44,725 nt of DNA, taken from the IMG/VR virus record IMGVR_UViG_3300045988_053705, positions 1-44,725 of that record. One strand, 5' to 3'. The stretch is from a virus. Position numbers and translations under genes: made by a program. Positions within the stretch are counted from its first letter, which is position 1; each line of letters starts with the position of its first letter. The notes under the pieces are model-generated. The model was given only the letters and a program-made list of their open reading frames with translations. It did not search any database and had not been told where the DNA came from. This document shows positions 1-44,725 of this stretch, one piece after another.

Positions 1-119
1 GTCTGATGGTGTTGTAGAACTATTGAAAGGACTATTAAATGGAAGAATATAAGAAGAGGATTTGTGCTGGCATCAGTATGGTGCTTGAGAAATCTGAAAA
101 GATTGGTAGAGAAAAAAGA
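1..119. repeat. Terminal direct repeat (copy 1). Bases 1..119 are identical to 44607..44725. This is either a genuine short terminal redundancy or the assembly overlap of a circular contig.
   Basis: Base-by-base comparison of the first and last 119 bases shows exact identity. The window ends exactly where the repeat ends. Confidence 0.9.
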
Positions 120-239
120 GAATGGTCTTTAGAGGAAGTAGGAGAGATGTCTGATATCGTTAAAGATATGGCAGAAGCTTTGAAAGACATTGCTAAAACA
201 CACTACTATCTGTCTGAGCACTCAATAGAAAAATTCTAG
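39..239 (+). CDS. Hypothetical small protein. It starts inside the terminal repeat and its start overlaps the stop of the 109-aa ORF across the repeat junction.
   Basis: ORF in the same orientation as the late operon. Acidic and Lys-rich. Confidence 0.35.
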   Translation: MEEYKKRICAGISMVLEKSEKIGREKREWSLEEVGEMSDIVKDMAEALKDIAKTHYYLSEHSIEKF

Positions 240-276
240 TCTTTAAAGTTTTGTATGCTAATAGGATTTAAAAGGT

Positions 277-591
277 ATGCAAAACATTTTAACAGATGTG
301 AAAACAACTATTGATACAGTAGAACAAATAAACAGCATAGGGATGACACATGGGTTGACGGCTATTTTAGCTTTCATACTTGGTGTCGTCTCTTTTGTTG
401 CATCTATGTGGAGTGTTTTTAGAAAGCTAGATAAAAGAATTGATGAGCGTATTGATGCTAGGATAAAACCTTCATTAATTCTTCTGCAAGATACTGTAAA
501 GATTGTTAAAAGTTTAGAAAAGAATACTGCAGAGATGAATGCAACCTTATCCATCCTTAGAGATATTATGATATCCCACAAAAGAACTTGA
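277..591 (+). CDS. Hypothetical protein with one predicted transmembrane helix
   Basis: ORF track. Hydrophobic stretch LTAILAFILGVVSFVASMWSVF. Co-oriented with the late operon. Confidence 0.4.
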   Translation: MQNILTDVKTTIDTVEQINSIGMTHGLTAILAFILGVVSFVASMWSVFRKLDKRIDERIDARIKPSLILLQDTVKIVKSLEKNTAEMNATLSILRDIMISHKRT

Positions 592-635
592 CAGATTTTA
601 GTGTTTATGATATAATAAAGACATAGGAGAAGTAC

Positions 636-1391
636 ATGAAACAAACATTATTAGAGATGGTACAGAGAATACTTGAGGCTATTGATGGACAGATGATAGA
701 GTCCATTGAAGATACTCGTGAAGCTATGCAAGTTGCTAGATGTGTTAAAGAAAGCTACGAACATCTGCTGTATACTAGAGACATTAAAGCTAAAGCAGAT
801 CTTGTACAGCTCCATTCAAAATCCAATCTAGAACTTCCAACAGTATTTGAAATTAATGATGACATACAACAGATAAATCTATTCAAATACTATGATGCAG
901 ATAATGAAAGATATGTTGACTTAACTTGGTTAGAGCCTGAGAAGTTCATTGATATGTGTCTTGGGAGAAATCCTACAAAAGAAAATGTACAGAATGTGAA
1001 AGACCCTTCATCTGGTATTAGATACAATGTGTATAATGACAGGGCTCCACAATACTTTACAAGCTTTAATGATAAAGAATTTGTATGTGATGCTTTTAAT
1101 AAAGAAGTTGAACACACTCTAATGGAAGAAAGAACTGTTGTGTATGCTATCAAGGCTCCTGTATTTGAACTTAATGATACTTTTATTCCTGATTTAGCAG
1201 AACAACATTTCTCTTTATTGCTTTCAACAGCTAAGGTTCAGGCTGCATATGAGCTTAATAAAGTCTTTGATCAGCTTGAGAATAACAGAGCAATGAAACA
1301 GAAAGTAACAGCTGATAAGCATGCACAACGTGTAAGAGGACAGGACGGTACCACATGGAAGAATCGAAAGAGGAATGGAAGGGTTATTTAA
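636..1391 (+). CDS. Hypothetical virion/tail-associated protein. Its position before the 833-aa protein is analogous to T7 tail tubular protein A, but no motif supports that.
   Basis: 251-aa ORF with upstream GGAGAAG ribosome-binding site. Synteny with the T7-like tail/core gene order only. Confidence 0.4.
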   Translation: MKQTLLEMVQRILEAIDGQMIESIEDTREAMQVARCVKESYEHLLYTRDIKAKADLVQLHSKSNLELPTVFEINDDIQQINLFKYYDADNERYVDLTWLEPEKFIDMCLGRNPTKENVQNVKDPSSGIRYNVYNDRAPQYFTSFNDKEFVCDAFNKEVEHTLMEERTVVYAIKAPVFELNDTFIPDLAEQHFSLLLSTAKVQAAYELNKVFDQLENNRAMKQKVTADKHAQRVRGQDGTTWKNRKRNGRVI

Positions 1392-1612
1392 TAGTTAGAT
1401 GCGGGAGATTCTGGAAGGTTCTTAATGTACATAGCTATATCGGAGGATCTTTCACAATGCTTGATAAAGCCCGTGCATACATAGATGCTATTACTGTAGA
1501 TAAGAACCATAAAGAATTTAAAAGAAAACTTAAAGAGATTAGAAAAGAACCTAATATCGCTAAAAGAACTAGGGAATATAAAAAACTATGCCAGACTCAC
1601 AAGTCTTTATAG
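1355..1612 (+). CDS. Hypothetical small protein. It overlaps the end of the previous gene, so the true start is probably internal.
   Basis: ORF track only. Confidence 0.3.
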   Translation: MEESKEEWKGYLIVRCGRFWKVLNVHSYIGGSFTMLDKARAYIDAITVDKNHKEFKRKLKEIRKEPNIAKRTREYKKLCQTHKSL

Positions 1613-4089
1613 CACCTTTTATTGGTGGATTGAATACTGAAACAAGCTCTATTCAAGATGCTCCTCTGAATACTTCTGATGAACTTAACTGTTCAATTTA
1701 TCCTGAAGGTATTAGAGGTAGACGCTACGGTATTACAATCGAAAGAGATGGACAAAGCTTTGAAGTGCCTGAAGAGACTCAATCATCTTATTCAGGATTC
1801 TATTGGAAGAACGTAGGAAAGACTGCTAAAGATCTTATTGTACAGCAGGCAGGTTCTCATTTGTATTTCTATGATGCTAGTACCAAACCCTTCAGTAAAA
1901 GTAAAGAGCCTGATTCAGTAGACTTATCAAAGTATGTAACAGATACTGCAAACTTCTACAGCTATCCAGTAAACTATTCTTCTGGTGATGGTAAGCTAAT
2001 GGTTGTGTCTAAGTATATGAAGCCTTTATATATATCTTATGACTTTGATAATCAAGAATTTAAAGTAGATATCATAAGCCTTAAGTACAGAGACTTAGAA
2101 GGACTTGATGATGGTCTTAAAGTAGATGCACAACCTACTGATTTATCTGATGAACACGAATACAATCTTTTAAATCAAGGATGGACACGTCAACAGATAG
2201 AAGCATTCCATACAAAGGTCTCTAGATACCCTTCTAATAACCTTCAATGGTTTATTGGTAAGGATGATTCAGGTGCTTTTAATACAGAGAAACTATTAGC
2301 AACTTACTTTGGAAATACACCAGCTCCTAAAGGACATTACATACTTGATTACTTTGATAGAGATAGAGGGTCTGCATCAGGTATTCTTTTAGGAACTGCT
2401 AGACAAGCTTCCTACAGTCTTAATCAGAACTGGGGATACTCTTCTAGAAGTTGGCATGTGTCCCCTATTCGTAATATATCTGTAGTTATTCCTTCATCAG
2501 TAGGTACTTCAAAGACCTGTGTAGTAAACTTCTCAACATTAATTACAAAGCTTGCTAAAGCTTCTTTAGGTACCTATAGAGGTAATGCAAGAATGAAGAT
2601 ATGGGGTCTTAAAGAAGGTAACTGGATTGAAGTATTCTCCGATGTACACTATTTCTCAGGCCCCGAAATATATACTTTAGAATATCCTACTAATGATACT
2701 GCATATGAACAGTACAAATTCACTGCAGAGTTTTATGATGGAGCTACTACAAGTGATGCAGGAGGTTGTCCTACACAGTTAACAGTATCTTTGCAGCTAG
2801 CTATTACAGAAGATGGTAACCCTTTCCCGTACACTCACGGACTTGATATGATTGCTGATGTAGCTTACATGTCTGGTAAATACTTTTATCTTTCTGGTGA
2901 TACTGTGTTATTCTCTCAGACCATTAAAGAGGATAGTAGTGGCTTTGATAAATGCTATCAAGATGCTGATCCAACTTCTGAAGAGATATCAGATCTTTTA
3001 CCAACTGACGGAGGCTATGTAAAATTTCAAACAATGGGTGATGGTATAGCCTTAGAAGTATTTAATAGAGGTGTGATAGTCTTTGGTAGAGATATTGTGT
3101 TTGGTCTTATCAGTCCCTCTACAGGTAGATTTACAGCTACTGAATATGATACTGTAGAGCTATCCAGAGCAGGTATTATAGGTCCTAGAACAGTTGTACA
3201 AGCTAATAACGTAGTCTACTACTGGTCTCCTTTAGGTATCTTTTCTATAGGCATTAACTACAATACCGACAATATCTTAACAGCTTCTAACATCTCTCAG
3301 AATACTATTCAAAGTTTTTATAATGATCTTCCTAAGTATTCTAAAGAACACTGTCAAGCTTCCTTTGACTACGTTAATAACAGAATTTACTGGTTCTATC
3401 CTTTAGATGTAGAAGATCTTTCAAAGCTTAATGGTTGTCTTGTGTATGATCTTACATATAATGCTCTCTATCCTTTAAAGATATCTGATGGAGGAAAAGT
3501 AGTAGCTGTGTTCAATACTGTTGACAGCTTTGAAATTCAACCTACACAATATGTAAGAGCTAATGGTGCTCGTGTTATAGCAGGTGGTAAATATGTAATA
3601 GCACAAGAGCAAGTAAATGACTACAACAGATATGTAGCAATACAACACAATATCATTACAGAAGATGGTAAGTTATCTTTTGGAGACTTTAATAGCAGAG
3701 AGTTTATTGATTGGGATACTAATGGATACGATAGTTATATGGTGTCTAAGCCTATTGTGTTGCAGGATACATACTTGAATAAGCAAGTTCCAATACTTCA
3801 AACATTATTTAAGAGAACTGAAGAGAGAGAATTAAGAACACCTAGAACATACTTAGCAGCTTCTGGTGCATATTTAAGAATGAGATGGGGCTGGTCAATG
3901 GATTCTAAAAGTAATAGATGGGATCTTATTCAGAATTCTTACAGACCTCAAAAGGATTTCTTGAATGATGAATACGTAGAATCTAGAATACATGTAAGAG
4001 GAAGAGGTAAAAGCTTTCAAATAGAAGTACGTAATGATTCTAATAAAGATTTTAAATTAGCTGGCATTAATTTATTAGTGAGACAATAA
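1588..4089 (+). CDS. Large virion protein, putatively a tail tubular/nozzle protein (T7 gp12-like by size and position)
   Basis: 833-aa ORF in the structural operon, followed by the Gly/Ala-rich and giant proteins as in the T7 gp12-gp14-gp15/16 arrangement. No motif-level confirmation. Confidence 0.45.
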   Translation: MPDSQVFIAPFIGGLNTETSSIQDAPLNTSDELNCSIYPEGIRGRRYGITIERDGQSFEVPEETQSSYSGFYWKNVGKTAKDLIVQQAGSHLYFYDASTKPFSKSKEPDSVDLSKYVTDTANFYSYPVNYSSGDGKLMVVSKYMKPLYISYDFDNQEFKVDIISLKYRDLEGLDDGLKVDAQPTDLSDEHEYNLLNQGWTRQQIEAFHTKVSRYPSNNLQWFIGKDDSGAFNTEKLLATYFGNTPAPKGHYILDYFDRDRGSASGILLGTARQASYSLNQNWGYSSRSWHVSPIRNISVVIPSSVGTSKTCVVNFSTLITKLAKASLGTYRGNARMKIWGLKEGNWIEVFSDVHYFSGPEIYTLEYPTNDTAYEQYKFTAEFYDGATTSDAGGCPTQLTVSLQLAITEDGNPFPYTHGLDMIADVAYMSGKYFYLSGDTVLFSQTIKEDSSGFDKCYQDADPTSEEISDLLPTDGGYVKFQTMGDGIALEVFNRGVIVFGRDIVFGLISPSTGRFTATEYDTVELSRAGIIGPRTVVQANNVVYYWSPLGIFSIGINYNTDNILTASNISQNTIQSFYNDLPKYSKEHCQASFDYVNNRIYWFYPLDVEDLSKLNGCLVYDLTYNALYPLKISDGGKVVAVFNTVDSFEIQPTQYVRANGARVIAGGKYVIAQEQVNDYNRYVAIQHNIITEDGKLSFGDFNSREFIDWDTNGYDSYMVSKPIVLQDTYLNKQVPILQTLFKRTEERELRTPRTYLAASGAYLRMRWGWSMDSKSNRWDLIQNSYRPQKDFLNDEYVESRIHVRGRGKSFQIEVRNDSNKDFKLAGINLLVRQ

Positions 4090-4745
4090 TGGGAATATAT
4101 AGTAGTGGTAGTAAATGGAGAAGGAGAGCTCAAGGTGCTGAAGCTGAAGCAGTAGCTCTACAAAAGGAACAGCAGTATGAAGAGTTTGGTAGAAACTTGT
4201 TAGCTAATATCAGACAGGAAAGACTTGCTAGAGCAGAGCTTGCTACAACCAGTCAATCAGATTTTGCTACATCTTCTTCAGCTATTGGAGCTATGTCTAA
4301 TATTGACAGTTCCTTAGCAGGTGAAATGGGATACTCTTATCAGTCCTCATTAAGAATGCAGAGGATCTCTGATCTACAACAGCAAGCTAATGAATATTAT
4401 AAGAAGTATCAGAAGCAACAGAGAACAAGATCATTGGCTTTCCAAACAACTGGTATAGTAGCTGGAGCAGCTGCTGGAGGATTGTTGGCACCAGTTGGAG
4501 CAGGTCTTGGAGGTGCTGCTGCAGGTGCTGGAATAGGTCAAGGTGTAGGCCAAGTAGCTACTGGAGATTATGCTACAGGTGTTTCTAATATGCTTCAAGG
4601 TGCTTTCAGATACGCAGGCTTAAGAGGCAAAGCACCTATTAATATTCCGGTTGATAACTCTAGATACCTTAATGCTTCTACAGGTGGTGTTGGTTCAAGA
4701 TCTAATGTAAGTAACTCTAATGGGATTTGGATATGGAAAGATTAA
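4089..4745 (+). CDS. Gly/Ala-rich internal virion protein (T7 gp14-like by position)
   Basis: 218 aa. Low-complexity GAAAGGLLAPVGAGLGGAAAGAGIGQG segment. ATGA start-stop overlap with the upstream gene. Confidence 0.5.
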   Translation: MGIYSSGSKWRRRAQGAEAEAVALQKEQQYEEFGRNLLANIRQERLARAELATTSQSDFATSSSAIGAMSNIDSSLAGEMGYSYQSSLRMQRISDLQQQANEYYKKYQKQQRTRSLAFQTTGIVAGAAAGGLLAPVGAGLGGAAAGAGIGQGVGQVATGDYATGVSNMLQGAFRYAGLRGKAPINIPVDNSRYLNASTGGVGSRSNVSNSNGIWIWKD

Positions 4746-7700
4746 CTTTAGGAAATGCTGCAGAAGAATCACGTGTAAACTTTAATGTAACTTCTGAAGA
4801 TATGCCACAGTCTCAGAGAGAGCGGGAATATGAACTGCAACAGAGAGCTGGTGTTAGTCCTTCAGCAAACTTTAAAGGAGTAAGAGCACAGTTAGCACAG
4901 CGGCAAGTAGCAGATGAATTAGATATTCTTTATAGAGCTTCAGAGAGTGCTATGTTAGAAGGTGCAGAGCCTGCTAATGTTACTGAAGCAGTACAAAACT
5001 ATGCATTAAAAGCTTCTGTGGATGATGAAGATATATCTTTAGAGAGAGAAGCAGCAATAAACAGCATAGCAGAAGCTTACAATGAAGATGAGCAGACGGC
5101 TATTAATGCTGCTAATAGTGCATTTACAGAAGATCAGCTAGATGCATTAGCCAAAGCAGAGATTATTGAGAGCTGGAGACAGAAGAATATAGAGAAAGCA
5201 GAGAACTCAAGAGACTGGAAACGCTTTGGTAAGATGTTGAGCAATCCTTTAGAATACAAACCTGAAGCAGGAGATTTAGATACTCTTGCATATGCTGGTG
5301 AAACTGCCATAAGAACTCTTATACCTGCATTAGGTGCTAACATCTTAGACAGTAATGTGTTCCCTTTTGGTAAAGAGTCTGCAATAGAGCTTTCATCAGA
5401 TACTATCAGAAATAGACAGAAGAAATATATCTGGGATTATGCCAATTCTCATAGCCAACAAGAGCTTAAACAGTTCCTTGATCAGGTAGATGAGTATATG
5501 TGGAAGAAATCTTGGGCTGGTCCTGCCACTATTAATGCCTTTATGCAAGAATTTAACACCAATCCCAATACTCTTAATGACTTCTTTGGAGGATTTGAAG
5601 TAGCTACACCAGTTATTAGAGCTGTTAATAATTCTATTAGAGCTGCTAAAGCTGCTGGTAAAGTAACACAAGCTAAGACAGGTATCATCACAGCTGTTAA
5701 AGAAGGTGATAGAGCTGCAGTAGTTGAGGAGTATGTGTTACCTAATGCTCTTAAACCTTTCCAAGGCAGTATGACTACAAGTTACAGCAAGAAAATAGAG
5801 GCTGAAGTAGCTGATGTACTGGCTGATAGAGAAGCTATGGAGATCATTAATAAGACTAGAGCGGCTGGTGTTATGGATGATGAAGAACTCTTTGTAAATA
5901 GAGAATTGTTTAAGGAAAACTTCAAAGCACTCTATGGTAAAGAGCTTAATGATCTTGCAGATGTTAATGCTATAGATCTTGTACAAGGTCCTTCAGGAGA
6001 AACATTAGTAGCTGTTGATATTGGTACAGGTATGGATGGTAGTCATGCAATGGATGAAGCAGCTGCATACTTTAAAGCTAAGAAACTTGGATTGCCTGAA
6101 GGAAGCTTTACTGTAGCTCACACAGATGGCGAAGGCTTCTTCATTAGATATATGCAACCTTTAAAAGATGAAGACTTTACACCTATTGAAGGAGCTATTA
6201 AAGACTTCAAAGCTAAAGGATTTACTCGTATGTTCGCTGGTGCTGGTATAAGTACTAGCAAAAGATTTCAAGAAAGAGTTGTTGAAGCCGCTAGAAAAGA
6301 AGTTGTATTAAGAGCAAAGCTTGATGAGAAGTATGGTAAGTCTCTCAGATCTCTTAATAAGCATGAAGCTGATTCTTTAGATGATTTATACGTTAAGGGC
6401 CAACAAGCTAATGAAGGTAAAGGTGCATGGTTTTCACCAGATCAATTAGAAGATATGGGTGTATCTGAAAAAGTTAAGAAAGCCTACTATGACTTTAAAC
6501 ACTTATCTGATGCAGACTACATCATTAATAACGATAAGCTTGTAAGAACTTTAACAAGAGAAGGTTATCAGCTGTATGGAGATAACATCATAGGCAAGCG
6601 TATTAACATTGATGATATCACTGAAGATGTCTATGATACTATGAAAATCAAAGACTTAGATACAACTAAGATGCCCTTTGAAGACTTTAAGAATCTTGCA
6701 AAAGATAAAGTAATTGTTAAAGGTCTCAGTATTTCAAGCACTAAAGATAACTTTAATTACGCTTTGATTAATCCTGAAGAGCTTAAAGAAGGCCCATTGC
6801 CTCGTTTCTTATTGAACTATCAAGGTGGTGGAAGACGTGCGTATACTTTTGGCAATATGTATGTGCAGAATGGTAGAACTTTTTATGGTAATAAGAATAT
6901 CTATAATGGCCCTGCTAAAACCTTAAGAGCTGGTACAAATAGAAAAGCTTTGCAACAGTATGTAGATGAAGGCAATAGAGCTATTAGAATCTACAGAGCT
7001 GCTAAAGAAGATGGTGACATTGCAACAGCTGCTAGAAGAATAGCACAAGCACAGTTCAAGTACTTTAATGTTGAAACTTGGGAAGACCTTGACAATATTA
7101 TGAAGACCTTTATAGATCCTTCTCATGACTTGCAACTGCTTGAAGAAGGCGGTAAGTATGTGTACAACAATACTTTAAAGAGTATTGATCAAGCTGGTGT
7201 TAGTTCTACTGATGCTCTCTATGAACTTGCTAGGGCTAGAGATAGATACTTTAATGAACGTGGAGCTTTGTTAGACTCCTTAAATGGTGATCACGCTCCT
7301 ATCAAAAGTATCTTTGAGATCTATGATAAGACTCTTGCCAAAGCTGCATACACTAATACTATTGATGAAGCTGAACAATGGATGGCAAAAGAATTTGATA
7401 GAAACTTTAGACAGTTTATTGATACTCGTTACTGGGATAGTACTGGTAAAACTTCTTTAGATACTCTTAGAGATGCCCCTTTAATGAAGATAGATGAAGC
7501 TCCTGAAGGTATGAGAGATGGTATCAGAGCTGCTATGCGTTTCAGAGATCGTTACAATATCTTTGCTATGGCTGAAACACCAGCTGATAAATACATTAAG
7601 CATGTCTTAACCTGGACTGCAAGAGGCTTGAGCAATGTTGGTGAGAAAATAAGCATACCTAGAGATGCTAAAGCATGGCAGAAGTTAGCTGACACAAGAC

Positions 7701-9217
7701 CTGATCAATTTATGACAGGCATTGGTTTCCATTTTGCTATGGGCATATACAATACTGCACAGTTTATGAAGCAGTCTTTTGGTGTTCTTACTAAGCTTGC
7801 AATTCATCCTGTTCATGGCTCTCATGCATTGCTAGCATCTCCCTTTGTATCTATGGCTTATGCTTTTAAAGACTCCAATAAGTTTATGAAAGAGACAGCT
7901 AATGTTTTGAACAGACTTATTGGAATTTCTAGAAAAGATCTTGATAGATTCTTCGAGTATTGTGATTGGTATGGTTCTTTTAAAGTACAGGATCTTAGAC
8001 CAGGTATGTCAAGAGAGCATGCAGATATGCTAAGACGTGCTAGATTTATTACTAAGAACTCTACAATGTTTGCAAATGCTGGTAACAAGATAGATTACTT
8101 TGTATCAGATCTTACATCGTTCTTATCAAATCCTAAAGCATCATTTGCAGAGATTGCACAACACTCTGATGATCTTTATATTAACATGAGTAGGTTTGAT
8201 ATCAGTAAGATGCAGGCTTCTGCTGGTGTTTTGCAACAGTGGTTAACATATCCTGCACGTATGACTGAAGCATTATTCAATACAAGACTTACTAAAGCAC
8301 AACGTATAAGACTTGCAACAAGTCAGTTAGCTTTATGGGGTGTTGGTGGAACTCTTGGAGCTGAAGTAGGATTGAATGCCTATAGATTCTTTACAGAGAA
8401 TACAGATATACCTGAAGAAGTAGCAAATGATATTAGTAATGGTCTATTAACAAATCTTGCTAGGGCTCATGGCTATGATCTTCAAGAGGGTCTGGGTTTA
8501 TTAGATACTATCGATACTTACTTCAATATCTTTAATACAGATAAAGGTCTGTTAGAGTTGAATATGCCAGGTCTTAAGACAGGAGGACAGCTTGCATCAG
8601 TTTATAACGCTGTTAAAGAAGTCTTTGCACCTGCTACGGATGTGCCCAGTCTTAATACATGGCTTGTTAATAGAGCTTCTGATAGATCTGCACCAGCATC
8701 ATTAAGAAACATCTCCAATGCTGTATTAGGTGCAAAGACAGGACAGATGTATGATAGCAATAGACAGCTTATAAGAGACAATGTGAGTACTCAAGATATT
8801 GTTATGCGTCTCATAGGCTTTAAAGATATTAATGAAGAGCGTGTACACCTTAATAAGTATGTGCTTAGAGACTATAGAGAAGAAATATCAGAAGCAGCTA
8901 AAAGTCTTAAACCTTTTATGGATCAGTTAGTAGACTATAGAAGCATGGGCAAGTATGAAGACTCTGCTGCTATGACTGATGACTACTGGAAAGTATGGGA
9001 GAACTATAAGAAAGCCTTTGGTGAAGCTAAATCAAAGATCACATACAATCATTTAGAGTATCAGAATGCAGTTGACTTTGATCTTACACAGGCTGTAGAG
9101 AAATTCTATAGACTTCCTACAACAACTGCTGAAGTGTCTGAGAAAAATATGCAGGATGTCACAGGTCTTAGAAAAGTTATTAGAGATTATTTGTTAATGA
9201 AAGAAGGACAAAAGTAA
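4727..9217 (+). CDS. Giant internal virion (core/ejection) protein, 1496 aa
   Basis: Single uninterrupted 4.5 kb ORF in the late operon, consistent in size and position with the gp16-class proteins of T7-like podoviruses. All antisense ORFs inside it are short. Confidence 0.65.
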   Translation: MDMERLTLGNAAEESRVNFNVTSEDMPQSQREREYELQQRAGVSPSANFKGVRAQLAQRQVADELDILYRASESAMLEGAEPANVTEAVQNYALKASVDDEDISLEREAAINSIAEAYNEDEQTAINAANSAFTEDQLDALAKAEIIESWRQKNIEKAENSRDWKRFGKMLSNPLEYKPEAGDLDTLAYAGETAIRTLIPALGANILDSNVFPFGKESAIELSSDTIRNRQKKYIWDYANSHSQQELKQFLDQVDEYMWKKSWAGPATINAFMQEFNTNPNTLNDFFGGFEVATPVIRAVNNSIRAAKAAGKVTQAKTGIITAVKEGDRAAVVEEYVLPNALKPFQGSMTTSYSKKIEAEVADVLADREAMEIINKTRAAGVMDDEELFVNRELFKENFKALYGKELNDLADVNAIDLVQGPSGETLVAVDIGTGMDGSHAMDEAAAYFKAKKLGLPEGSFTVAHTDGEGFFIRYMQPLKDEDFTPIEGAIKDFKAKGFTRMFAGAGISTSKRFQERVVEAARKEVVLRAKLDEKYGKSLRSLNKHEADSLDDLYVKGQQANEGKGAWFSPDQLEDMGVSEKVKKAYYDFKHLSDADYIINNDKLVRTLTREGYQLYGDNIIGKRINIDDITEDVYDTMKIKDLDTTKMPFEDFKNLAKDKVIVKGLSISSTKDNFNYALINPEELKEGPLPRFLLNYQGGGRRAYTFGNMYVQNGRTFYGNKNIYNGPAKTLRAGTNRKALQQYVDEGNRAIRIYRAAKEDGDIATAARRIAQAQFKYFNVETWEDLDNIMKTFIDPSHDLQLLEEGGKYVYNNTLKSIDQAGVSSTDALYELARARDRYFNERGALLDSLNGDHAPIKSIFEIYDKTLAKAAYTNTIDEAEQWMAKEFDRNFRQFIDTRYWDSTGKTSLDTLRDAPLMKIDEAPEGMRDGIRAAMRFRDRYNIFAMAETPADKYIKHVLTWTARGLSNVGEKISIPRDAKAWQKLADTRPDQFMTGIGFHFAMGIYNTAQFMKQSFGVLTKLAIHPVHGSHALLASPFVSMAYAFKDSNKFMKETANVLNRLIGISRKDLDRFFEYCDWYGSFKVQDLRPGMSREHADMLRRARFITKNSTMFANAGNKIDYFVSDLTSFLSNPKASFAEIAQHSDDLYINMSRFDISKMQASAGVLQQWLTYPARMTEALFNTRLTKAQRIRLATSQLALWGVGGTLGAEVGLNAYRFFTENTDIPEEVANDISNGLLTNLARAHGYDLQEGLGLLDTIDTYFNIFNTDKGLLELNMPGLKTGGQLASVYNAVKEVFAPATDVPSLNTWLVNRASDRSAPASLRNISNAVLGAKTGQMYDSNRQLIRDNVSTQDIVMRLIGFKDINEERVHLNKYVLRDYREEISEAAKSLKPFMDQLVDYRSMGKYEDSAAMTDDYWKVWENYKKAFGEAKSKITYNHLEYQNAVDFDLTQAVEKFYRLPTTTAEVSEKNMQDVTGLRKVIRDYLLMKEGQK

Positions 9218-11445
9218 TGGTACAAATGGCAGATCAAAATACTCGTATCAATGGTAGATATGCTCCTACAGTAAACTATAGTGCAGCTGTAAAAGCTCCT
9301 ACACCTACTCCTAGAAATATTCCTAAGTATAAGGCAGATGTTAATATAGATCTGTCTGGACTTGGTAGAGCTATTGAAGAGCTTACTAAAACTAAACCAG
9401 ACTATAATGGATATGTGCTAGCTGTTGATGAAATTGTACAAGGACAGAGACAGGGCAGATATAACTATGAGCAAGCTGAAACACGTATTAGAGCTTTAAC
9501 TGATCAGTACATGGCTCAAGGTTATGATGCATTAGAGCTTGCAAAGAGACGTGAGAAGTTTGATGGAGGTTTGTATGCTCTGTCACAGCAACAGCAAAAG
9601 ATTATTGCAGACCATGAGACAAAGAGACAGACTGCTGAAATAGAAGAGTTCAGAGCTGCCAATGATTATGCTAAAGGGTGGACTGATAGTAGAGTTAAGA
9701 TGTTCATTGAAAGATCTAATCATATTCAAGACACTGTTAATTACTATAACACAGCTCTCAGTGATATGGGATTGTCTGATGAAGATAGAGAGAAGCTTAC
9801 TGTAGAACGTGATAAAGCTTTTGATGAGCTTGGTGTTCTTAATATGCATAGGATTATCCAGAATAAGTTGAATGCTGGAGAAGAGATTACTCAAGAGTTC
9901 TTTACAGACTTAGGTAATATGGTAGTACAGCAGGGTGTTGCTAATGGTATGGACTATAGAGAAGCTACCCTTAACAAAGATGCTATGATGCGTTCAATGG
10001 ATGTAGGTACTCTTATGCAGAACAAGTATAAGGATATTGTAGACAATACAGAAGCTATGAAGAAAGCTATGAACTACCTTGATGCAGGTACTCAGCAAGC
10101 TGTAAGAAGCATCCCTGAAGGTGCTTTAATGTACAACATTCCTCATGAGGTTATTCCATATCTTAGACAAGGTAATGAAAACTTCTTATCACAGTTTGCT
10201 AATAAAGTCTATAACACAGATACAATAGATAATCAACAGTATCTCTTAGGTCAACCTATTGATAGAGCTATTGACAAAGGTTCTATTCAGGTATCCTCTA
10301 CAGTTCTTAAAGCTAACTTAACAGATAGTAACTATCCTTTATCATTGCTATCAAGACAAGCTGTTGTATTCTCTCAAGATTCTGTAGACTATAATGGTGA
10401 CCTTAAGAACCTTACACCTGATAAAGCTAAAGTAGTGTCTAAGAATGCTAATGATATACTTGGTATTTTAAAGGATCCTGCATTAGCTAGAAGAATGCAA
10501 CAGGCTGAACCAGATCTTAAGAAGCGCTATGAAGATAACACACAAGCTATTGAAGGTGCTAAAGCTTATGCAGATGCTATCATAAAAGATCCTACAGCTG
10601 TTGATAACTTGAATACCTTAATCAATTCTTTTCAAGCTGATAGATTGCGCTATGATGAATCCACTGGTAACCTTGTTATGACTGAAGAAGGAGCTTTCAA
10701 CTGGAAAGATGCAAGCACTTACCTGCCTTCATTAGCTGGTGCAGTTGGTAGAATCTTTAGCAATGATGAAACACTAGCAGAAGTAGATAAGTTTAACAGT
10801 TCTTTTGCAGGCATATCTCCTACAGCTCGTAAAGGTCTTATTAATAACCTCTCTAATGGTGCTGTAAAGCCTCTAGCAGCAGGAGAAAAGGTTGTCAATA
10901 GGGAAGATCAAAGCTTATTCAGTAAGGCTGTAGGAGGGCTTAGAACAGGCGCTACGAATACTTTAAAAGAAGCAGAAGCATTGATGAAGTTTGCTGATAG
11001 ATTGGAGCAGTCTGTTAAATCTGCTGAAGCTACTGGTGCTGTTACTGAAGAAGGTAAACTAAAGAGAGATAGAAAAGCTATAGCAGAAGCAAGAGCAAAG
11101 GCACAAGAGCTTAGAGGATCTGCTAAAGTATCTGGTTCTATTCCTATTGCAGGTGCTTCCTTAAGACCTATTGAAGATTCTGATGGACAGCTTACACCAG
11201 ATATGTATGAGGATGTTCAACAGGTAGGTAAAGATAAAATAGATATACCTGCTAAGCCTAACTTAAAAGGTATCATAGACAAGAACAGTCCTGCATATAA
11301 GAATGTTGAGAATAGAATAAAAGATATTGAAAGCTCTATTGCAGAGATGGATAATGCTGATAGAGAGTATGATGCTAATGAGTATCTAAAGCTTTCAACA
11401 GAACGTAGAGTACTCTTACAGCTATTGGATAGAATGGAGGAGTAA
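9217..11445 (+). CDS. Internal virion protein, 742 aa, with predicted coiled-coil and acidic regions
   Basis: ATGG overlap with the preceding stop. Size and position resemble T7 gp15-class core proteins. Confidence 0.6.
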   Translation: MVQMADQNTRINGRYAPTVNYSAAVKAPTPTPRNIPKYKADVNIDLSGLGRAIEELTKTKPDYNGYVLAVDEIVQGQRQGRYNYEQAETRIRALTDQYMAQGYDALELAKRREKFDGGLYALSQQQQKIIADHETKRQTAEIEEFRAANDYAKGWTDSRVKMFIERSNHIQDTVNYYNTALSDMGLSDEDREKLTVERDKAFDELGVLNMHRIIQNKLNAGEEITQEFFTDLGNMVVQQGVANGMDYREATLNKDAMMRSMDVGTLMQNKYKDIVDNTEAMKKAMNYLDAGTQQAVRSIPEGALMYNIPHEVIPYLRQGNENFLSQFANKVYNTDTIDNQQYLLGQPIDRAIDKGSIQVSSTVLKANLTDSNYPLSLLSRQAVVFSQDSVDYNGDLKNLTPDKAKVVSKNANDILGILKDPALARRMQQAEPDLKKRYEDNTQAIEGAKAYADAIIKDPTAVDNLNTLINSFQADRLRYDESTGNLVMTEEGAFNWKDASTYLPSLAGAVGRIFSNDETLAEVDKFNSSFAGISPTARKGLINNLSNGAVKPLAAGEKVVNREDQSLFSKAVGGLRTGATNTLKEAEALMKFADRLEQSVKSAEATGAVTEEGKLKRDRKAIAEARAKAQELRGSAKVSGSIPIAGASLRPIEDSDGQLTPDMYEDVQQVGKDKIDIPAKPNLKGIIDKNSPAYKNVENRIKDIESSIAEMDNADREYDANEYLKLSTERRVLLQLLDRMEE

Positions 11446-11446
11446 A

Positions 11447-11584
11447 TGTGGAAGTTTATAAAGAAACACAGAAAGAAAGTAGCAGCTGCTATAGGTGTCA
11501 TTGTAATAGCTGGTGTAGCTTTTGTATATCCTGAGCATGCTGAGACAGTTGCTAGAGCTTTCTTAATTGTTATAGGAGCACTAT
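11447..11584 (+). CDS. Small 45-aa membrane protein, not in the supplied ORF track. Possible holin or antiholin-like lysis protein.
   Basis: GGAGGAG ribosome-binding site 5 nt upstream of the ATG. Basic N-terminus followed by the transmembrane segment AAAIGVIVIAGVAFV. It is the last part of the late operon, next to the convergent endolysin. Confidence 0.35.
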
Positions 11585-11587
11585 GAT

Positions 11588-11833
11588 ATGAAGGCTGTAA
11601 TAGTTGCTATTGTATTAGCAGTACTTTTAGGAATAACTATTAAAGATAATATTGAAAAGAGAAATGAAATAGGTGAACTTAAAGAATCTATTACAGCCTT
11701 TAATAATGCTGAGAAGAAATCTATTAAGACTATCACCAAGATAAGAGAAGTAGTAAAGAATGTTAAAGAACCATGTGATTGTTATAATCAGTCTCTTCCT
11801 GATGATGTTATTAAGCTCTTGCAAAAGCTCTAA
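11588..11833 (+). CDS. Membrane-anchored protein with N-terminal transmembrane segment and helical periplasmic part (i-spanin-like or holin-like)
   Basis: N-terminal AVIVAIVLAVLLGI transmembrane segment, then a charged helical region. Terminal gene of the late operon, abutting the lysis genes. Confidence 0.35.
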   Translation: MKAVIVAIVLAVLLGITIKDNIEKRNEIGELKESITAFNNAEKKSIKTITKIREVVKNVKEPCDCYNQSLPDDVIKLLQKL

Positions 11834-11977
11834 TGTTATCAAAGAAGAATGCTTAAAGACTTGTACAACTTATGGAGATGTATTAGATTGCTCTATAAAA
11901 ATGTATAATAAGCAGTAGTATTACCTCGGCCAACCTTCTAAAGAAATTATACACTACTTTATTGCTACTGTCAAGTG

Positions 11978-12406
11978 TTATTTTACATAGGCCTTGCTTC
12001 TGCCATATTTAGCTAATAAGTCTGCCATGTTATTATGTATATTTTTATCTTTATAAGCTGATGAATGAGCTTTAACTTTAGCTACAGATACACCTAAGCG
12101 TCTTATTTTATAGGCCATCATCTTCATATGCATGTGCTCTATATACTGTTGATGTGTCCTTGGTTTATCTTTTATATTGTCATCAATATATTGAAGAGCT
12201 GTTTGAGAATCTGTATAGATAGTAGCATCCTTGCCATGCAATATAATAGCTGCTACATATATTGCAAACATCTCTCCGTAGTTATTAGAAGAGGCTTTTA
12301 CAAAGTTACTTATGCTTCTTTCTTTAATACCTTTATTGAATACTATGCCAATCCCTGCTATATTTCTCTTAGCATCATAAGAAGAATCTGTAAAAGCCTC
12401 TATCAT
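11978..12406 (-). CDS. rnh: Ribonuclease H (RNase HI-like)
   Basis: TIYTDSQ motif and C-terminal VKAHSS...NNMADLLAK, which matches the RNase HI pattern VKGHxGxxxNExxDxLA. Last gene of the leftward block. Confidence 0.65.
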   Translation of the reverse strand: MIEAFTDSSYDAKRNIAGIGIVFNKGIKERSISNFVKASSNNYGEMFAIYVAAIILHGKDATIYTDSQTALQYIDDNIKDKPRTHQQYIEHMHMKMMAYKIRRLGVSVAKVKAHSSAYKDKNIHNNMADLLAKYGRSKAYVK

Positions 12407-12410
12407 TTTC

Positions 12411-12851
12411 TTATCCTTTCATTAGATGTGCTAACTTAATAGCTCTATTACCAACTTGCTTAGCCCACATACTGTCTAACATCTCTTTAGAAGCATCCTC
12501 GTAAAGACCCTTTTTAAGGGCTGTGAGCATCTTCTTAAAAGCTTTGGTACGAGCATAGCCCATATTAAAACACATGTCTGTAAGGACGTAAAAACGCTGT
12601 TCAATTAGCTGTTTATAATCTATATCATAGTCTTTACATATTCTCATAGCATCTTGAACAGCCCTATTCCAGTCTGCATTAAATAAGTAATCTGCTTCTA
12701 ACTTACTAATACCAACGTCTTCAAGATTCCTGCCATAACCTATTGTAGTTTTACCAGCAGAACATTTATAAGGCTTTAATCTTAGCCCTTCAAAGGCTTT
12801 TGTCATTTCTTTATACATAGGCAACAGCTCCTGTAACAATACCAAATACAA
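12411..12851 (-). CDS. Endolysin, GH24 phage lysozyme (T4 lysozyme family)
   Basis: N-terminal FEGLRLKPYKCSAGKTTIGYGRNL closely matches the T4 lysozyme catalytic signature EGLRLKxYxDxxGxxTIGxGH. Confidence 0.85.
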   Translation of the reverse strand: MYLVLLQELLPMYKEMTKAFEGLRLKPYKCSAGKTTIGYGRNLEDVGISKLEADYLFNADWNRAVQDAMRICKDYDIDYKQLIEQRFYVLTDMCFNMGYARTKAFKKMLTALKKGLYEDASKEMLDSMWAKQVGNRAIKLAHLMKG

Positions 12852-13356
12852 ATCCTACAGCATACTCTCCAGGATACCACGTACCAAACTTCTTCCAGCT
12901 GTAATCATATATGAATGGTACTACAATACCGCATAAGAGATACCAAGGACTTATGAAAGACAGTGGAATCATTGGACAAGTATATCTCAGCAACATCCAC
13001 AGCATATCATATTCTCTTGTGTACCATAGATCTTCAGGTACAAGCTTTTTACAGATCTTGTCAAACCATCTGTCATCATATCTATCAATAGTTCCTTCTG
13101 AAGGATTCTTATCTGTACCTATATCAAAGGCTGGACCATGCCCTCTTGACCAGAACTGGAACTGTACCCATAAAGCTAATGCAGAACCTATAGCAATAGA
13201 GTACCAGTTGTTAAAGTTCCATATAAATAAAGGCAGCATAGAAGCCAGCATAACAACTGTTTGAATACCTCTATGATTACCTAGTACAGTGTTCTTAAAC
13301 TGTCCACCATACCAAGCTCTTAACAAAGCCCACCAAATACCATTAAGAATTATCAT
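12811..13356 (-). CDS. Polytopic membrane protein immediately upstream of the endolysin (possible holin-like or other membrane function)
   Basis: Several Trp-rich hydrophobic segments. Overlaps the lysozyme start by about 40 nt. Confidence 0.4.
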   Translation of the reverse strand: MIILNGIWWALLRAWYGGQFKNTVLGNHRGIQTVVMLASMLPLFIWNFNNWYSIAIGSALALWVQFQFWSRGHGPAFDIGTDKNPSEGTIDRYDDRWFDKICKKLVPEDLWYTREYDMLWMLLRYTCPMIPLSFISPWYLLCGIVVPFIYDYSWKKFGTWYPGEYAVGFVFGIVTGAVAYV

Positions 13357-13534
13357 CTAACACCTCCCAGTAATATTCACATTCTTCATCTTCTTTGTAA
13401 AAGTCTGCTACAGATTGATAGTAGCTAGGCGTAGCCAAAGCTCTATAACAAGTAGAGGCCCTTTTACAGGCCTCCGAATTATGACACATACATATATCAG
13501 CCATGACTAACAATCTCACTACCACAAGAAGCAT
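13343..13534 (-). CDS. Small Cys-rich protein
   Basis: ORF track. CMCHNSEACKRASTC cluster. Confidence 0.3.
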   Translation of the reverse strand: MLLVVVRLLVMADICMCHNSEACKRASTCYRALATPSYYQSVADFYKEDEECEYYWEVLDDNS

Positions 13535-13856
13535 AGCCAGCTATATCAATCCAGCTATCCTCATGTCTCTCATCTGATTTAAGTCTTGCGCATTTCATAA
13601 GGATCATCATAATAGCTACATCTTCAGGATGAATAACAATAGAAGTATCGCCATCATCTAAATAAGCTGTCCAAAGCATTGCAATATTTCTAAAGTTATC
13701 TTCAGGAGATCCGTAATGTTCTTCTCTAGCACCTGTAATAATTTCTTTAGCTTTATCTAATAACTCTGTTCGCTTCATTTCTCTTCTCTCCAATAGCTTC
13801 ATAAACTTCATCAAGCAATTCCATAATTTCACCCATGATTCTATAGCAGTCATCAA
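13497..13856 (-). CDS. Hypothetical protein with conserved HYGSPEDNFRNIAMLWTAYL motif
   Basis: ORF track. I recall this motif from uncharacterised phage proteins but cannot name the family. Confidence 0.4.
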   Translation of the reverse strand: MMTAIESWVKLWNCLMKFMKLLERREMKRTELLDKAKEIITGAREEHYGSPEDNFRNIAMLWTAYLDDGDTSIVIHPEDVAIMMILMKCARLKSDERHEDSWIDIAGYASCGSEIVSHG

Positions 13857-13930
13857 GCTTTACATTGTCTAGCTGTAACATATCATGACCATACATATCT
13901 TCTTCAGCATCATAGAATATTTCAGTAACA

Positions 13931-14290
13931 CTAAGCGGCATCATCTGGTGTATCTCCTAAATGTGCAACAGCAGCGTCTTCACAGAAACATTTACGACTC
14001 TCAAACTCGCTGTATTTGCCTACATTATATTCTGTTGAAGGTCTTATGTAGCCCATAACGCGACTGTACACTTCACAAATAGTTCTCTTACTGCCATCTT
14101 TAAAAGTTACTGTCATGTCTCCACTAACTTCTGCAACATCATCTTCAGGGATACGATTAGCTTTTAATATCCCTCTTGCCCACTCGCTTAACATTATTCT
14201 TCCTCCATTTATCAAATTGAAATAAACAACTATCGCAACCTTTAGCAGATATAGGCAAGATAGCACCACACTTAGGACAAAGCTTTGCAC
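13931..14290 (-). CDS. Small protein with an RVxGY glycyl-radical-like motif resembling the NrdD C-terminus. The true start is probably the internal Met at about 14194.
   Basis: The C-terminal segment YSRVMGYIRPSTEYNVGKYSEFESRK matches, in order, the RVCGY glycyl-radical motif and a following N-x-G-K-x-x-E-x-x-x-R spacing recalled from NrdD C-termini, without the Cys. Confidence 0.35.
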   Translation of the reverse strand: MQSFVLSVVLSCLYLLKVAIVVYFNLINGGRIMLSEWARGILKANRIPEDDVAEVSGDMTVTFKDGSKRTICEVYSRVMGYIRPSTEYNVGKYSEFESRKCFCEDAAVAHLGDTPDDAA

Positions 14291-14393
14291 AACTATTTAA
14301 GAACTTCTGTTGTCTTATTAAAAACTTTGGGATATAAGGACCCTGTGCCTGTCTGTATGCAAGCTCTGCATAGTTCTTATTTATGTTGAACAC
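14157..14393 (-). CDS. Zinc-ribbon protein (CxxC...CPKCG...CxxC). Possibly the upstream half of a split NrdD C-terminal module.
   Basis: CAKLCPKCGAILPISAKGCDSC. It overlaps the next ORF in a different frame. Confidence 0.4.
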   Translation of the reverse strand: MFNINKNYAELAYRQAQGPYIPKFLIRQQKFLNSCAKLCPKCGAILPISAKGCDSCLFQFDKWRKNNVKRVGKRDIKS

Positions 14394-14865
14394 TCTTTAA
14401 CTCCTTAATGTATTGCGCTATCAATAAAGCCTCTGCTCTGCCATCCTTGCTAGCTGTTAATTTATCTGCCACAGAAGGGAAGAGTTCCTTTGCCAGTTCT
14501 ATTGACTTATGCTTTTTCTGTGTCTTAGTAAAAGACTTGTCAAAGACTAAACCAAAGTGCTTCTTCCATATCTGTGGCTTTACCTTTTGAAAGATACCTA
14601 TAGAATACCCTACTAATTCTGCCATACCTGCTAGCTTCATAAAGGTTGTGTTAGCTTGACAAGACTGTCCAGGTCTACCACATACATCTTCAACAGCTAC
14701 GTAAGTATCTTCATAAGAACCTACAAAATCTTCTAAGTCTTGTAGAAGATACCAGTATATGTGGTAGTCTTTGGACAGGTCTATAATGTGTAACACATTA
14801 CCGCAATCATCTATAGCAGCTACTGCACCTTTAGCACCAGGATCTATTCCAATGTATCTATTCAT
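14377..14865 (-). CDS. RuvC-like Holliday junction resolvase
   Basis: N-terminal MNRYIGIDPGAKGAVAAID matches the RuvC fold signature (IGIDPGxxxxGxAxxD). Acidic residues follow downstream (VAVEDVCGRPGQ). Confidence 0.65.
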   Translation of the reverse strand: MNRYIGIDPGAKGAVAAIDDCGNVLHIIDLSKDYHIYWYLLQDLEDFVGSYEDTYVAVEDVCGRPGQSCQANTTFMKLAGMAELVGYSIGIFQKVKPQIWKKHFGLVFDKSFTKTQKKHKSIELAKELFPSVADKLTASKDGRAEALLIAQYIKELKSVQHK

Positions 14866-15050
14866 TCATCAATCCTTGTATAATAATCATCTCCAGATAT
14901 AAATTCTTCTTTATGCTCCAACAGTTCTGTCTTAATCCTATACAGGAGCCATTCAGTATCCTTACCAAGAATATACAGAACATCCTCGATACTATAAAGA
15001 CTTGCAATACGCTGTATTAAATCCTGTAAAGACAATCTAAGTTCCTCCAT
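14862..15050 (-). CDS. Hypothetical small protein
   Basis: ORF track, translationally coupled. Confidence 0.3.
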   Translation of the reverse strand: MEELRLSLQDLIQRIASLYSIEDVLYILGKDTEWLLYRIKTELLEHKEEFISGDDYYTRIDE

Positions 15051-15733
15051 ATGAAAGTTCTAGACTCTGTATCAATCTCTGTAAAGCCTAAAGACCACTT
15101 ATTGCGTGTTTGCACAGCCCATGTAGAAGGCTCCATCATAAAGCAAGGACATCTCATACCGAATATAGGTTTATCAAGAGCATATGAAAAGCTCTCAAAG
15201 TAATCCTTATGATGCCCATGACCAACTACAATGTCACTATGCCAGTTTTCTACAAGCTCCTGTGCAGTAGTACATACTGTATCTGATAGACCCTTATGTG
15301 CACAATGTACAAAGGTAATACCATCAATCTGTATAGGCTCTAGGTAGTCATACACAGACCAACCATTACGCTCAAAGTATTCTGCAACAGCTGTTATGCC
15401 GTTACGAACATCATGATTGCCTAGTGTAAGAACTAACCTAGGTCTATACAGTCTCTTATGATTTAATCTTTGTACTCTGTTATAGCCTTCAAAGACCTTG
15501 TTAAAGTTGCTAACAGCTCTATCAACAGCTTCCATCTCTTCTTCAAAAGTATTGACACCTCTGCTAGCAACTCTCCAAGCTTGACTATTAAAGTCTGCAA
15601 CATCGCCTAAGTGAACTATTACATCTGGTTTAGCTTTTATACAGCAGTACTGTGCAAGCATATACCAAAGACTTTCAGAGTCTTCAACATTGCTTGGAGA
15701 AATATGTGTATCAGCTATCACCAGTATTTTCAT
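15017..15733 (-). CDS. Calcineurin-like metallophosphoesterase (Mre11/SbcD-type phosphoesterase)
   Basis: Ordered motifs DTH (ILVIADTHIS), GD (HLGDVAD), GNHD (TLGNHDV) and GHGHH. Confidence 0.8.
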   Translation of the reverse strand: MKILVIADTHISPSNVEDSESLWYMLAQYCCIKAKPDVIVHLGDVADFNSQAWRVASRGVNTFEEEMEAVDRAVSNFNKVFEGYNRVQRLNHKRLYRPRLVLTLGNHDVRNGITAVAEYFERNGWSVYDYLEPIQIDGITFVHCAHKGLSDTVCTTAQELVENWHSDIVVGHGHHKDYFESFSYALDKPIFGMRCPCFMMEPSTWAVQTRNKWSLGFTEIDTESRTFIWRNLDCLYRI

Positions 15734-15736
15734 AGG

Positions 15737-16042
15737 CTATTTACCTTCTTCTAATAATTTCTTTGTGTTCTCTACAGAGGCTTTAGTAGCCTCCATATAT
15801 TTCTTAGCTTGCTCTGCTTTCTTATCTTGTTCAATCTCAATAAGTTTATCAACAGCTTCTAAGATTTCTTTCATAGATTCCTTTACAACAACAGCACCTT
15901 CTTCAAACTGCATCACAGTTCTTTCAGGTTCAGCAAACATCAGAGGTCTTTTAGTAACATCGAAATAGAATGTTGTAGGTTCTTTACCATCTGCTGTAAG
16001 CTCAATAAAAGGTCTCCATTTAGTTTCAGTAATCGTAATCAA
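15737..16042 (-). CDS. Hypothetical acidic, Lys-rich protein
   Basis: ORF track. Confidence 0.4.
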   Translation of the reverse strand: MITITETKWRPFIELTADGKEPTTFYFDVTKRPLMFAEPERTVMQFEEGAVVVKESMKEILEAVDKLIEIEQDKKAEQAKKYMEATKASVENTKKLLEEGK

Positions 16043-16064
16043 ATATCTATCTCCTTTAATATAT

Positions 16065-16913
16065 TCAGAAGTCTATGACTTCATCTACAATAGGTTCTTT
16101 TTCAATATGTGTTAGGTACTTAATACCACTAGAATATCTAAAAGCTCTTAAGTTCTCCCAACATTTCTTTTTATAAGGACAGAATGTACAGCCTTTATCA
16201 AGACATCTGTTACCACTCTTGCCATCTGGTATATCTTGATAGCACTTAGTCTCTGGTGGTGTATCTTTAGCTAATGCAGCTTTACAATTCTCTATAAGAA
16301 CTTTAGTATCTGGCATATCAAAGTCTCTATCAGGCTGATATAAACACAACTCACCAGTTACTTTATTCATTACAAAGAATGCAGGATTACCTTTACCAAC
16401 TTCTTCATCGTATGATGCTATCTGTGCAAGGTAACCAAAGGGATCGTCATCAGCAAGAGAGCCTAATAAGAATTTCATAAAGCTTCTTTGACTAGCTGAC
16501 TTAACATCGACAACTTCCCCATCAATGATGCTATCAATATGTCCTACGATACCGTGATGTCTTACTTCTCGTTGACAATCTTTAACATCATGACCAGCTA
16601 TCTTAGCTAACCACAGTACTAATGTCTCAATAATATCTCCATATAAAAACTTCAGTCGATTATGTGGAGGCACTTCTGAAGAATCTATAGGATCTTTTAA
16701 CTCATACCACAATTTCCTTAAAGGTTTCCCTATTGATGATAAGGATAAGTGGTCACGTCTTTTAGAAGACTGTGAAAGTCTGTTAATAATAGTCGCCGTT
16801 AAGGCTTCTGAAAGGAAAGAGATATCTTCTTGTTTAATATTTTCACAGTCTTCTAAAACTTTGTACACGTCCTCTACTAGACTAGATAGGTCTTTAGATG
16901 AGGTCTTCATCAC
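16065..16913 (-). CDS. PD-(D/E)xK nuclease of the Cas4/RecB family with a C-terminal Cys cluster
   Basis: GHIDSIIDGEVVDVKS (D...D/E-x-K) plus CLDKGCTFCPYKKKC near the C-terminus, which is typical of Cas4/AddB-type iron-sulfur nucleases. Confidence 0.55.
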   Translation of the reverse strand: MMKTSSKDLSSLVEDVYKVLEDCENIKQEDISFLSEALTATIINRLSQSSKRRDHLSLSSIGKPLRKLWYELKDPIDSSEVPPHNRLKFLYGDIIETLVLWLAKIAGHDVKDCQREVRHHGIVGHIDSIIDGEVVDVKSASQRSFMKFLLGSLADDDPFGYLAQIASYDEEVGKGNPAFFVMNKVTGELCLYQPDRDFDMPDTKVLIENCKAALAKDTPPETKCYQDIPDGKSGNRCLDKGCTFCPYKKKCWENLRAFRYSSGIKYLTHIEKEPIVDEVIDF

Positions 16914-17352
16914 TATCTACAGATGCTTCAAAGATGTCATCATCATCTCCAAAGTCATCATCACCAGAGTACTGTTTGAGTTCTACAATCTTGATTGCAC
17001 CAAGACCTGCAAAAGCTCCAAACTTCTGTGTGTTATATTGATTTACTTTTACGTGTGCTACTGTACCATTGCCAATCTGTGCAAGTTCTGCATCAGTCAT
17101 TAGTCTTTTGATACCTTTATCCATAGTATACACACGAGGTTTAACAGTAGACTTAAGAGTGATAGTAACTTCTCCATCTTTCTCTTTAAGCTTCTGCCGT
17201 TTACTCATAACACCCTCAATAAGTTTTTTATTAGTTTCATCAAGGACTACATCAACTTGATATTTGTTTGATGCAAACTCTCCTTGTGAATTAGGCTTAT
17301 CTAAATAAGACCATTTAAGTTTAACGTTCTTCAACAATACTTCATTTGCCAT
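16894..17352 (-). CDS. Single-stranded DNA-binding protein (T7 gp2.5-like) with acidic C-terminal tail
   Basis: 152 aa with C-terminal DDDFGDDDDIFEASVDSDEDLI. It sits in the replication module between the nuclease and the polymerase. Confidence 0.5.
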   Translation of the reverse strand: MANEVLLKNVKLKWSYLDKPNSQGEFASNKYQVDVVLDETNKKLIEGVMSKRQKLKEKDGEVTITLKSTVKPRVYTMDKGIKRLMTDAELAQIGNGTVAHVKVNQYNTQKFGAFAGLGAIKIVELKQYSGDDDFGDDDDIFEASVDSDEDLI

Positions 17353-17383
17353 TAGTTTCTCCTTACAAATAAACTATACCAGA

Positions 17384-17692
17384 CTATCTCTGATTTGTCA
17401 AGTTACTTTTTATAATAATTTGTTGCTTAACTCTATTGCCTTCTAAAGTACTTAATCTATTCTTTAACTTATTTGTATAGATTCTATCCTTCTCTGTGTA
17501 GGCTCTTCTATCTTCCATAGGTATATCAAACATACTATCACTGGTCATTGTAGAGTCTGGCCAATTCTCTTTGATAAACTCTATAACTTCTTGTGGTTCT
17601 CTTGGTGCATATCCGTGAATAGCATTCTTTATATTGGTACTATGAAAGCCTGTAAAGTTCTCACTGCTGGCTATAACGAAATCAATCTTCAA
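17384..17692 (-). CDS. Hypothetical protein
   Basis: ORF track. Confidence 0.4.
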   Translation of the reverse strand: MKIDFVIASSENFTGFHSTNIKNAIHGYAPREPQEVIEFIKENWPDSTMTSDSMFDIPMEDRRAYTEKDRIYTNKLKNRLSTLEGNRVKQQIIIKSNLTNQR

Positions 17693-17857
17693 CTTTAATA
17701 TACTCCTCTATCAATTTTTCCTTCCAACTGCACGCTTTTAAAAAGTCTTGAAGCTTTCTAGCTAACTCTTCCATATCTAGAGCAGCATCAAAAGACATCT
17801 CAACTGTAGTGTCGTCACACTTATAAAAGAATCTATAAAAGTAATCTCCATTAGACA

Positions 17858-18223
17858 TTACATACTCTCCTTAAATTCTGGATGGTTTGGTAAAAGTAAT
17901 ACAATAGTGTTGTCAGCACAAGTACAATCTTCATAAGGGCTCCATAACATACAATCAAAAAGATGCATAGATATTAGTTTATCTTCTTTATAAAGCCTTT
18001 TAAATTTGTTATTAGTATTCAATATGTTATGCTTAAACACTTCTTCAATCTTTTTAATAGTATGCTTAGAAGCTCTTAAATTAGCATAATGATACTTCTT
18101 ATCGCCCTTGTAGTTATCTTGAATAGCTTTAATAATACCTAAAGAAGTATACAAATCAGCATAACAAAGAATCTTTTTACCTATATCTGTAGGATTAATT
18201 GCAATAGTAATAGTGTTTTCCAA
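17858..18223 (-). CDS. Hypothetical protein
   Basis: ORF track. Confidence 0.4.
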   Translation of the reverse strand: MENTITIAINPTDIGKKILCYADLYTSLGIIKAIQDNYKGDKKYHYANLRASKHTIKKIEEVFKHNILNTNNKFKRLYKEDKLISMHLFDCMLWSPYEDCTCADNTIVLLLPNHPEFKESM

Positions 18224-18623
18224 TCTTTGTTCTCCTCTTAAACTTGTGTGTCCAATGCCCCTTAGGATAATCTTTCAGCACAGTATAATGCTTGCAAATA
18301 TCTTTTGACTTAAATAAATCATGATGATAATACACCATTGAAGCTACTCTTAAAGCTTTACGATACTCTTTATTATCTGCTGGAGATTTATAATCAGCTG
18401 TCCAAGAGAATTGATAAGGCTTATATACTTCTATGTAAGGCTCCCCTCTATTCATTACAACTACAGCAGTAGCTATCTGGTCTTCAATAGAACTATTGCG
18501 TGCTTCAAAATAGATGTTGTATGCTAGAGCTTTAATATTTTTATTGTGTTCATTAGCTTTATATCCCAAAAATAATAAAAGAAACATAAGAGCCATCTTA
18601 AATAATTTATCTATATATTTCAT
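18195..18623 (-). CDS. Secreted or membrane-anchored SleB/CwlJ-like cell wall hydrolase (Hydrolase_2-type domain)
   Basis: N-terminal signal/anchor MALMFLLLFLG, then NIYFEARNSSIEDQIATAVVVMNR, which resembles the SleB family signature (TIYGEARGE...AVA.VVLNR). Confidence 0.45.
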   Translation of the reverse strand: MKYIDKLFKMALMFLLLFLGYKANEHNKNIKALAYNIYFEARNSSIEDQIATAVVVMNRGEPYIEVYKPYQFSWTADYKSPADNKEYRKALRVASMVYYHHDLFKSKDICKHYTVLKDYPKGHWTHKFKRRTKIGKHYYYCN

Positions 18624-18813
18624 AGTGTTTATCCTTTAACAATTTAAGTAATTTCTTCTTAACTAATCTTTTAGAGTTACCTGTATCAAACACCAGCATA
18701 TTACCTGCGCTATCATCGATCCAGCCCATCCATTTATAGACCTTAATAATTTTATCAATATCCTTGTTATATGTTATAACTCCATAAGGACGATACTCTA
18801 TATCTATTGGCAT
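18607..18813 (-). CDS. Hypothetical small protein
   Basis: ORF track. Confidence 0.35.
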   Translation of the reverse strand: MPIDIEYRPYGVITYNKDIDKIIKVYKWMGWIDDSAGNMLVFDTGNSKRLVKKKLLKLLKDKHYEIYR

Positions 18814-18857
18814 ATTTCCTCCTGTTAGTTTACTTTTATAACACCTTCTGGAGAATA

Positions 18858-20669
18858 TCAGTGCGTGTCAAGCCATGTTATACCAATCTTATACTCTCCT
18901 TCTAAAGGACAGAAAGACTTAAAATGTTCTCCTGCATCTCTAATGCACTGCCTTAAAATAATGCCAACAGCTTCAGCATCTTTAGCAGCACAATCCCACT
19001 GCATCTCATCATGAACTACAGCAACTTGGAAAGCATCTAAGCCAGCTTCTTTAATTCTTTTATGTGCTTCTATCATAGCCCACTTCATACAGACAGCTTC
19101 ATAAGCTTGTAAATATGTAGACATAGCAAAGTGTGCATTCTTTAAAGGAACCTTACGTCCATCAAGACCTATGAAGTATCCTATGCTAGCTCTGTATTCA
19201 AGCTCTTGTTTAAACTTTGTCCAACCTTTACAATTCTTTTTAAGATTATCAAAGGCTTCTTTACCTTTCTTAGAGCTACCTAAAAGTCTACCTATTCTAG
19301 CTTCACCAGCTCCCATAATAATTGCAAAGGTACACGTCTTGCCCTTCTTACGTCCTGCTACCATATCCTCATTAGACTCATCGTATTCTTTATCAGCAGG
19401 ATTAAGGCCATATAAAGTACTGAAGTAATAGTGCATATCTTTATGAAGAATATTATAACGCAATGCTTCATCTTTCATATAATGGCACAGACCTCTTAAC
19501 TGAATGTTACTAGCATCGCAACCAACTAATAAGCGTCCTTCATCAACTGTGTACATCTCTCTACAAACTTTACCATAAAGACCTTTAGAAGGAATGTTAC
19601 CAGTATTAGGATTTCTATGTGCCATTCTATGAGTAGCTGTTCCAATACTTAATACATCTCCGTGAACTCTATCATTGCTATCACAAGCATCGAAGTAAGA
19701 TTGTATTAGCGTTGACCTACTCTTAAGAACTTTACATTCTTTTATAAGTTTAAATTCTTCTGGTGCTTCTTCTGTTAAAGTATCTAAGTTCTCTTCACAG
19801 ACCTTTGGTTGACCAGCAGGTGTCATAATGTAAGGCTTCCAATATCCCTTAAGTCTTTCAACAATCTCTGAAGGACTATCTATAGAAAACTCCTTCCACT
19901 CTATTGAATATCTTTTATATACATCAGGTAAACCTGTAGGCTCTACCATACCACTATCAATAATTCTTTGAGAGACGCTGTTGATAGTTCCATCTTTGTT
20001 TCTTCTAACAGCCCACAACTTAGGACTATACTTCTTAACTTCTCTAGGTGGCATAAGCTCTTTAAGCTTAGTAATGATTTCAAAGTATCTATTATCTATT
20101 TCAGCCTTAACAGATTCAGCTAAAGCTCTATTAAGTTTAAATCCTTTCCTATGCTGGAGTGCTAAGATGGCTTGAGAGTACTGCTCAATGTATATTGATT
20201 CTCTGGTGTACCCTTTTAAATCTTGTTGAAGTTGTTTATATACTGCCAGATTGACGTTAACATCTTGGACACAGTACTCTTCCATCTCTTGAGACCACTT
20301 ACTCCAGTCTTCATTATAATCTTTGTATACTCCCAGACGAAGACCCCAATCCCGTAGACTATGAGACTTCCTACTACTGTCAGCCAACCTAGATAGCACA
20401 AGAGTATCAATGATATTGTCAACAGGAATATGAACACCCCACAAAGTATGTAACCAATAAGCATCAAAGCTGATAAAATTGTGACCAATAATCTTTTGAT
20501 AGTTTTTAAAATACTCTCTAGCATTTTCAGAGTCACCTTCTCTAAATATTGTTATCTCATTTGTATCTACATCTCTACAAACACAACACCAGATATGCTT
20601 GCAGTTTTCTATACCATCTGTTTCAATATCACAAACACATCTTTTCATAACATTATCCATATTAAACAT
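18858..20669 (-). CDS. Family A DNA polymerase with 3'-5' exonuclease domain
   Basis: Exo I CDIETDG. Pol motif A-like VGCDASNIQLRGL. Motif B-like GRKKGKTCTFAIIMGAG. Motif C VVHDEMQ. Confidence 0.85.
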   Translation of the reverse strand: MFNMDNVMKRCVCDIETDGIENCKHIWCCVCRDVDTNEITIFREGDSENAREYFKNYQKIIGHNFISFDAYWLHTLWGVHIPVDNIIDTLVLSRLADSSRKSHSLRDWGLRLGVYKDYNEDWSKWSQEMEEYCVQDVNVNLAVYKQLQQDLKGYTRESIYIEQYSQAILALQHRKGFKLNRALAESVKAEIDNRYFEIITKLKELMPPREVKKYSPKLWAVRRNKDGTINSVSQRIIDSGMVEPTGLPDVYKRYSIEWKEFSIDSPSEIVERLKGYWKPYIMTPAGQPKVCEENLDTLTEEAPEEFKLIKECKVLKSRSTLIQSYFDACDSNDRVHGDVLSIGTATHRMAHRNPNTGNIPSKGLYGKVCREMYTVDEGRLLVGCDASNIQLRGLCHYMKDEALRYNILHKDMHYYFSTLYGLNPADKEYDESNEDMVAGRKKGKTCTFAIIMGAGEARIGRLLGSSKKGKEAFDNLKKNCKGWTKFKQELEYRASIGYFIGLDGRKVPLKNAHFAMSTYLQAYEAVCMKWAMIEAHKRIKEAGLDAFQVAVVHDEMQWDCAAKDAEAVGIILRQCIRDAGEHFKSFCPLEGEYKIGITWLDTH

Positions 20670-20839
20670 ATACTCTCAATAATTAGATCTATACAAAGAA
20701 GACACTCTACTCTTTCTTGGAGCTTATAAGCAGACACTGTCCACACTTTACCAGTAATTATAAATCTTATACTACCTATAGTAAACAGTAGAAATAATAA
20801 CACTATTGTAATCATCTTATCCCTCCAATAACCAGTCAA
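20645..20839 (-). CDS. Small hydrophobic protein
   Basis: ORF track, one transmembrane helix. Confidence 0.3.
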   Translation of the reverse strand: MTGYWRDKMITIVLLFLLFTIGSIRFIITGKVWTVSAYKLQERVECLLCIDLIIESICLIWIML

Positions 20840-21323
20840 TAGTTACTCGTTGTTCTCTTGCAATTCTTATTAAGTATTTAATAGGTACTGATTTAGTTCT
20901 ACCAAAGTAGGCATTACATATTGCAGCTGTAATAAGTGGGTTCTTTCTATCTACATAGGCACTTGAATAGAGCTTACGTAGATTACCAAAAGTAATTTTA
21001 GAAACTTTGTAGTGTTCTTCATCACCCCCCAGTATAGCATATTGAAAACTTATGTCAAGTCTTTTACACAATTTTGCCAGCCCTTTTAAGTTAGGAAGAA
21101 TACAAAGATATTCAAAACGCTTATACAAATCTCGTGCAGTATACCCAAGAACTATAGAAGCTCTATTTAGATTACCATAGCGATCAATAAGTATGTTCTT
21201 AAGTCTGTCGATACAGTTAAGGATTATATAATACTCTGTTTCAAAATCTAAATAGCTTGTTAAATCTCTGTATCTTTCTTTTGTGTATTTGTTTCTATCA
21301 AGCACAGAGGTAATTCCTTCCAT
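20817..21323 (-). CDS. Hypothetical protein, possibly a helix-turn-helix DNA-binding regulator
   Basis: Two HTH-like segments (GLAKLCKRLDISFQYAILG and IRIAREQRVTIDWLLEG). Weak evidence. Confidence 0.35.
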   Translation of the reverse strand: MEGITSVLDRNKYTKERYRDLTSYLDFETEYYIILNCIDRLKNILIDRYGNLNRASIVLGYTARDLYKRFEYLCILPNLKGLAKLCKRLDISFQYAILGGDEEHYKVSKITFGNLRKLYSSAYVDRKNPLITAAICNAYFGRTKSVPIKYLIRIAREQRVTIDWLLEG

Positions 21324-21535
21324 AAACTAGATTTAAATTTAAATTCAAAACTTGTGATATAAATATAAGAAGCATAAGAAAATACGCTATCATATTCTTC
21401 AAAAGCATGTATAGTTTCTTGAATACTTTTTAAGTTATATGTAATAGCACCTTTATTTATATTATAAAGTGTATTGCAAGCTTTTGCTATAGTATCATCA
21501 TCTTTATTAGGTAATTTTATAATATAAATAGGCAT
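21260..21535 (-). CDS. Hypothetical protein
   Basis: ORF track. Confidence 0.35.
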   Translation of the reverse strand: MPIYIIKLPNKDDDTIAKACNTLYNINKGAITYNLKSIQETIHAFEEYDSVFSYASYIYITSFEFKFKSSLWKELPLCLIETNTQKKDTEI

Positions 21536-21783
21536 TACAATTCTCCTAGCTCCTGCTTATTAACAAAATCATACCTAATAATATCCCCATCTTTCTTATT
21601 TTTCCCATAGAAACACCAGCAGTTATATTGCTCAACCCTTAAAGAAGGAATATTATCTTCTCCATTATACATTCCTACATAGCTTATACCCTCCTTTAAG
21701 AAGGGAAATTCACCACTGTTAATAAGCTTTTAGTATATTCTATAAATGTCTCAGGCTTATTATCAGGCAATAAAAAGTAATAG

Positions 21784-23409
21784 TTACTCATCTTCAAAAT
21801 CCTCTAATGAAGTTTCAATAAGTCTTGTAGTTTCATTATCATATACAACAGCAGATGCAGGACCCTTAACACCAAAGTCTCTATTCTTTAATACTCTAAG
21901 GACAGTTGTGTTAGCTTTAGTAGGGTTCTCATCCTGACTATTTCTTTCGAGACCTATAACAATATCTGATAACTGTTTAATGCTTGAAGAGCTTTTCAAA
22001 TCATCAAGAGATACGTGACCACCTTCTTCGTGTGTCTTTGTAGCATTAGCAGACTTACGAAGATGACAAGCAGCAAGTACAACAAGCCCTTCTTCAACAG
22101 CAATCTTCTTAAGTTCTGACATAAGTCTATTAAGTTTAGCTGTTGTGTTCTCATCACTGCCTTCTGCAACCATTGTAATATGGTCTAAGATAATAACTTT
22201 ACAATCTCTAGCCTTTGATAGATATCTAATCTTATCTATTAACAGGTCTATGTCATCAAAGTCAAAGCCATCAAACAAGTCTAATCTATTACCTTGACAA
22301 GAGTCATCAAACCATTTCTTTAAATCTTCTTGAGTCTGCGCCTTCCATATATCAGGCTTACGTAGATTCTTACCAGCTTCTAAAGACATTAAAGATATTG
22401 CTGTATCCTCTGCCACCTCTTCAAGAAAGAAAGCACCGATACGAACTGATGAAGTCTTTAATAGATGCTGAATAAAAGTCTTTAAAAACAATGACTTACC
22501 TTGGCCCGTACCTGCTGCAAATACAATAACTTGTGAAGGTCTTACACCATATATCATTTCATTAACACCATTCCAAGGTGTTGGTAGATATTGTCTAGTC
22601 TTATTAAACTCTTGAAGTCTATCCCAAAGCTCTGACATAGTTACAATATCTTTAGGTTTATATTCTTCAGCCTTCCACCAGAGATTCTTAAACTCTTCCA
22701 CCTTACCTGCCTTAAGAAATTCACTAGCATCCTTCAAGTCATCAGGCATTTTTACAATAGTTACTTTCTTCGGTGGAAGAACTGCTGCAATCTTCTGTGC
22801 ATTCTTACGTCCTGCTTCATCACCATCAAAGCATAGCACAATATGGTCGAAGCTATCTAAGTATTCATAGTTCTCTTTAATGCTTTTTACATCTGTGCAT
22901 CCACTTTTGACAGACACAACAGGATACTTACTGCCTTGCATTTGAAAGACTGACATAGCATCTAGCTCTCCCTCTGTAACAGTAATGTAAGAACCTTTGG
23001 CAGGGAATACATTTTGTCCAAAGAGTGTTGCAGGCTTAGCAGGACCTAGCCAATGGAACTGTTTACCAGATACTGTTCTCACCTTTTGAGCTACAAACTT
23101 ACCCTCTTTATTATAATAAGGATAGATGTGCTGAGCAATACCACCAGCTTTAACAATAACTTTGACACCAAACTTTTTACAAGTATCTGCTGTTAGCTTT
23201 CTATCAGGAATGCCATCAGCTGGATAAAGTCCTGCTTCAGGTTTAATATCTTTTAAAGTTTCTTCATCCATATACACAACCTCTTTAACGCTATTCTTTC
23301 TATAGGTGTTACAACTAAAGCAATAAGAAGAACCATCATCATACATTGATAAGGCATCGTGACTTCCACAGTCTTCACAAGGCTGATGCGCTCTTATTAA
23401 ATTAGCCAT
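21784..23409 (-). CDS. Bifunctional DNA primase/helicase (T7 gp4-like: zinc ribbon, TOPRIM, DnaB-like helicase)
   Basis: CEDCGSHD...CFSCN zinc ribbon. TOPRIM FDGDEAG. Walker A AAGTGQGKS. Walker B VIILDHI. Confidence 0.9.
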   Translation of the reverse strand: MANLIRAHQPCEDCGSHDALSMYDDGSSYCFSCNTYRKNSVKEVVYMDEETLKDIKPEAGLYPADGIPDRKLTADTCKKFGVKVIVKAGGIAQHIYPYYNKEGKFVAQKVRTVSGKQFHWLGPAKPATLFGQNVFPAKGSYITVTEGELDAMSVFQMQGSKYPVVSVKSGCTDVKSIKENYEYLDSFDHIVLCFDGDEAGRKNAQKIAAVLPPKKVTIVKMPDDLKDASEFLKAGKVEEFKNLWWKAEEYKPKDIVTMSELWDRLQEFNKTRQYLPTPWNGVNEMIYGVRPSQVIVFAAGTGQGKSLFLKTFIQHLLKTSSVRIGAFFLEEVAEDTAISLMSLEAGKNLRKPDIWKAQTQEDLKKWFDDSCQGNRLDLFDGFDFDDIDLLIDKIRYLSKARDCKVIILDHITMVAEGSDENTTAKLNRLMSELKKIAVEEGLVVLAACHLRKSANATKTHEEGGHVSLDDLKSSSSIKQLSDIVIGLERNSQDENPTKANTTVLRVLKNRDFGVKGPASAVVYDNETTRLIETSLEDFEDE

Positions 23410-23720
23410 TACAATTCTCCAAGCATAGTTCTATCTGTATAAAGCTGTACAAATCTCATCCTACTTAATAAAGAATGTTTACAAAGATTAATCCAGCTTA
23501 GATTTTCTTCTCTTACGCACTCATAAGATGAAGTAACTGCAGAACCATCGTCACAAACTTCAACAAAGCATACAGTAGGTTCACCATTTCTAAATTCTTC
23601 ACGAATATATCTCGACCTACGCTTTATATTATATTTCTTTCTAAGCCAAGCAGCAGCTTTAACAGCTCCTTTCTTGCCTTGTCCAAAATCTGAACAAACT
23701 ACATAATGAATTAAAGCCAT
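23409..23720 (-). CDS. Hypothetical protein ending in LGEL
   Basis: ORF track. Its stop overlaps the start of the primase gene. Confidence 0.4.
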   Translation of the reverse strand: MALIHYVVCSDFGQGKKGAVKAAAWLRKKYNIKRRSRYIREEFRNGEPTVCFVEVCDDGSAVTSSYECVREENLSWINLCKHSLLSRMRFVQLYTDRTMLGEL

Positions 23721-23894
23721 TTTAATCTACTCCTTTTAAAGCTCTGATAGCTATTGATGGCATACTGGTATAACCTACAGCTTCATCATATGCAATCTTT
23801 ATTAAAGCTTTTTTATATCTTCTATGGCTTTCATAGAACTTATACAAAAGAACTGCATCAATCAACAAAAGCATTATTAATATAATAGATGTAA

Positions 23895-24119
23895 TCATTT
23901 CACACTCCTCTCAAATAAACCACAATGACATCTTCCTTTAGTCATCAACTCTGTTCTACAAAGCTGTGACATACAATAGTGTTCAACATCATCAGGATAA
24001 CAAGGACAAGCATACTCATCAATGTTTCTTTCTTTAATCTTACAAATTCTATCAGCATTCTTTGAAAGAACTGCTCCGTTTTCTTCTGCAATTCTTTGCA
24101 TAGTATCTTTAACAGACAT
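23895..24119 (-). CDS. Small Cys-rich protein with a ferredoxin-thioredoxin reductase catalytic-subunit-like cluster
   Basis: ACPCYPDDVEHYCMSQLCRTELMTKGRCHCGLFE compared with the FTR catalytic chain pattern CPC...CPC...CHCxLF. The terminal CHCGLF matches CHCMLF. Confidence 0.35.
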   Translation of the reverse strand: MSVKDTMQRIAEENGAVLSKNADRICKIKERNIDEYACPCYPDDVEHYCMSQLCRTELMTKGRCHCGLFERSVK

Positions 24120-24370
24120 TATATTTCTCCTAATGTAATATTAAGTGGTCCTAGATAGTGTTTAAATGCACCACTATTAAAAAACTTGTTAACCTCTATG
24201 TTGTACAGATACCAGCTATAAATGAAATGGTTTTGAATAAGTAATTTATCTTTTGGTTTAGCTCCATCATAATCTGGTAAATTATTAAGCAAAAAATAAT
24301 TCATATTATCGTTAGAATATAACATACAAATACTCTTTTTGTATAGGATAGGAACATACTTATACATCAC
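24119..24370 (-). CDS. Small paralogous early protein (family with ...GAF...TLGE[IL] C-terminus)
   Basis: C-terminal SGAFKHYLGPLNITLGEI resembles the C-terminus of the 28640..28915 product. Confidence 0.4.
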   Translation of the reverse strand: MMYKYVPILYKKSICMLYSNDNMNYFLLNNLPDYDGAKPKDKLLIQNHFIYSWYLYNIEVNKFFNSGAFKHYLGPLNITLGEI

Positions 24371-24657
24371 AGCTCTCCAATTCTATAGTAATCATTTTTA
24401 AGAATAAGACTGTCATCATATAATCCATCTGTTACATTTTTAAGATCTAATGCCCAAGAATAGGAGAAACCCTTTTGTTCTCGCTGCGAACAGTAAGCTC
24501 CATTCCAACAGGCATCATTACTCAAGAAGTAAAAAGTCCTCGAGCCTTTATAAAGAACACCCTCTGTACCTTTAAAAGAACAATAGGAAAATTCTGGCAG
24601 GTTTTTTATAAACACTTTTGTAATCTTCATTATCCATTCTCCTTTAAAAATATACAA
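24367..24657 (-). CDS. Small early protein (C-terminus YYRIGEL)
   Basis: ORF track, coupled to the neighbouring genes. Confidence 0.4.
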   Translation of the reverse strand: MYIFKGEWIMKITKVFIKNLPEFSYCSFKGTEGVLYKGSRTFYFLSNDACWNGAYCSQREQKGFSYSWALDLKNVTDGLYDDSLILKNDYYRIGEL

Positions 24658-24851
24658 AGACGTTTAGAAGAACCTTCTTCAGATAATTCACCATCCTCAT
24701 AAGCACTACGAATAGCTATAGAAGATACAGGATAAGCCCATAGACTATAGCTAGTATCAACCGCACAAGAAACTTCAATGTCTTCCTTATACTTATTCAG
24801 TTCTTGTATAAGTTCTTTCACAGTCATTGTATTTCTCCTAAAGTTACACAT
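24630..24851 (-). CDS. Small early protein. The true start is probably the internal ATG near 24827, directly after a GGAGAAATACA ribosome-binding site.
   Basis: ORF track plus the ribosome-binding-site position. Confidence 0.35.
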   Translation of the reverse strand: MCNFRRNTMTVKELIQELNKYKEDIEVSCAVDTSYSLWAYPVSSIAIRSAYEDGELSEEGSSKRLCIFLKENG

Positions 24852-25099
24852 CCTAAAGTAACTAAGACAGGCTCAAGTGAAGGTTCCTCAGAAAGACATC
24901 TTTTAATATTTGCATAAGACATTTCCTCTGGTCTAAATAGTCCATCATATAGACAATAATAGCCTTCTCCTCCGCGTCCTTCAAATATATAATCATAGTA
25001 ATGTTTTCTGTCACCTTTAAAATTATCTTCAAAGAATTTTAAATACTCTTTCACAGGTATATTCTTATCTACTTTAATATACATAAATGTATTTGACAT
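24824..25099 (-). CDS. Small early protein (C-terminus TLGEIQ)
   Basis: ORF track. Confidence 0.4.
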   Translation of the reverse strand: MSNTFMYIKVDKNIPVKEYLKFFEDNFKGDRKHYYDYIFEGRGGEGYYCLYDGLFRPEEMSYANIKRCLSEEPSLEPVLVTLGCVTLGEIQ

Positions 25100-25104
25100 C
25101 GTAG

Positions 25105-25314
25105 CTATTCCTTTATAGATTTATCAATGTACTCTATAAGTTCTACATCAGACATTGAAGATGCCTTTACATATACATCATCCTCATATATATCTTTATA
25201 GATTTTGTTACAATCATTGATTGCTTTTCTACAAGAAGAACAAATACAAACAAAGGAACCATCAGGGTCTTTCCTAAAGTTGGTAGTCTCCCTATCACAT
25301 ATATAACAATGCAT
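25105..25314 (-). CDS. Small zinc-finger protein
   Basis: CYICD...CICSSCRK Cys pairs. Confidence 0.4.
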   Translation of the reverse strand: MHCYICDRETTNFRKDPDGSFVCICSSCRKAINDCNKIYKDIYEDDVYVKASSMSDVELIEYIDKSIKE

Positions 25315-25774
25315 CTAAACATTCTCCTGCAATTGGTGGTGTGCCAATAACCTCAGTATCTTTAAAAGCAGAGTAGCACTTGTCAATAAGCTTAAGAGGT
25401 TCTTTTAAATCTTCATCTTTGATACTGGCAGTACCCTCTTCATAGCCACAACAAGCAGCACCTTTAATATCTACTGTGTTATCATTGAAGTTCAACGTGA
25501 TACCTGTTACAGTCTTCTTAGGTTTCTTACGCCCTACTAAAGGGTCTAATGCAATAAGTATCGTGTCATTCTCTACAGCATATAGAGAAGCTTCAACAGT
25601 GCTTTTATAAGGTCCTACTATATTACCTTTATCATCTGATAAATATACTTTACCATATTCAAATAACTTATGCATCATAAATATCCTTCCACCAATGCTT
25701 AGGGTATACTGTTGCAGATGTAGGAGTGTAATCAGCAGGCTTAGAAGCGTAATGTACAAAGTCTCCTTTAACAA
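25295..25774 (-). CDS. Hypothetical protein with N-terminal hydrophobic segment
   Basis: ORF track. LYITLLSLLITLL. Confidence 0.4.
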   Translation of the reverse strand: MLKETLYITLLSLLITLLHLQQYTLSIGGRIFMMHKLFEYGKVYLSDDKGNIVGPYKSTVEASLYAVENDTILIALDPLVGRKKPKKTVTGITLNFNDNTVDIKGAACCGYEEGTASIKDEDLKEPLKLIDKCYSAFKDTEVIGTPPIAGECLDALLYM

Positions 25775-26459
25775 CTTTCTCTACATCATTTAAGATTTCT
25801 TTAAGTCTATTAAAATCTGTGTATTCATCTTTAGTATGTGGTCCAAAGTATGCAACAGACATATTAACAGACTCTTTATGCTTACATATTGTTTGTGTAT
25901 CAGACATACCTCCAGTAGTAACAAAGTAACCATTGTTAAAAAAGTTCTTAAGGTTATGTGCAAGAGCTTGGCAATATACTGTTGCACCACCCTTATTAAG
26001 TATGTCATAGTTTCCTTTTCTATCCAGCACAAGACAATAAGAAGCTGTTGACTCCTCTATATAAGGGTTTACTTTAGCTATTCCAAAGCCTCCGCATTCT
26101 TCACACTCTGAAATAATAAAGTCAAACTTATAACCCTTTTCAAGGAGCTTGAGAATAATCCACACACCATTCTTATCATCAGCACCTAAAGAAGTCCTTT
26201 GCCATTTGCTATTAAAGGCTGCAATATTTCCAATAGAATCTTGATAGAAATGTGCAGGCTTACCATTAGTATCTACCTGGTCTAAGTGAGCTGATAACAT
26301 AACCTTATTGTTCTTTGTAAAGCTATAGATAGTGTTACCAACCCTTTTATAAACTACCTTAAGACTGTCAAGCTTTGCACAAATCCAATCACAGATTTCT
26401 CTTTCACCATCAGTTTGACCAACTGAATAGATAGAATAAAGTTTTATTAAATCTTTCAT
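25668..26459 (-). CDS. MH-clan (M20/M28/M42-like) zinc metallopeptidase or deacylase catalytic domain
   Basis: Ordered metal-ligand motifs SAHLDQVD (H-x-D), LGADDKNG (the GxxDDKxG bridging-Asp motif of PepT/M20 and M28 enzymes) and SECEECGGFG (EE motif). Confidence 0.5.
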   Translation of the reverse strand: MKDLIKLYSIYSVGQTDGEREICDWICAKLDSLKVVYKRVGNTIYSFTKNNKVMLSAHLDQVDTNGKPAHFYQDSIGNIAAFNSKWQRTSLGADDKNGVWIILKLLEKGYKFDFIISECEECGGFGIAKVNPYIEESTASYCLVLDRKGNYDILNKGGATVYCQALAHNLKNFFNNGYFVTTGGMSDTQTICKHKESVNMSVAYFGPHTKDEYTDFNRLKEILNDVEKVVKGDFVHYASKPADYTPTSATVYPKHWWKDIYDA

Positions 26460-26463
26460 AAGC

Positions 26464-28143
26464 TTACCTTTTAAATACTTGTATTGTTACTTTGTCATCT
26501 TCAACAACTCTCAACAAGATAGCATCTAAAGAAGTCTCTTTAATGTATCCTTTAAGATGTTCTTTCAAAGACTTTAAAGAAGGCATAGATACTGAAGAAT
26601 TAATACCTTTATAAAGATATAAACATCCTTCAGAGAATACATTTCTATCTGTTCTGGCACCTCTAATACCGAAGTGAGAAGTAGAAATTTCACGTGAAGA
26701 AGATGTGATAGAATCTAATAGAATGCCACCATTAATATAAGTAATGACAGCAAGAGATGAAACAGGACTTGAAAAATACTTTGAGTATTCGTGTTTACTC
26801 TTTTCTTCAGGAATATTTAAACCTGTTATAGGACATCTCTTAGGTGTAAAGAGAACACCATTAACGATAACGCTAGGATTATCTAAGTTTATAGTGCCAA
26901 TGCTACTACAAGACTTTGCATATGTAAGGAAATCAGAGTAATCTCTCATCCATTCTGGAATATACTCTGCATCAATATTGATACCACAGCCATACTTAAA
27001 GTCTACTTTATTTCTTCTGTTATCAGCTATTAAAGAATCTGAATAGAACTTTAATTCTTCTCTAAAGATTCTATACAATCCTTTGCCTCCATTAAAAAGA
27101 CTTCTTCTCTCATCTGAACTATGAGGACCATCACAGATAGCATTGAACTTATCTTTTAAGAACTTGCAACAGAATTCAATAAGAAGATTGTAGTCACTGT
27201 TACGATACTTTTTATCAAGCAACAAGTTTTTATTTTCATCAGCATATCCCCAAGCTCTCCATAACATATTAGGACTATGGAATTTTGTGCCAGAGATAAC
27301 AGATGTTTTCATCACATCCCCTGTAGTTCCATACACAATAAAGCTTTCATCAGCTGTTACAAAAGGAACAAAGCCATACCAACATTTATAATTAGATGAT
27401 AGAGCAAAGCAAGATTGAAAAGCATTACCATAAGAACAATAGAAATAATCAATAGGATTCTTAGAGATAACAATAGCTTTCATTTCAGAGTACATAGAGA
27501 GCCTATCTGTTTGCTTACGTTCAACAAGGAACTGCTTAAGTCTGTATCTATCAACTTCTGAAAGAGGAATGAAGATACGATTGTTAGTAACTTTAAAGTC
27601 TTTGAAAGCTTCAAGTACAAACTCGTGTTCCTTATTAGCGTACTCATAGATTTCTTTACCAAGTCCATTAGGATATTGTGACAAAGCTAGTAAAGCTTTC
27701 AATTCTTCCAAAGGATTAAGAGACTTCAAAGGACAGTCAACAGATTGAGAGTAATCAAAGGAAGCATCAATTTCATCCATATGCTTTTTGAAATCAGGAT
27801 TTAACAGACACTCATCAATATCAGGATAAGCATCAATACCAGCAGCTTTAAGGAGTCTTAAAGTATCAATGTAATTATCGAAAGATACTGTTAAAGATAC
27901 TTTACCTTCAATCTTTTTAAGATACTCTTCATTTATCAACGAATAAACTTTCTTATCTCTGAGAACATAGCTATTAAATACTTCCAAGAACTCTTTAAGT
28001 TTATCATCGATAGCCATAATAAAGGTATCACTTTCAGATTTATCTATCTTTGAAAGGTCTTCTCTCTTCATTTTAGACACATCAATATCTTTAAACAATA
28101 ATTCAATAGCTCTAAAAGCTCTTATAATCTCTTCGTTTTGCAC
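26464..28143 (-). CDS. Large early protein of unknown function (559 aa)
   Basis: Uninterrupted ORF, first large gene after the early-region terminator. I recognise no motifs. Confidence 0.5.
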   Translation of the reverse strand: MQNEEIIRAFRAIELLFKDIDVSKMKREDLSKIDKSESDTFIMAIDDKLKEFLEVFNSYVLRDKKVYSLINEEYLKKIEGKVSLTVSFDNYIDTLRLLKAAGIDAYPDIDECLLNPDFKKHMDEIDASFDYSQSVDCPLKSLNPLEELKALLALSQYPNGLGKEIYEYANKEHEFVLEAFKDFKVTNNRIFIPLSEVDRYRLKQFLVERKQTDRLSMYSEMKAIVISKNPIDYFYCSYGNAFQSCFALSSNYKCWYGFVPFVTADESFIVYGTTGDVMKTSVISGTKFHSPNMLWRAWGYADENKNLLLDKKYRNSDYNLLIEFCCKFLKDKFNAICDGPHSSDERRSLFNGGKGLYRIFREELKFYSDSLIADNRRNKVDFKYGCGINIDAEYIPEWMRDYSDFLTYAKSCSSIGTINLDNPSVIVNGVLFTPKRCPITGLNIPEEKSKHEYSKYFSSPVSSLAVITYINGGILLDSITSSSREISTSHFGIRGARTDRNVFSEGCLYLYKGINSSVSMPSLKSLKEHLKGYIKETSLDAILLRVVEDDKVTIQVFKR

Positions 28144-28157
28144 TTTACTTCTCCTAC

Positions 28158-28187
28158 ATAAAAGAATACGGGGAGCAAAGCTCCCCG
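28158..28187 (-). terminator. Rho-independent terminator on the minus strand
   Basis: Perfect 8-bp GC-rich stem CGGGGAGC/GCTCCCCG with a 3-nt loop. On the minus strand it is followed by TATTCTTTTAT. It lies between the 125-aa and 559-aa genes. Confidence 0.7.
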
Positions 28188-28204
28188 ATTACACAAGCCT
28201 ACTA

Positions 28205-28582
28205 TTAGTCTAAGCTAATGATTTTAGACCCAAGTCTTTCTTCATCATACTTAAGGCCAGTCTTGTAATGACAATCATTATCACCAGCAACACGAGTGTA
28301 CCAGCCTTTATTATCCTTTTGAAGAACCTCAGTTACAGTTCCCCAAGTATGTTTAGTACCTGTACCATCCTTTTTAATGTGGCATACCATAACTCTATCA
28401 CCTACATTAAAGTCTGTGTAAGGCATTTCAGGAGCTGCTGCCTCAGACGAAACAACATTGACAGTGATGTTTACAGAATCACCAGCAGCTTTTTTCAAAT
28501 CAGCAATCAGTTTGTTAATATCCAACATATTCTTTTCCTTTTCTATTAAGTTAAAACAAGCCCTCTTAAGGGCGGCTATCAT
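28205..28582 (-). CDS. Hypothetical early protein. The start is possibly the internal MLDINKL.
   Basis: ORF track. Confidence 0.4.
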   Translation of the reverse strand: MIAALKRACFNLIEKEKNMLDINKLIADLKKAAGDSVNITVNVVSSEAAAPEMPYTDFNVGDRVMVCHIKKDGTGTKHTWGTVTEVLQKDNKGWYTRVAGDNDCHYKTGLKYDEERLGSKIISLD

Positions 28583-28639
28583 AGCTGTTACCAGCTTATG
28601 AATCTTTCAGAACCATATTTAAAACACCTACTGCAATCA

Positions 28640-28915
28640 TTAAAGTTCTCCTAATGTAATTTGAGACTGATTATATCTTATATAATTTCCTCTGCGTATT
28701 GTATCATTATAAGAGACACTTCCAAAAACTTGATATATGTATTCAAAAGCTCCTGTCTTCCTTATAATAACAGGCTGATGGATATTATTTTCGATAACGT
28801 GTTCAAGCCATCTACAATAGCGCTCTCTAAATGTAACATTAAAAAGAGCATTTAAATTATTAATAACTTCTTTAGGCTGAAACAACACAGCTTTATTAAG
28901 TTCCCATTTATACAT
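28640..28915 (-). CDS. Small early protein, paralogue of the 24119..24370 family (C-terminus ...GAFEYIYQ...QITLGEL)
   Basis: Shared GAF...ITLGE[LI] C-terminal block. TAGGAGAATTATAAAATG ribosome-binding site. Confidence 0.45.
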   Translation of the reverse strand: MYKWELNKAVLFQPKEVINNLNALFNVTFRERYCRWLEHVIENNIHQPVIIRKTGAFEYIYQVFGSVSYNDTIRRGNYIRYNQSQITLGEL

Positions 28916-29163
28916 CTTTATAATTCTCCTAAGAATATCAATTTATTAGTAGAGCAATCTGTGTACGGACTGTTAAAATTATAATAAGAACCACCTAAAT
29001 AAGTAATTATAACAGGTGTCTCAAGATTAGCTCTCATTACTGAGTTTATATAATGGTAACACAGTATGTAAATACTTATTAAGCACTCCACAATTAAAAA
29101 AGACTGGTGTATTTTCTACAAAAGAATACATTTTACAATTCCTTATTGTGTTTTAAAAAGTAC

Positions 29164-29192
29164 TTGACAACCTCTATAAAGTGTTGTATAAT
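29164..29192 (+). promoter_or_regulatory. Exact consensus sigma70 promoter (TTGACA-N17-TATAAT) on the plus strand, pointing against the leftward early genes
   Basis: TTGACA at 29164..29169, a 17-nt spacer, then TATAAT at 29187..29192. Confidence 0.6.
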
Positions 29193-29199
29193 AACCTTG

Positions 29200-29497
29200 T
29201 AGGTTGCCAGGGGGTGATACTATTATTAAAGATATATTAATAGTCTATTAATAGTCTTTTAAAAGACTTGTAATAGCTGTATTAGCTTTAATATTTCTCT
29301 TAAGATTCTTACAGTATGTTAAAGAGTCTTTAACAGCAGTATAATCTTTAATATCTATTATACCTTTATTATCTTTAATAGTCTTTAATAGACTTATTCT
29401 ATCTTTTAACAGCTCTATTCTACTGTTTAAATCTTTTAAAGACTGTTTATACTTATTAGATAACATTATTAATTACTCCCTATTAAAAACTATTAAA
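29200..29497 (+). ncRNA. Candidate noncoding RNA of about 300-400 nt, running from the consensus promoter to the long hairpin terminator. It is antisense to the doubtful 72-aa minus-strand ORF.
   Basis: No plus-strand ORF longer than 5 codons between the promoter and the terminator. The region is built from reiterated TCTTTAA(C/T)AG and TCTATTAATAG motifs. Confidence 0.4.
29248..29466 (-). CDS. Doubtful 72-aa Lys-rich ORF. It lies entirely within the repeat-built candidate noncoding RNA region.
   Basis: ORF track only. Low complexity, overlapped by the promoter-to-terminator unit on the opposite strand. Confidence 0.2.
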   Translation of the reverse strand: MLSNKYKQSLKDLNSRIELLKDRISLLKTIKDNKGIIDIKDYTAVKDSLTYCKNLKRNIKANTAITSLLKDY

Positions 29498-29590
29498 GCC
29501 CTTATACAGGACTTGTTAAAGTCTATTAAAAGAATAACTCTTAACTGTCTTTAACAAGTCCTGTATAAGGGCTCTTGGTTTTGTGTTAAT
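29498..29590 (+). terminator. Perfect 25-bp inverted repeat with a 25-nt loop, followed by a T-rich tract. Likely a bidirectional terminator.
   Basis: 29498..29522 AGCCCTTATACAGGACTTGTTAAAG is the exact reverse complement of 29548..29572. It is followed by CTTGGTTTTGTGTTAATTTTATTT. Confidence 0.6.
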
Positions 29591-29591
29591 T

Positions 29592-29861
29592 TTATTTACT
29601 TAGTATTTGTATAGCTTTAACTACTCCAACACTATAAAAGTCTTTTAGAGTATAACCAGCACTACACCATTTATTAATTATAAAATCTCTTGTGTCTTTA
29701 TCAATGCCGTTGTTATTGTCTCTGATAGATAGTTTATGTTTTCTATTAGCAATAATAGTCTTGTGTTGTTCTGTTAAAGTTATTCTGTAGTGTGTACGGC
29801 TATTTAAGTTGCCTTTATGTGTTCTATTTTTAACAGATTCTTTTATGTGTGTTACCTTCAT
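29592..29861 (-). CDS. Hypothetical early protein (89 aa, basic)
   Basis: ORF track. It lies downstream of a CCGTACAG motif. Confidence 0.4.
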   Translation of the reverse strand: MKVTHIKESVKNRTHKGNLNSRTHYRITLTEQHKTIIANRKHKLSIRDNNNGIDKDTRDFIINKWCSAGYTLKDFYSVGVVKAIQILSK

Positions 29862-30256
29862 AGTATAATATCCCTTTTAAAAGCTGTTTAAAGCCCGTAC
29901 AGTACACTCTTTTAGTTTTTATGATAGACTATACCAGAAAACTATAAAACCCTCTGTACGAACCTTAAAAAGCCTCTCTAACAGTTTGGCAACTGCAATC
30001 GTACACCATAAAGATGTATCTTGCACCAAACTTTTAAAGACTGTTTACAGTAGGTGCAGTTGTAAACAACCATTTAAAGGCACTTTTTAAGGGCGTACAG
30101 AAGAAAGTTTATAATAAGGCATAAGTTATACCAAATTTTAAATAACCCCTGTCTATAGTCCTTAAAATAGCTTTTAAACTATGTCCTTAGCCAGTTAATA
30201 AATCCATAACTAACTATCAAAAGGCTACTAACAGTTTGCTAATAGCCCTTTTATAG

Positions 30257-30751
30257 CTATTTATAAGACTCTAACTGTGTCTTTAAAGTGCTCAAGTCTG
30301 CAATAGTTTTATCGGTTAAATGTAGCTTTTCTTTGCTTTTGATAGCCTTGTTAAGAAAGCTATTAAAACTTGATAGCATTGTTCTTAAGTCTTTAAAGTC
30401 TTCCGTGACTTTAACAGATACTTTCAAGTCATACCAGCAGTGATCAATAATGTAGCCATTAACCTGCAAAGGCTGATTATCAACTGTTACAATCTGCAAA
30501 TTGCCTTTATCATTGCTTTTGAGGGCTTTGATGTTAGAGCATTTTGCAAGGTACCATTTGATAATTTGAACGTCCTTAGGTGCTACAGCTCCCAATAAGT
30601 CCTGCAAAGGTTTACTGTTACGACTTAAAGCGCCTTCATAGTTGTTCAAAAAGACTTCAATAGAATCTTGCACAGTTGTTTCGTACTTCTGTCTGCTGTT
30701 TTTAATAGTCTTAAGGTTGCTAGCCAAGATTTGTAAAGCTGTTTGTGTCAT
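30257..30751 (-). CDS. First gene of the leftward early block (164 aa), function unknown
   Basis: ORF track. It sits at the divergent junction. Confidence 0.5.
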   Translation of the reverse strand: MTQTALQILASNLKTIKNSRQKYETTVQDSIEVFLNNYEGALSRNSKPLQDLLGAVAPKDVQIIKWYLAKCSNIKALKSNDKGNLQIVTVDNQPLQVNGYIIDHCWYDLKVSVKVTEDFKDLRTMLSSFNSFLNKAIKSKEKLHLTDKTIADLSTLKTQLESYK

Positions 30752-31080
30752 TTCTCTTTCCTTTCACAAATTTATTAAGTGTGTTTACGTTAGCATATAT
30801 TTTCTTTGGTGTCAATACTTTTTTAAGTATGTCATATGTAGCTTTGCTACTATTCATAGCTATCCAAGGCAAGCCAAGGGCTTTAACTTCCTTTTGATGT
30901 CTCTTTCTTCAGCTGTTATCATCTTATTTAATCCTTTTCTAAAACTTGTCTAAGATATAACAACAATTGTTGCATTTGTCAATAGTTATTTTAAAAAATG
31001 TTTATATCCTTTTTAAAATTTATATTAACTTATAACTAGTCTATAACAGATATTTTTAAATTGTCAATAGGTATTTTTAA

Positions 31081-31380
31081 ATTTTTATAGTTGTTAACAG
31101 TTTGTTTTTGTTGGTTAAAGTTGGTTAAGGGTTGTTAATAGGTTGTTAAGGATTAATAAAATTATTAACAACCGGTTACAGTTGGTTAAAGACTGTTGCA
31201 AGCTGTTGCAAGCGGGCCTGTTAAAGTCGGTTACAGTTGGTTAAAGACTGTTGCAAGCTGTTAAGGGGGTTGTTGCAAGCTGTTGCAAGCTGTTAAGGGG
31301 GTTGTTGCAAGCTGTTGCAAGCTGTTGCAAGCTGTTGCAAGCTGTTAAGGGGGTGGCAAGGGGGTGTTGGGGGCTGTTTA
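31081..31380. repeat. Iteron-like tandem and direct repeat array with G5 tracts. Candidate replication origin or regulatory array.
   Basis: At least 10 copies of the 10-bp unit GCTGTTGCAA. The 34-bp direct repeat GGTTACAGTTGGTTAAAGACTGTTGCAAGCTGTT occurs at 31174..31207 and 31229..31262. GGGGG tracts lie at 31265, 31297, 31349, 31360 and 31369. The array is intergenic, at the divergent junction. Confidence 0.6.
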
Positions 31381-31460
31381 AGGTTCAATAATACGTCGTA
31401 AAAATTTCTCCACAAAATTCCAGCAACTGGAGGCAGACTGTAAACAAGTTATTGACATGC

Positions 31461-31560
31461 CTCTAGGAGCCCGTAGGAAGCCCGTACAGAAGCTTTTAAA
31501 GACTGTCAGCAGTAACTCTACCAGACTTTTACAGATTGCTCTGTACAGCCTTCCTAGGAG
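31461..31560. promoter_or_regulatory. Imperfect palindrome of about 100 bp (CTAGGAG..GGAAGCCCGTACAGAAG ... CTCTGTACAGCCTTCCTAGGAG) directly upstream of the late promoter. Candidate operator.
   Basis: Half-sites CCCGTACAG at 31481..31489 and CTGTACAG at 31541..31548, about 60 bp apart. The same motif pair occurs at 29894..29902 and 29954..29960. Confidence 0.45.
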
Positions 31561-31574
31561 CTTTTATAAAACTG

Positions 31575-31603
31575 TTGACAATTCTTAATAAATATGTTAT
31601 AAT
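31575..31603 (+). promoter_or_regulatory. Exact consensus sigma70 promoter (TTGACA-N17-TATAAT) of the rightward structural operon
   Basis: TTGACA at 31575..31580, a 17-nt spacer, then TATAAT at 31598..31603. It lies 30 nt upstream of the first late gene, which has an AAGGA ribosome-binding site. Confidence 0.65.
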
Positions 31604-31632
31604 GCTCTTGTAAATTTAAAAAGGATGTCAAC

Positions 31633-32145
31633 ATGACTAAAGTAATATGGAAAGATGATCGTAAACGTGGCAAATATATCACCAATGCAGCTGTTGTAGG
31701 TATTGTAGAGATTATGGAAAGCTGTAGAGGTGACTACAAACCTACTTTTACACTAGCTCCACAACATGAAGACGGCTTATACAGCCTTGAACAACTGTTC
31801 CTAGAGCATTACACAGACCCTACAGAGTACTCTTTCGTTGAAGATGCCTTTGAAGGAGATGTAAAACACTGGGAAGAGTTTAAGAATGGACGTTTTATAC
31901 ACCCTCACTACCTTAAATGGAAGGCTAAAGCTGAAGGAAGACTGTTATCAGAGGCTATGTCTAAGATTGTAAGCACTGCTTTTGATGAAAACAACAAGAA
32001 TTCCTTTCAAGCTCTTAAATATCTGGTGGAACGTAACAACAAATCTTCATCAACTACTGGTAGAGGTAGGCCAAAGAAGGAAAAAGAACAGCCACAGCCT
32101 GATGATAAGCTGTTGATGGATGCAATCAAGCGTATACAGGAGTAA
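31633..32145 (+). CDS. Putative terminase small subunit or DNA-binding packaging protein
   Basis: It lies immediately upstream of the large terminase. C-terminal AT-hook-like GRGRPKKEKE. No family-level motif. Confidence 0.4.
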   Translation: MTKVIWKDDRKRGKYITNAAVVGIVEIMESCRGDYKPTFTLAPQHEDGLYSLEQLFLEHYTDPTEYSFVEDAFEGDVKHWEEFKNGRFIHPHYLKWKAKAEGRLLSEAMSKIVSTAFDENNKNSFQALKYLVERNNKSSSTTGRGRPKKEKEQPQPDDKLLMDAIKRIQE

Positions 32146-32151
32146 TAAACC

Positions 32152-33654
32152 TTGGCAGCAACTGATGAAATCCGTAAACTAGCTGAAGCTGACTTCATAA
32201 GCTTTGTAAAACTGGTTGCACCTTACAATGTTATGGGAGTGTGCCATGAAGAGTTGTGTAAATTTCTTACAAATCCTGATTACAAACCTTATAGACTTGT
32301 TCTTTACCCTCGTGGACACCGTAAAAGCTTCTATGCAGCTATGTATACTTGTTGGCGTATTGTGTGTGACCCTTCCGTTAGTATTGTTTACCTCTCTGCT
32401 ACATCTGATCTTGCAGAAAGCCAGCTACGTACTATCAAAGCTACACTAGACTCTCCCCTTGTTAGAAGAATCTGGCCAGAGCTTATCAATGTTGATGAAG
32501 GTAAACGTGAGAAGTGGACAACAACTGAGATATGTGTAGACGATCCTAGACGTAAAGCTGAAGGAACTCGTGATAGTACTGTTAAAGCTGGTGGATTGAC
32601 TACTAACATTACTGGTGCACACTGTGATCTGATTGTATTAGACGATATGGTGGTACCTAAGAACAATACTGAAGAAGGTCGTAGACAAGTTATATCACAG
32701 TACTCACAGTTGCAATCAATTCTTAACCCTGGTGGTAAGATTCTAGCAGTTGGTACAAGGTATCACCCTAAAGATATATACAGTGTAATGCAAGAGACTG
32801 CTGTAGAGATCTTTGATGATGCTGGAGAGTTGATTGGTAAAGAACCTCAGTGGGAAGTACTGCAAAGATCTGTTGAAGAGAATGGAGAGTTCTTGTGGAA
32901 TAGACAGGTCCGTAAAGACGGTAAGAGCTATGGCTTCGACTTTAGAGAGCTTGCACGAATTAAAGCAAACTATATAGACAAGTCACAGTTCTATGCACAA
33001 TACTACAACGATCCTAACGATGCTGGCTCTGCTCTGATTACTGCTGATATGTTTGAGTACTATAACAGAGATCATCTGTATACTAAAGCTGGCATATATC
33101 ATCTTAAGGACAGACAGTTAAATGTGTATGCAGCTATTGACTTTGCTTTTAGTGCACATGTGAGAGCAGATAGCACAGCTATTGTAGTGGTTGGTGTAGA
33201 CTCTGATAACAATAGGTATGTGTTAGACATCGATAGATTTAAGACAGATCGTATTCAGGACTATTACAATCACGTAATAGCTATTCACCAGAAATACAAT
33301 CTTAAGAAACTGAGAGCAGAAGTTACAGTAGCTCAGCAAGTTATTGTTACAGCTCTTAAAGATAAACTGGCAGAGAATAGTATAAGACTTGTGATAGAGG
33401 ATTACAGACCTCAGACAAAGAAAGAAGAGCGTGTGTTAGCTGTATTAAAGCCTCTATACGAGGATCACAAGATATTTCATTATAGAGGAGGTAACTGTGA
33501 GATTCTTGAAGAAGAACTTAAACAGCTTAAGCCTGCTCACGATGATATTAAGAACGCTTTAGCAGATGCGATATCCATTGCTGTAGCCCCTAAACAAACA
33601 CGATATCAAAAGAAAACTGAAATAAAAGTATTAAGCCGTTTTGGAGGAGTATAA
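32152..33654 (+). CDS. terL: Terminase large subunit (ATPase plus RNase H-like nuclease)
   Basis: Walker A-like YPRGHRKSF. Walker B DLIVLDDM. Nuclease-domain acidic residues AAIDFAFS...VVVGVD. An alternative (TTG) start is implied by the ORF track. Confidence 0.85.
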   Translation: MAATDEIRKLAEADFISFVKLVAPYNVMGVCHEELCKFLTNPDYKPYRLVLYPRGHRKSFYAAMYTCWRIVCDPSVSIVYLSATSDLAESQLRTIKATLDSPLVRRIWPELINVDEGKREKWTTTEICVDDPRRKAEGTRDSTVKAGGLTTNITGAHCDLIVLDDMVVPKNNTEEGRRQVISQYSQLQSILNPGGKILAVGTRYHPKDIYSVMQETAVEIFDDAGELIGKEPQWEVLQRSVEENGEFLWNRQVRKDGKSYGFDFRELARIKANYIDKSQFYAQYYNDPNDAGSALITADMFEYYNRDHLYTKAGIYHLKDRQLNVYAAIDFAFSAHVRADSTAIVVVGVDSDNNRYVLDIDRFKTDRIQDYYNHVIAIHQKYNLKKLRAEVTVAQQVIVTALKDKLAENSIRLVIEDYRPQTKKEERVLAVLKPLYEDHKIFHYRGGNCEILEEELKQLKPAHDDIKNALADAISIAVAPKQTRYQKKTEIKVLSRFGGV

Positions 33655-33657
33655 TAT

Positions 33658-35436
33658 ATGCCTAGAACCTTAGACATTATGGAGATGCAAGAGCCTGATT
33701 ATCTAGCTACAGCTATTGCAAATAAGTTTGTAGCATGGGAAAGTGCAAGAGACAGATGGTATAACAATGCTAAAGAGACCTTAGAAAACTTGTATGCAAC
33801 TAGCACAAGGGATATCTTTAATCAAGCTAAGGACACTGATAACTGTACACACATTCCTAAGATTACACAGATCCGTGATATGCTTATCACATATTACTTA
33901 GATGCTATGTTCTCTTTGCCTGATTATGTAGACTGGGAAGCTTATAATGAAGAATCTCTTGATATTAATACTAAGGATACCTTAAAGGCTTTGATGGCAC
34001 AGATGTTACACGATAGCCAGTTCCAGCCCACTATCAGAGAACTTGTGGAAGACTATGTAGACTATGGTAATGCTTTCACTACTGTAGCTATGGTTAATGA
34101 AACTCTTAAGCTTGAATCTGGTGTAGCCAATGTATACAATGGTCCTAAAGCAGTTCGATTAGATCCTTTAAACGTATTCTTCGATCCTCTTGCAATTAGC
34201 TTTGAGAAGACTCCTAAGATTATTAGAACCATTAAAACTTTAGGAGAACTTGTAGCAGAAGCTGAAGAGTTGCCCGAGAGTGCTCAAGTATATAAAGAAG
34301 CTTTGAATAGAGCTTTAGAGAAACGTAGCAGAATTAGACAGGCTGTGTCCACTACTAATGCTGAGTCTATTAAGAATGATATCTGTTCTATTGCAGGCTG
34401 TGGTAACTGGTCACAGTACTATGCATCAGATACTGTAGAGCTTCTTACGTTCTATGGAGATCTTTATGTTGTTGAAAAGAATAAACTGTACAAAAACTCT
34501 AAGATTGTAGTAATGGATAGATGTAGTGTTCTTCTTGAAGAACCTATCAAGAACTTTGGATTTAACTGTAACATCTTTAAAGCTGGCTGGAGAGATCGTA
34601 AAGATAATCTCTGGAGTATGTCACCATTAGATAATATTAAAGGTATGCAGTTTATGGTGGACTTCTTAGAGAATAAGAGAGCCGATATCTTTAACTATAT
34701 CAGCAATCCTATGTGGGTTACTAAAGGTGATGTAGAGATGCCTGAGTATCTGTATCCTGGTTGTCATGTAGGTGTTGATGTTGATGGAGACTTTAAAACT
34801 ATCTCTCCTGATGCTACTGCATTGGCTGCTGATACTTATGTCGACAGGTATCAGATGCTTATGGAAGAGATGGCAGGAACACCTAGAGAAGCTATGGGCT
34901 TTAGAACTCCTGGAGAGAAGACAGCTTTTGAGGTATCTCAGCTTAATACAGCTGCTTCCAGATTGTTCAATGAGAAGACACGTAAGTTTGAAATGGAGAT
35001 CTTAGAACCTCTGCTAACTCTTATGATGCGTATGTATCTCTCAGATCCTACTAGAGTTACTCGTGTTAAGATGATGAATGAGGATGGTGTTATCCTGTTT
35101 AAAGAAGTTAATGTACAAGATATGGCTGTCCAAGGGCGCTTTATAGCCACTGGCTCTAATACTTATACAGAACGTGCAAGACAAGCACAGACCATCATGC
35201 AGCTTTATAATAGTGCTATACCTTCTGACCAGCTTGTGTTTAACTACTTTAATCCTAAAGTTATTGCTAAGGTTATTGCACATACTACTGGTCTTGATAA
35301 GTATAAGGATATCATACAGCCTAATGCACGTGTAGATGCTGAATTAGAAATGGCTAAGTATCAAGAGTTTGGCAGACAGCAGATGGAAGAAACACAAGTG
35401 AGAGGTATTACAAATGCGCAACAAGCTATTGTGTAA
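33658..35436 (+). CDS. Portal protein
   Basis: 592-aa ORF directly after the terminase and before the scaffold and capsid genes. Assigned by synteny and size. Confidence 0.6.
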   Translation: MPRTLDIMEMQEPDYLATAIANKFVAWESARDRWYNNAKETLENLYATSTRDIFNQAKDTDNCTHIPKITQIRDMLITYYLDAMFSLPDYVDWEAYNEESLDINTKDTLKALMAQMLHDSQFQPTIRELVEDYVDYGNAFTTVAMVNETLKLESGVANVYNGPKAVRLDPLNVFFDPLAISFEKTPKIIRTIKTLGELVAEAEELPESAQVYKEALNRALEKRSRIRQAVSTTNAESIKNDICSIAGCGNWSQYYASDTVELLTFYGDLYVVEKNKLYKNSKIVVMDRCSVLLEEPIKNFGFNCNIFKAGWRDRKDNLWSMSPLDNIKGMQFMVDFLENKRADIFNYISNPMWVTKGDVEMPEYLYPGCHVGVDVDGDFKTISPDATALAADTYVDRYQMLMEEMAGTPREAMGFRTPGEKTAFEVSQLNTAASRLFNEKTRKFEMEILEPLLTLMMRMYLSDPTRVTRVKMMNEDGVILFKEVNVQDMAVQGRFIATGSNTYTERARQAQTIMQLYNSAIPSDQLVFNYFNPKVIAKVIAHTTGLDKYKDIIQPNARVDAELEMAKYQEFGRQQMEETQVRGITNAQQAIV

Positions 35437-35656
35437 AGTATCTGCAGCTGAGAGAGAGTCTTTTAAAAGACTTATAAAAGATGCTGCACCAGTGCTACAA
35501 TTAATTGATAAGTGCTGTATTGAAGACTTTGATAAAGCTGACAAGATATCTGATGAAGACTTTAAGAATCCTAACTGGGCTATTGAACAAGCTTACAAGT
35601 TAGGTCTTAAAAGAGGCTTGACAAAGTTGCGTGAATATGTTATAATAGAACTGTGA
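35414..35656 (+). CDS. Hypothetical small protein between portal and scaffold
   Basis: ORF track. Confidence 0.35.
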   Translation: MRNKLLCKVSAAERESFKRLIKDAAPVLQLIDKCCIEDFDKADKISDEDFKNPNWAIEQAYKLGLKRGLTKLREYVIIEL

Positions 35657-35676
35657 TAATAGAAGGAGAATTGTTA

Positions 35677-36366
35677 ATGGCTAACGAAGCTACTACTTCA
35701 GAAGCTGTTACAGATAATAACGGGTCTGTAGCAACTACTACTTACGTCGTTGGAGAGCATTCTGTCTATAAATCTGTTGAAGATTTGTTTGAAGGTGCTA
35801 AGCAGAAAGAGCAGTATATTCAAAAACTTTTGAATGACCTTAAAGAAGCCAACTCAAAAGTAGAAGAGCTGTCTCAGAAGAGCAATGTCGTAGAACAATT
35901 AAAACAGATTAGGGAGAATAAAATGGACACGGAGAATACTAACACTCCATTACCAGAGGATGCTATTAAACAGATAGCTCTCAATGCTATGCAAGAAGCT
36001 AATAAAGCCACAGAGGCTGAGAGCAACTTAGCAAATTGTAAACAAGCTGTTGCCAGCTTAAACGCTGATGTAGAACTTGCATTAAAGAATAAAGCTCAGG
36101 AACTTGGATGTTCTGTAGAATATCTCGAAGGTATTGCAAAGACAAGTCCGAAGGCTTTTAAGAGTATGTTTGGAATTAAAGAAGCTGTATCATATGATTC
36201 AGTAAACTTCTTGCAGAGTTCTCGACATGCTTCTACAGAAACTGCAAGCACAGAAGCAGAGGCTTTCTTCAAGAATAAAGAAGCTCATAGCAGTCCTACA
36301 AAGGTTGCTGAGTTTATGAAGAAGGCTTTAGCTAATCCTGAAATGCTTGCTAATATCAAATGGTAA
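35677..36366 (+). CDS. Scaffolding protein. The start is chosen at the ATG after the GGAGAATTG ribosome-binding site; the ORF track begins at 35653.
   Basis: Acidic, Ala/Lys/Glu-rich helical protein between portal and major capsid. Confidence 0.5.
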   Translation: MANEATTSEAVTDNNGSVATTTYVVGEHSVYKSVEDLFEGAKQKEQYIQKLLNDLKEANSKVEELSQKSNVVEQLKQIRENKMDTENTNTPLPEDAIKQIALNAMQEANKATEAESNLANCKQAVASLNADVELALKNKAQELGCSVEYLEGIAKTSPKAFKSMFGIKEAVSYDSVNFLQSSRHASTETASTEAEAFFKNKEAHSSPTKVAEFMKKALANPEMLANIKW

Positions 36367-36383
36367 TTTAATAGGAGATTATA

Positions 36384-37400
36384 ATGGCTGATTTAAATGG
36401 CATTAATACCCAGAACAGTCAGGCAGTGATCCGTGCTATCGTATACTCTGGTATGCTTCGTGAAGCTTTGGAACCTGAACTGATTGCTATGAATTATGTA
36501 GACCAGATCACAGACTTCCCGGATGGAGACAAATGGCAGGATGTTGAAATGGGTTCTGCAACTGTAAGTGACTATGCTGAAGGCGAAGAGATCGATTTCA
36601 AAGGTATTGAATTTGGTGTTCGGGACTTTGAGATTAACGAATATGTTAACAGCGGTCACTATGTAACTGCTAAGTTTGCACAGGATTCTTACCTGGCTTC
36701 TCAGATTATGGCTAAAGTACCTGCTTTGGAAGCTCGTGCTATTGCTGCTGATCTGGAACAGAAGATCCTGAAACTGGCTAACAAACAGACTATCAATGAT
36801 TCCAACACTATCAATGGCATGCAGCATCGTTTCGTAGCTGGTACTGTTGATGATGGTTGGGGCGTATTGACTCCTGAAGACTTTGCATATGCTACTGTAG
36901 CCTTGAAGAAAGTAAACTACATTGGTCCGAAGATTGCTATCATTCCGTCTTATCAGGAATATGCACTAGTAACCAACCCGCGTATCAAAGCTTCCTTGAA
37001 CTACAACCCGTCTTTCGAAGGCATTGTTCGTGATGGTGCTATGTCTGGTATGCGCTTCTCATTCAACATTTATGGATGGGATGTATACACCTCTGAGTTC
37101 TTGCCGACCAGTTCTGGTGAAGTAGCTCTGAAGGATCGTGAAGGTAAACAGGAATTTACTGCATTGAACAATGCTGGTGAAGCTATCTTGTTTGCTAACA
37201 TTCCTGAGCGTAGACCGTTCCGCATGGCTTGGAGACAGATGCCGAAGTTTGAAGGTCAGTGGAATATGGCTAAACAGCGTGAAGAGTATGTAACAATTGC
37301 TCGTTACGGTCTTGGCCTGGGTGATGTTGAAAACCTGGTTGTTATCCTTTGTAAGGATGTTGATTCCACTATCACTGCTAAAGCAGCTGCTGGTGCATAA
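36384..37400 (+). CDS. Major capsid protein
   Basis: It lies after the scaffold gene. It shows a striking shift to CTG/CGT/CCG/GGT/ATC codons, a sign of selection for high translation, which is typical of the most abundant virion protein. A strong terminator follows the next gene. Confidence 0.6.
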   Translation: MADLNGINTQNSQAVIRAIVYSGMLREALEPELIAMNYVDQITDFPDGDKWQDVEMGSATVSDYAEGEEIDFKGIEFGVRDFEINEYVNSGHYVTAKFAQDSYLASQIMAKVPALEARAIAADLEQKILKLANKQTINDSNTINGMQHRFVAGTVDDGWGVLTPEDFAYATVALKKVNYIGPKIAIIPSYQEYALVTNPRIKASLNYNPSFEGIVRDGAMSGMRFSFNIYGWDVYTSEFLPTSSGEVALKDREGKQEFTALNNAGEAILFANIPERRPFRMAWRQMPKFEGQWNMAKQREEYVTIARYGLGLGDVENLVVILCKDVDSTITAKAAAGA

Positions 37401-37411
37401 GGAGAAAATGA

Positions 37412-37855
37412 ATGAGTGAATATGTTGGATCTTTTGGTGTAACTCGGTATGTAGGTGCTGGTGAAGGTCGTGATGCTAAATACGATTCTTCTGCTAAACC
37501 TGCCGAAGGTATGTGCAACTTTATTGAAGTTGTTGTAGATGAGAATGGTCCTGTTGCCAACGTTGGTACGGGCTTTGGTAATGGACAGGCCTACATCCCT
37601 GCAGGTGCTGTTGTTACTGCTGCTTATCTGTTGACGGAAGTTAAAGGTAGCGCTGCAAACGTTACGTTGTCTTTGGTTAAAAAAGATGGCGCGGATTCTA
37701 AAGCTTTGTTAGATGCGGCTACTCCGACTGGTGATAACTCTGTCAATACTGCTGCTGGTGCTGTTATCGGTACTCGTATGGCTGAAGACAGATATGTTGT
37801 CTCTGGTGGTACGAAGACTGGCTTGAAAGCTAAAGCGGTAATCGAGTTCATCTAA
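37412..37855 (+). CDS. Capsid-associated protein (decoration or minor head protein?) sharing the high-expression codon bias
   Basis: Same codon bias as the capsid gene. Gly/Ala/Val-rich. Immediately followed by a terminator. Confidence 0.4.
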   Translation: MSEYVGSFGVTRYVGAGEGRDAKYDSSAKPAEGMCNFIEVVVDENGPVANVGTGFGNGQAYIPAGAVVTAAYLLTEVKGSAANVTLSLVKKDGADSKALLDAATPTGDNSVNTAAGAVIGTRMAEDRYVVSGGTKTGLKAKAVIEFI

Positions 37856-37862
37856 CAGTATT

Positions 37863-37894
37863 GGGGTGGCTTAGGCTGCCCCTTTACCTATTTC
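37863..37894 (+). terminator. Rho-independent terminator after the capsid gene pair
   Basis: GGGGTGGC-TTAG-GCTGCCCC hairpin followed by TTTACCTATTTC. Confidence 0.55.
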
Positions 37895-37909
37895 TAAGAA
37901 AGGTTTAAA

Positions 37910-38368
37910 ATGGCAACAGGTGATATTGAGCATCGAGAACTTCCTGATGAATTACTGCATGAGCCTAAAGGAGCATCAACAGCTTCTGCAGGCACTTCTT
38001 ATATTGCAGATGGGGAAGGCTCAGGTGAATTTAAAAAGATTCCTGTAAGTTCTTTAGACATTACAGTTTCTGCTGTAGATGATGAAGCTACTGGAGATAT
38101 TACTAACATAATTGCAATTAATGGAGATACTCTTGCACAGGTTGCTACAGGTGCTCTTGTGGATCTTTTATCTTATCAGGAAATCCCACAAGAAATGACT
38201 GTGACTATTAATAAGAACACAGTAGAAATTTATAGACTTTATTTAAATCTTGTTAGTATTGTTAATAGTACTAAAGAAAAAGTAAGCAAGATTGATCAAA
38301 AACTCTCTTCAGTTATAACAGCTTTAAAAGGTATTGGATTATTAAAAGATGGTGAAAGTAGCAATTAA
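37910..38368 (+). CDS. Hypothetical structural protein (152 aa)
   Basis: ORF track. It lies between the capsid and fibre genes. Confidence 0.4.
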   Translation: MATGDIEHRELPDELLHEPKGASTASAGTSYIADGEGSGEFKKIPVSSLDITVSAVDDEATGDITNIIAINGDTLAQVATGALVDLLSYQEIPQEMTVTINKNTVEIYRLYLNLVSIVNSTKEKVSKIDQKLSSVITALKGIGLLKDGESSN

Positions 38369-40196
38369 AAGGCTGGATAGTGTTACGCATAATGACACAG
38401 CAGCCACAGCATTAATTAATGAAAACTTCAATAGCCTTCAAAAAGCTATTGAGAATACTTTATCACGTGATGGCACTACTCCTAACTTTATGGATGCAGA
38501 GCTGGATATGAACAGCAGACGTATTATCAATGGTGCAGAAGCTGTTGAAGATAATGATTATGTAACATACGGACAGATTAAAGACAATATTGCAGGTGCT
38601 GCTCTAGCTGCTGCAGAAGCCAATGCAAGTGCTTCACGAGCTGAAGTATCCGCACAAGCTGCTTCTATTTCTGCACAGACTGCATTAGCTGCTTCAAATG
38701 CTGCTAAAGAAGTTAAAGAATATGTAAATAGTGTAGTGCAGGATGAAAGCTTTATAGCTGTATCAGAAGATCTGCAGAAGGGTGAAGATAGCGAGATTGT
38801 AAAACTCAACAGCAATATGGAAGATGTAAAAGCTGTTGCAGGAGATCTTGATAATGTAAGTGTAGTTGCTTCTAACATTGCTGATGTAAATACTGTTGCA
38901 ACTAATATAGCTGATGTAACTGCTGTAGCTGATAATAAAGCTAATGTAGATACTGTTGCGGCTTCTATTGCAGCTGTAGCAGGTGTTGCAGCTATCTCTG
39001 CAGCTGTTGTAGCTGTTGATGCTAATAAAGAAAACATTAATGCTGTAAAAGCTAATGAAGCTAATATTAATACTGTAGCAGGTGCTGCAGGTAATGTTAA
39101 TATTGTTGCTGGTATTTCTGCTGATGTAACTGCTGTAGCTGGCAATGAGACTGACATTAAATCTGTAGCAGCTAATATAAGCAACATCAATACTGCTGCT
39201 AGTTCTGCTGAAGATATAAATAAAGTAGCAGAAGGGATTGAACAAGTAAAAGAAGTTGCTACTGATATTATGGATGTTATTACAGTAGCTGGCATAAGTG
39301 AGCAAGTACAGAATGTGTCTATGAATATGGATGCAGTTACTACAGCAAATTCTATTAAAGATAGCATTGTAACTGTTGCAAATAATGCAGATGCTGTTCA
39401 AGTTGCTGCTGACAATATTGAGGATATTAAAGAAGCTGCTAATGCTAAGATATGGGCAGAGGGTACTGATCCAGAAGTTGAAGGTATTGGAGGTACTCAC
39501 TCAGCTAAAGGATGGGCTGAATTAGCTCAGCAAGTAGTTGGTATACAGCCTGCAACTGAAGACACATTAGGTATTGTAAAGCTTGCAACAGAAGCAGAAG
39601 CTATTGAAGGCTTTGATGATAGCACTGCAATGACTCCTCTAAAGACTGCTAAAGTTGTATACGATAATGTTGGAAAAGGTATTCAATTAGGTTTCATAGG
39701 TACTCTTGAAGGAGATACTTTAACATTTGAAACAACTGATCCAAATCCTTATACAATTAGACACAACTACTGCTATGAATTGGATCTGTCTTTTCAGGCC
39801 GTAGGAAGTCTTGATGATAGTATTAAGATTGTAATTAAGAATGGTGAAGACTACATCAATATTGTTAACGTACTGCATGATGATTTAACACAGCCTATTA
39901 CTGTAGGAGAGCTTAAGCAAGTTATGAAGTACACTACAGATATTGGTTGGAGATGGATCTTCGAGACTCGTTTTGCTATTACTGCAGAAAGTCACAAGGT
40001 CTTCATAATGCCTTCTACTGTAGTTGATGTCAATGCTCTTCCAGATCAAACAGGACAGTCTGGTAAATACTTAACTACTGATGGCTCAACAGCTAGCTGG
40101 GGTGTGTTAGATGTAGTTCCTCATATAGTTGTTGATGCTTTGCCAGAAACACCTGATGAAAACGCATTTTACTATATTCCAGAGGCTTCAGAATGA
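38349..40196 (+). CDS. Fibrous protein with about 25 hendecad (11-residue) repeats (tail fibre or head fibre)
   Basis: Repeats of the type ASNIADVNTVA / TNIADVTAVAD / GISADVTAVAG between roughly residues 150 and 380. C-terminal globular part. Confidence 0.55.
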   Translation: MVKVAIKRLDSVTHNDTAATALINENFNSLQKAIENTLSRDGTTPNFMDAELDMNSRRIINGAEAVEDNDYVTYGQIKDNIAGAALAAAEANASASRAEVSAQAASISAQTALAASNAAKEVKEYVNSVVQDESFIAVSEDLQKGEDSEIVKLNSNMEDVKAVAGDLDNVSVVASNIADVNTVATNIADVTAVADNKANVDTVAASIAAVAGVAAISAAVVAVDANKENINAVKANEANINTVAGAAGNVNIVAGISADVTAVAGNETDIKSVAANISNINTAASSAEDINKVAEGIEQVKEVATDIMDVITVAGISEQVQNVSMNMDAVTTANSIKDSIVTVANNADAVQVAADNIEDIKEAANAKIWAEGTDPEVEGIGGTHSAKGWAELAQQVVGIQPATEDTLGIVKLATEAEAIEGFDDSTAMTPLKTAKVVYDNVGKGIQLGFIGTLEGDTLTFETTDPNPYTIRHNYCYELDLSFQAVGSLDDSIKIVIKNGEDYINIVNVLHDDLTQPITVGELKQVMKYTTDIGWRWIFETRFAITAESHKVFIMPSTVVDVNALPDQTGQSGKYLTTDGSTASWGVLDVVPHIVVDALPETPDENAFYYIPEASE

Positions 40197-42304
40197 CGGT
40201 ATACAATGGCACTAGAAAAGGATTGAATGTAACTGTAGTAGGTAATCCAACTATAAACGGCACTGTTGTAAGTGGCTTTAGTAAGACTAACTATGTTAGA
40301 ACACCCGAGCCTCTTCCAACTATTAATTATCTTAATAGGTTTGCTGTGCAGTTATCTGTAGTTTTCACTAATCCATCAACTATTACTGAAATTATTTCTG
40401 GTGATGAAACAACATTCTTATTAAGAGCTAATAAGAATAAACTATGTTTGTTTGCATCTTCCAATGGTACATCTTGGGATATAGCTGATCAAGTGTATGG
40501 TACTTACACATTACAGGCAGGTGTAAAGTACTTTATAACTGTGCAACTTGAGAATGGAGTAGTATCAGTATTGATAAGAGCAGAAGGAGAACCTGCTTCT
40601 ACAAGAGATATAAGCATTACTTTTACTACTAAAAAGCCTGATCTGTCTGGTAAATATATTTACTTTGGATGGTTTAATCGTACATACTTTCCAGGACTTA
40701 CTGTAGACTTAAAAGATTGTTATTATCAAATTAGATACACTACTAAATGGAGAGCCTATGATGATATGCCTAGAAAGATAGAAGACATATATTATTCAGG
40801 TCCTAAGAAGTATTGGAAAGAGGCTACTACATCAACTGAAGTTGAAAAGGAAGTTCTTGGATATGCTTGCTATCGTCAAGATAAATATGTGACACCTAAT
40901 ATATATTATGTAAAACCTCCTCTTGGAGAAGATACAGTAATATATGCTTATGGTTATGGCTTTGAATATGCGCCAGATTATGATAGTGTTACTCCCTTGA
41001 TCGCTCAGGGTGAAACAGAACCAGCTCATTTTATAAGTGTTACAGAAGATACATTAAATATAACTGGTATAAGTGCCGAAAGTGTAGATAGTCTTGTCAG
41101 ACAAAAAGATCATGATATATATCATATGGCTACAGTAACAGAAACAACCACAGAAATAGTAGAAGGTACTAAAGAGGGTCATACATATTCTGAACCAGAC
41201 GTTAAACAGATACTAAGTATTCATAAGCCTACTGGCAATACCGAACCTAATGCAACCGTTGTTGGAAATCCTACTATAACTGATAATGTTGTTAGTGGGA
41301 TCAGTTTAGGAAACTTTTTAACTATGCCAGAAGTCTTTAATCCTAGTGACAATAGTTGGGAGATAGTTATAAGAGCTAAAACAGCTGCAACAAGAAGTCA
41401 CAGAGATTGGTTGATTGGATCTGGAAATACTGCTGGGCAAGACTATGGATATATAACAATGGGTTTAGAAAATAATGGAAAGCCCTTATTATATCTATCC
41501 TCAAATGGTTCTTCTTGGAATATTGCTTCAGCTGTTGCAGGCTCTACCATTTTAGATACAGACACATATTACTTATTTAGATTAAGGTTTATTAGGGTAG
41601 AAATAACCGGAGCCGTTTATATTTATGATATATCATCAGATAATGGGCAGAGCTGGACAGAAGAAATTAGAATAGATAGTACATATTCTGTATTTGTTCC
41701 TACTATTCCTTATGCAATAGGTATAAGCTATTATTCAAGATCTCCCAATCAGTTTTGGGCAGGCTCAATAGATTTTTCACAATCTTACATAAAAATCAAT
41801 GGAAAGTATTGGTGGAAAGGTACAAAGCCTGAGTATGCTCTACTTTATAACAAGAATATAAGTCTTTTAAAAGCAGAAGATTTTAACAGTATTAAGGAGA
41901 GCTCTAGTGGTGTCGCAATATGGGGGGGTGATGCAATCTCTACCGGATCACAAGGTGGTGGTATACGAAACCTTAATCAGCAAGATAGTATTACTTTTAA
42001 CAAATCATTGCCAGCTGGTAAATACACAGTCACATTCAATTACTATTCACAAGTAAACTTTAGAATGCATCTTGTACAATTCACAGCAACATATGAAGAC
42101 GGTACTACTGAAGTTGTATATTCAAATACTTCATTAGGTGATACTGCTTATGGAGGCGGTGAAAAGGCTGATGTTACAACTACGATGACCTTTAATAAAC
42201 GTATAAAAGGTATAACAACTCTTGCACAAGGATCTGGTAATGGCAATGGCTGCTATGGAGGTTTTGGTAAGGTTAGAATGAGTCTCTCAGGAGCACAACA
42301 ATAA
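40193..42304 (+). CDS. Tail fibre/receptor-binding protein with two tandem homologous lectin-like (LamG/ConA-like) modules
   Basis: Internal duplication: residues about 13..190 and about 350..530 both contain VVGNPTI..VVSG and SSNG(T/S)SW(D/N)IA blocks. ATGA overlap with the upstream fibre gene. Confidence 0.55.
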   Translation: MTVYNGTRKGLNVTVVGNPTINGTVVSGFSKTNYVRTPEPLPTINYLNRFAVQLSVVFTNPSTITEIISGDETTFLLRANKNKLCLFASSNGTSWDIADQVYGTYTLQAGVKYFITVQLENGVVSVLIRAEGEPASTRDISITFTTKKPDLSGKYIYFGWFNRTYFPGLTVDLKDCYYQIRYTTKWRAYDDMPRKIEDIYYSGPKKYWKEATTSTEVEKEVLGYACYRQDKYVTPNIYYVKPPLGEDTVIYAYGYGFEYAPDYDSVTPLIAQGETEPAHFISVTEDTLNITGISAESVDSLVRQKDHDIYHMATVTETTTEIVEGTKEGHTYSEPDVKQILSIHKPTGNTEPNATVVGNPTITDNVVSGISLGNFLTMPEVFNPSDNSWEIVIRAKTAATRSHRDWLIGSGNTAGQDYGYITMGLENNGKPLLYLSSNGSSWNIASAVAGSTILDTDTYYLFRLRFIRVEITGAVYIYDISSDNGQSWTEEIRIDSTYSVFVPTIPYAIGISYYSRSPNQFWAGSIDFSQSYIKINGKYWWKGTKPEYALLYNKNISLLKAEDFNSIKESSSGVAIWGGDAISTGSQGGGIRNLNQQDSITFNKSLPAGKYTVTFNYYSQVNFRMHLVQFTATYEDGTTEVVYSNTSLGDTAYGGGEKADVTTTMTFNKRIKGITTLAQGSGNGNGCYGGFGKVRMSLSGAQQ

Positions 42305-42315
42305 GGAGATAATAT

Positions 42316-42675
42316 ATGCAGATAGGAGATATTTTTACACAAGAGGATTTTCTAAGACATAGTATATGGGCAACAGCTCATAAGGCTATGATCAAAGACT
42401 TAAAAGATGGCAAGTATCAGCTGGTGTCTACTTCTGAAACAAGAGATCCAACTGATGAAGAAACTAAGAAAGCTAGACAAAGCTTATACGCTTTTTGTGT
42501 AGATAATTTAACAGCACATATTCAAAGATTGCGTGATGAAGAACAGACAGCAGAAGTGTTAGAAGAAATTTCTAAATTAAAACTAGAACGTGAAGAGCAG
42601 GTTAATAGCATTAAAAAAGATTTTCCATATTCTTCTGCATCCTCTGATGACTTTTATACTTTGAAAGGTTTATAA
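42316..42675 (+). CDS. Hypothetical protein (119 aa)
   Basis: ORF track. GGAGATAATATATG ribosome-binding site. Confidence 0.45.
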   Translation: MQIGDIFTQEDFLRHSIWATAHKAMIKDLKDGKYQLVSTSETRDPTDEETKKARQSLYAFCVDNLTAHIQRLRDEEQTAEVLEEISKLKLEREEQVNSIKKDFPYSSASSDDFYTLKGL

Positions 42676-42732
42676 TATACCTAGAGAAACAAGAGTAGAG
42701 CTCAGTAAAGCTATGGAGATAGCTAATAAAAT

Positions 42733-42889
42733 GGTGAAGCCATGGCAATGGACTACTATAATTCTTTCAGGAGTTATTGCGGTTCTATCTGTAATTATTA
42801 TATTAACTGATGCAGACGTAGACAGTTCTGTAGAAGCTAGTAAATTAACTGCAGAAAGTCTTGTAAGTCCTACTGTAGTTTCTAAATAG
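42733..42889 (+). CDS. Small single-pass membrane protein, not in the ORF track. Holin-like?
   Basis: WQWTTIILSGVIAVLSVIIILT transmembrane segment. Weak ribosome-binding site. Confidence 0.25.
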
Positions 42890-42906
42890 TATAAGGAGAT
42901 ACTTAA

Positions 42907-42999
42907 ATGGCTAAAATTAAACTAAGAACTCGTGTAAGAGCTAGAGGGTTAGCTGCTAGAAGACTTAAGATAAGAAATAAGATTATTCTTAAAGGTTAA
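42907..42999 (+). CDS. 30-aa highly basic Arg/Lys-rich peptide, not in the ORF track
   Basis: AAGGAG ribosome-binding site 7 nt upstream of the ATG. Sequence MAKIKLRTRVRARGLAARRLKIRNKIILKG. Confidence 0.35.
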   Translation: MAKIKLRTRVRARGLAARRLKIRNKIILKG

Positions 43000-43007
43000 T
43001 ACAAATT

Positions 43008-43265
43008 ATGTTTAAGACAGATAGAACATTCATTAAAGGATTATTAACAGAGTCTAGTAAAGAAACTGTAAGTTCTCTTATTAAGTACTTCGATCTGACT
43101 ATATTATTAGAAAGAACTTTAACAGAACTTTATGTTGAAGGTTTATACATTAAAGAGATTGCTTATAAGTATAACGTTGATGAAAGAACTATTAAAAGAT
43201 ATCACACTAAAGCTTTAGATCTAGCAGAAGCAAATGTTAAAGCTAGAATTAAGATGTCACTTTAG
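43008..43265 (+). CDS. Hypothetical protein (85 aa)
   Basis: ORF track. Confidence 0.4.
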   Translation: MFKTDRTFIKGLLTESSKETVSSLIKYFDLTILLERTLTELYVEGLYIKEIAYKYNVDERTIKRYHTKALDLAEANVKARIKMSL

Positions 43266-43363
43266 TGTCCTTTCTAAGGCATTATAGAAGCTATATCAAA
43301 TATGTTATAATACTGGTGTAAGGATGGCATAGGGCTGTCCTAATCAACTAGGAGAATATAACT

Positions 43364-43981
43364 ATGATGATTAAAACTTCTGATGGTGAGAAGAATGTAG
43401 CTTCCAAAGGTCTTGGAGGAGCTGCTTTAGGTCTTGCCATTCCTGGCACAGTTGCCTTGGTAAATCAATTGGCAGGTGGTGCATGGGGCTTGGGCAGAGC
43501 TGCTAATGTTGCTGAAAGCAACTGCGGACACAATCATGTAACCCACGATACTCGTGTTATTGGTGCTCTTGAATCTGAGTTGGCTCGTGTTAACTCTGAG
43601 CGTTATGCTGATATGATTGGTATAAACACATACAAAGAAGCTATTGCATTGTCTAATAAGAATGATGACAAGATCAATGCTAACTACAAAGAACTTGCAC
43701 AGTTCATTACTGCTTTAGATAAACAGATTGCTGTTGAAAGAGCTAATACTGAATGCAATTTCCGCTTCTTGGACAACAAGATTGATAGCCGTGCTCGTGA
43801 ACTGTATGAGTATGTCAATGGCCACTTTGTACCTGGTAAATTGATTATGCCTAAATCTAGCATCTGTCCGGAACCGTTGTCTGCTTGTACGCCTGTAACC
43901 TTCCCGGCTCAGGTTGTTACGACTGCTGCTGCTCCTACCACTGGTGAAGTGGCTCTTAACGCTATGAAAGCTAGCAAGTAA
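43364..43981 (+). CDS. Probable abundant virion protein (205 aa) with the same high-expression codon bias as the capsid gene
   Basis: CTG/CGT/CCG codon usage unlike the flanking genes. GGAGAATATAACTATG ribosome-binding site. Confidence 0.45.
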   Translation: MMIKTSDGEKNVASKGLGGAALGLAIPGTVALVNQLAGGAWGLGRAANVAESNCGHNHVTHDTRVIGALESELARVNSERYADMIGINTYKEAIALSNKNDDKINANYKELAQFITALDKQIAVERANTECNFRFLDNKIDSRARELYEYVNGHFVPGKLIMPKSSICPEPLSACTPVTFPAQVVTTAAAPTTGEVALNAMKASK

Positions 43982-43991
43982 GGAGGCAGGA

Positions 43992-44354
43992 ATGTTGGAC
44001 GGTGTGAAAGCTTTGGAGACTCTTCGGCAAATGGTTGATAAGCCTCAACAGAATTATTGGAGTAAGTTAAAGGACTCAACTGGATCTATGGATGTGTCAC
44101 AGATAACCTATGTCATGTCACAAGATTCAGTAAAGGAGAAGTATAGAGAAATGCTAGAGGCCTTTAATAGCTTCTTGTTTGAAAAGTTTAAGGAGGACTT
44201 CTCCGCCGTCCCTACATTCCAACCTGTAGTAGAAGATTATGTGAATGCTGTATTAAAGTCTGCAGAGAATTATGGCAATCATGTAAAGGATCTTGAAGAG
44301 GAAAATAAAAGACTGAGGGAGGCTCTCGATGCTAACAGATGTCAGGCAGAATGA
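43992..44354 (+). CDS. Hypothetical protein (120 aa), coiled-coil C-terminus
   Basis: ORF track. AAGGAGGCAGGAATG ribosome-binding site. Confidence 0.45.
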   Translation: MLDGVKALETLRQMVDKPQQNYWSKLKDSTGSMDVSQITYVMSQDSVKEKYREMLEAFNSFLFEKFKEDFSAVPTFQPVVEDYVNAVLKSAENYGNHVKDLEEENKRLREALDANRCQAE

Positions 44355-44658
44355 ACTTGACTTAGCTGAAGAGAGACTATTCACAGGTCTCTTTGGAAGC
44401 ACTACATTAGATGCAAAAGCTCAATGGCTGTTAAAGTTTCTTGGTATAGATATAAATGATTTAATACAAAATTTTGAAGGCGTAGTGAAACCTTTGATGG
44501 ATGATGATGGGCTGGTTAATGCTGAATTAGCTCGCTCGTTAGTCTCAACAAAATCTCCACTGCTCTCTAATATCATACCTACTTATAACTTTCGTTTGGT
44601 TGATGTGTCTGATGGTGTTGTAGAACTATTGAAAGGACTATTAAATGGAAGAATATAA
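44329..44658 (+). CDS. Hypothetical protein (109 aa). Its 3' end lies within the terminal repeat.
   Basis: ORF track. Confidence 0.4.
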   Translation: MLTDVRQNELDLAEERLFTGLFGSTTLDAKAQWLLKFLGIDINDLIQNFEGVVKPLMDDDGLVNAELARSLVSTKSPLLSNIIPTYNFRLVDVSDGVVELLKGLLNGRI

Positions 44659-44725
44659 GAAGAGGATTTGTGCTGGCATCAGTATGGTGCTTGAGAAATC
44701 TGAAAAGATTGGTAGAGAAAAAAGA
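44607..44725. repeat. Terminal direct repeat (copy 2)
   Basis: Identical to 1..119. Confidence 0.9.

Follow-up and report, generated by a model that had tools for sequence, protein, structure and literature searches.

In the one-piece class III (anaerobic) ribonucleotide reductase (RNR) NrdD, as in E. coli or phage T4, the radical glycine (Gly681 in E. coli) lies in an R-V-x-G-Y motif that is followed by [FY]N.GK..E...R and is homologous to the motif of the small phage protein described here, ORF B. Small glycyl-radical proteins have been described for a different enzyme. YfiD (GrcA) of E. coli and Y06I of phage T4 are autonomous glycyl radical cofactors that replace the oxygen-cleaved part of pyruvate formate-lyase (PFL) (PMC8683613). 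Like ORF B they are small and consist essentially of one glycyl-radical domain, which is presumed to be activated by the partner's activase and inserted in trans. A 2026 review limits the known spare-part radical proteins to those of formate lyases (PMC13450708), and spare-part proteins for non-PFL glycyl radical enzymes were called 'possible' in a 2021 paper (PMC8683613).

RNRs whose catalytic chain is split between genes are found in class II (NrdJa/NrdJb of Pseudomonas aeruginosa and other gamma-proteobacteria) and in class I (NrdA-a/NrdA-b of Aeromonas phage Aeh1) (PMC3267527, PMC9669993, PMC3653736). As in the two-piece NrdD considered below, the chain comes from two adjacent genes whose products assemble into the active enzyme; apart from the RNR class, the difference is that the detached piece carries no radical cofactor. 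We know of no phage that carries only the small piece of a split RNR. In our literature search, neither a class III counterpart of these enzymes nor a split NrdD or an NrdD-type spare part was described; a remark in Wei et al. 2014 or Siedow et al. 1999 is possible.

Two overlapping small genes in a complete phage genome

The window, that is, the whole stretch of 44,725 nucleotides analysed here (IMG/VR record IMGVR_UViG_3300045988_053705), is a complete phage genome of 44.6 kb with a 119-bp end overlap. No close relative was found among cultured phages, which gave four short, weak DNA matches to single genes, and the window contains no tRNA and no Rfam family. An earlier, sequence-only reading had reported two overlapping small ORFs, and both are present, on the minus strand (Table 1). 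They overlap by 38 nt, ORF B being in the +1 frame.

Table 1. Features of the ORF A–ORF B locus and its flanking genes (window coordinates)
Feature	Coordinates	Strand	Description
DUF6378 protein	13497..13856	-	119 aa; Pfam DUF6378, E 7e-31; downstream neighbour, conserved right border
ORF B	13931..14194	-	87 aa; free-standing NrdD-type glycyl-radical protein (by homology); stop codon 13931-13933
ORF B C-terminal tail, residues 70-87	13934..13987	-	CFCEDAAVAHLGDTPDDAA; host-like CFCED motif and acidic PDDAA end
ORF B glycyl-radical core, residues 40-69	13988..14077	-	CEVYSRVMGYIRPSTEYNVGKYSEFESRK; aligned to E. coli NrdD C-terminus and to fused relatives L038 and L079
Gly48 codon	14051..14053	-	GGC; predicted radical site, equivalent of E. 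coli NrdD Gly681
ORF B N-terminal domain, residues 1-39	14078..14194	-	MLSEWARGILKANRIPEDDVAEVSGDMTVTFKDGSKRTI; phage-clade-specific; one helix and beta strands (prediction)
ORF A	14157..14393	-	78 aa, GTG start; conserved zinc-ribbon protein
Shine-Dalgarno of ORF B	14202..14206	-	GGAGG, 7 nt 5' of ATG; read from sequence
ORF A zinc-ribbon core	14226..14279	-	C39-P-K-C42-G ... C53-D-S-C56; weak UPF0547, DZR and Zn_Ribbon_1 Pfam matches, all below cut-off
RuvC-like Holliday junction resolvase	14377..14865	-	162 aa; PHROG 1770, E 1e-23; upstream neighbour

The best start of ORF B is the ATG at 14192-14194, and MLSEW is the equivalent start in all ORF B homologues. As the sequence shows, translation of ORF B starts from a ribosome-binding site of its own, inside an operon for replication and nucleotide metabolism. 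ORF A has an AAGGAG Shine-Dalgarno sequence 7 nt 5' of its start. Promoter and terminator scans near the ORFs gave results at chance level.

ORF B aligns with the C-terminal glycyl-radical domain of NrdD

Pfam NRDD (PF13597) matched ORF B at E 4.2e-6 over positions 528-562 of its 562, with 26.1 bits, 0.1 bit short of the gathering cut-off of 26.2; the bacterial small subunits described below clear this cut-off with 26.5-33.9 bits. TIGR02487 aligned over positions 550-579 of 581, at 21.7 bits against a cut-off of 326, and tblastn with ORF B matched a viral NrdD C-terminus. In a MAFFT alignment G48 of ORF B fell on G681 of E. coli NrdD, and YNVGKYSEFESRK on FNAGKQEEVKRRV. ORF B thus contains the NrdD C-terminal motif R-V-x-G-Y with the downstream N.GK..E...R, in the form SRVMGY...YNVGKYSEFESRK. 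Over the 37-residue stretch C40-V76, which reaches 7 residues into the tail, it is 84% identical to the small subunit encoded by a gut alphaproteobacterial MAG (L007). Altogether, these alignments argue that ORF B is a true homologue of the C-terminal glycyl-radical domain (GRD) of class III RNR NrdD, the resemblance being far above chance.

Of the profile searches that the sequence-only reading had proposed, NRDD did find ORF B; the same model found nothing in ORF A, and the PFL-type model Gly_radical (PF01228) had no match to ORF B at E<=10. The PHROGs contain no family for ORF A or ORF B.

Unlike one-piece NrdD, ORF B is a separate protein with Met in place of Cys in the motif. Its chain of only 87 aa includes neither the ten-stranded alpha/beta barrel with its finger-loop cysteine(s) nor the four-Cys zinc ribbon that lies N-terminal to the glycyl loop. 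The genome also differs from those encoding the one-piece enzyme, since neither a large NrdD subunit nor the activase NrdG was found in it by tblastn and by Pfam and PHROG scans of 40 ORFs. The Met had been regarded as a peculiarity of this locus. It proved to be the norm of the clade, RVMGY being present in 76 of 78 viral copies and also in fused bacterial enzymes. Against PROSITE PS00850, which we take to be [STIV]-x-R-[IVT]-[CSA]-G-Y-x-[GACV], the YSRVMGYIR of ORF B fails by eye at positions 1, 5 and 9. E. coli TRRVCGYLG fits this pattern and the whole ORF B clade fails it, including the fused enzymes (WTRVMGYHR), so that the mismatch is a clade trait and not a defect.

AlphaFold2 modelled ORF B alone with a mean pLDDT of 64 (about 82 for residues 1-40, below 50 in the GRD) and, at low confidence, gave a beta hairpin (strands 40-44 and 49-53) with RVMG at its tip. 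When the model was compared with the PDB by Foldseek, no match below E 1 was obtained. Both the poor confidence of the isolated model and the lack of a structural match are to be expected of a hairpin that folds only inside a barrel. PDB sequence searches with the ORF B family profile and the core peptide likewise gave no match even at E<=10. Solved NrdD structures were reached only by a fused full-length bacterial relative, L079 (8p23, 9d3x, 4coi and 1h78), in alignments that end at the zinc ribbon.

Two-piece NrdD loci in bacteria

The close homologues of ORF B (n=34) have 48-95 aa. A wider search returned 3789 representative clusters at E<=1e-3, of which 467 were found at E<=1e-10, and the best 150 relatives, without exception small, have 41-124 aa. 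ORF B therefore falls, as judged by these matches, in a very large family of free-standing proteins of 41-125 aa. It has the core of the small subunits, CE[VI][WY][ST]R[VC]MGY.RP...[FY]N.GK..E...R, in a free-standing ORF within their range of about 50-125 aa.

In 74 of the 80 best bacterial loci, a large NrdD gene is followed by the small ORF and then usually by nrdG, which is absent in two loci. Alignments of the large NrdD in bacterial loci always end at the position of residue 668 of the 686-aa L007 protein, directly past CPKHGY..CPIC. The gaps between the large and the small gene range from -502 to +375 nt and occur in all frames. Programmed read-through was considered as a link between the two genes and rejected: 22 of the 74 small ORFs are in the frame of the large gene, and about one third would be expected by chance. 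A fused NrdD was present in only 2 of the best 80 bacterial loci; the fused relatives L038 and L079 have this core too (CEVWTRVMGYHRP), as part of a single chain.

The annotation of cultured Ralstonia solanacearum (small ORF of 58 aa) and that of Cupriavidus necator H16 pHG1 (66-aa ORF WP_011154154.1) both contain the triplet of large gene, small gene and nrdG, and RefSeq annotates a free-standing small protein of 54-67 aa in Halomonadaceae, Chromobacterium and Duganella, between nrdD and nrdG and under the name 'anaerobic ribonucleoside-triphosphate reductase'. The small subunit thus occurs in cultivable bacteria (R. solanacearum, C. necator H16, Halomonas, Chromobacterium). These RefSeq ORFs belong to the family of ORF B and share its core motif, CE[VI][WY][ST]RVMGY.RP...[FY]N.GK. 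They differ in having a short N-terminus and in lying within an nrdD-large/small/nrdG operon, whereas ORF B stands alone in a phage and has an extra N-terminal domain of 39 residues; in bacterial small subunits the region N-terminal to the core has only 17-30 residues. Free-standing NrdD small subunits are without a model in both Pfam and NCBIfam, and annotations at present call such ORFs full reductases or hypothetical proteins.

These loci indicate that many bacteria encode NrdD naturally as two pieces. The large, catalytic piece comprises the ATP-cone, the barrel and the zinc ribbon, and the small piece, of 50-90 aa, the glycyl-radical hairpin; nrdG comes next. We found no published name for this small subunit, whose family appears to be delineated here. 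The two-piece enzyme of bacteria had been overlooked in the sequence-only reading, and in view of it ORF B is more likely to serve as a replacement subunit in a host enzyme that is truncated by nature than to repair one cleaved by oxygen.

ORF A, a zinc-ribbon neighbour

The cysteines of ORF A are arranged as C35-x3-C39-P-K-C42-G ... G-C53-D-S-C56. A zinc ribbon had been claimed for this ORF and is there, but its first pair is spaced CxxxC instead of CxxC. Homologues of ORF A were found in 10 loci, the four ribbon cysteines of CPxCG...GCxxC are invariant among them, and the mean pS of 0.69 compares with a pN of 0.34. In the protein database ORF A has 3 clusters. Its AlphaFold2 model, built from only 4 sequences, has a pLDDT of 57 and is uninformative.

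Pfam NRDD did not match ORF A at E<=10, and hhalign of ORF A against 80 large-subunit C-termini gave a probability of 3% over 21 columns around one CPxC. In two relatives, L095 and L102, ORF A lies upstream of an intact large nrdD gene. This synteny and the hhalign result rule out that ORF A is the zinc-ribbon leftover of a deleted large subunit. ORF A is instead a separate conserved gene, a neighbour outside the NrdD module. The proposal that a zinc ribbon and a glycyl loop form one split mini-module had to be abandoned on these grounds, all the more as natural split NrdDs keep the ribbon on the large subunit. The accompanying claim, that NrdD order and spacing are preserved, holds for the glycyl-radical domain; for the ribbon it reflects coincidence.

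The 38-nt overlap, and an ORF order that mimics NrdD, could also be accounted for if ORF A and ORF B were one gene, interrupted by a sequencing error or joined by a programmed +1 frameshift, in which the ribbon precedes the glycyl loop. Such a gene, which the sequence-only reading had listed among its options, is hardly credible. The two-ORF layout recurs in contigs that are 50-70% identical, and it does so with stop positions that differ, so that the geometry of the overlap varies. ORF B has its own GGAGG and ATG, ORF A has no homology to the NrdD ribbon, and what comes after ORF A differs between relatives: in L095 and L102 it is the large nrdD gene, and in L002 an HNH gene, which separates the two ORFs.

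Large and small nrdD genes in related phages

The small gene lies directly 3' of a large nrdD gene, and usually 5' of nrdG, in 10 of 80 viral loci versus 74 of 80 bacterial ones. No large gene was present within 4 kb of the small gene in 67 of the 80 viral loci, and in the window ORF A and the resolvase gene are upstream of it. Relatives with both genes (L004-L006, L095-L099 and L102) have them in the syntenic slot, in the order resolvase, ORF A (where present), large, small, ..., DUF6378 and lysozyme. The resolvase gene is the conserved left border of this slot, as seen by synteny with L001, L004, L095 and L102. On the right, L001 and L004-L006 have the DUF6378 gene after the small subunit, with a dCTP deaminase/dUTPase gene between the two in L004-L006. 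From this arrangement, the lineage of the window phage appears to have lost the large nrdD gene and kept the small one. More widely, phages have taken up the small subunit on repeated occasions, in most cases leaving the remaining enzyme behind.

The N-terminal domain of ORF B is kept in phages with and without a large subunit of their own, and the clade also conserves PDDAA/PDDIA as the C-terminal end. CFCE[DE]KAV in the tail is shared with alphaproteobacterial small subunits.

Stand-alone copies of ORF B showed pN of 0.2-0.4 versus pS of 0.6-0.9, with dN/dS of 0.1-0.4 where sites were unsaturated, and none of the 78 viral small ORFs that bear the motif has lost the radical Gly. These values point firmly to purifying selection on ORF B. 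They bear on the possibility that ORF B is a functionless leftover of a deleted large nrdD gene, with erosion still to come, much as the sequence-only reading had envisaged in a decaying nrdD remnant. Relatives do hold the large gene in the same slot, and the slot is an insertion hot spot: L002 holds an HNH gene there, and L102 both an intein and a LAGLIDADG insertion (Rfam detected no group I intron in the interrupted small gene of L102). A leftover is nevertheless very unlikely, being contradicted by the selection analysis: stand-alone copies are intact in dozens of diverged phages, across lineages with saturated synonymous sites, and their pN is much lower than their pS. Conservation extends to the start, the ribosome-binding site, the length and the radical motif, and the exact protein sequence is present on 54 contigs.

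A putative radical subunit for a host enzyme

The sequence-only reading had put a stand-alone NrdD-type radical protein first among its options, and the evidence favours a free-standing glycyl-radical module of this kind. We consider that ORF B is probably the free-standing glycyl-radical subunit of a two-piece class III RNR. It is likewise rather probable that the phage supplies it as a radical subunit that is activated by NrdG of the host and then docks into the large subunit of the host enzyme. NrdG, a radical-SAM activase, would abstract the C-alpha hydrogen of Gly48; the activated ORF B would then dock into a host large NrdD that itself had no radical domain, and would place the glycyl radical beside the finger-loop cysteines, so that nucleotide reduction could start. 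In this way the phage might top up or replace the one part of the enzyme that is destroyed by oxygen and is possibly scarce after host expression has been shut off, and the supply of dNTPs for its family A DNA polymerase might be sustained.

With 87 aa and a core at residues 40-69, ORF B is, like GrcA, a small free-standing protein that is essentially a radical domain, and phage T4 provides a precedent in Y06I (PMC8683613). A GrcA-like role would mean that the host NrdD is a one-piece enzyme whose oxygen-cleaved C-terminal stub is replaced by NrdG-activated ORF B; the hosts of the many phages that have no large gene near the small one could include bacteria with a fused NrdD. We regard this as unlikely. 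The nearest cellular homologues, with 84% core identity, are small subunits of naturally split enzymes, the best relatives are uniformly small, and the large partner in phage relatives is truncated by design and not by damage. A one-piece enzyme, moreover, would retain its cleaved domain tethered through the zinc ribbon. ORF B also differs from GrcA/YfiD and Y06I (IPR011140) in having no PFL-type homology and in having a class III RNR, not PFL, as its presumed partner, which is probably truncated by gene structure rather than by oxygen cleavage.

Nothing in bacteria corresponds to the N-terminal domain or to the acidic PDDAA tail, and these parts could mediate other interactions. ORF B might then act as a decoy or regulator that, in competition with the host small subunit, occupies NrdG or the large subunit, and so throttles or re-tunes ribonucleotide reduction. 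This is still less probable than a repair part. A decoy has no need of a radical glycine, yet the Gly and its flanks are conserved in every one of the motif-bearing viral small ORFs; the phage encodes a family A DNA polymerase and a primase-helicase, no RNR, and so needs dNTPs; and sister phages pair the same protein with their own large subunit.

Returning to the replacement subunit, a broader reading is about as likely to be right as wrong: class III RNRs would commonly be two-piece enzymes with a separate, exchangeable glycyl-radical 'cartridge' of 50-90 aa, and many phages, that of the window included, would carry the cartridge alone and load the host catalytic subunit by means of the host activase. 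If ORF B acts in this manner, proteins of its type would be the first autonomous glycyl-radical proteins outside the pyruvate formate-lyase family, and the phage cartridge would be a new kind of minimal auxiliary metabolic gene. As an NrdD-type counterpart of the spare-part proteins the family is abundant, with thousands of sequence clusters, and bears on the question, raised by workers on glycyl radical enzymes, whether autonomous radical proteins also serve enzymes other than pyruvate formate-lyase. Confirmation would give class III RNR a two-subunit architecture and would provide a simple system in which to ask how a detached domain receives its radical from an activase and how it docks. 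It would also mean that a phage boosts an essential host enzyme through a sacrificial 87-residue part alone.

As to the host, the GRD core of ORF B is 84% identical to small subunits of gut alphaproteobacterial MAGs (metagenome-assembled genomes), versus at most 59% for other bacteria, and the CFCED motif is common to ORF B and these subunits. Other members of the phage clade are 54-70% identical to alphaproteobacterial small subunits and are no closer to them than phages with their own large subunit, so that host adaptation is not a general signal. For the window phage, gut Alphaproteobacteria are the probable host group, as judged from sequence similarity and habitat only. The GC content is similar, with 36% in the window and 33% in the alphaproteobacterial MAG loci.

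ORF B matches the C-terminal end of NrdD

The Pfam NRDD model matched residues 34–70 of ORF B over its last 35 positions (E 4.2e-6), at 26.1 bits against a family cut-off of 26.2 bits. TIGR02487 and two PRK NrdD models each matched ORF B over their last ~30 positions, and the C-terminus of the ANMV-1 virus NrdD was found by tblastn. When ORF B was aligned by MAFFT with two fused bacterial relatives and the C-terminus of E. coli NrdD, its SRVMGY fell on RRVCGY of E. coli NrdD and YNVGKYSEFESRK on FNAGKQEEVKRRV; G48 of ORF B therefore corresponds to E. coli G681. Judged from these profiles and alignments, the likeness of ORF B to NrdD that the sequence-only reading had drawn from motifs is real. 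The same reading had pointed to Met in place of Cys, but this is no oddity: RVMGY is carried by 76 of 78 viral relatives (RCMGY by the other two) and likewise by the fused bacterial NrdDs L038 and L079.

A word-indexed search with ORF B returned 34 proteins of 48–95 aa (55–99% identity). An exhaustive profile search gave 3789 clusters at E<=1e-3, of which 467 reached E<=1e-10; every one of the best 150 was 41–124 aa long. Among stand-alone copies (window and phage contigs L001, L091–L094 and L101), pS was 0.6–0.9, near saturation, and pN 0.2–0.4, with dN/dS of 0.1–0.4 where dS could be computed. The window protein recurs unchanged on 54 contigs, which reach 46 kb in length. Low pN against near-saturated pS, together with this recurrence, excludes the suggestion that ORF B is a decaying remnant of nrdD.

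NrdD is naturally split in many bacteria

Genomic context was decisive for reading the family as part of a split enzyme. In a gut alphaproteobacterial MAG (L007) and in L008 and L009, a gene for a 686-aa ATP-cone and NRDD protein precedes those for an 80-aa homologue and a radical-SAM activase, in this order. Scanning one genome per species gave 590 confirmed stretches; among the best 80 loci, 74 were split, two were truly fused and four lay at a contig end or had no large gene nearby. The fused protein of L079 has matches among the solved structures of NrdD. The large-subunit alignment always ended at residue 668 of the L007 protein, directly past the zinc ribbon. Gaps between large and small genes ranged from -502 to +375 nt with all three frames represented, which rules out sequencing error and read-through; the small ORF shared the frame of the large gene in 22 of 74 cases, close to the one third that chance predicts.

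The arrangement is also present in well-studied cultured organisms, namely Ralstonia solanacearum (683 aa, 58 aa, activase) and Cupriavidus necator H16 pHG1 (676 aa, 142-nt gap, 66 aa, activase). The pHG1 anaerobic RNR was reportedly the subject of a genetic study in 1999. RefSeq annotates a free-standing 54–67 aa protein in Halomonadaceae, Chromobacterium, Duganella and Paucibacter, named 'anaerobic ribonucleoside-triphosphate reductase' there and 'oxidoreductase' in UniProt; no model dedicated to it exists in Pfam or NCBIfam. On gene structure and homology, two-piece NrdD is a naturally split enzyme in bacteria.

The phage lacks the partner genes

Window positions 1–119 are identical to 44607–44725. 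The record thus represents a complete phage genome of 44,606 unique bases, either assembled as a circle or carrying a terminal redundancy. It encodes a terminase, family A DNA polymerase, primase-helicase, Gp2.5-like SSB, Cas4-like nuclease, RNase H and lysozyme. A search of the complete genome found no large NrdD and no radical-SAM protein. Pfam gave nothing at E<=0.001 for four large ORFs (see table); for one of them, the 559-aa ORF in the replication block, PHROG gave no match either.

Among the best 80 viral loci, the small ORF had no large NrdD within 4 kb in 67 and was paired with one in 10; NrdG, searched with the L007 query, was detectable in none. In phage contigs L004–L006, the gene for a 575-aa NRDD protein ending in ...CPKHGYIAGEHKYCPICEHELEATRLIKENCEC overlaps the start of a 77-aa homologue by 7 nt. 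Gene order in relatives is Metallophos, resolvase, [ORF A], [large nrdD], small gene, [dCTP deaminase/dUTPase], DUF6378, lysozyme and RNase H, brackets marking genes not always present. Given this clear synteny, the large gene is missing from a conserved slot in the window lineage. In phage contig L002 a homing endonuclease gene occupies that slot, flanked by the homologues of ORF A and ORF B, so that this junction gives the impression of a hot spot, both for mobile elements and for the loss of genes.

In contig L102, from a related phage, the large nrdD carries an intein between the two finger-loop cysteines (RSM/CPLTGDT...LMTHN/CRLRLD). Its small gene is broken directly after RVMG by a LAGLIDADG ORF of 258 aa, in which the final 33 residues make up the second half of the small protein. 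The insertion probably represents a group I intron placed at the codon for the radical glycine, but an Rfam search of the interrupted gene found no intron. Half-proteins P0029–P0034 belong to this type as well.

ORF A is a separate gene

Both ORFs belong to a long run of minus-strand genes for replication and nucleotide metabolism. The ORF B product is 87 aa, since every homologue begins at the internal ATG; the two ORFs share 38 nt, ORF B being read in the +1 frame.

Coordinates of the features discussed
Feature	Sequence	Position	Strand	Remarks
ORF A	window	14157-14393	-	78 aa; GTG start, AAGGAG before; CAKLCPKCG...GCDSC
RuvC-like resolvase gene	window	14377-14865	-	PHROG 1770; 3' end overlapped by ORF A
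ORF B as first called	window	13931-14290	-	GTG start
ORF B, corrected start	window	14192-14194	-	internal ATG; GGAGG before, 7-nt spacer; 87 aa
ORF B tail	window	13934-13987	-	CFCED, acidic PDDAA end
63-aa ORF	window	13753-13944	-	14-nt overlap with ORF B stop
DUF6378 protein gene	window	13497-13856	-	
559-aa ORF	window	26464-28143	-	no Pfam match
1496-aa ORF	window	4727-9217	+	no Pfam match
833-aa ORF	window	1588-4089	+	no Pfam match
742-aa ORF	window	9217-11445	+	no Pfam match
NUMOD4 + HNH_3 homing endonuclease gene	L002	406-840		between ORF A and ORF B homologues
Large nrdD	L102	1254-3992		intein
Small gene	L102	4001-5029		interrupted
Small subunit	L007	2158-2400		Cys-rich tail
Split nrdD and activase	L172	953-3880		R. 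solanacearum
Split nrdD and activase	L173	777-3853		C. necator H16 pHG1

ORF A had been read as the NrdD zinc ribbon, forming one module with the glycyl-radical loop. It gave no NRDD match in Pfam at E<=10, generic zinc-ribbon families appearing below threshold only, and hhalign of its family against 80 large-subunit C-termini returned a probability of 3%. AlphaFold2 gave no informative structure for ORF A. Its homologues occur in related phages (L001–L003, L090–L094) and also in L095 and L102, where they stand upstream of an intact large nrdD in a different frame, which argues against a single module. The four ribbon Cys are invariant in the family (mean pS 0.69 against pN 0.34). From its homologues and their placement, ORF A is a gene in its own right.

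The 63-aa ORF is conserved in L001 (KKVTEVFYDPEED...) and had no match in Pfam or PHROG. DUF6378 lies 3' of the small subunit in every relative examined, and the dCTP deaminase/dUTPase gene between the two in L004–L006 suggests a role for it in nucleotide metabolism.

Proposed role of ORF B

In the PFL/YfiD system, a detached radical domain is activated by the activase and then inserted (PMC8683613). By homology and by this analogy, ORF B would be activated by an activase and then dock into a large subunit that never possessed a radical domain, presumably to the benefit of the phage. Gene structure, homology, conservation and the lack of partner genes in the phage genome are the parts established here; the steps from activation through docking to a benefit are inferred. 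ORF B could instead act as an inhibitor, but universal conservation of the radical glycine and the phage's reliance on host dNTP synthesis make this unlikely.

Split class I (Aeh1 NrdA) and class II (NrdJa/b) RNRs have been published, as have intron- or intein-interrupted phage nrdD genes (PMC9669993, PMC3653736, PMC3267527). The literature searched, in which older papers were partly out of reach, describes neither a stable two-gene class III enzyme nor an autonomous radical protein of the NrdD type. A 2021 paper speculated that other spare parts may exist (PMC8683613), and a 2026 review knows them for formate lyases only (PMC13450708).

Over its 37-residue core, ORF B shares 84% identity with the L007 small subunit, CFCED included, and no more than 59% with other bacterial groups; GC content is similar, 36% in the window and 33% in the alphaproteobacterial MAG loci. 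Gut Alphaproteobacteria are the likely hosts. Other members of the phage clade are only 54–70% identical to the MAG small subunits, and the 3' part of ORF B may therefore have been swapped with a host gene in the window lineage. A Cys-rich tail with an AAE end (CFCEDKAVVGCEARECVC...MAAE) is found on the small subunits of Alphaproteobacteria and on several further phage copies, and the Cys-rich or CFCED tail might bind a metal or act as a docking motif.

Follow-up and report, generated by a model that had tools for sequence, protein, structure and literature searches.

A conserved antisense promoter-leader cassette between early genes of an uncultured T7-like podovirus, a candidate convergent-transcription gate

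The early-region unit and the gene it overlaps

The DNA analyzed here (the window, 44,725 nt, IMG/VR record IMGVR_UViG_3300045988_053705) carries the complete, ~44.6-kb genome of a podovirus. Its replisome is T7-like, with a gp4-like primase-helicase (phrog_239, E = 1e-168), a PolA-type DNA polymerase (phrog_17, E = 9e-113) and an RNase H, and the phage is of the virulent, T7-like type, without sign of lysogeny genes; the presence of spanin genes indicates a Gram-negative (diderm) host. A scan of the window ORFs against PHROGs and Pfam found no phage RNA polymerase and recognized no Q-like antiterminator protein. Exact TTGACA-N17-TATAAT sites occur five times in the window (0.12 expected from shuffled sequences), and as three of them lie 20-30 nt 5' of the plus-strand gene starts at 636, 31633 and 35653, the phage does use this promoter type. 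Two such promoters per genome are followed by no ORF, and the elements that they head are referred to here as cassettes 1 and 2. Cassette 1 faces the early genes, and the features found in and beyond it are the following:

29164..29192, plus strand: sigma-70-type promoter of cassette 1, 12/12 match to the consensus, antisense to the early genes
29193..29205, plus strand: start-site palindrome AACCT-TGT-AGGTT, candidate operator, with the predicted +1 (~29199) inside it
29199..29585, plus strand: predicted non-coding transcript of ~385 nt, its ends placed from promoter and hairpin geometry
29209..29219, plus strand: Shine-Dalgarno (SD)-like purine tract AGGGGGTGATA in the leader (+11 to +21), with no start codon after it
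29235..29262, no strand assigned: tandem 11-mer TATTAATAGTC, 2.5 copies (TRF), containing the palindrome CTATTAATAG
29243..29532, both orientations: dispersed motif family GTCTWTWA / AGTCTTT(T)AA, 9 copies
29248..29466, minus strand: early 72-aa gene, overlapped in full by the predicted antisense RNA
29264-29276, no strand assigned: 13-mer AGACTTGTAATAG of the dispersed family, identical in the related locus L020
29319-29333, no strand assigned: 15-nt palindrome TTAAAGAGTCTTTAA, a member of the same family
29476..29480, minus strand: GGGAG, strong SD of the 72-aa gene, 9 nt before its ATG
29497..29573, both strands: long inverted repeat with 36-nt arms, 25 bp of them perfect, candidate bidirectional terminator
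29574..29590, plus strand: U-rich tail CTTGGTTTTGTGTTAAT after the hairpin

An earlier note on this DNA had placed no ORF between the promoter and the hairpin and had dismissed the 72-aa minus-strand ORF as a probable artefact of the repeats. The statement holds for the plus strand, where no ORF of 20 aa or more lies within 29203-29590, but fails for the minus strand, where the 72-aa ORF is a genuine gene: its SD and ATG are conserved, one variant carries an in-frame 18-nt deletion, homologues include P0001-P0006, and full-length ones reach down to 35-41% identity (a 69-aa protein in L020, 41%; a 61-aa protein in L023, 35%). The purine run in SD position reads GGGAG in the window and L002, AGGAG in L001, GGAAG in L009 and AAAGGAA in L007 and L008, and openness of the frame was significant by composition shuffling (p = 2.5e-4). 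AF2 modelled the product as a two-helix alpha-hairpin (pLDDT 86; helices 4-32 and 39-71), for which Foldseek returned generic matches only (uL29 and the MexA hairpin, E about 1), so that no function was assigned from them, and tblastn found no match among GenBank phages. The neighboring 89-aa protein had no PDB sequence match, and its single-sequence model (pLDDT 64) was too poor for a structure search.

Within the 72-aa gene, in the clade that has the overlap, synonymous changes at codons for identical amino acids amount to 14-17%, versus 40-42% in the neighboring genes (p = 4.5e-4 and 2.8e-3). Synonymous sites are thus abnormally conserved, which implies that a nucleotide-level element overlaps the gene; in L020, where the ORF is outside the unit, they are not constrained. 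Overlapping function is clear at this locus, a real gene in which synonymous change is suppressed where the unit overlaps it, and annotations should retain the small gene as well as the antisense unit.

As the 72-aa gene is real, the predicted RNA would, in this phage, be cis-antisense to it, spanning the entire ORF and its SD, the complement of which lies in the 3' part of the RNA. The same coverage of ORF and ribosome-binding site is seen in L007 and L008. In L020, on the other hand, the homologous ORF lies beyond the hairpin, which separates it from the motif array, and in L023 the first ORF to be overlapped is another one, of 94 aa, so complementarity of the RNA to the small-gene mRNA is not conserved among relatives. 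The plus-strand RNA folds with an MFE of -109 kcal/mol (z = -7.4), its 5' GGGGGUGAU pairing with AUUACUCCCU, and the minus strand gives z = -9.4; both strands fold equally well, and folding energy therefore cannot assign the functional strand. Covariation analysis, proposed in the earlier note, gave a positive (penalising) term with RNAalifold on five relatives and leaves a conserved fold unsupported: two-sided changes affect 3 of 61 predicted pairs, and the best-conserved helices are invariant. No Rfam covariance model matched anywhere in the window at gathering score, and sub-threshold matches of miRNA hairpins on the inverted repeat were discarded as noise reflecting the long hairpin.

The arms of this hairpin (29497-29532 and 29538-29573) are 36 nt long, 89% complementary and separated by a 5-nt loop; pairing is perfect over the outer 25 bp (29497-29521 / 29549-29573), as had been described together with the T-tract. 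The hairpin is followed by CTTGGTTTTGTGTTAATTTTATTT on the plus strand and TTAATAGTTTTTAATAG on the minus strand, and terminator-like sites were called on both, making it a candidate end for the 164-aa and 89-aa immediate-early genes as well as for the antisense RNA. Hairpins with a U-tract are present in the window, L007, L008 and L020, with none detected in L019, L023 and L006. In L007 and L008 the hairpin keeps its position with a different sequence, and in L020 the entire promoter-to-hairpin unit lies in non-coding DNA made of the same short motifs. The arms carry a conserved motif, TTATACAGGAC, and the form TTATACA(A/G)G(A/T)C recurs in L020 (four times), L021 (three times, as direct repeats) and L007.

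The short motifs between promoter and hairpin proved fewer than first counted. Instead of at least 8 copies of (A/G)TCTTT(T)AA(C/T)AG, a strict search finds 4 and the relaxed TCT[AT]TT?AA[ACT]AG 7, and of the unit said to occur twice at 29236..29259, TCTATTAATAG, there is a single exact copy. What repeats in tandem is the 11-mer listed above, which overlaps the end of the 72-aa gene on its 3' side and is missing from L007 and L008. Enrichment itself is strong: GTCT[AT]T[AT]A occurs 9 times on the two strands of 408 nt, against 0.31 expected (29-fold, Poisson 6e-11), and the family is 6-16-fold enriched at the same locus in L007, L008, L019, L020 and L021. No enrichment was found in L023 and L006, which have the cassette, whereas L021 has the arrays and no consensus promoter. 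The motifs GTCTWTWA and TTATACARGWC recur at this position in relatives, within non-coding DNA in L020 and L021, and motif orientation flips between relatives while the sequence is kept. No other 400 nt of the genome are as poor in GC (23.2%) as 29221-29620, which begins 29 nt after the -10 hexamer, and three of the four 50-mers of lowest stability fall there; in L020, GC drops to about 7% over a 46-nt core.

Conservation of the promoter-leader cassette and its second copy

The promoter of cassette 1 (TTGACA at 29164-29169, a 17-nt spacer, TATAAT at 29187-29192) matches the consensus at 12/12 positions and points against the early genes, as the earlier note had stated. Eight related uncultured phages (L006, L007, L008, L009, L012, L019, L020 and L023) keep it without a mismatch at the equivalent antisense site, with flanking proteins that are just 27-80% identical, which supports very strong selection on this promoter. 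Megablast of 28600-30300 against GenBank phages gave no match, and the nearest annotated phage, MW202697 (55% identity in TerL), has consensus promoters and no cassette. L003 was excluded as a spurious locus that matched by word alone.

A palindrome of 4-6 bp at the predicted start site is present in all nine cassette instances, compared with 4 bp or more in 11 of 118 (~9%) unrelated promoters of the same geometry. Its arms vary together (ACCTTT/AAAGGT, ATCTTT/AAAGAT, ATGTTT/AAACAT, GGAC/GTCC); these compensatory changes are those of the individual instances, the MAFFT alignment of the nine cassettes having lost the register of the palindrome. The palindrome is a probable operator, at which a phage protein would shut the promoter off.

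The leader tract noted previously at the predicted 5' end, GCCAGGGGGTG at 29207-29217, was confirmed; it overlaps the SD-like purine tract (GGGGGTGAT). GGTRATA stands 20-22 nt after the -10 in 8 of the 9 instances, the exception being L019, where GGGGG alone is kept, and the L147 leader carries GAGGGTTGATA. No conserved ATG, GTG or TTG and no conserved peptide follow the tract in the nine instances, and a micro-ORF was rejected, as the candidate starts (ATT, ATA, CTG, ATG) lead to unrelated peptides of 2-12 codons. A scan of IMG/VR with TTGACA-N17-TATAAT-N20-22-GGTRATA gave at least 120 matches; a real ORF follows in 91 of 120, which are ordinary promoter-RBS-ORF starts, so that the pattern was abandoned as a specific search and the cassette leader is seen to resemble a 5' UTR without its gene.

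The second copy comes immediately behind the RNase H gene. Its promoter is directed at the 3' end of the late/lysis operon and is antisense to all late genes:

11974-11917, minus strand: promoter-leader of cassette 2 (TTGACA-N17-TATAAT, TTCTTTAGAAGG, GGCCGAGGTAATACTA)
11760-11918: o-spanin gene, 3' end of the late operon
11588-11833: i-spanin gene, 3' end of the late operon

The same arrangement is found in L025 and L147, where a bidirectional terminator ~60-70 nt further on predicts an RNA of ~80 nt that overlaps no coding sequence; the window has instead a long form of cassette 2, antisense to the spanin genes. Cassette 2 has neither a motif array nor a marked AT-rich block, and the leader is the sole part common to both cassettes.

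Possible functions of the cassettes

Our preferred reading, held tentatively, is that the unit acts in cis as a gate, by convergent transcription and antisense RNA, in the manner of lambda pO/oop; a role for it in the early-to-middle transition is plausible. Host RNA polymerase would read the unit from its maximal-strength sigma-70 promoter, placed between two early genes and facing them, and the ORF-less plus-strand RNA would run from ~29199 to ~29585 across the motif-rich 400 bp of highest AT content, stopping at the bidirectional hairpin that may also close the 164-aa/89-aa immediate-early genes. Head-on polymerases and the fully complementary RNA would back up the terminator and silence the 72-aa gene, and the gate would thereby control how early transcription passes on to the replication genes beyond it until a phage protein shuts the promoter through the start-site palindrome; cassette 2 would guard the early/late convergence point likewise. 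An oncoming operon does meet a bidirectional hairpin with a promoter-leader opposite at cassette 1 (window, L007, L008, L020) and at cassette 2 (L025, L147), and in lambda pO, which lies beside ori, lowers pR transcription (PMC3985674). Neither room nor signal was found for a promoter serving the downstream genes on their own; a gate that was always active would hence do harm, and the model needs the putative repressor.

Several observations count against a gate: antisense coverage of the small gene is not kept among relatives (L020), the cassette 2 RNA is only ~80 nt in L025/L147 with no coding overlap, L019, L023 and L006 showed no terminator behind cassette 1, and the L021 arrays stand without a consensus promoter. 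Interference alone would also leave the SD-like leader and the motif arrays unexplained.

Host RNA polymerase alone serves the phage, and perfect consensus promoters stand even before structural genes. If the gate reading is true, an orphan promoter pair firing head-on into operon ends would be a simple timing and insulation device that needs only host RNA polymerase. The cassette (promoter, putative operator, leader, bidirectional terminator) is compact, and might be taken up as a candidate insulator or strong-promoter part.

A replication role is a possibility to which we give about a quarter of our belief. The orphan promoters would then act like T7 phi1.1A/B, phiOL and phiOR, with host RNA polymerase priming or opening the AT-rich duplex and the short motifs serving as iterons or as primase/helicase loading sites. 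A promoter without mRNA function followed by AT-rich DNA, as in T7-type origins, is what cassette 1 offers, in the lowest-GC and least stable part of the genome. The arrays keep their position and not their coding status (non-coding in L020 and L021), their orientation flips with sequence kept, as expected of protein sites, and the phage encodes the gp4-like primase-helicase, PolA and RNase H while its RNA polymerase was not found. There are two ORF-less promoters per genome, T7 origins each comprise a promoter (PMC8373140), and the lambda ori iterons likewise lie inside a gene (PMC6022878). Cassette 2, however, has no array or AT-rich block and is terminated after ~60 nt in two relatives; L023 and L006 have the cassette without motif enrichment, L021 the arrays without the promoter, and the promoter is of the sigma-70 consensus and not the phage single-subunit RNAP type. 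Taking iterons as at least three regularly spaced direct repeats of ~17-22 bp with a cognate initiator, we found repeats of 8-13 nt in both orientations at irregular spacing (11, 55, 60 ... nt), and no initiator protein was identified; the 8-12-nt motifs, irregularly spaced and of mixed orientation, are thus unlike classical iterons. Iterons at the DNA level are a live option. GTC/GAC primase cores are just 1.6-fold enriched (p = 0.08), and GC skew follows gene orientation and is uninformative. If the replication reading is true, these elements could be the promoters that prime origins in T7-like phages lacking an RNAP, so far missing from view.

That the cassette RNAs act in trans or are self-contained, the leader binding 30S as a 5' stabilizer or decoy, or the motifs sponging a protein, with antisense overlap incidental, appears unlikely. 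It would account for the leader being the one part shared by both cassettes and for the small-RNA anatomy of cassette 2 in L025/L147 (leader, single-stranded purine tract, intrinsic terminator, U tail); moreover, pairing over 8-9 bp is possible between GGGGGUGAU or GAGGUGAU and the established anti-SD sequence at the 3' end of canonical 16S rRNA, which may not be that of the host, and untranslated SD-like 5' stabilizers are known as STAB-SD (PMC5737220, PMC7509114). But the RNA body has no conserved structure or covariation and no Rfam match, its short motifs give hairpins of only 3-6 bp, L019 has no GGTRATA, the L021 arrays persist without the promoter, and STAB-SD come mainly from RNase J1 hosts, whereas the spanins indicate a Gram-negative host. 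A related reading, in which the cassette represents a new family of phage ORF-less RNA genes that engage 30S, or a host-RNAP-primed origin of T7-like podoviruses that lost their own RNAP, is one we regard as doubtful though worth keeping; the conserved function would reside in the 5' module, that is, the start-site palindrome and the extended SD without start codon, and the antisense effect would be secondary.

We consider it highly improbable that cassette 1 is a lambda PR'-like late promoter, making a short terminated RNA until a phage antiterminator allows polymerase past the hairpin and on to the late operon, 2.4 kb further along the same strand. Cassette 1 is upstream of the late genes in the same orientation, with a strong constitutive promoter and an ORF-less terminated RNA, and -10-like hexamers in its leader at ~+20 (TACTAT, and TATAAT in L020) could induce sigma-dependent pausing; yet the late operon has exact consensus promoters of its own (31575, 35618 and 588, with equivalents in L007 and L021), cassette 2 is antisense to all late genes, and no Q-like protein was recognized. 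The chance that nothing special lies here, only a real 72-aa gene beside a chance or vestigial promoter-like sequence, is equally slight. AT-rich DNA does yield weak promoter-like matches (25 against 16 expected in 4 kb), but the 12/12 promoter, spacer, palindrome and leader are kept in eight diverged relatives and duplicated in the genome, where an exact site is expected about 0.12 times.

Comparison with known systems

Early antisense RNAs directed against genes of other temporal classes have been detected by RNA-seq in the lytic phages PAK_P3/PAK_P4 and phiR1-37 (PMC5563952, PMC4848604); those RNAs were defined by expression, without a conserved promoter-leader cassette, whereas the unit described here is defined by its conservation. 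Close to its 5' end the leader has an SD-like sequence that is not followed by a start codon at initiation distance, like the non-initiating STAB-SD of B. thuringiensis cryIIIA, B. subtilis mRNAs and mycobacterial katG; such a sequence could shield the RNA by retaining a 30S subunit (PMC5737220, PMC2358910). STAB-SD, however, belong to mRNAs of Gram-positive/RNase J hosts, and here the SD-like tract heads a predicted ORF-less RNA in an apparently Gram-negative host.

T7 phi1.1A/B, phiOL and phiOR are likewise promoters that serve no mRNA; AT-rich DNA follows them, and the genome has several (PMC8373140). Both phages combine a gp4-type primase-helicase with a PolA-type polymerase. The T7 promoters are those of the phage RNAP, in contrast to the host sigma-70 consensus of a phage in which no RNAP was found; T7 origins have no reiterated motifs, palindrome or SD-like leader, and cassette 2 is not AT-rich.

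The closest parallel to the preferred gate reading is lambda pO/oop, which reduces the transcription arriving from pR and has a modulating effect on replication (PMC3985674, PMC5869508). The two have no sequence or Rfam relationship, and oop, at 77 nt, covers the 3' end of cII, whereas the ~385-nt RNA predicted here would cover a whole gene and its RBS; the SD-like tract, the start-site palindrome and the second paralogous copy per genome also set the present unit apart, as does its virulent-type T7-like podovirus. In both, a strong orphan promoter inside an early operon faces that operon and directs, or here is predicted to direct, a short ORF-less RNA to an intrinsic terminator. Like oop, antisense to cII, this RNA would be complementary to a small early gene, beside an iteron-bearing AT-rich region that overlaps coding DNA.

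Promoters of exact consensus and a conserved leader

The window is circularly closed as assembled, the 119 nt at its start being the same as the 119 nt at its end, and it holds a podovirus-like phage of ~44.6 kb and 35% GC. Among the minus-strand genes (11978-30751) are small early genes and, after them, a replication module of the T7 type with primase-helicase, PolA, Cas4-like exonuclease, resolvase and RNase H; the plus strand carries the structural and lysis genes. TerL is only ~50-55% identical to those of ICP2/Zobellviridae-like and Methylophilales phages, a GenBank search with the locus matched no phage, and scanning the ORFs against PHROGs/Pfam turned up no RNA polymerase of the phage's own. 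The encoded Rz-like spanins indicate a Gram-negative host. A 559-aa protein (26464-28143, minus strand) is conserved family-wide, with 42-55% identity in relatives and zero Pfam or PHROG matches.

Five exact TTGACA-N17-TATAAT sites were observed in the 44.6-kb window against 0.12 expected. Three of them lie directly 5' of plus-strand genes, so the exact consensus can be read as a working promoter in this phage.

Exact consensus promoters and the inverted repeat in the window
588-616, plus strand: exact promoter just upstream of the ORF at 636
11974-11946, minus strand: exact promoter of cassette 2, no ORF behind it
29164-29192, plus strand: exact promoter of cassette 1 (TTGACA 29164-29169, 17-nt spacer, TATAAT 29187-29192), no ORF behind it
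29497-29573: inverted repeat with 36-nt arms, 25 bp perfect, and U-rich tails on both strands
31575-31603, plus strand: exact promoter just upstream of the ORF at 31633
35618-35646, plus strand: exact promoter just upstream of the ORF at 35653

Perfect host promoters accompany the structural/late genes, and the early-gene block has imperfect ones only (for example 31067, 30982, 21058 and 17401, minus strand). Tandem repeats are packed into 31110-31486, within the divergent early/late intergenic space, among them seven copies of TGTTGCAAGC and 2.5 copies of a 32-nt unit at 100% identity; they may mark the terminus of the genome, or else a region for packaging or regulation.

The cassette 1 promoter recurs as an exact consensus, on the strand opposite to the early genes, at the same boundary in related uncultured phages (loci L006, L007, L008, L009, L012, L019, L020 and L023) whose flanking proteins are 27-80% identical; it is absent from L021 and L022. 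This boundary lies 3' of the small immediate-early genes and 5' of a run of paralogous ~90-aa genes. The spacer is similar among cassette instances (...TAAAGTNNTG), and a palindrome starting 0-2 nt past the -10 in these instances differs between them in a compensatory manner (AACCT/AGGTT, ACCTTT/AAAGGT, ATCTTT/AAAGAT, ATGTTT/AAACAT, GGAC/GTCC). A purine tract like an extended Shine-Dalgarno (GGGGGTGATA, GAGGTGATAC, AAAGGTAATA) lies 20-22 nt past the -10, and no start codon or conserved peptide was found 3' of it in the cassette instances. When IMG/VR was scanned with the cassette geometry, at least 120 matches came up, of which 91 of 120 were ordinary promoter-RBS-ORF starts, and only 11 of 118 unrelated matches had a palindrome of at least 4 bp. 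The cassette thus resembles an mRNA-type front end lacking its gene.

The ~90-aa paralogues (28640-28915 and 28918-29091, minus strand, with equivalents in L006 and L008) all finish with ...GEL* (or GAL/GTL/GSL). Their last codons, GGAGAATTATAA, form the Shine-Dalgarno of the next gene, a repeated translational-coupling junction. The first gene downstream of the cassette (28918-29131, minus strand; MYSFVENTPVFF...) seems to be divided between two ORFs of 34 aa and 57 aa that lie in different frames. It differs by indels in the close relatives L001 and L002, has ATA in place of the ATG in L002, and may be decaying or variable.

The early gene beneath the antisense unit

The promoter, inverted repeat and motifs from which the earlier note had built an antisense noncoding RNA unit were all recovered in place, and a conserved, ORF-less antisense unit is present at the locus as judged from sequence comparison. 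The note's view of the opposing 72-aa ORF (29248-29466, minus strand) as a probable repeat artefact did not survive, since the ORF has a Shine-Dalgarno (GGGAG, with the ATG 9 nt further on), a frame whose openness is unexpected by composition shuffling (p = 2.5e-4) and homologues at 61-96% identity, one with an in-frame 6-codon deletion. By these sequence criteria it is a real gene, with distant full-length relatives in L020 (69 aa, 41% identity), L023 (61 aa, 35%) and L006 (65 aa). AlphaFold confidently predicts a two-helix hairpin, with generic fold matches only.

The evolution of this gene is abnormal relative to its neighbours. Compared with L007 and L008 it shows pS of 0.25-0.36, pN of 0.19-0.24 and omega of ~0.6-0.7; for the genes beside it, pS is 0.5-0.76 and omega 0.11-0.24. 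Synonymous differences at codons for identical amino acids amount to 14-17%, against 40-42% in the neighbours (p = 4.5e-4 and 2.8e-3), but the deficit is gone in the comparison with L020 (37% vs 44%), where the homologous ORF falls outside the unit. It follows that, in this clade, a nucleotide-level element overlaps the 72-aa gene.

The predicted cassette 1 RNA would, in the window as in L007 and L008, traverse the 72-aa gene and its RBS, ending at a long hairpin. This plus-strand RNA folds well (z = -7.4), but its complement does likewise (z = -9.4); RNAalifold detected no covariation, and nothing matched in Rfam. In the predicted fold of the plus-strand RNA, the 5' GGGGGUGAU base-pairs with the sequence complementary to the Shine-Dalgarno of the 72-aa gene.

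Immediately 5' of the bidirectional hairpin is the gene for an 89-aa immediate-early protein (29592-29861, minus strand), conserved in all relatives examined. A low-confidence model (pLDDT 64) shows an N-terminal half that is basic and probably disordered, and a bundle of three helices at the C-terminus. The protein may be a regulator that binds DNA or RNA, such as an operator binder or antiterminator.

Motif arrays and a second cassette

The lowest-GC 400-nt stretch of the genome (29221-29620, 23.2%) lies at the cassette 1 locus. The motif family is strongly enriched there: GTCT[AT]T[AT]A, counted over both strands, occurs in 9 copies against 0.31 expected, and k-mers are enriched 13-45-fold. 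The copy number reported earlier was somewhat overstated, the strict consensus having 4 copies. In L020, ~270 nt of non-coding DNA come after promoter and leader, composed of CTGTTAACAG, CTGATATCAG and AGACTTGTATAAG-type motifs with a 46-nt core of ~7% GC. A long hairpin, its outer 15 bp perfect, and a U-tract are next, and only past these is the 69-aa homologue. L021 has a similar non-coding array and lacks the consensus promoter; L023 and L006 have the cassette and lack the motif enrichment. TTATACA(A/G)G(A/T)C, which makes up the hairpin arms in the window, recurs in L020, L021 and L007 in differing relative orientations, and L020 shares the 13-mer AGACTTGTAATAG unchanged with the window (29264-29276), so the motifs act like sequence-specific sites and not merely as stem-formers. 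In the hairpin that lies 5' of the small gene, the 30-nt core of L007 (4933-4962) matches that of L008 (996-1025) at 15/30 positions directly and at 29/30 as reverse complement, which suggests a palindrome-mediated inversion.

Cassette 2 lies directly 3' of RNase H, the last early gene, has a leader very similar to that of cassette 1 (TTCTTTAGAAGGTTGGCCGAGGTAATACTA), and is directed into the late operon from its 3' end, on the strand opposite to o-spanin, i-spanin and a 46-aa membrane protein. The same arrangement is found in the distant relative 032974 (L025), whose leader is identical to that of its own cassette 1 (L006), and in L147, which has an RNase H of 57% identity.

Cassette 2 with its leader
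Window 11917-11974, minus strand: leads straight into the o-spanin gene
L025 3431-3548: cassette 2 of relative 032974
L147 2941-3060: cassette 2 of a further relative

In L025 and L147 a bidirectional intrinsic terminator follows ~60-70 nt further on, predicting an RNA of ~80 nt that would lie clear of any coding sequence; in the window, a terminator was not found after cassette 2.

Possible roles of the cassettes

Six cases (cassette 1 of the window, L007, L008 and L020; cassette 2 of L025 and L147) share an architecture in which a bidirectional hairpin closes an oncoming operon, while an orphan promoter of maximal strength, equipped with the special leader, faces that hairpin from the opposite side. 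The main rival to a role in convergent transcription is a transcription-primed origin as in T7, whose origins are promoters (PMC8373140). Such an origin is favoured by the extremely AT-rich DNA, by motifs that resemble sites and by a T7-type replisome without a phage RNA polymerase, but cassette 2 and the relatives with only the cassette or only the array weaken it, and we regard it as rather unlikely. The short form of cassette 2 hints at a noncoding RNA working through its leader, as a STAB-SD-like stabiliser or a decoy, a proposal we find more doubtful still. That the site is a PR'-like late promoter seems very improbable, and equally so that it is meaningless.

The best fit, though a tentative one, is a cis-acting convergent-transcription element. 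Head-on collision of polymerases would strengthen termination at the hairpin, the palindrome being a likely operator that could allow release, and in this phage cassette 1 would also yield an RNA perfectly complementary to the 72-aa gene. Lambda offers the precedent, its pO acting against pR, and the proposed element may be likened to it (PMC3985674).

Follow-up and report, generated by a model that had tools for sequence, protein, structure and literature searches.

A 10-bp-phased repeat array at the divergent gene junction of a Zobellviridae-like podovirus is more likely linked to genome packaging than to a replication origin

The divergent junction and its flanking genes

Our study reports on a tandem repeat array in the genome of a Zobellviridae-like podovirus, which combines a large terminase of the T7 type with a replisome resembling that of T7. 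The window analysed here is the whole 44,725-nucleotide IMG/VR record IMGVR_UViG_3300045988_053705. Positions 1-119 and 44607-44725 are an exact 119-bp terminal overlap; the window is therefore a circularised assembly of about 44.6 kb with arbitrary ends, and plus-strand genes continue across the circular join. Two gene modules diverge from an 881-bp non-coding gap (30752-31632), with the first minus-strand gene beginning at 30751 on one side and the first plus-strand gene at 31633 on the other. The plus-strand block begins with a 170-aa protein (31633-32145), whose position directly upstream of the large terminase (TerL) is kept across Zobellviridae, followed by a T7-type TerL (32152-33654; phrog_38, E 4e-91; PF22530, E 1.7e-9) and a portal-sized protein. 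Among cultured phages, the closest relatives of this TerL belong to Zobellviridae, including ICP2, CW02, P12053L, ICBM1, CVT22 and Klyazma, and share about 50% identity with it; this is also its level of identity to the TerL of Zobellviridae phages with direct terminal repeats (DTRs).

The minus-strand block encodes a gp4-like primase-helicase, Pol A, a gp2.5-like SSB, a resolvase, a Cas4-like exonuclease and RNase H. Its first gene (30257-30751, minus strand) specifies a 164-aa protein that is conserved in relatives. The AlphaFold model of this protein has a pLDDT of 87, yet it gave no significant fold match in the PDB; a profile search against PDB sequences was also negative, and no DNA-binding fold or family was found. 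A 559-aa early protein (26464-28143, minus strand) has no match in PHROGs, Pfam or NCBIfam. In the late module, three adjacent 30-bp tandem-repeat tracts at 38873-39077 lie inside a 615-aa ORF (38349-40196) and are probably a repetitive fibre-like or coiled protein segment.

The early side of the gap, 30752-31080, is AT-rich, with a GC content of 0.258 against 0.359 for the genome. It contains repeated TTGTCAATAG.TATTTTTAAA words at 30976 and 31061 and a leftward sigma-70-like promoter, TTGACA-18-TAGACT, on the minus strand at 31067-31038. The late-operon promoter, TTGACA-17-TATAAT (31575-31603, plus strand), matches the consensus at 12/12 positions, has a TG extension and faces the packaging genes. 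The AT-rich flank and the placement of the array between divergent early and late promoters, both proposed in a first-pass annotation made from the sequence alone, are thus confirmed. What that annotation overlooked is that the flanking gene set is a packaging module and that related phages carry DTRs at the same junction. Within the AT-rich early side there is also a GC-rich island, CCAAGGCAAGCCAAGGGC, at 30858-30886, which recurs in contigs L001 and L006, with a similar island, GGCAAAGCCAAGCCC, in L013. When the gap was searched against phage records at the nucleotide level, the sole match was the late promoter, at 77%, in Lactococcus phage phiQ1; window positions 31575-31657, comprising this promoter and the start of the downstream gene, align with positions 19-99 of the phiQ1 record, which may point to a Firmicutes-type host or to a common promoter cassette.

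A strictly phased array of same-strand repeats

Parsing of the sequence resolves about 27 same-strand units at 31091-31385, with the consensus YKGTTRMAAG and a strict 10-bp period, in which units of 12 or 15 bp occur occasionally. About 250 bp separate the array from the gene in the small-terminase position, which lies downstream of it. Together with the conserved block described below, the whole feature extends over approximately 31091-31420 and is thus wider than the interval first annotated (31081-31380). Self-identity at a lag of 10/11 bp is 0.58 in the array, compared with a genome mean of 0.297 (sd 0.037); this is the highest value in the genome, and the top-ranked segments all overlap the array. 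The exact word GCTGTTGCAA occurs six times in the window against 0.16 expected, a count reached in 0/100 shuffles. Five exact copies fall in the region, and nine when one mismatch is allowed, all on the plus strand, so the ten or more copies originally claimed were too many. The 9-mer TGTTGCAAG is found nine times in the genome against 0.06 expected, and all nine copies are within the array. The dense repeat array is genuine and far above chance, and in appearance it looks like a phased protein-binding array.

The left part of the array (31091-31172, plus strand) is degenerate, with a period of 10-11 bp and the units TTGTTAAC, TGGTTAAAG and TTGTTAAT; it closes with an 11-bp perfect inverted repeat (31130-31140 and 31163-31173). 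The first-pass annotation was also right about the upstream variants GTTGTTAA(GG) and GGTTAAAG. The core (31173-31348, plus strand) consists of 10-bp units, namely nine copies of CTGTTGCAAG together with TGGTTAAAGA, CGGTTACAGT and CTGTTAAGG(GGG), and is hypervariable between strains. It includes two identical copies of a duplication, at 31173-31207 and 31228-31262; Tandem Repeats Finder and a repeat finder were concordant on the array and on a perfect duplication of 35 bp, so that the two copies first described as 34-bp repeats are real and one base longer. The units are contiguous and have no spacers, in agreement with the initial view that this is not a CRISPR array.

All five GGGGG runs reported in the first-pass annotation are present (31265, 31297, 31349, 31360 and 31369), the last three within 25 nt. 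They make up 5/11 of the runs in the window, and the genome-wide count is not above chance. Three G5 runs this close together, next to 10-bp direct repeats that resemble ParR-type iterons in form, could be taken for a G-quadruplex element or a plasmid-type centromere (parC/parS-like), and both G-quadruplex potential and binding of a partition protein had been suggested. We regard either as very improbable. G-quadruplex prediction found the canonical motif (four runs of at least three G, with loops of 1-7 nt) in only 1/13 genomes, and the window has three runs; no par genes (ParA, ParB or ParR) were found, and a search of 185,579 bacterial and archaeal genomes, covering plasmid and prophage relatives, returned no relatives. 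Rfam gave nothing relevant in the junction, RNAalifold predicted 0 pairs and the single-strand (ssDNA) fold had a z-score of +0.78, so that neither RNA nor hairpin structure is indicated.

Conserved position and rapid turnover of the repeat units

The divergent layout is kept in every relative fetched, with a gap of 0.8-1.5 kb. The repeat units themselves are lineage-specific: CTGTTGCAAG in the window, TGTTACA/TGTTGACA in L010 and L011, TTGACAGAT/TTTGTCAAA in L014, ACAGATTGCA in L016, AAACAGACAGC in L019 and 32-bp units in L002. Motif comparison of the window and its relatives identified no unit motif common to the family. In 4/7 relatives (L010, L011, L014 and L018) the 10-11 bp periodicity upstream of the G-box, the G-rich element that closes the array, is the strongest or among the strongest at the locus; L012 and L017 show it less strongly, and L013 lacks it. 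In the comparison with related genomes, position is kept, as is phasing in most relatives; unit sequence is lineage-specific and array length differs even between strains. A CTGTT/AACAG core was considered as a family-wide element and rejected, being enriched in the window, L019, L011, L016, L012 and L010 but not in L014, L018, Klyazma or CVT22; an unbiased ranking of 5-mers was dominated by pseudocount artefacts and could not be used. Two relatives carry additional genes at the locus: in L016 a DNA methylase gene (866-1429) is inserted between the gene in the small-terminase (terS) position and TerL, and in L017 an extra 141-aa ORF (2057-2482) lies inside the gap.

The most rapid change is seen among close strains, for which we used ten contigs with an identical 170-aa protein. 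Their complete arrays measure 141, 142, 270 and 280 bp and differ in unit order, the flanking proteins are identical, and the lengths of the G-runs drift. Because a 10-bp unit cannot keep a reading frame and the strains differ by 10-bp steps, the array is non-coding. Six of the ten contigs, mostly of genome length, break off within the array, 311-387 bp from the start codon, and one strain scaffold has an N-gap there, making the array a recurrent assembly breakpoint. We considered whether these ends are physical termini and rejected the idea; the offsets vary, which fits assembly breaks induced by the repeats and not a fixed physical end. The IMG/VR search with the exact array returned strain variants and one unrelated, high-GC chance match, L004.

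A conserved G-box/A-box block downstream of the array

Immediately downstream of the array position, all compared gaps carry a conserved block in which GGGGGTGGCAAGGGGG, ATTACGTC and AAAAATTTCTCCACAAAATTC follow one another in this order. It is present in at least 15 genomes, of which 12 were aligned and three more were found by pattern search, and can be written as GGGG(G)TRRCA(R)GGGG(G), a spacing of about 15-25 nt, (C)AATATTACGTC, then AAAAA(A)TTTCTC(C)ACAAAA(A)TT. On the plus strand of the window, the G-box GGGGGTGGCAAGGGGGTGTTGGGGG (31349-31373) supplies the final units of the periodic array and is an element conserved family-wide; it corresponds to the G5 cluster that had been singled out earlier. 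It is followed by the conserved TCAATAATACGTC box (31385-31397) and the conserved A-tract box AAAAATTTCTCCACAAAATTC (31400-31420). The A-box of the window contains TTCTCCACA, one mismatch from the DnaA-box consensus.

A second conserved island, ATAGAT.AACGGGCGYRYGCG.ATA, has a GC-rich palindromic core in AT-rich DNA and lies about 400 bp upstream of the G-box in L010 (~3305-3335), L011 (~3340-3365), L012 (~3300-3330), L014 (~3150-3175) and L018 (~3465-3495). The lineage of the window lacks this island, which could be the other DTR boundary or a cleavage site.

Genome ends in related phages and in T7

The DTRs of Klyazma are 711 bp long, predicted by PhageTerm and verified by Sanger sequencing (PMC9960094). 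In its record, plus-strand structural genes follow the left DTR and minus-strand early genes come before the right DTR, so that the divergent junction holds the termini of Klyazma. The left DTR boundary is about 45 bp away from the start of CAAGGGGGTGTACGGGGGCT...TTTCTCACAAAAATT, which lies within the repeat. ICBM1 has DTRs of 172 bp, mapped with PacBio reads (PMC6775973), which also lie in the divergent junction, and its G-box is inside the DTR and ends 17 bp before the late-side boundary. The block is thus within about 50 bp of the late-side DTR boundary in both phages. In SIO1 a DTR-like sequence lies in an ORF-free region between the two gene modules (PMC6775973), and in CVT22 the conserved block is near the start of the record. 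From the G-box side, the DTRs of Klyazma and ICBM1 run toward the early genes; the same direction in the window crosses the array.

The window resembles Klyazma, ICBM1 and CVT22 in its TerL and terS-position protein, which are homologous to theirs, in the divergent arrangement of its modules and in the block of G-box and TTTCTCAC-AAAATT, which in these phages lies by the late-side DTR boundary. By homology with Klyazma and ICBM1, we infer that the DTR of the window phage is likewise at the divergent junction. Klyazma and CVT22, however, have the block without a tandem array, and ICBM1 has only loosely spaced GGTRACA words, whereas the gut/rumen clade of the window carries expanded, hypervariable arrays. 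Since Klyazma and CVT22 have the block alone, the array is not required by the packaging system of the family.

A comparable arrangement exists in T7. In its record a 160-bp DTR is followed, at 175-345, by about 12 units containing YCTAAAG with a period of 13 bp, and this array lies between the terminal repeat and the early promoters. It is reportedly the element that Dunn & Studier called SRL in 1983. To our knowledge, the short-repeat arrays beside the terminal repeats of T7, recognised ever since its genome was sequenced, still lack an established function; a literature search on the SRL and SRR arrays gave nothing usable, and our comparison rests on the T7 record itself. Both phages have a T7-type large terminase and a non-coding array of short units in the same orientation with a strict, near-helical period, of similar lag identity (0.60 at 13 bp in T7 and 0.58 at 10 bp in the window), and both have G/C runs in or near the repeat; adjacency to a DTR is seen directly in T7, where the termini are mapped, and in the window would follow from the relatives. 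The differences are that the period is 13 bp in T7 and 10 bp in the window, the unit sequences are unrelated, and T7 is transcribed in one direction whereas the early and late genes of the window occupy opposite strands in a divergent layout. The window phage also uses the host RNAP, which leaves no place for a mechanism based on a T7-RNAP pause site. Packaging in T7 involves recognition of PacB, next to the terminal repeat, by the small terminase gp18, and cleavage at PacC by gp19 (PMC9860248).

These comparisons bear on the suggestion that the array is a neutral minisatellite. In that case a tandem repeat prone to slippage would be tolerated because it falls in a long non-coding junction, and only the G-box and A-box would be functional. 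The range of 141-280 bp and the variable unit order between strains are what such a repeat would show, as are the lack of conservation of unit sequences and the lack of a clear array in Klyazma, CVT22 and L013. Against neutrality, which we hold to be improbable, an array phased at 10-11 bp recurs at one position relative to the G-box in independent lineages whose units differ, and T7 shows this arrangement too.

Replication and transcription at the junction

The array was originally put forward as a candidate replication origin. In an origin of this kind, the phased repeats would bind a phage initiator or bend the DNA, the 26%-GC flank would melt and transcripts from the strong flanking promoters would prime the T7-like replisome. 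The AT-rich flank does adjoin the array, the T7-like set of primase-helicase, Pol A and gp2.5 is present, and T7, with a replisome of this type, relies on AT-rich origins linked to promoters. The minimum of cumulative GC skew, where the skew changes sign, is at about 31 kb; this is uninformative on the origin, because transcription changes direction at the same place. Many early ORFs have no assigned function, and single DnaA-box words (TTATNCACA) occur in the gaps of four relatives (L012 at 3038, L014 at 3398, L017 at 2417 and L018 at 3522), at ~10x the density outside gaps.

The gap of the window, however, has no such DnaA box, and searches of PHROGs, Pfam and NCBIfam, in which several ORFs received no function, found no initiator, Rep or O-like protein among the early genes. 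Iterons are typically 17-22 bp long, conserved in sequence and paired with a cognate initiator gene. The iteron origins of lambda (ori) and of plasmids resemble the window in having non-coding direct repeats that adjoin an AT-rich stretch; they differ from it in that the units of the window are 10 bp long, are specific to a lineage and change in copy number even between strains whose proteins are identical, with no initiator found. The part of the junction that is conserved, the G-box and A-box, tracks the DTR boundary. An origin at this site is therefore unlikely, and we consider a role in the packaging or terminal-repeat junction more likely.

Transcriptional control offers another explanation, with the array acting as an upstream phased or curved tract, or as a set of operators bound by a phage regulator, for instance the 164-aa product of the first early gene, to activate or silence the divergent promoters. 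The location between divergent consensus promoters, starting about 24 bp upstream of the leftward promoter -35, would suit this, as would helical phasing without sequence conservation, which is typical of curvature and wrapping elements; the units of some relatives also resemble -35 words (TTGACA/TGTCAA in L014, L018, L039 and L063). Against it, the candidate regulator has no recognised DNA-binding fold or family, the late promoter is at least 190 bp from the array, and the cultured relatives have the same layout without arrays. This proposal also leaves the tracking of DTR boundaries by the conserved block unexplained, and we hold it to be rather unlikely.

The protein in the small-terminase position

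We found 70 homologs of the 170-aa protein, many on contigs of 44-50 kb. Among cultured phages, homology extends to the gene products immediately preceding TerL in ICP2 (E 2e-15), CVT22 (E 2e-6) and Klyazma (E 4e-8). A GRP(K/S/T/N)K motif is conserved throughout the homologs and is invariant as GRPKK within the clade. In the AlphaFold model (pLDDT 81) the protein is helical, with the AT-hook-like GRPKK motif in a disordered linker. No match was found in Pfam, NCBIfam or PDB sequences, nor was there a significant fold match in the PDB, where Foldseek returned the TerS of NV1 only at E 2.9. In BFVD only unnamed proteins are at or near significance (best E 1e-5), and the sub-threshold matches are enriched in TerS (small terminase) annotations. 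The family is not homologous to T7 gp18 (hhalign probability 0.08%). Judged from its conserved gene position, it is a probable small terminase. The protein is mosaic between lineages: the C-terminal half of the L010 homolog (P0005) is identical to that of the window and the N-terminal half has diverged, and the array units of these two genomes differ as well.

A model for a proposed packaging junction

As in the window, repeated short sites adjoin the terminase genes in lambda (the R sites of cosB) and SPP1 (the pacL/pacR boxes), where they are thought to organise a multimeric small terminase. In those systems a few spaced, specific sites are paired with a recognisable HTH-type TerS, whereas the window has about 27 contiguous phased units beside a protein without a recognised fold. 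We put at about an even chance that the array is part of the DTR/packaging (concatemer) junction of this T7-type-terminase podovirus. Consistent with this are the T7-type TerL and the conserved terS-position protein directly upstream of it in ICP2, CVT22 and Klyazma, the mapped DTRs of Klyazma and ICBM1 in the same junction, the array precedent in T7, strain hypervariability between identical flanks, the 10-11 bp phasing in the window and 4/7 relatives, and the lack of RNA or hairpin structure. The varying offsets of contig ends, the array-free junctions of Klyazma and CVT22, the terS-position protein without a significant match to a known TerS and the lack of a family-wide unit motif speak against it.

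Our comparative data suggest a model for such a packaging junction. The conserved G-box and A-box would be the specific signal for terminase recognition or cleavage, in a role like that of pacB/pacC, and the 10-bp-phased array would lie inside the terminal repeat or largely make it up. The array may provide a helically phased platform of low specificity on one face of the DNA, on which a multimeric small terminase could assemble or wrap, and the AT-hook-like GRPKK motif could reach the phased minor grooves. We propose that the hypervariability of the array stems from its tandem nature, with out-of-register annealing of terminal repeats or replication slippage allowing unit number and order to drift fast, while position and phasing are mostly kept.

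A more specific form of this model, which we offer tentatively as a possibility, is that the array itself is the DTR, or most of it. Its tandem 10-bp units would change in number by out-of-register annealing or slippage, a ring-forming small terminase with the GRPKK motif would read the helical phasing and not the unit sequence, and the G-box and A-box would be the specific cue for cleavage or recognition. If the late-side boundary is at most 50 bp from the G-box, as in Klyazma and ICBM1, and the early promoter (-35 at 31067) is outside the DTR, the DTR would measure no more than about 280 bp and cover roughly the same stretch as the array.

These phages form a second clade, unrelated in sequence to T7, with many natural variants of the array (different units, 141-280 bp), and thus provide comparative leverage on the function of such arrays. 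The G-box/A-box block is a candidate packaging signal for Zobellviridae-like phages as a family; it could serve to orient and delimit metagenomic genomes of the group and in the design of transducing or contained particles. G-box-like words (GGGGGTRRCARGGGGG) also occur in unrelated IMG/VR contigs (L037/L057, L044, L050, L053, L054 and L056), often as tandem or inverted GGGGGTGACA repeats. In L037/L057 (~5960 on the minus strand and 566 on the plus strand) a G-box is followed by an AACAA array with an 11-bp period, the same architecture in another phage group.
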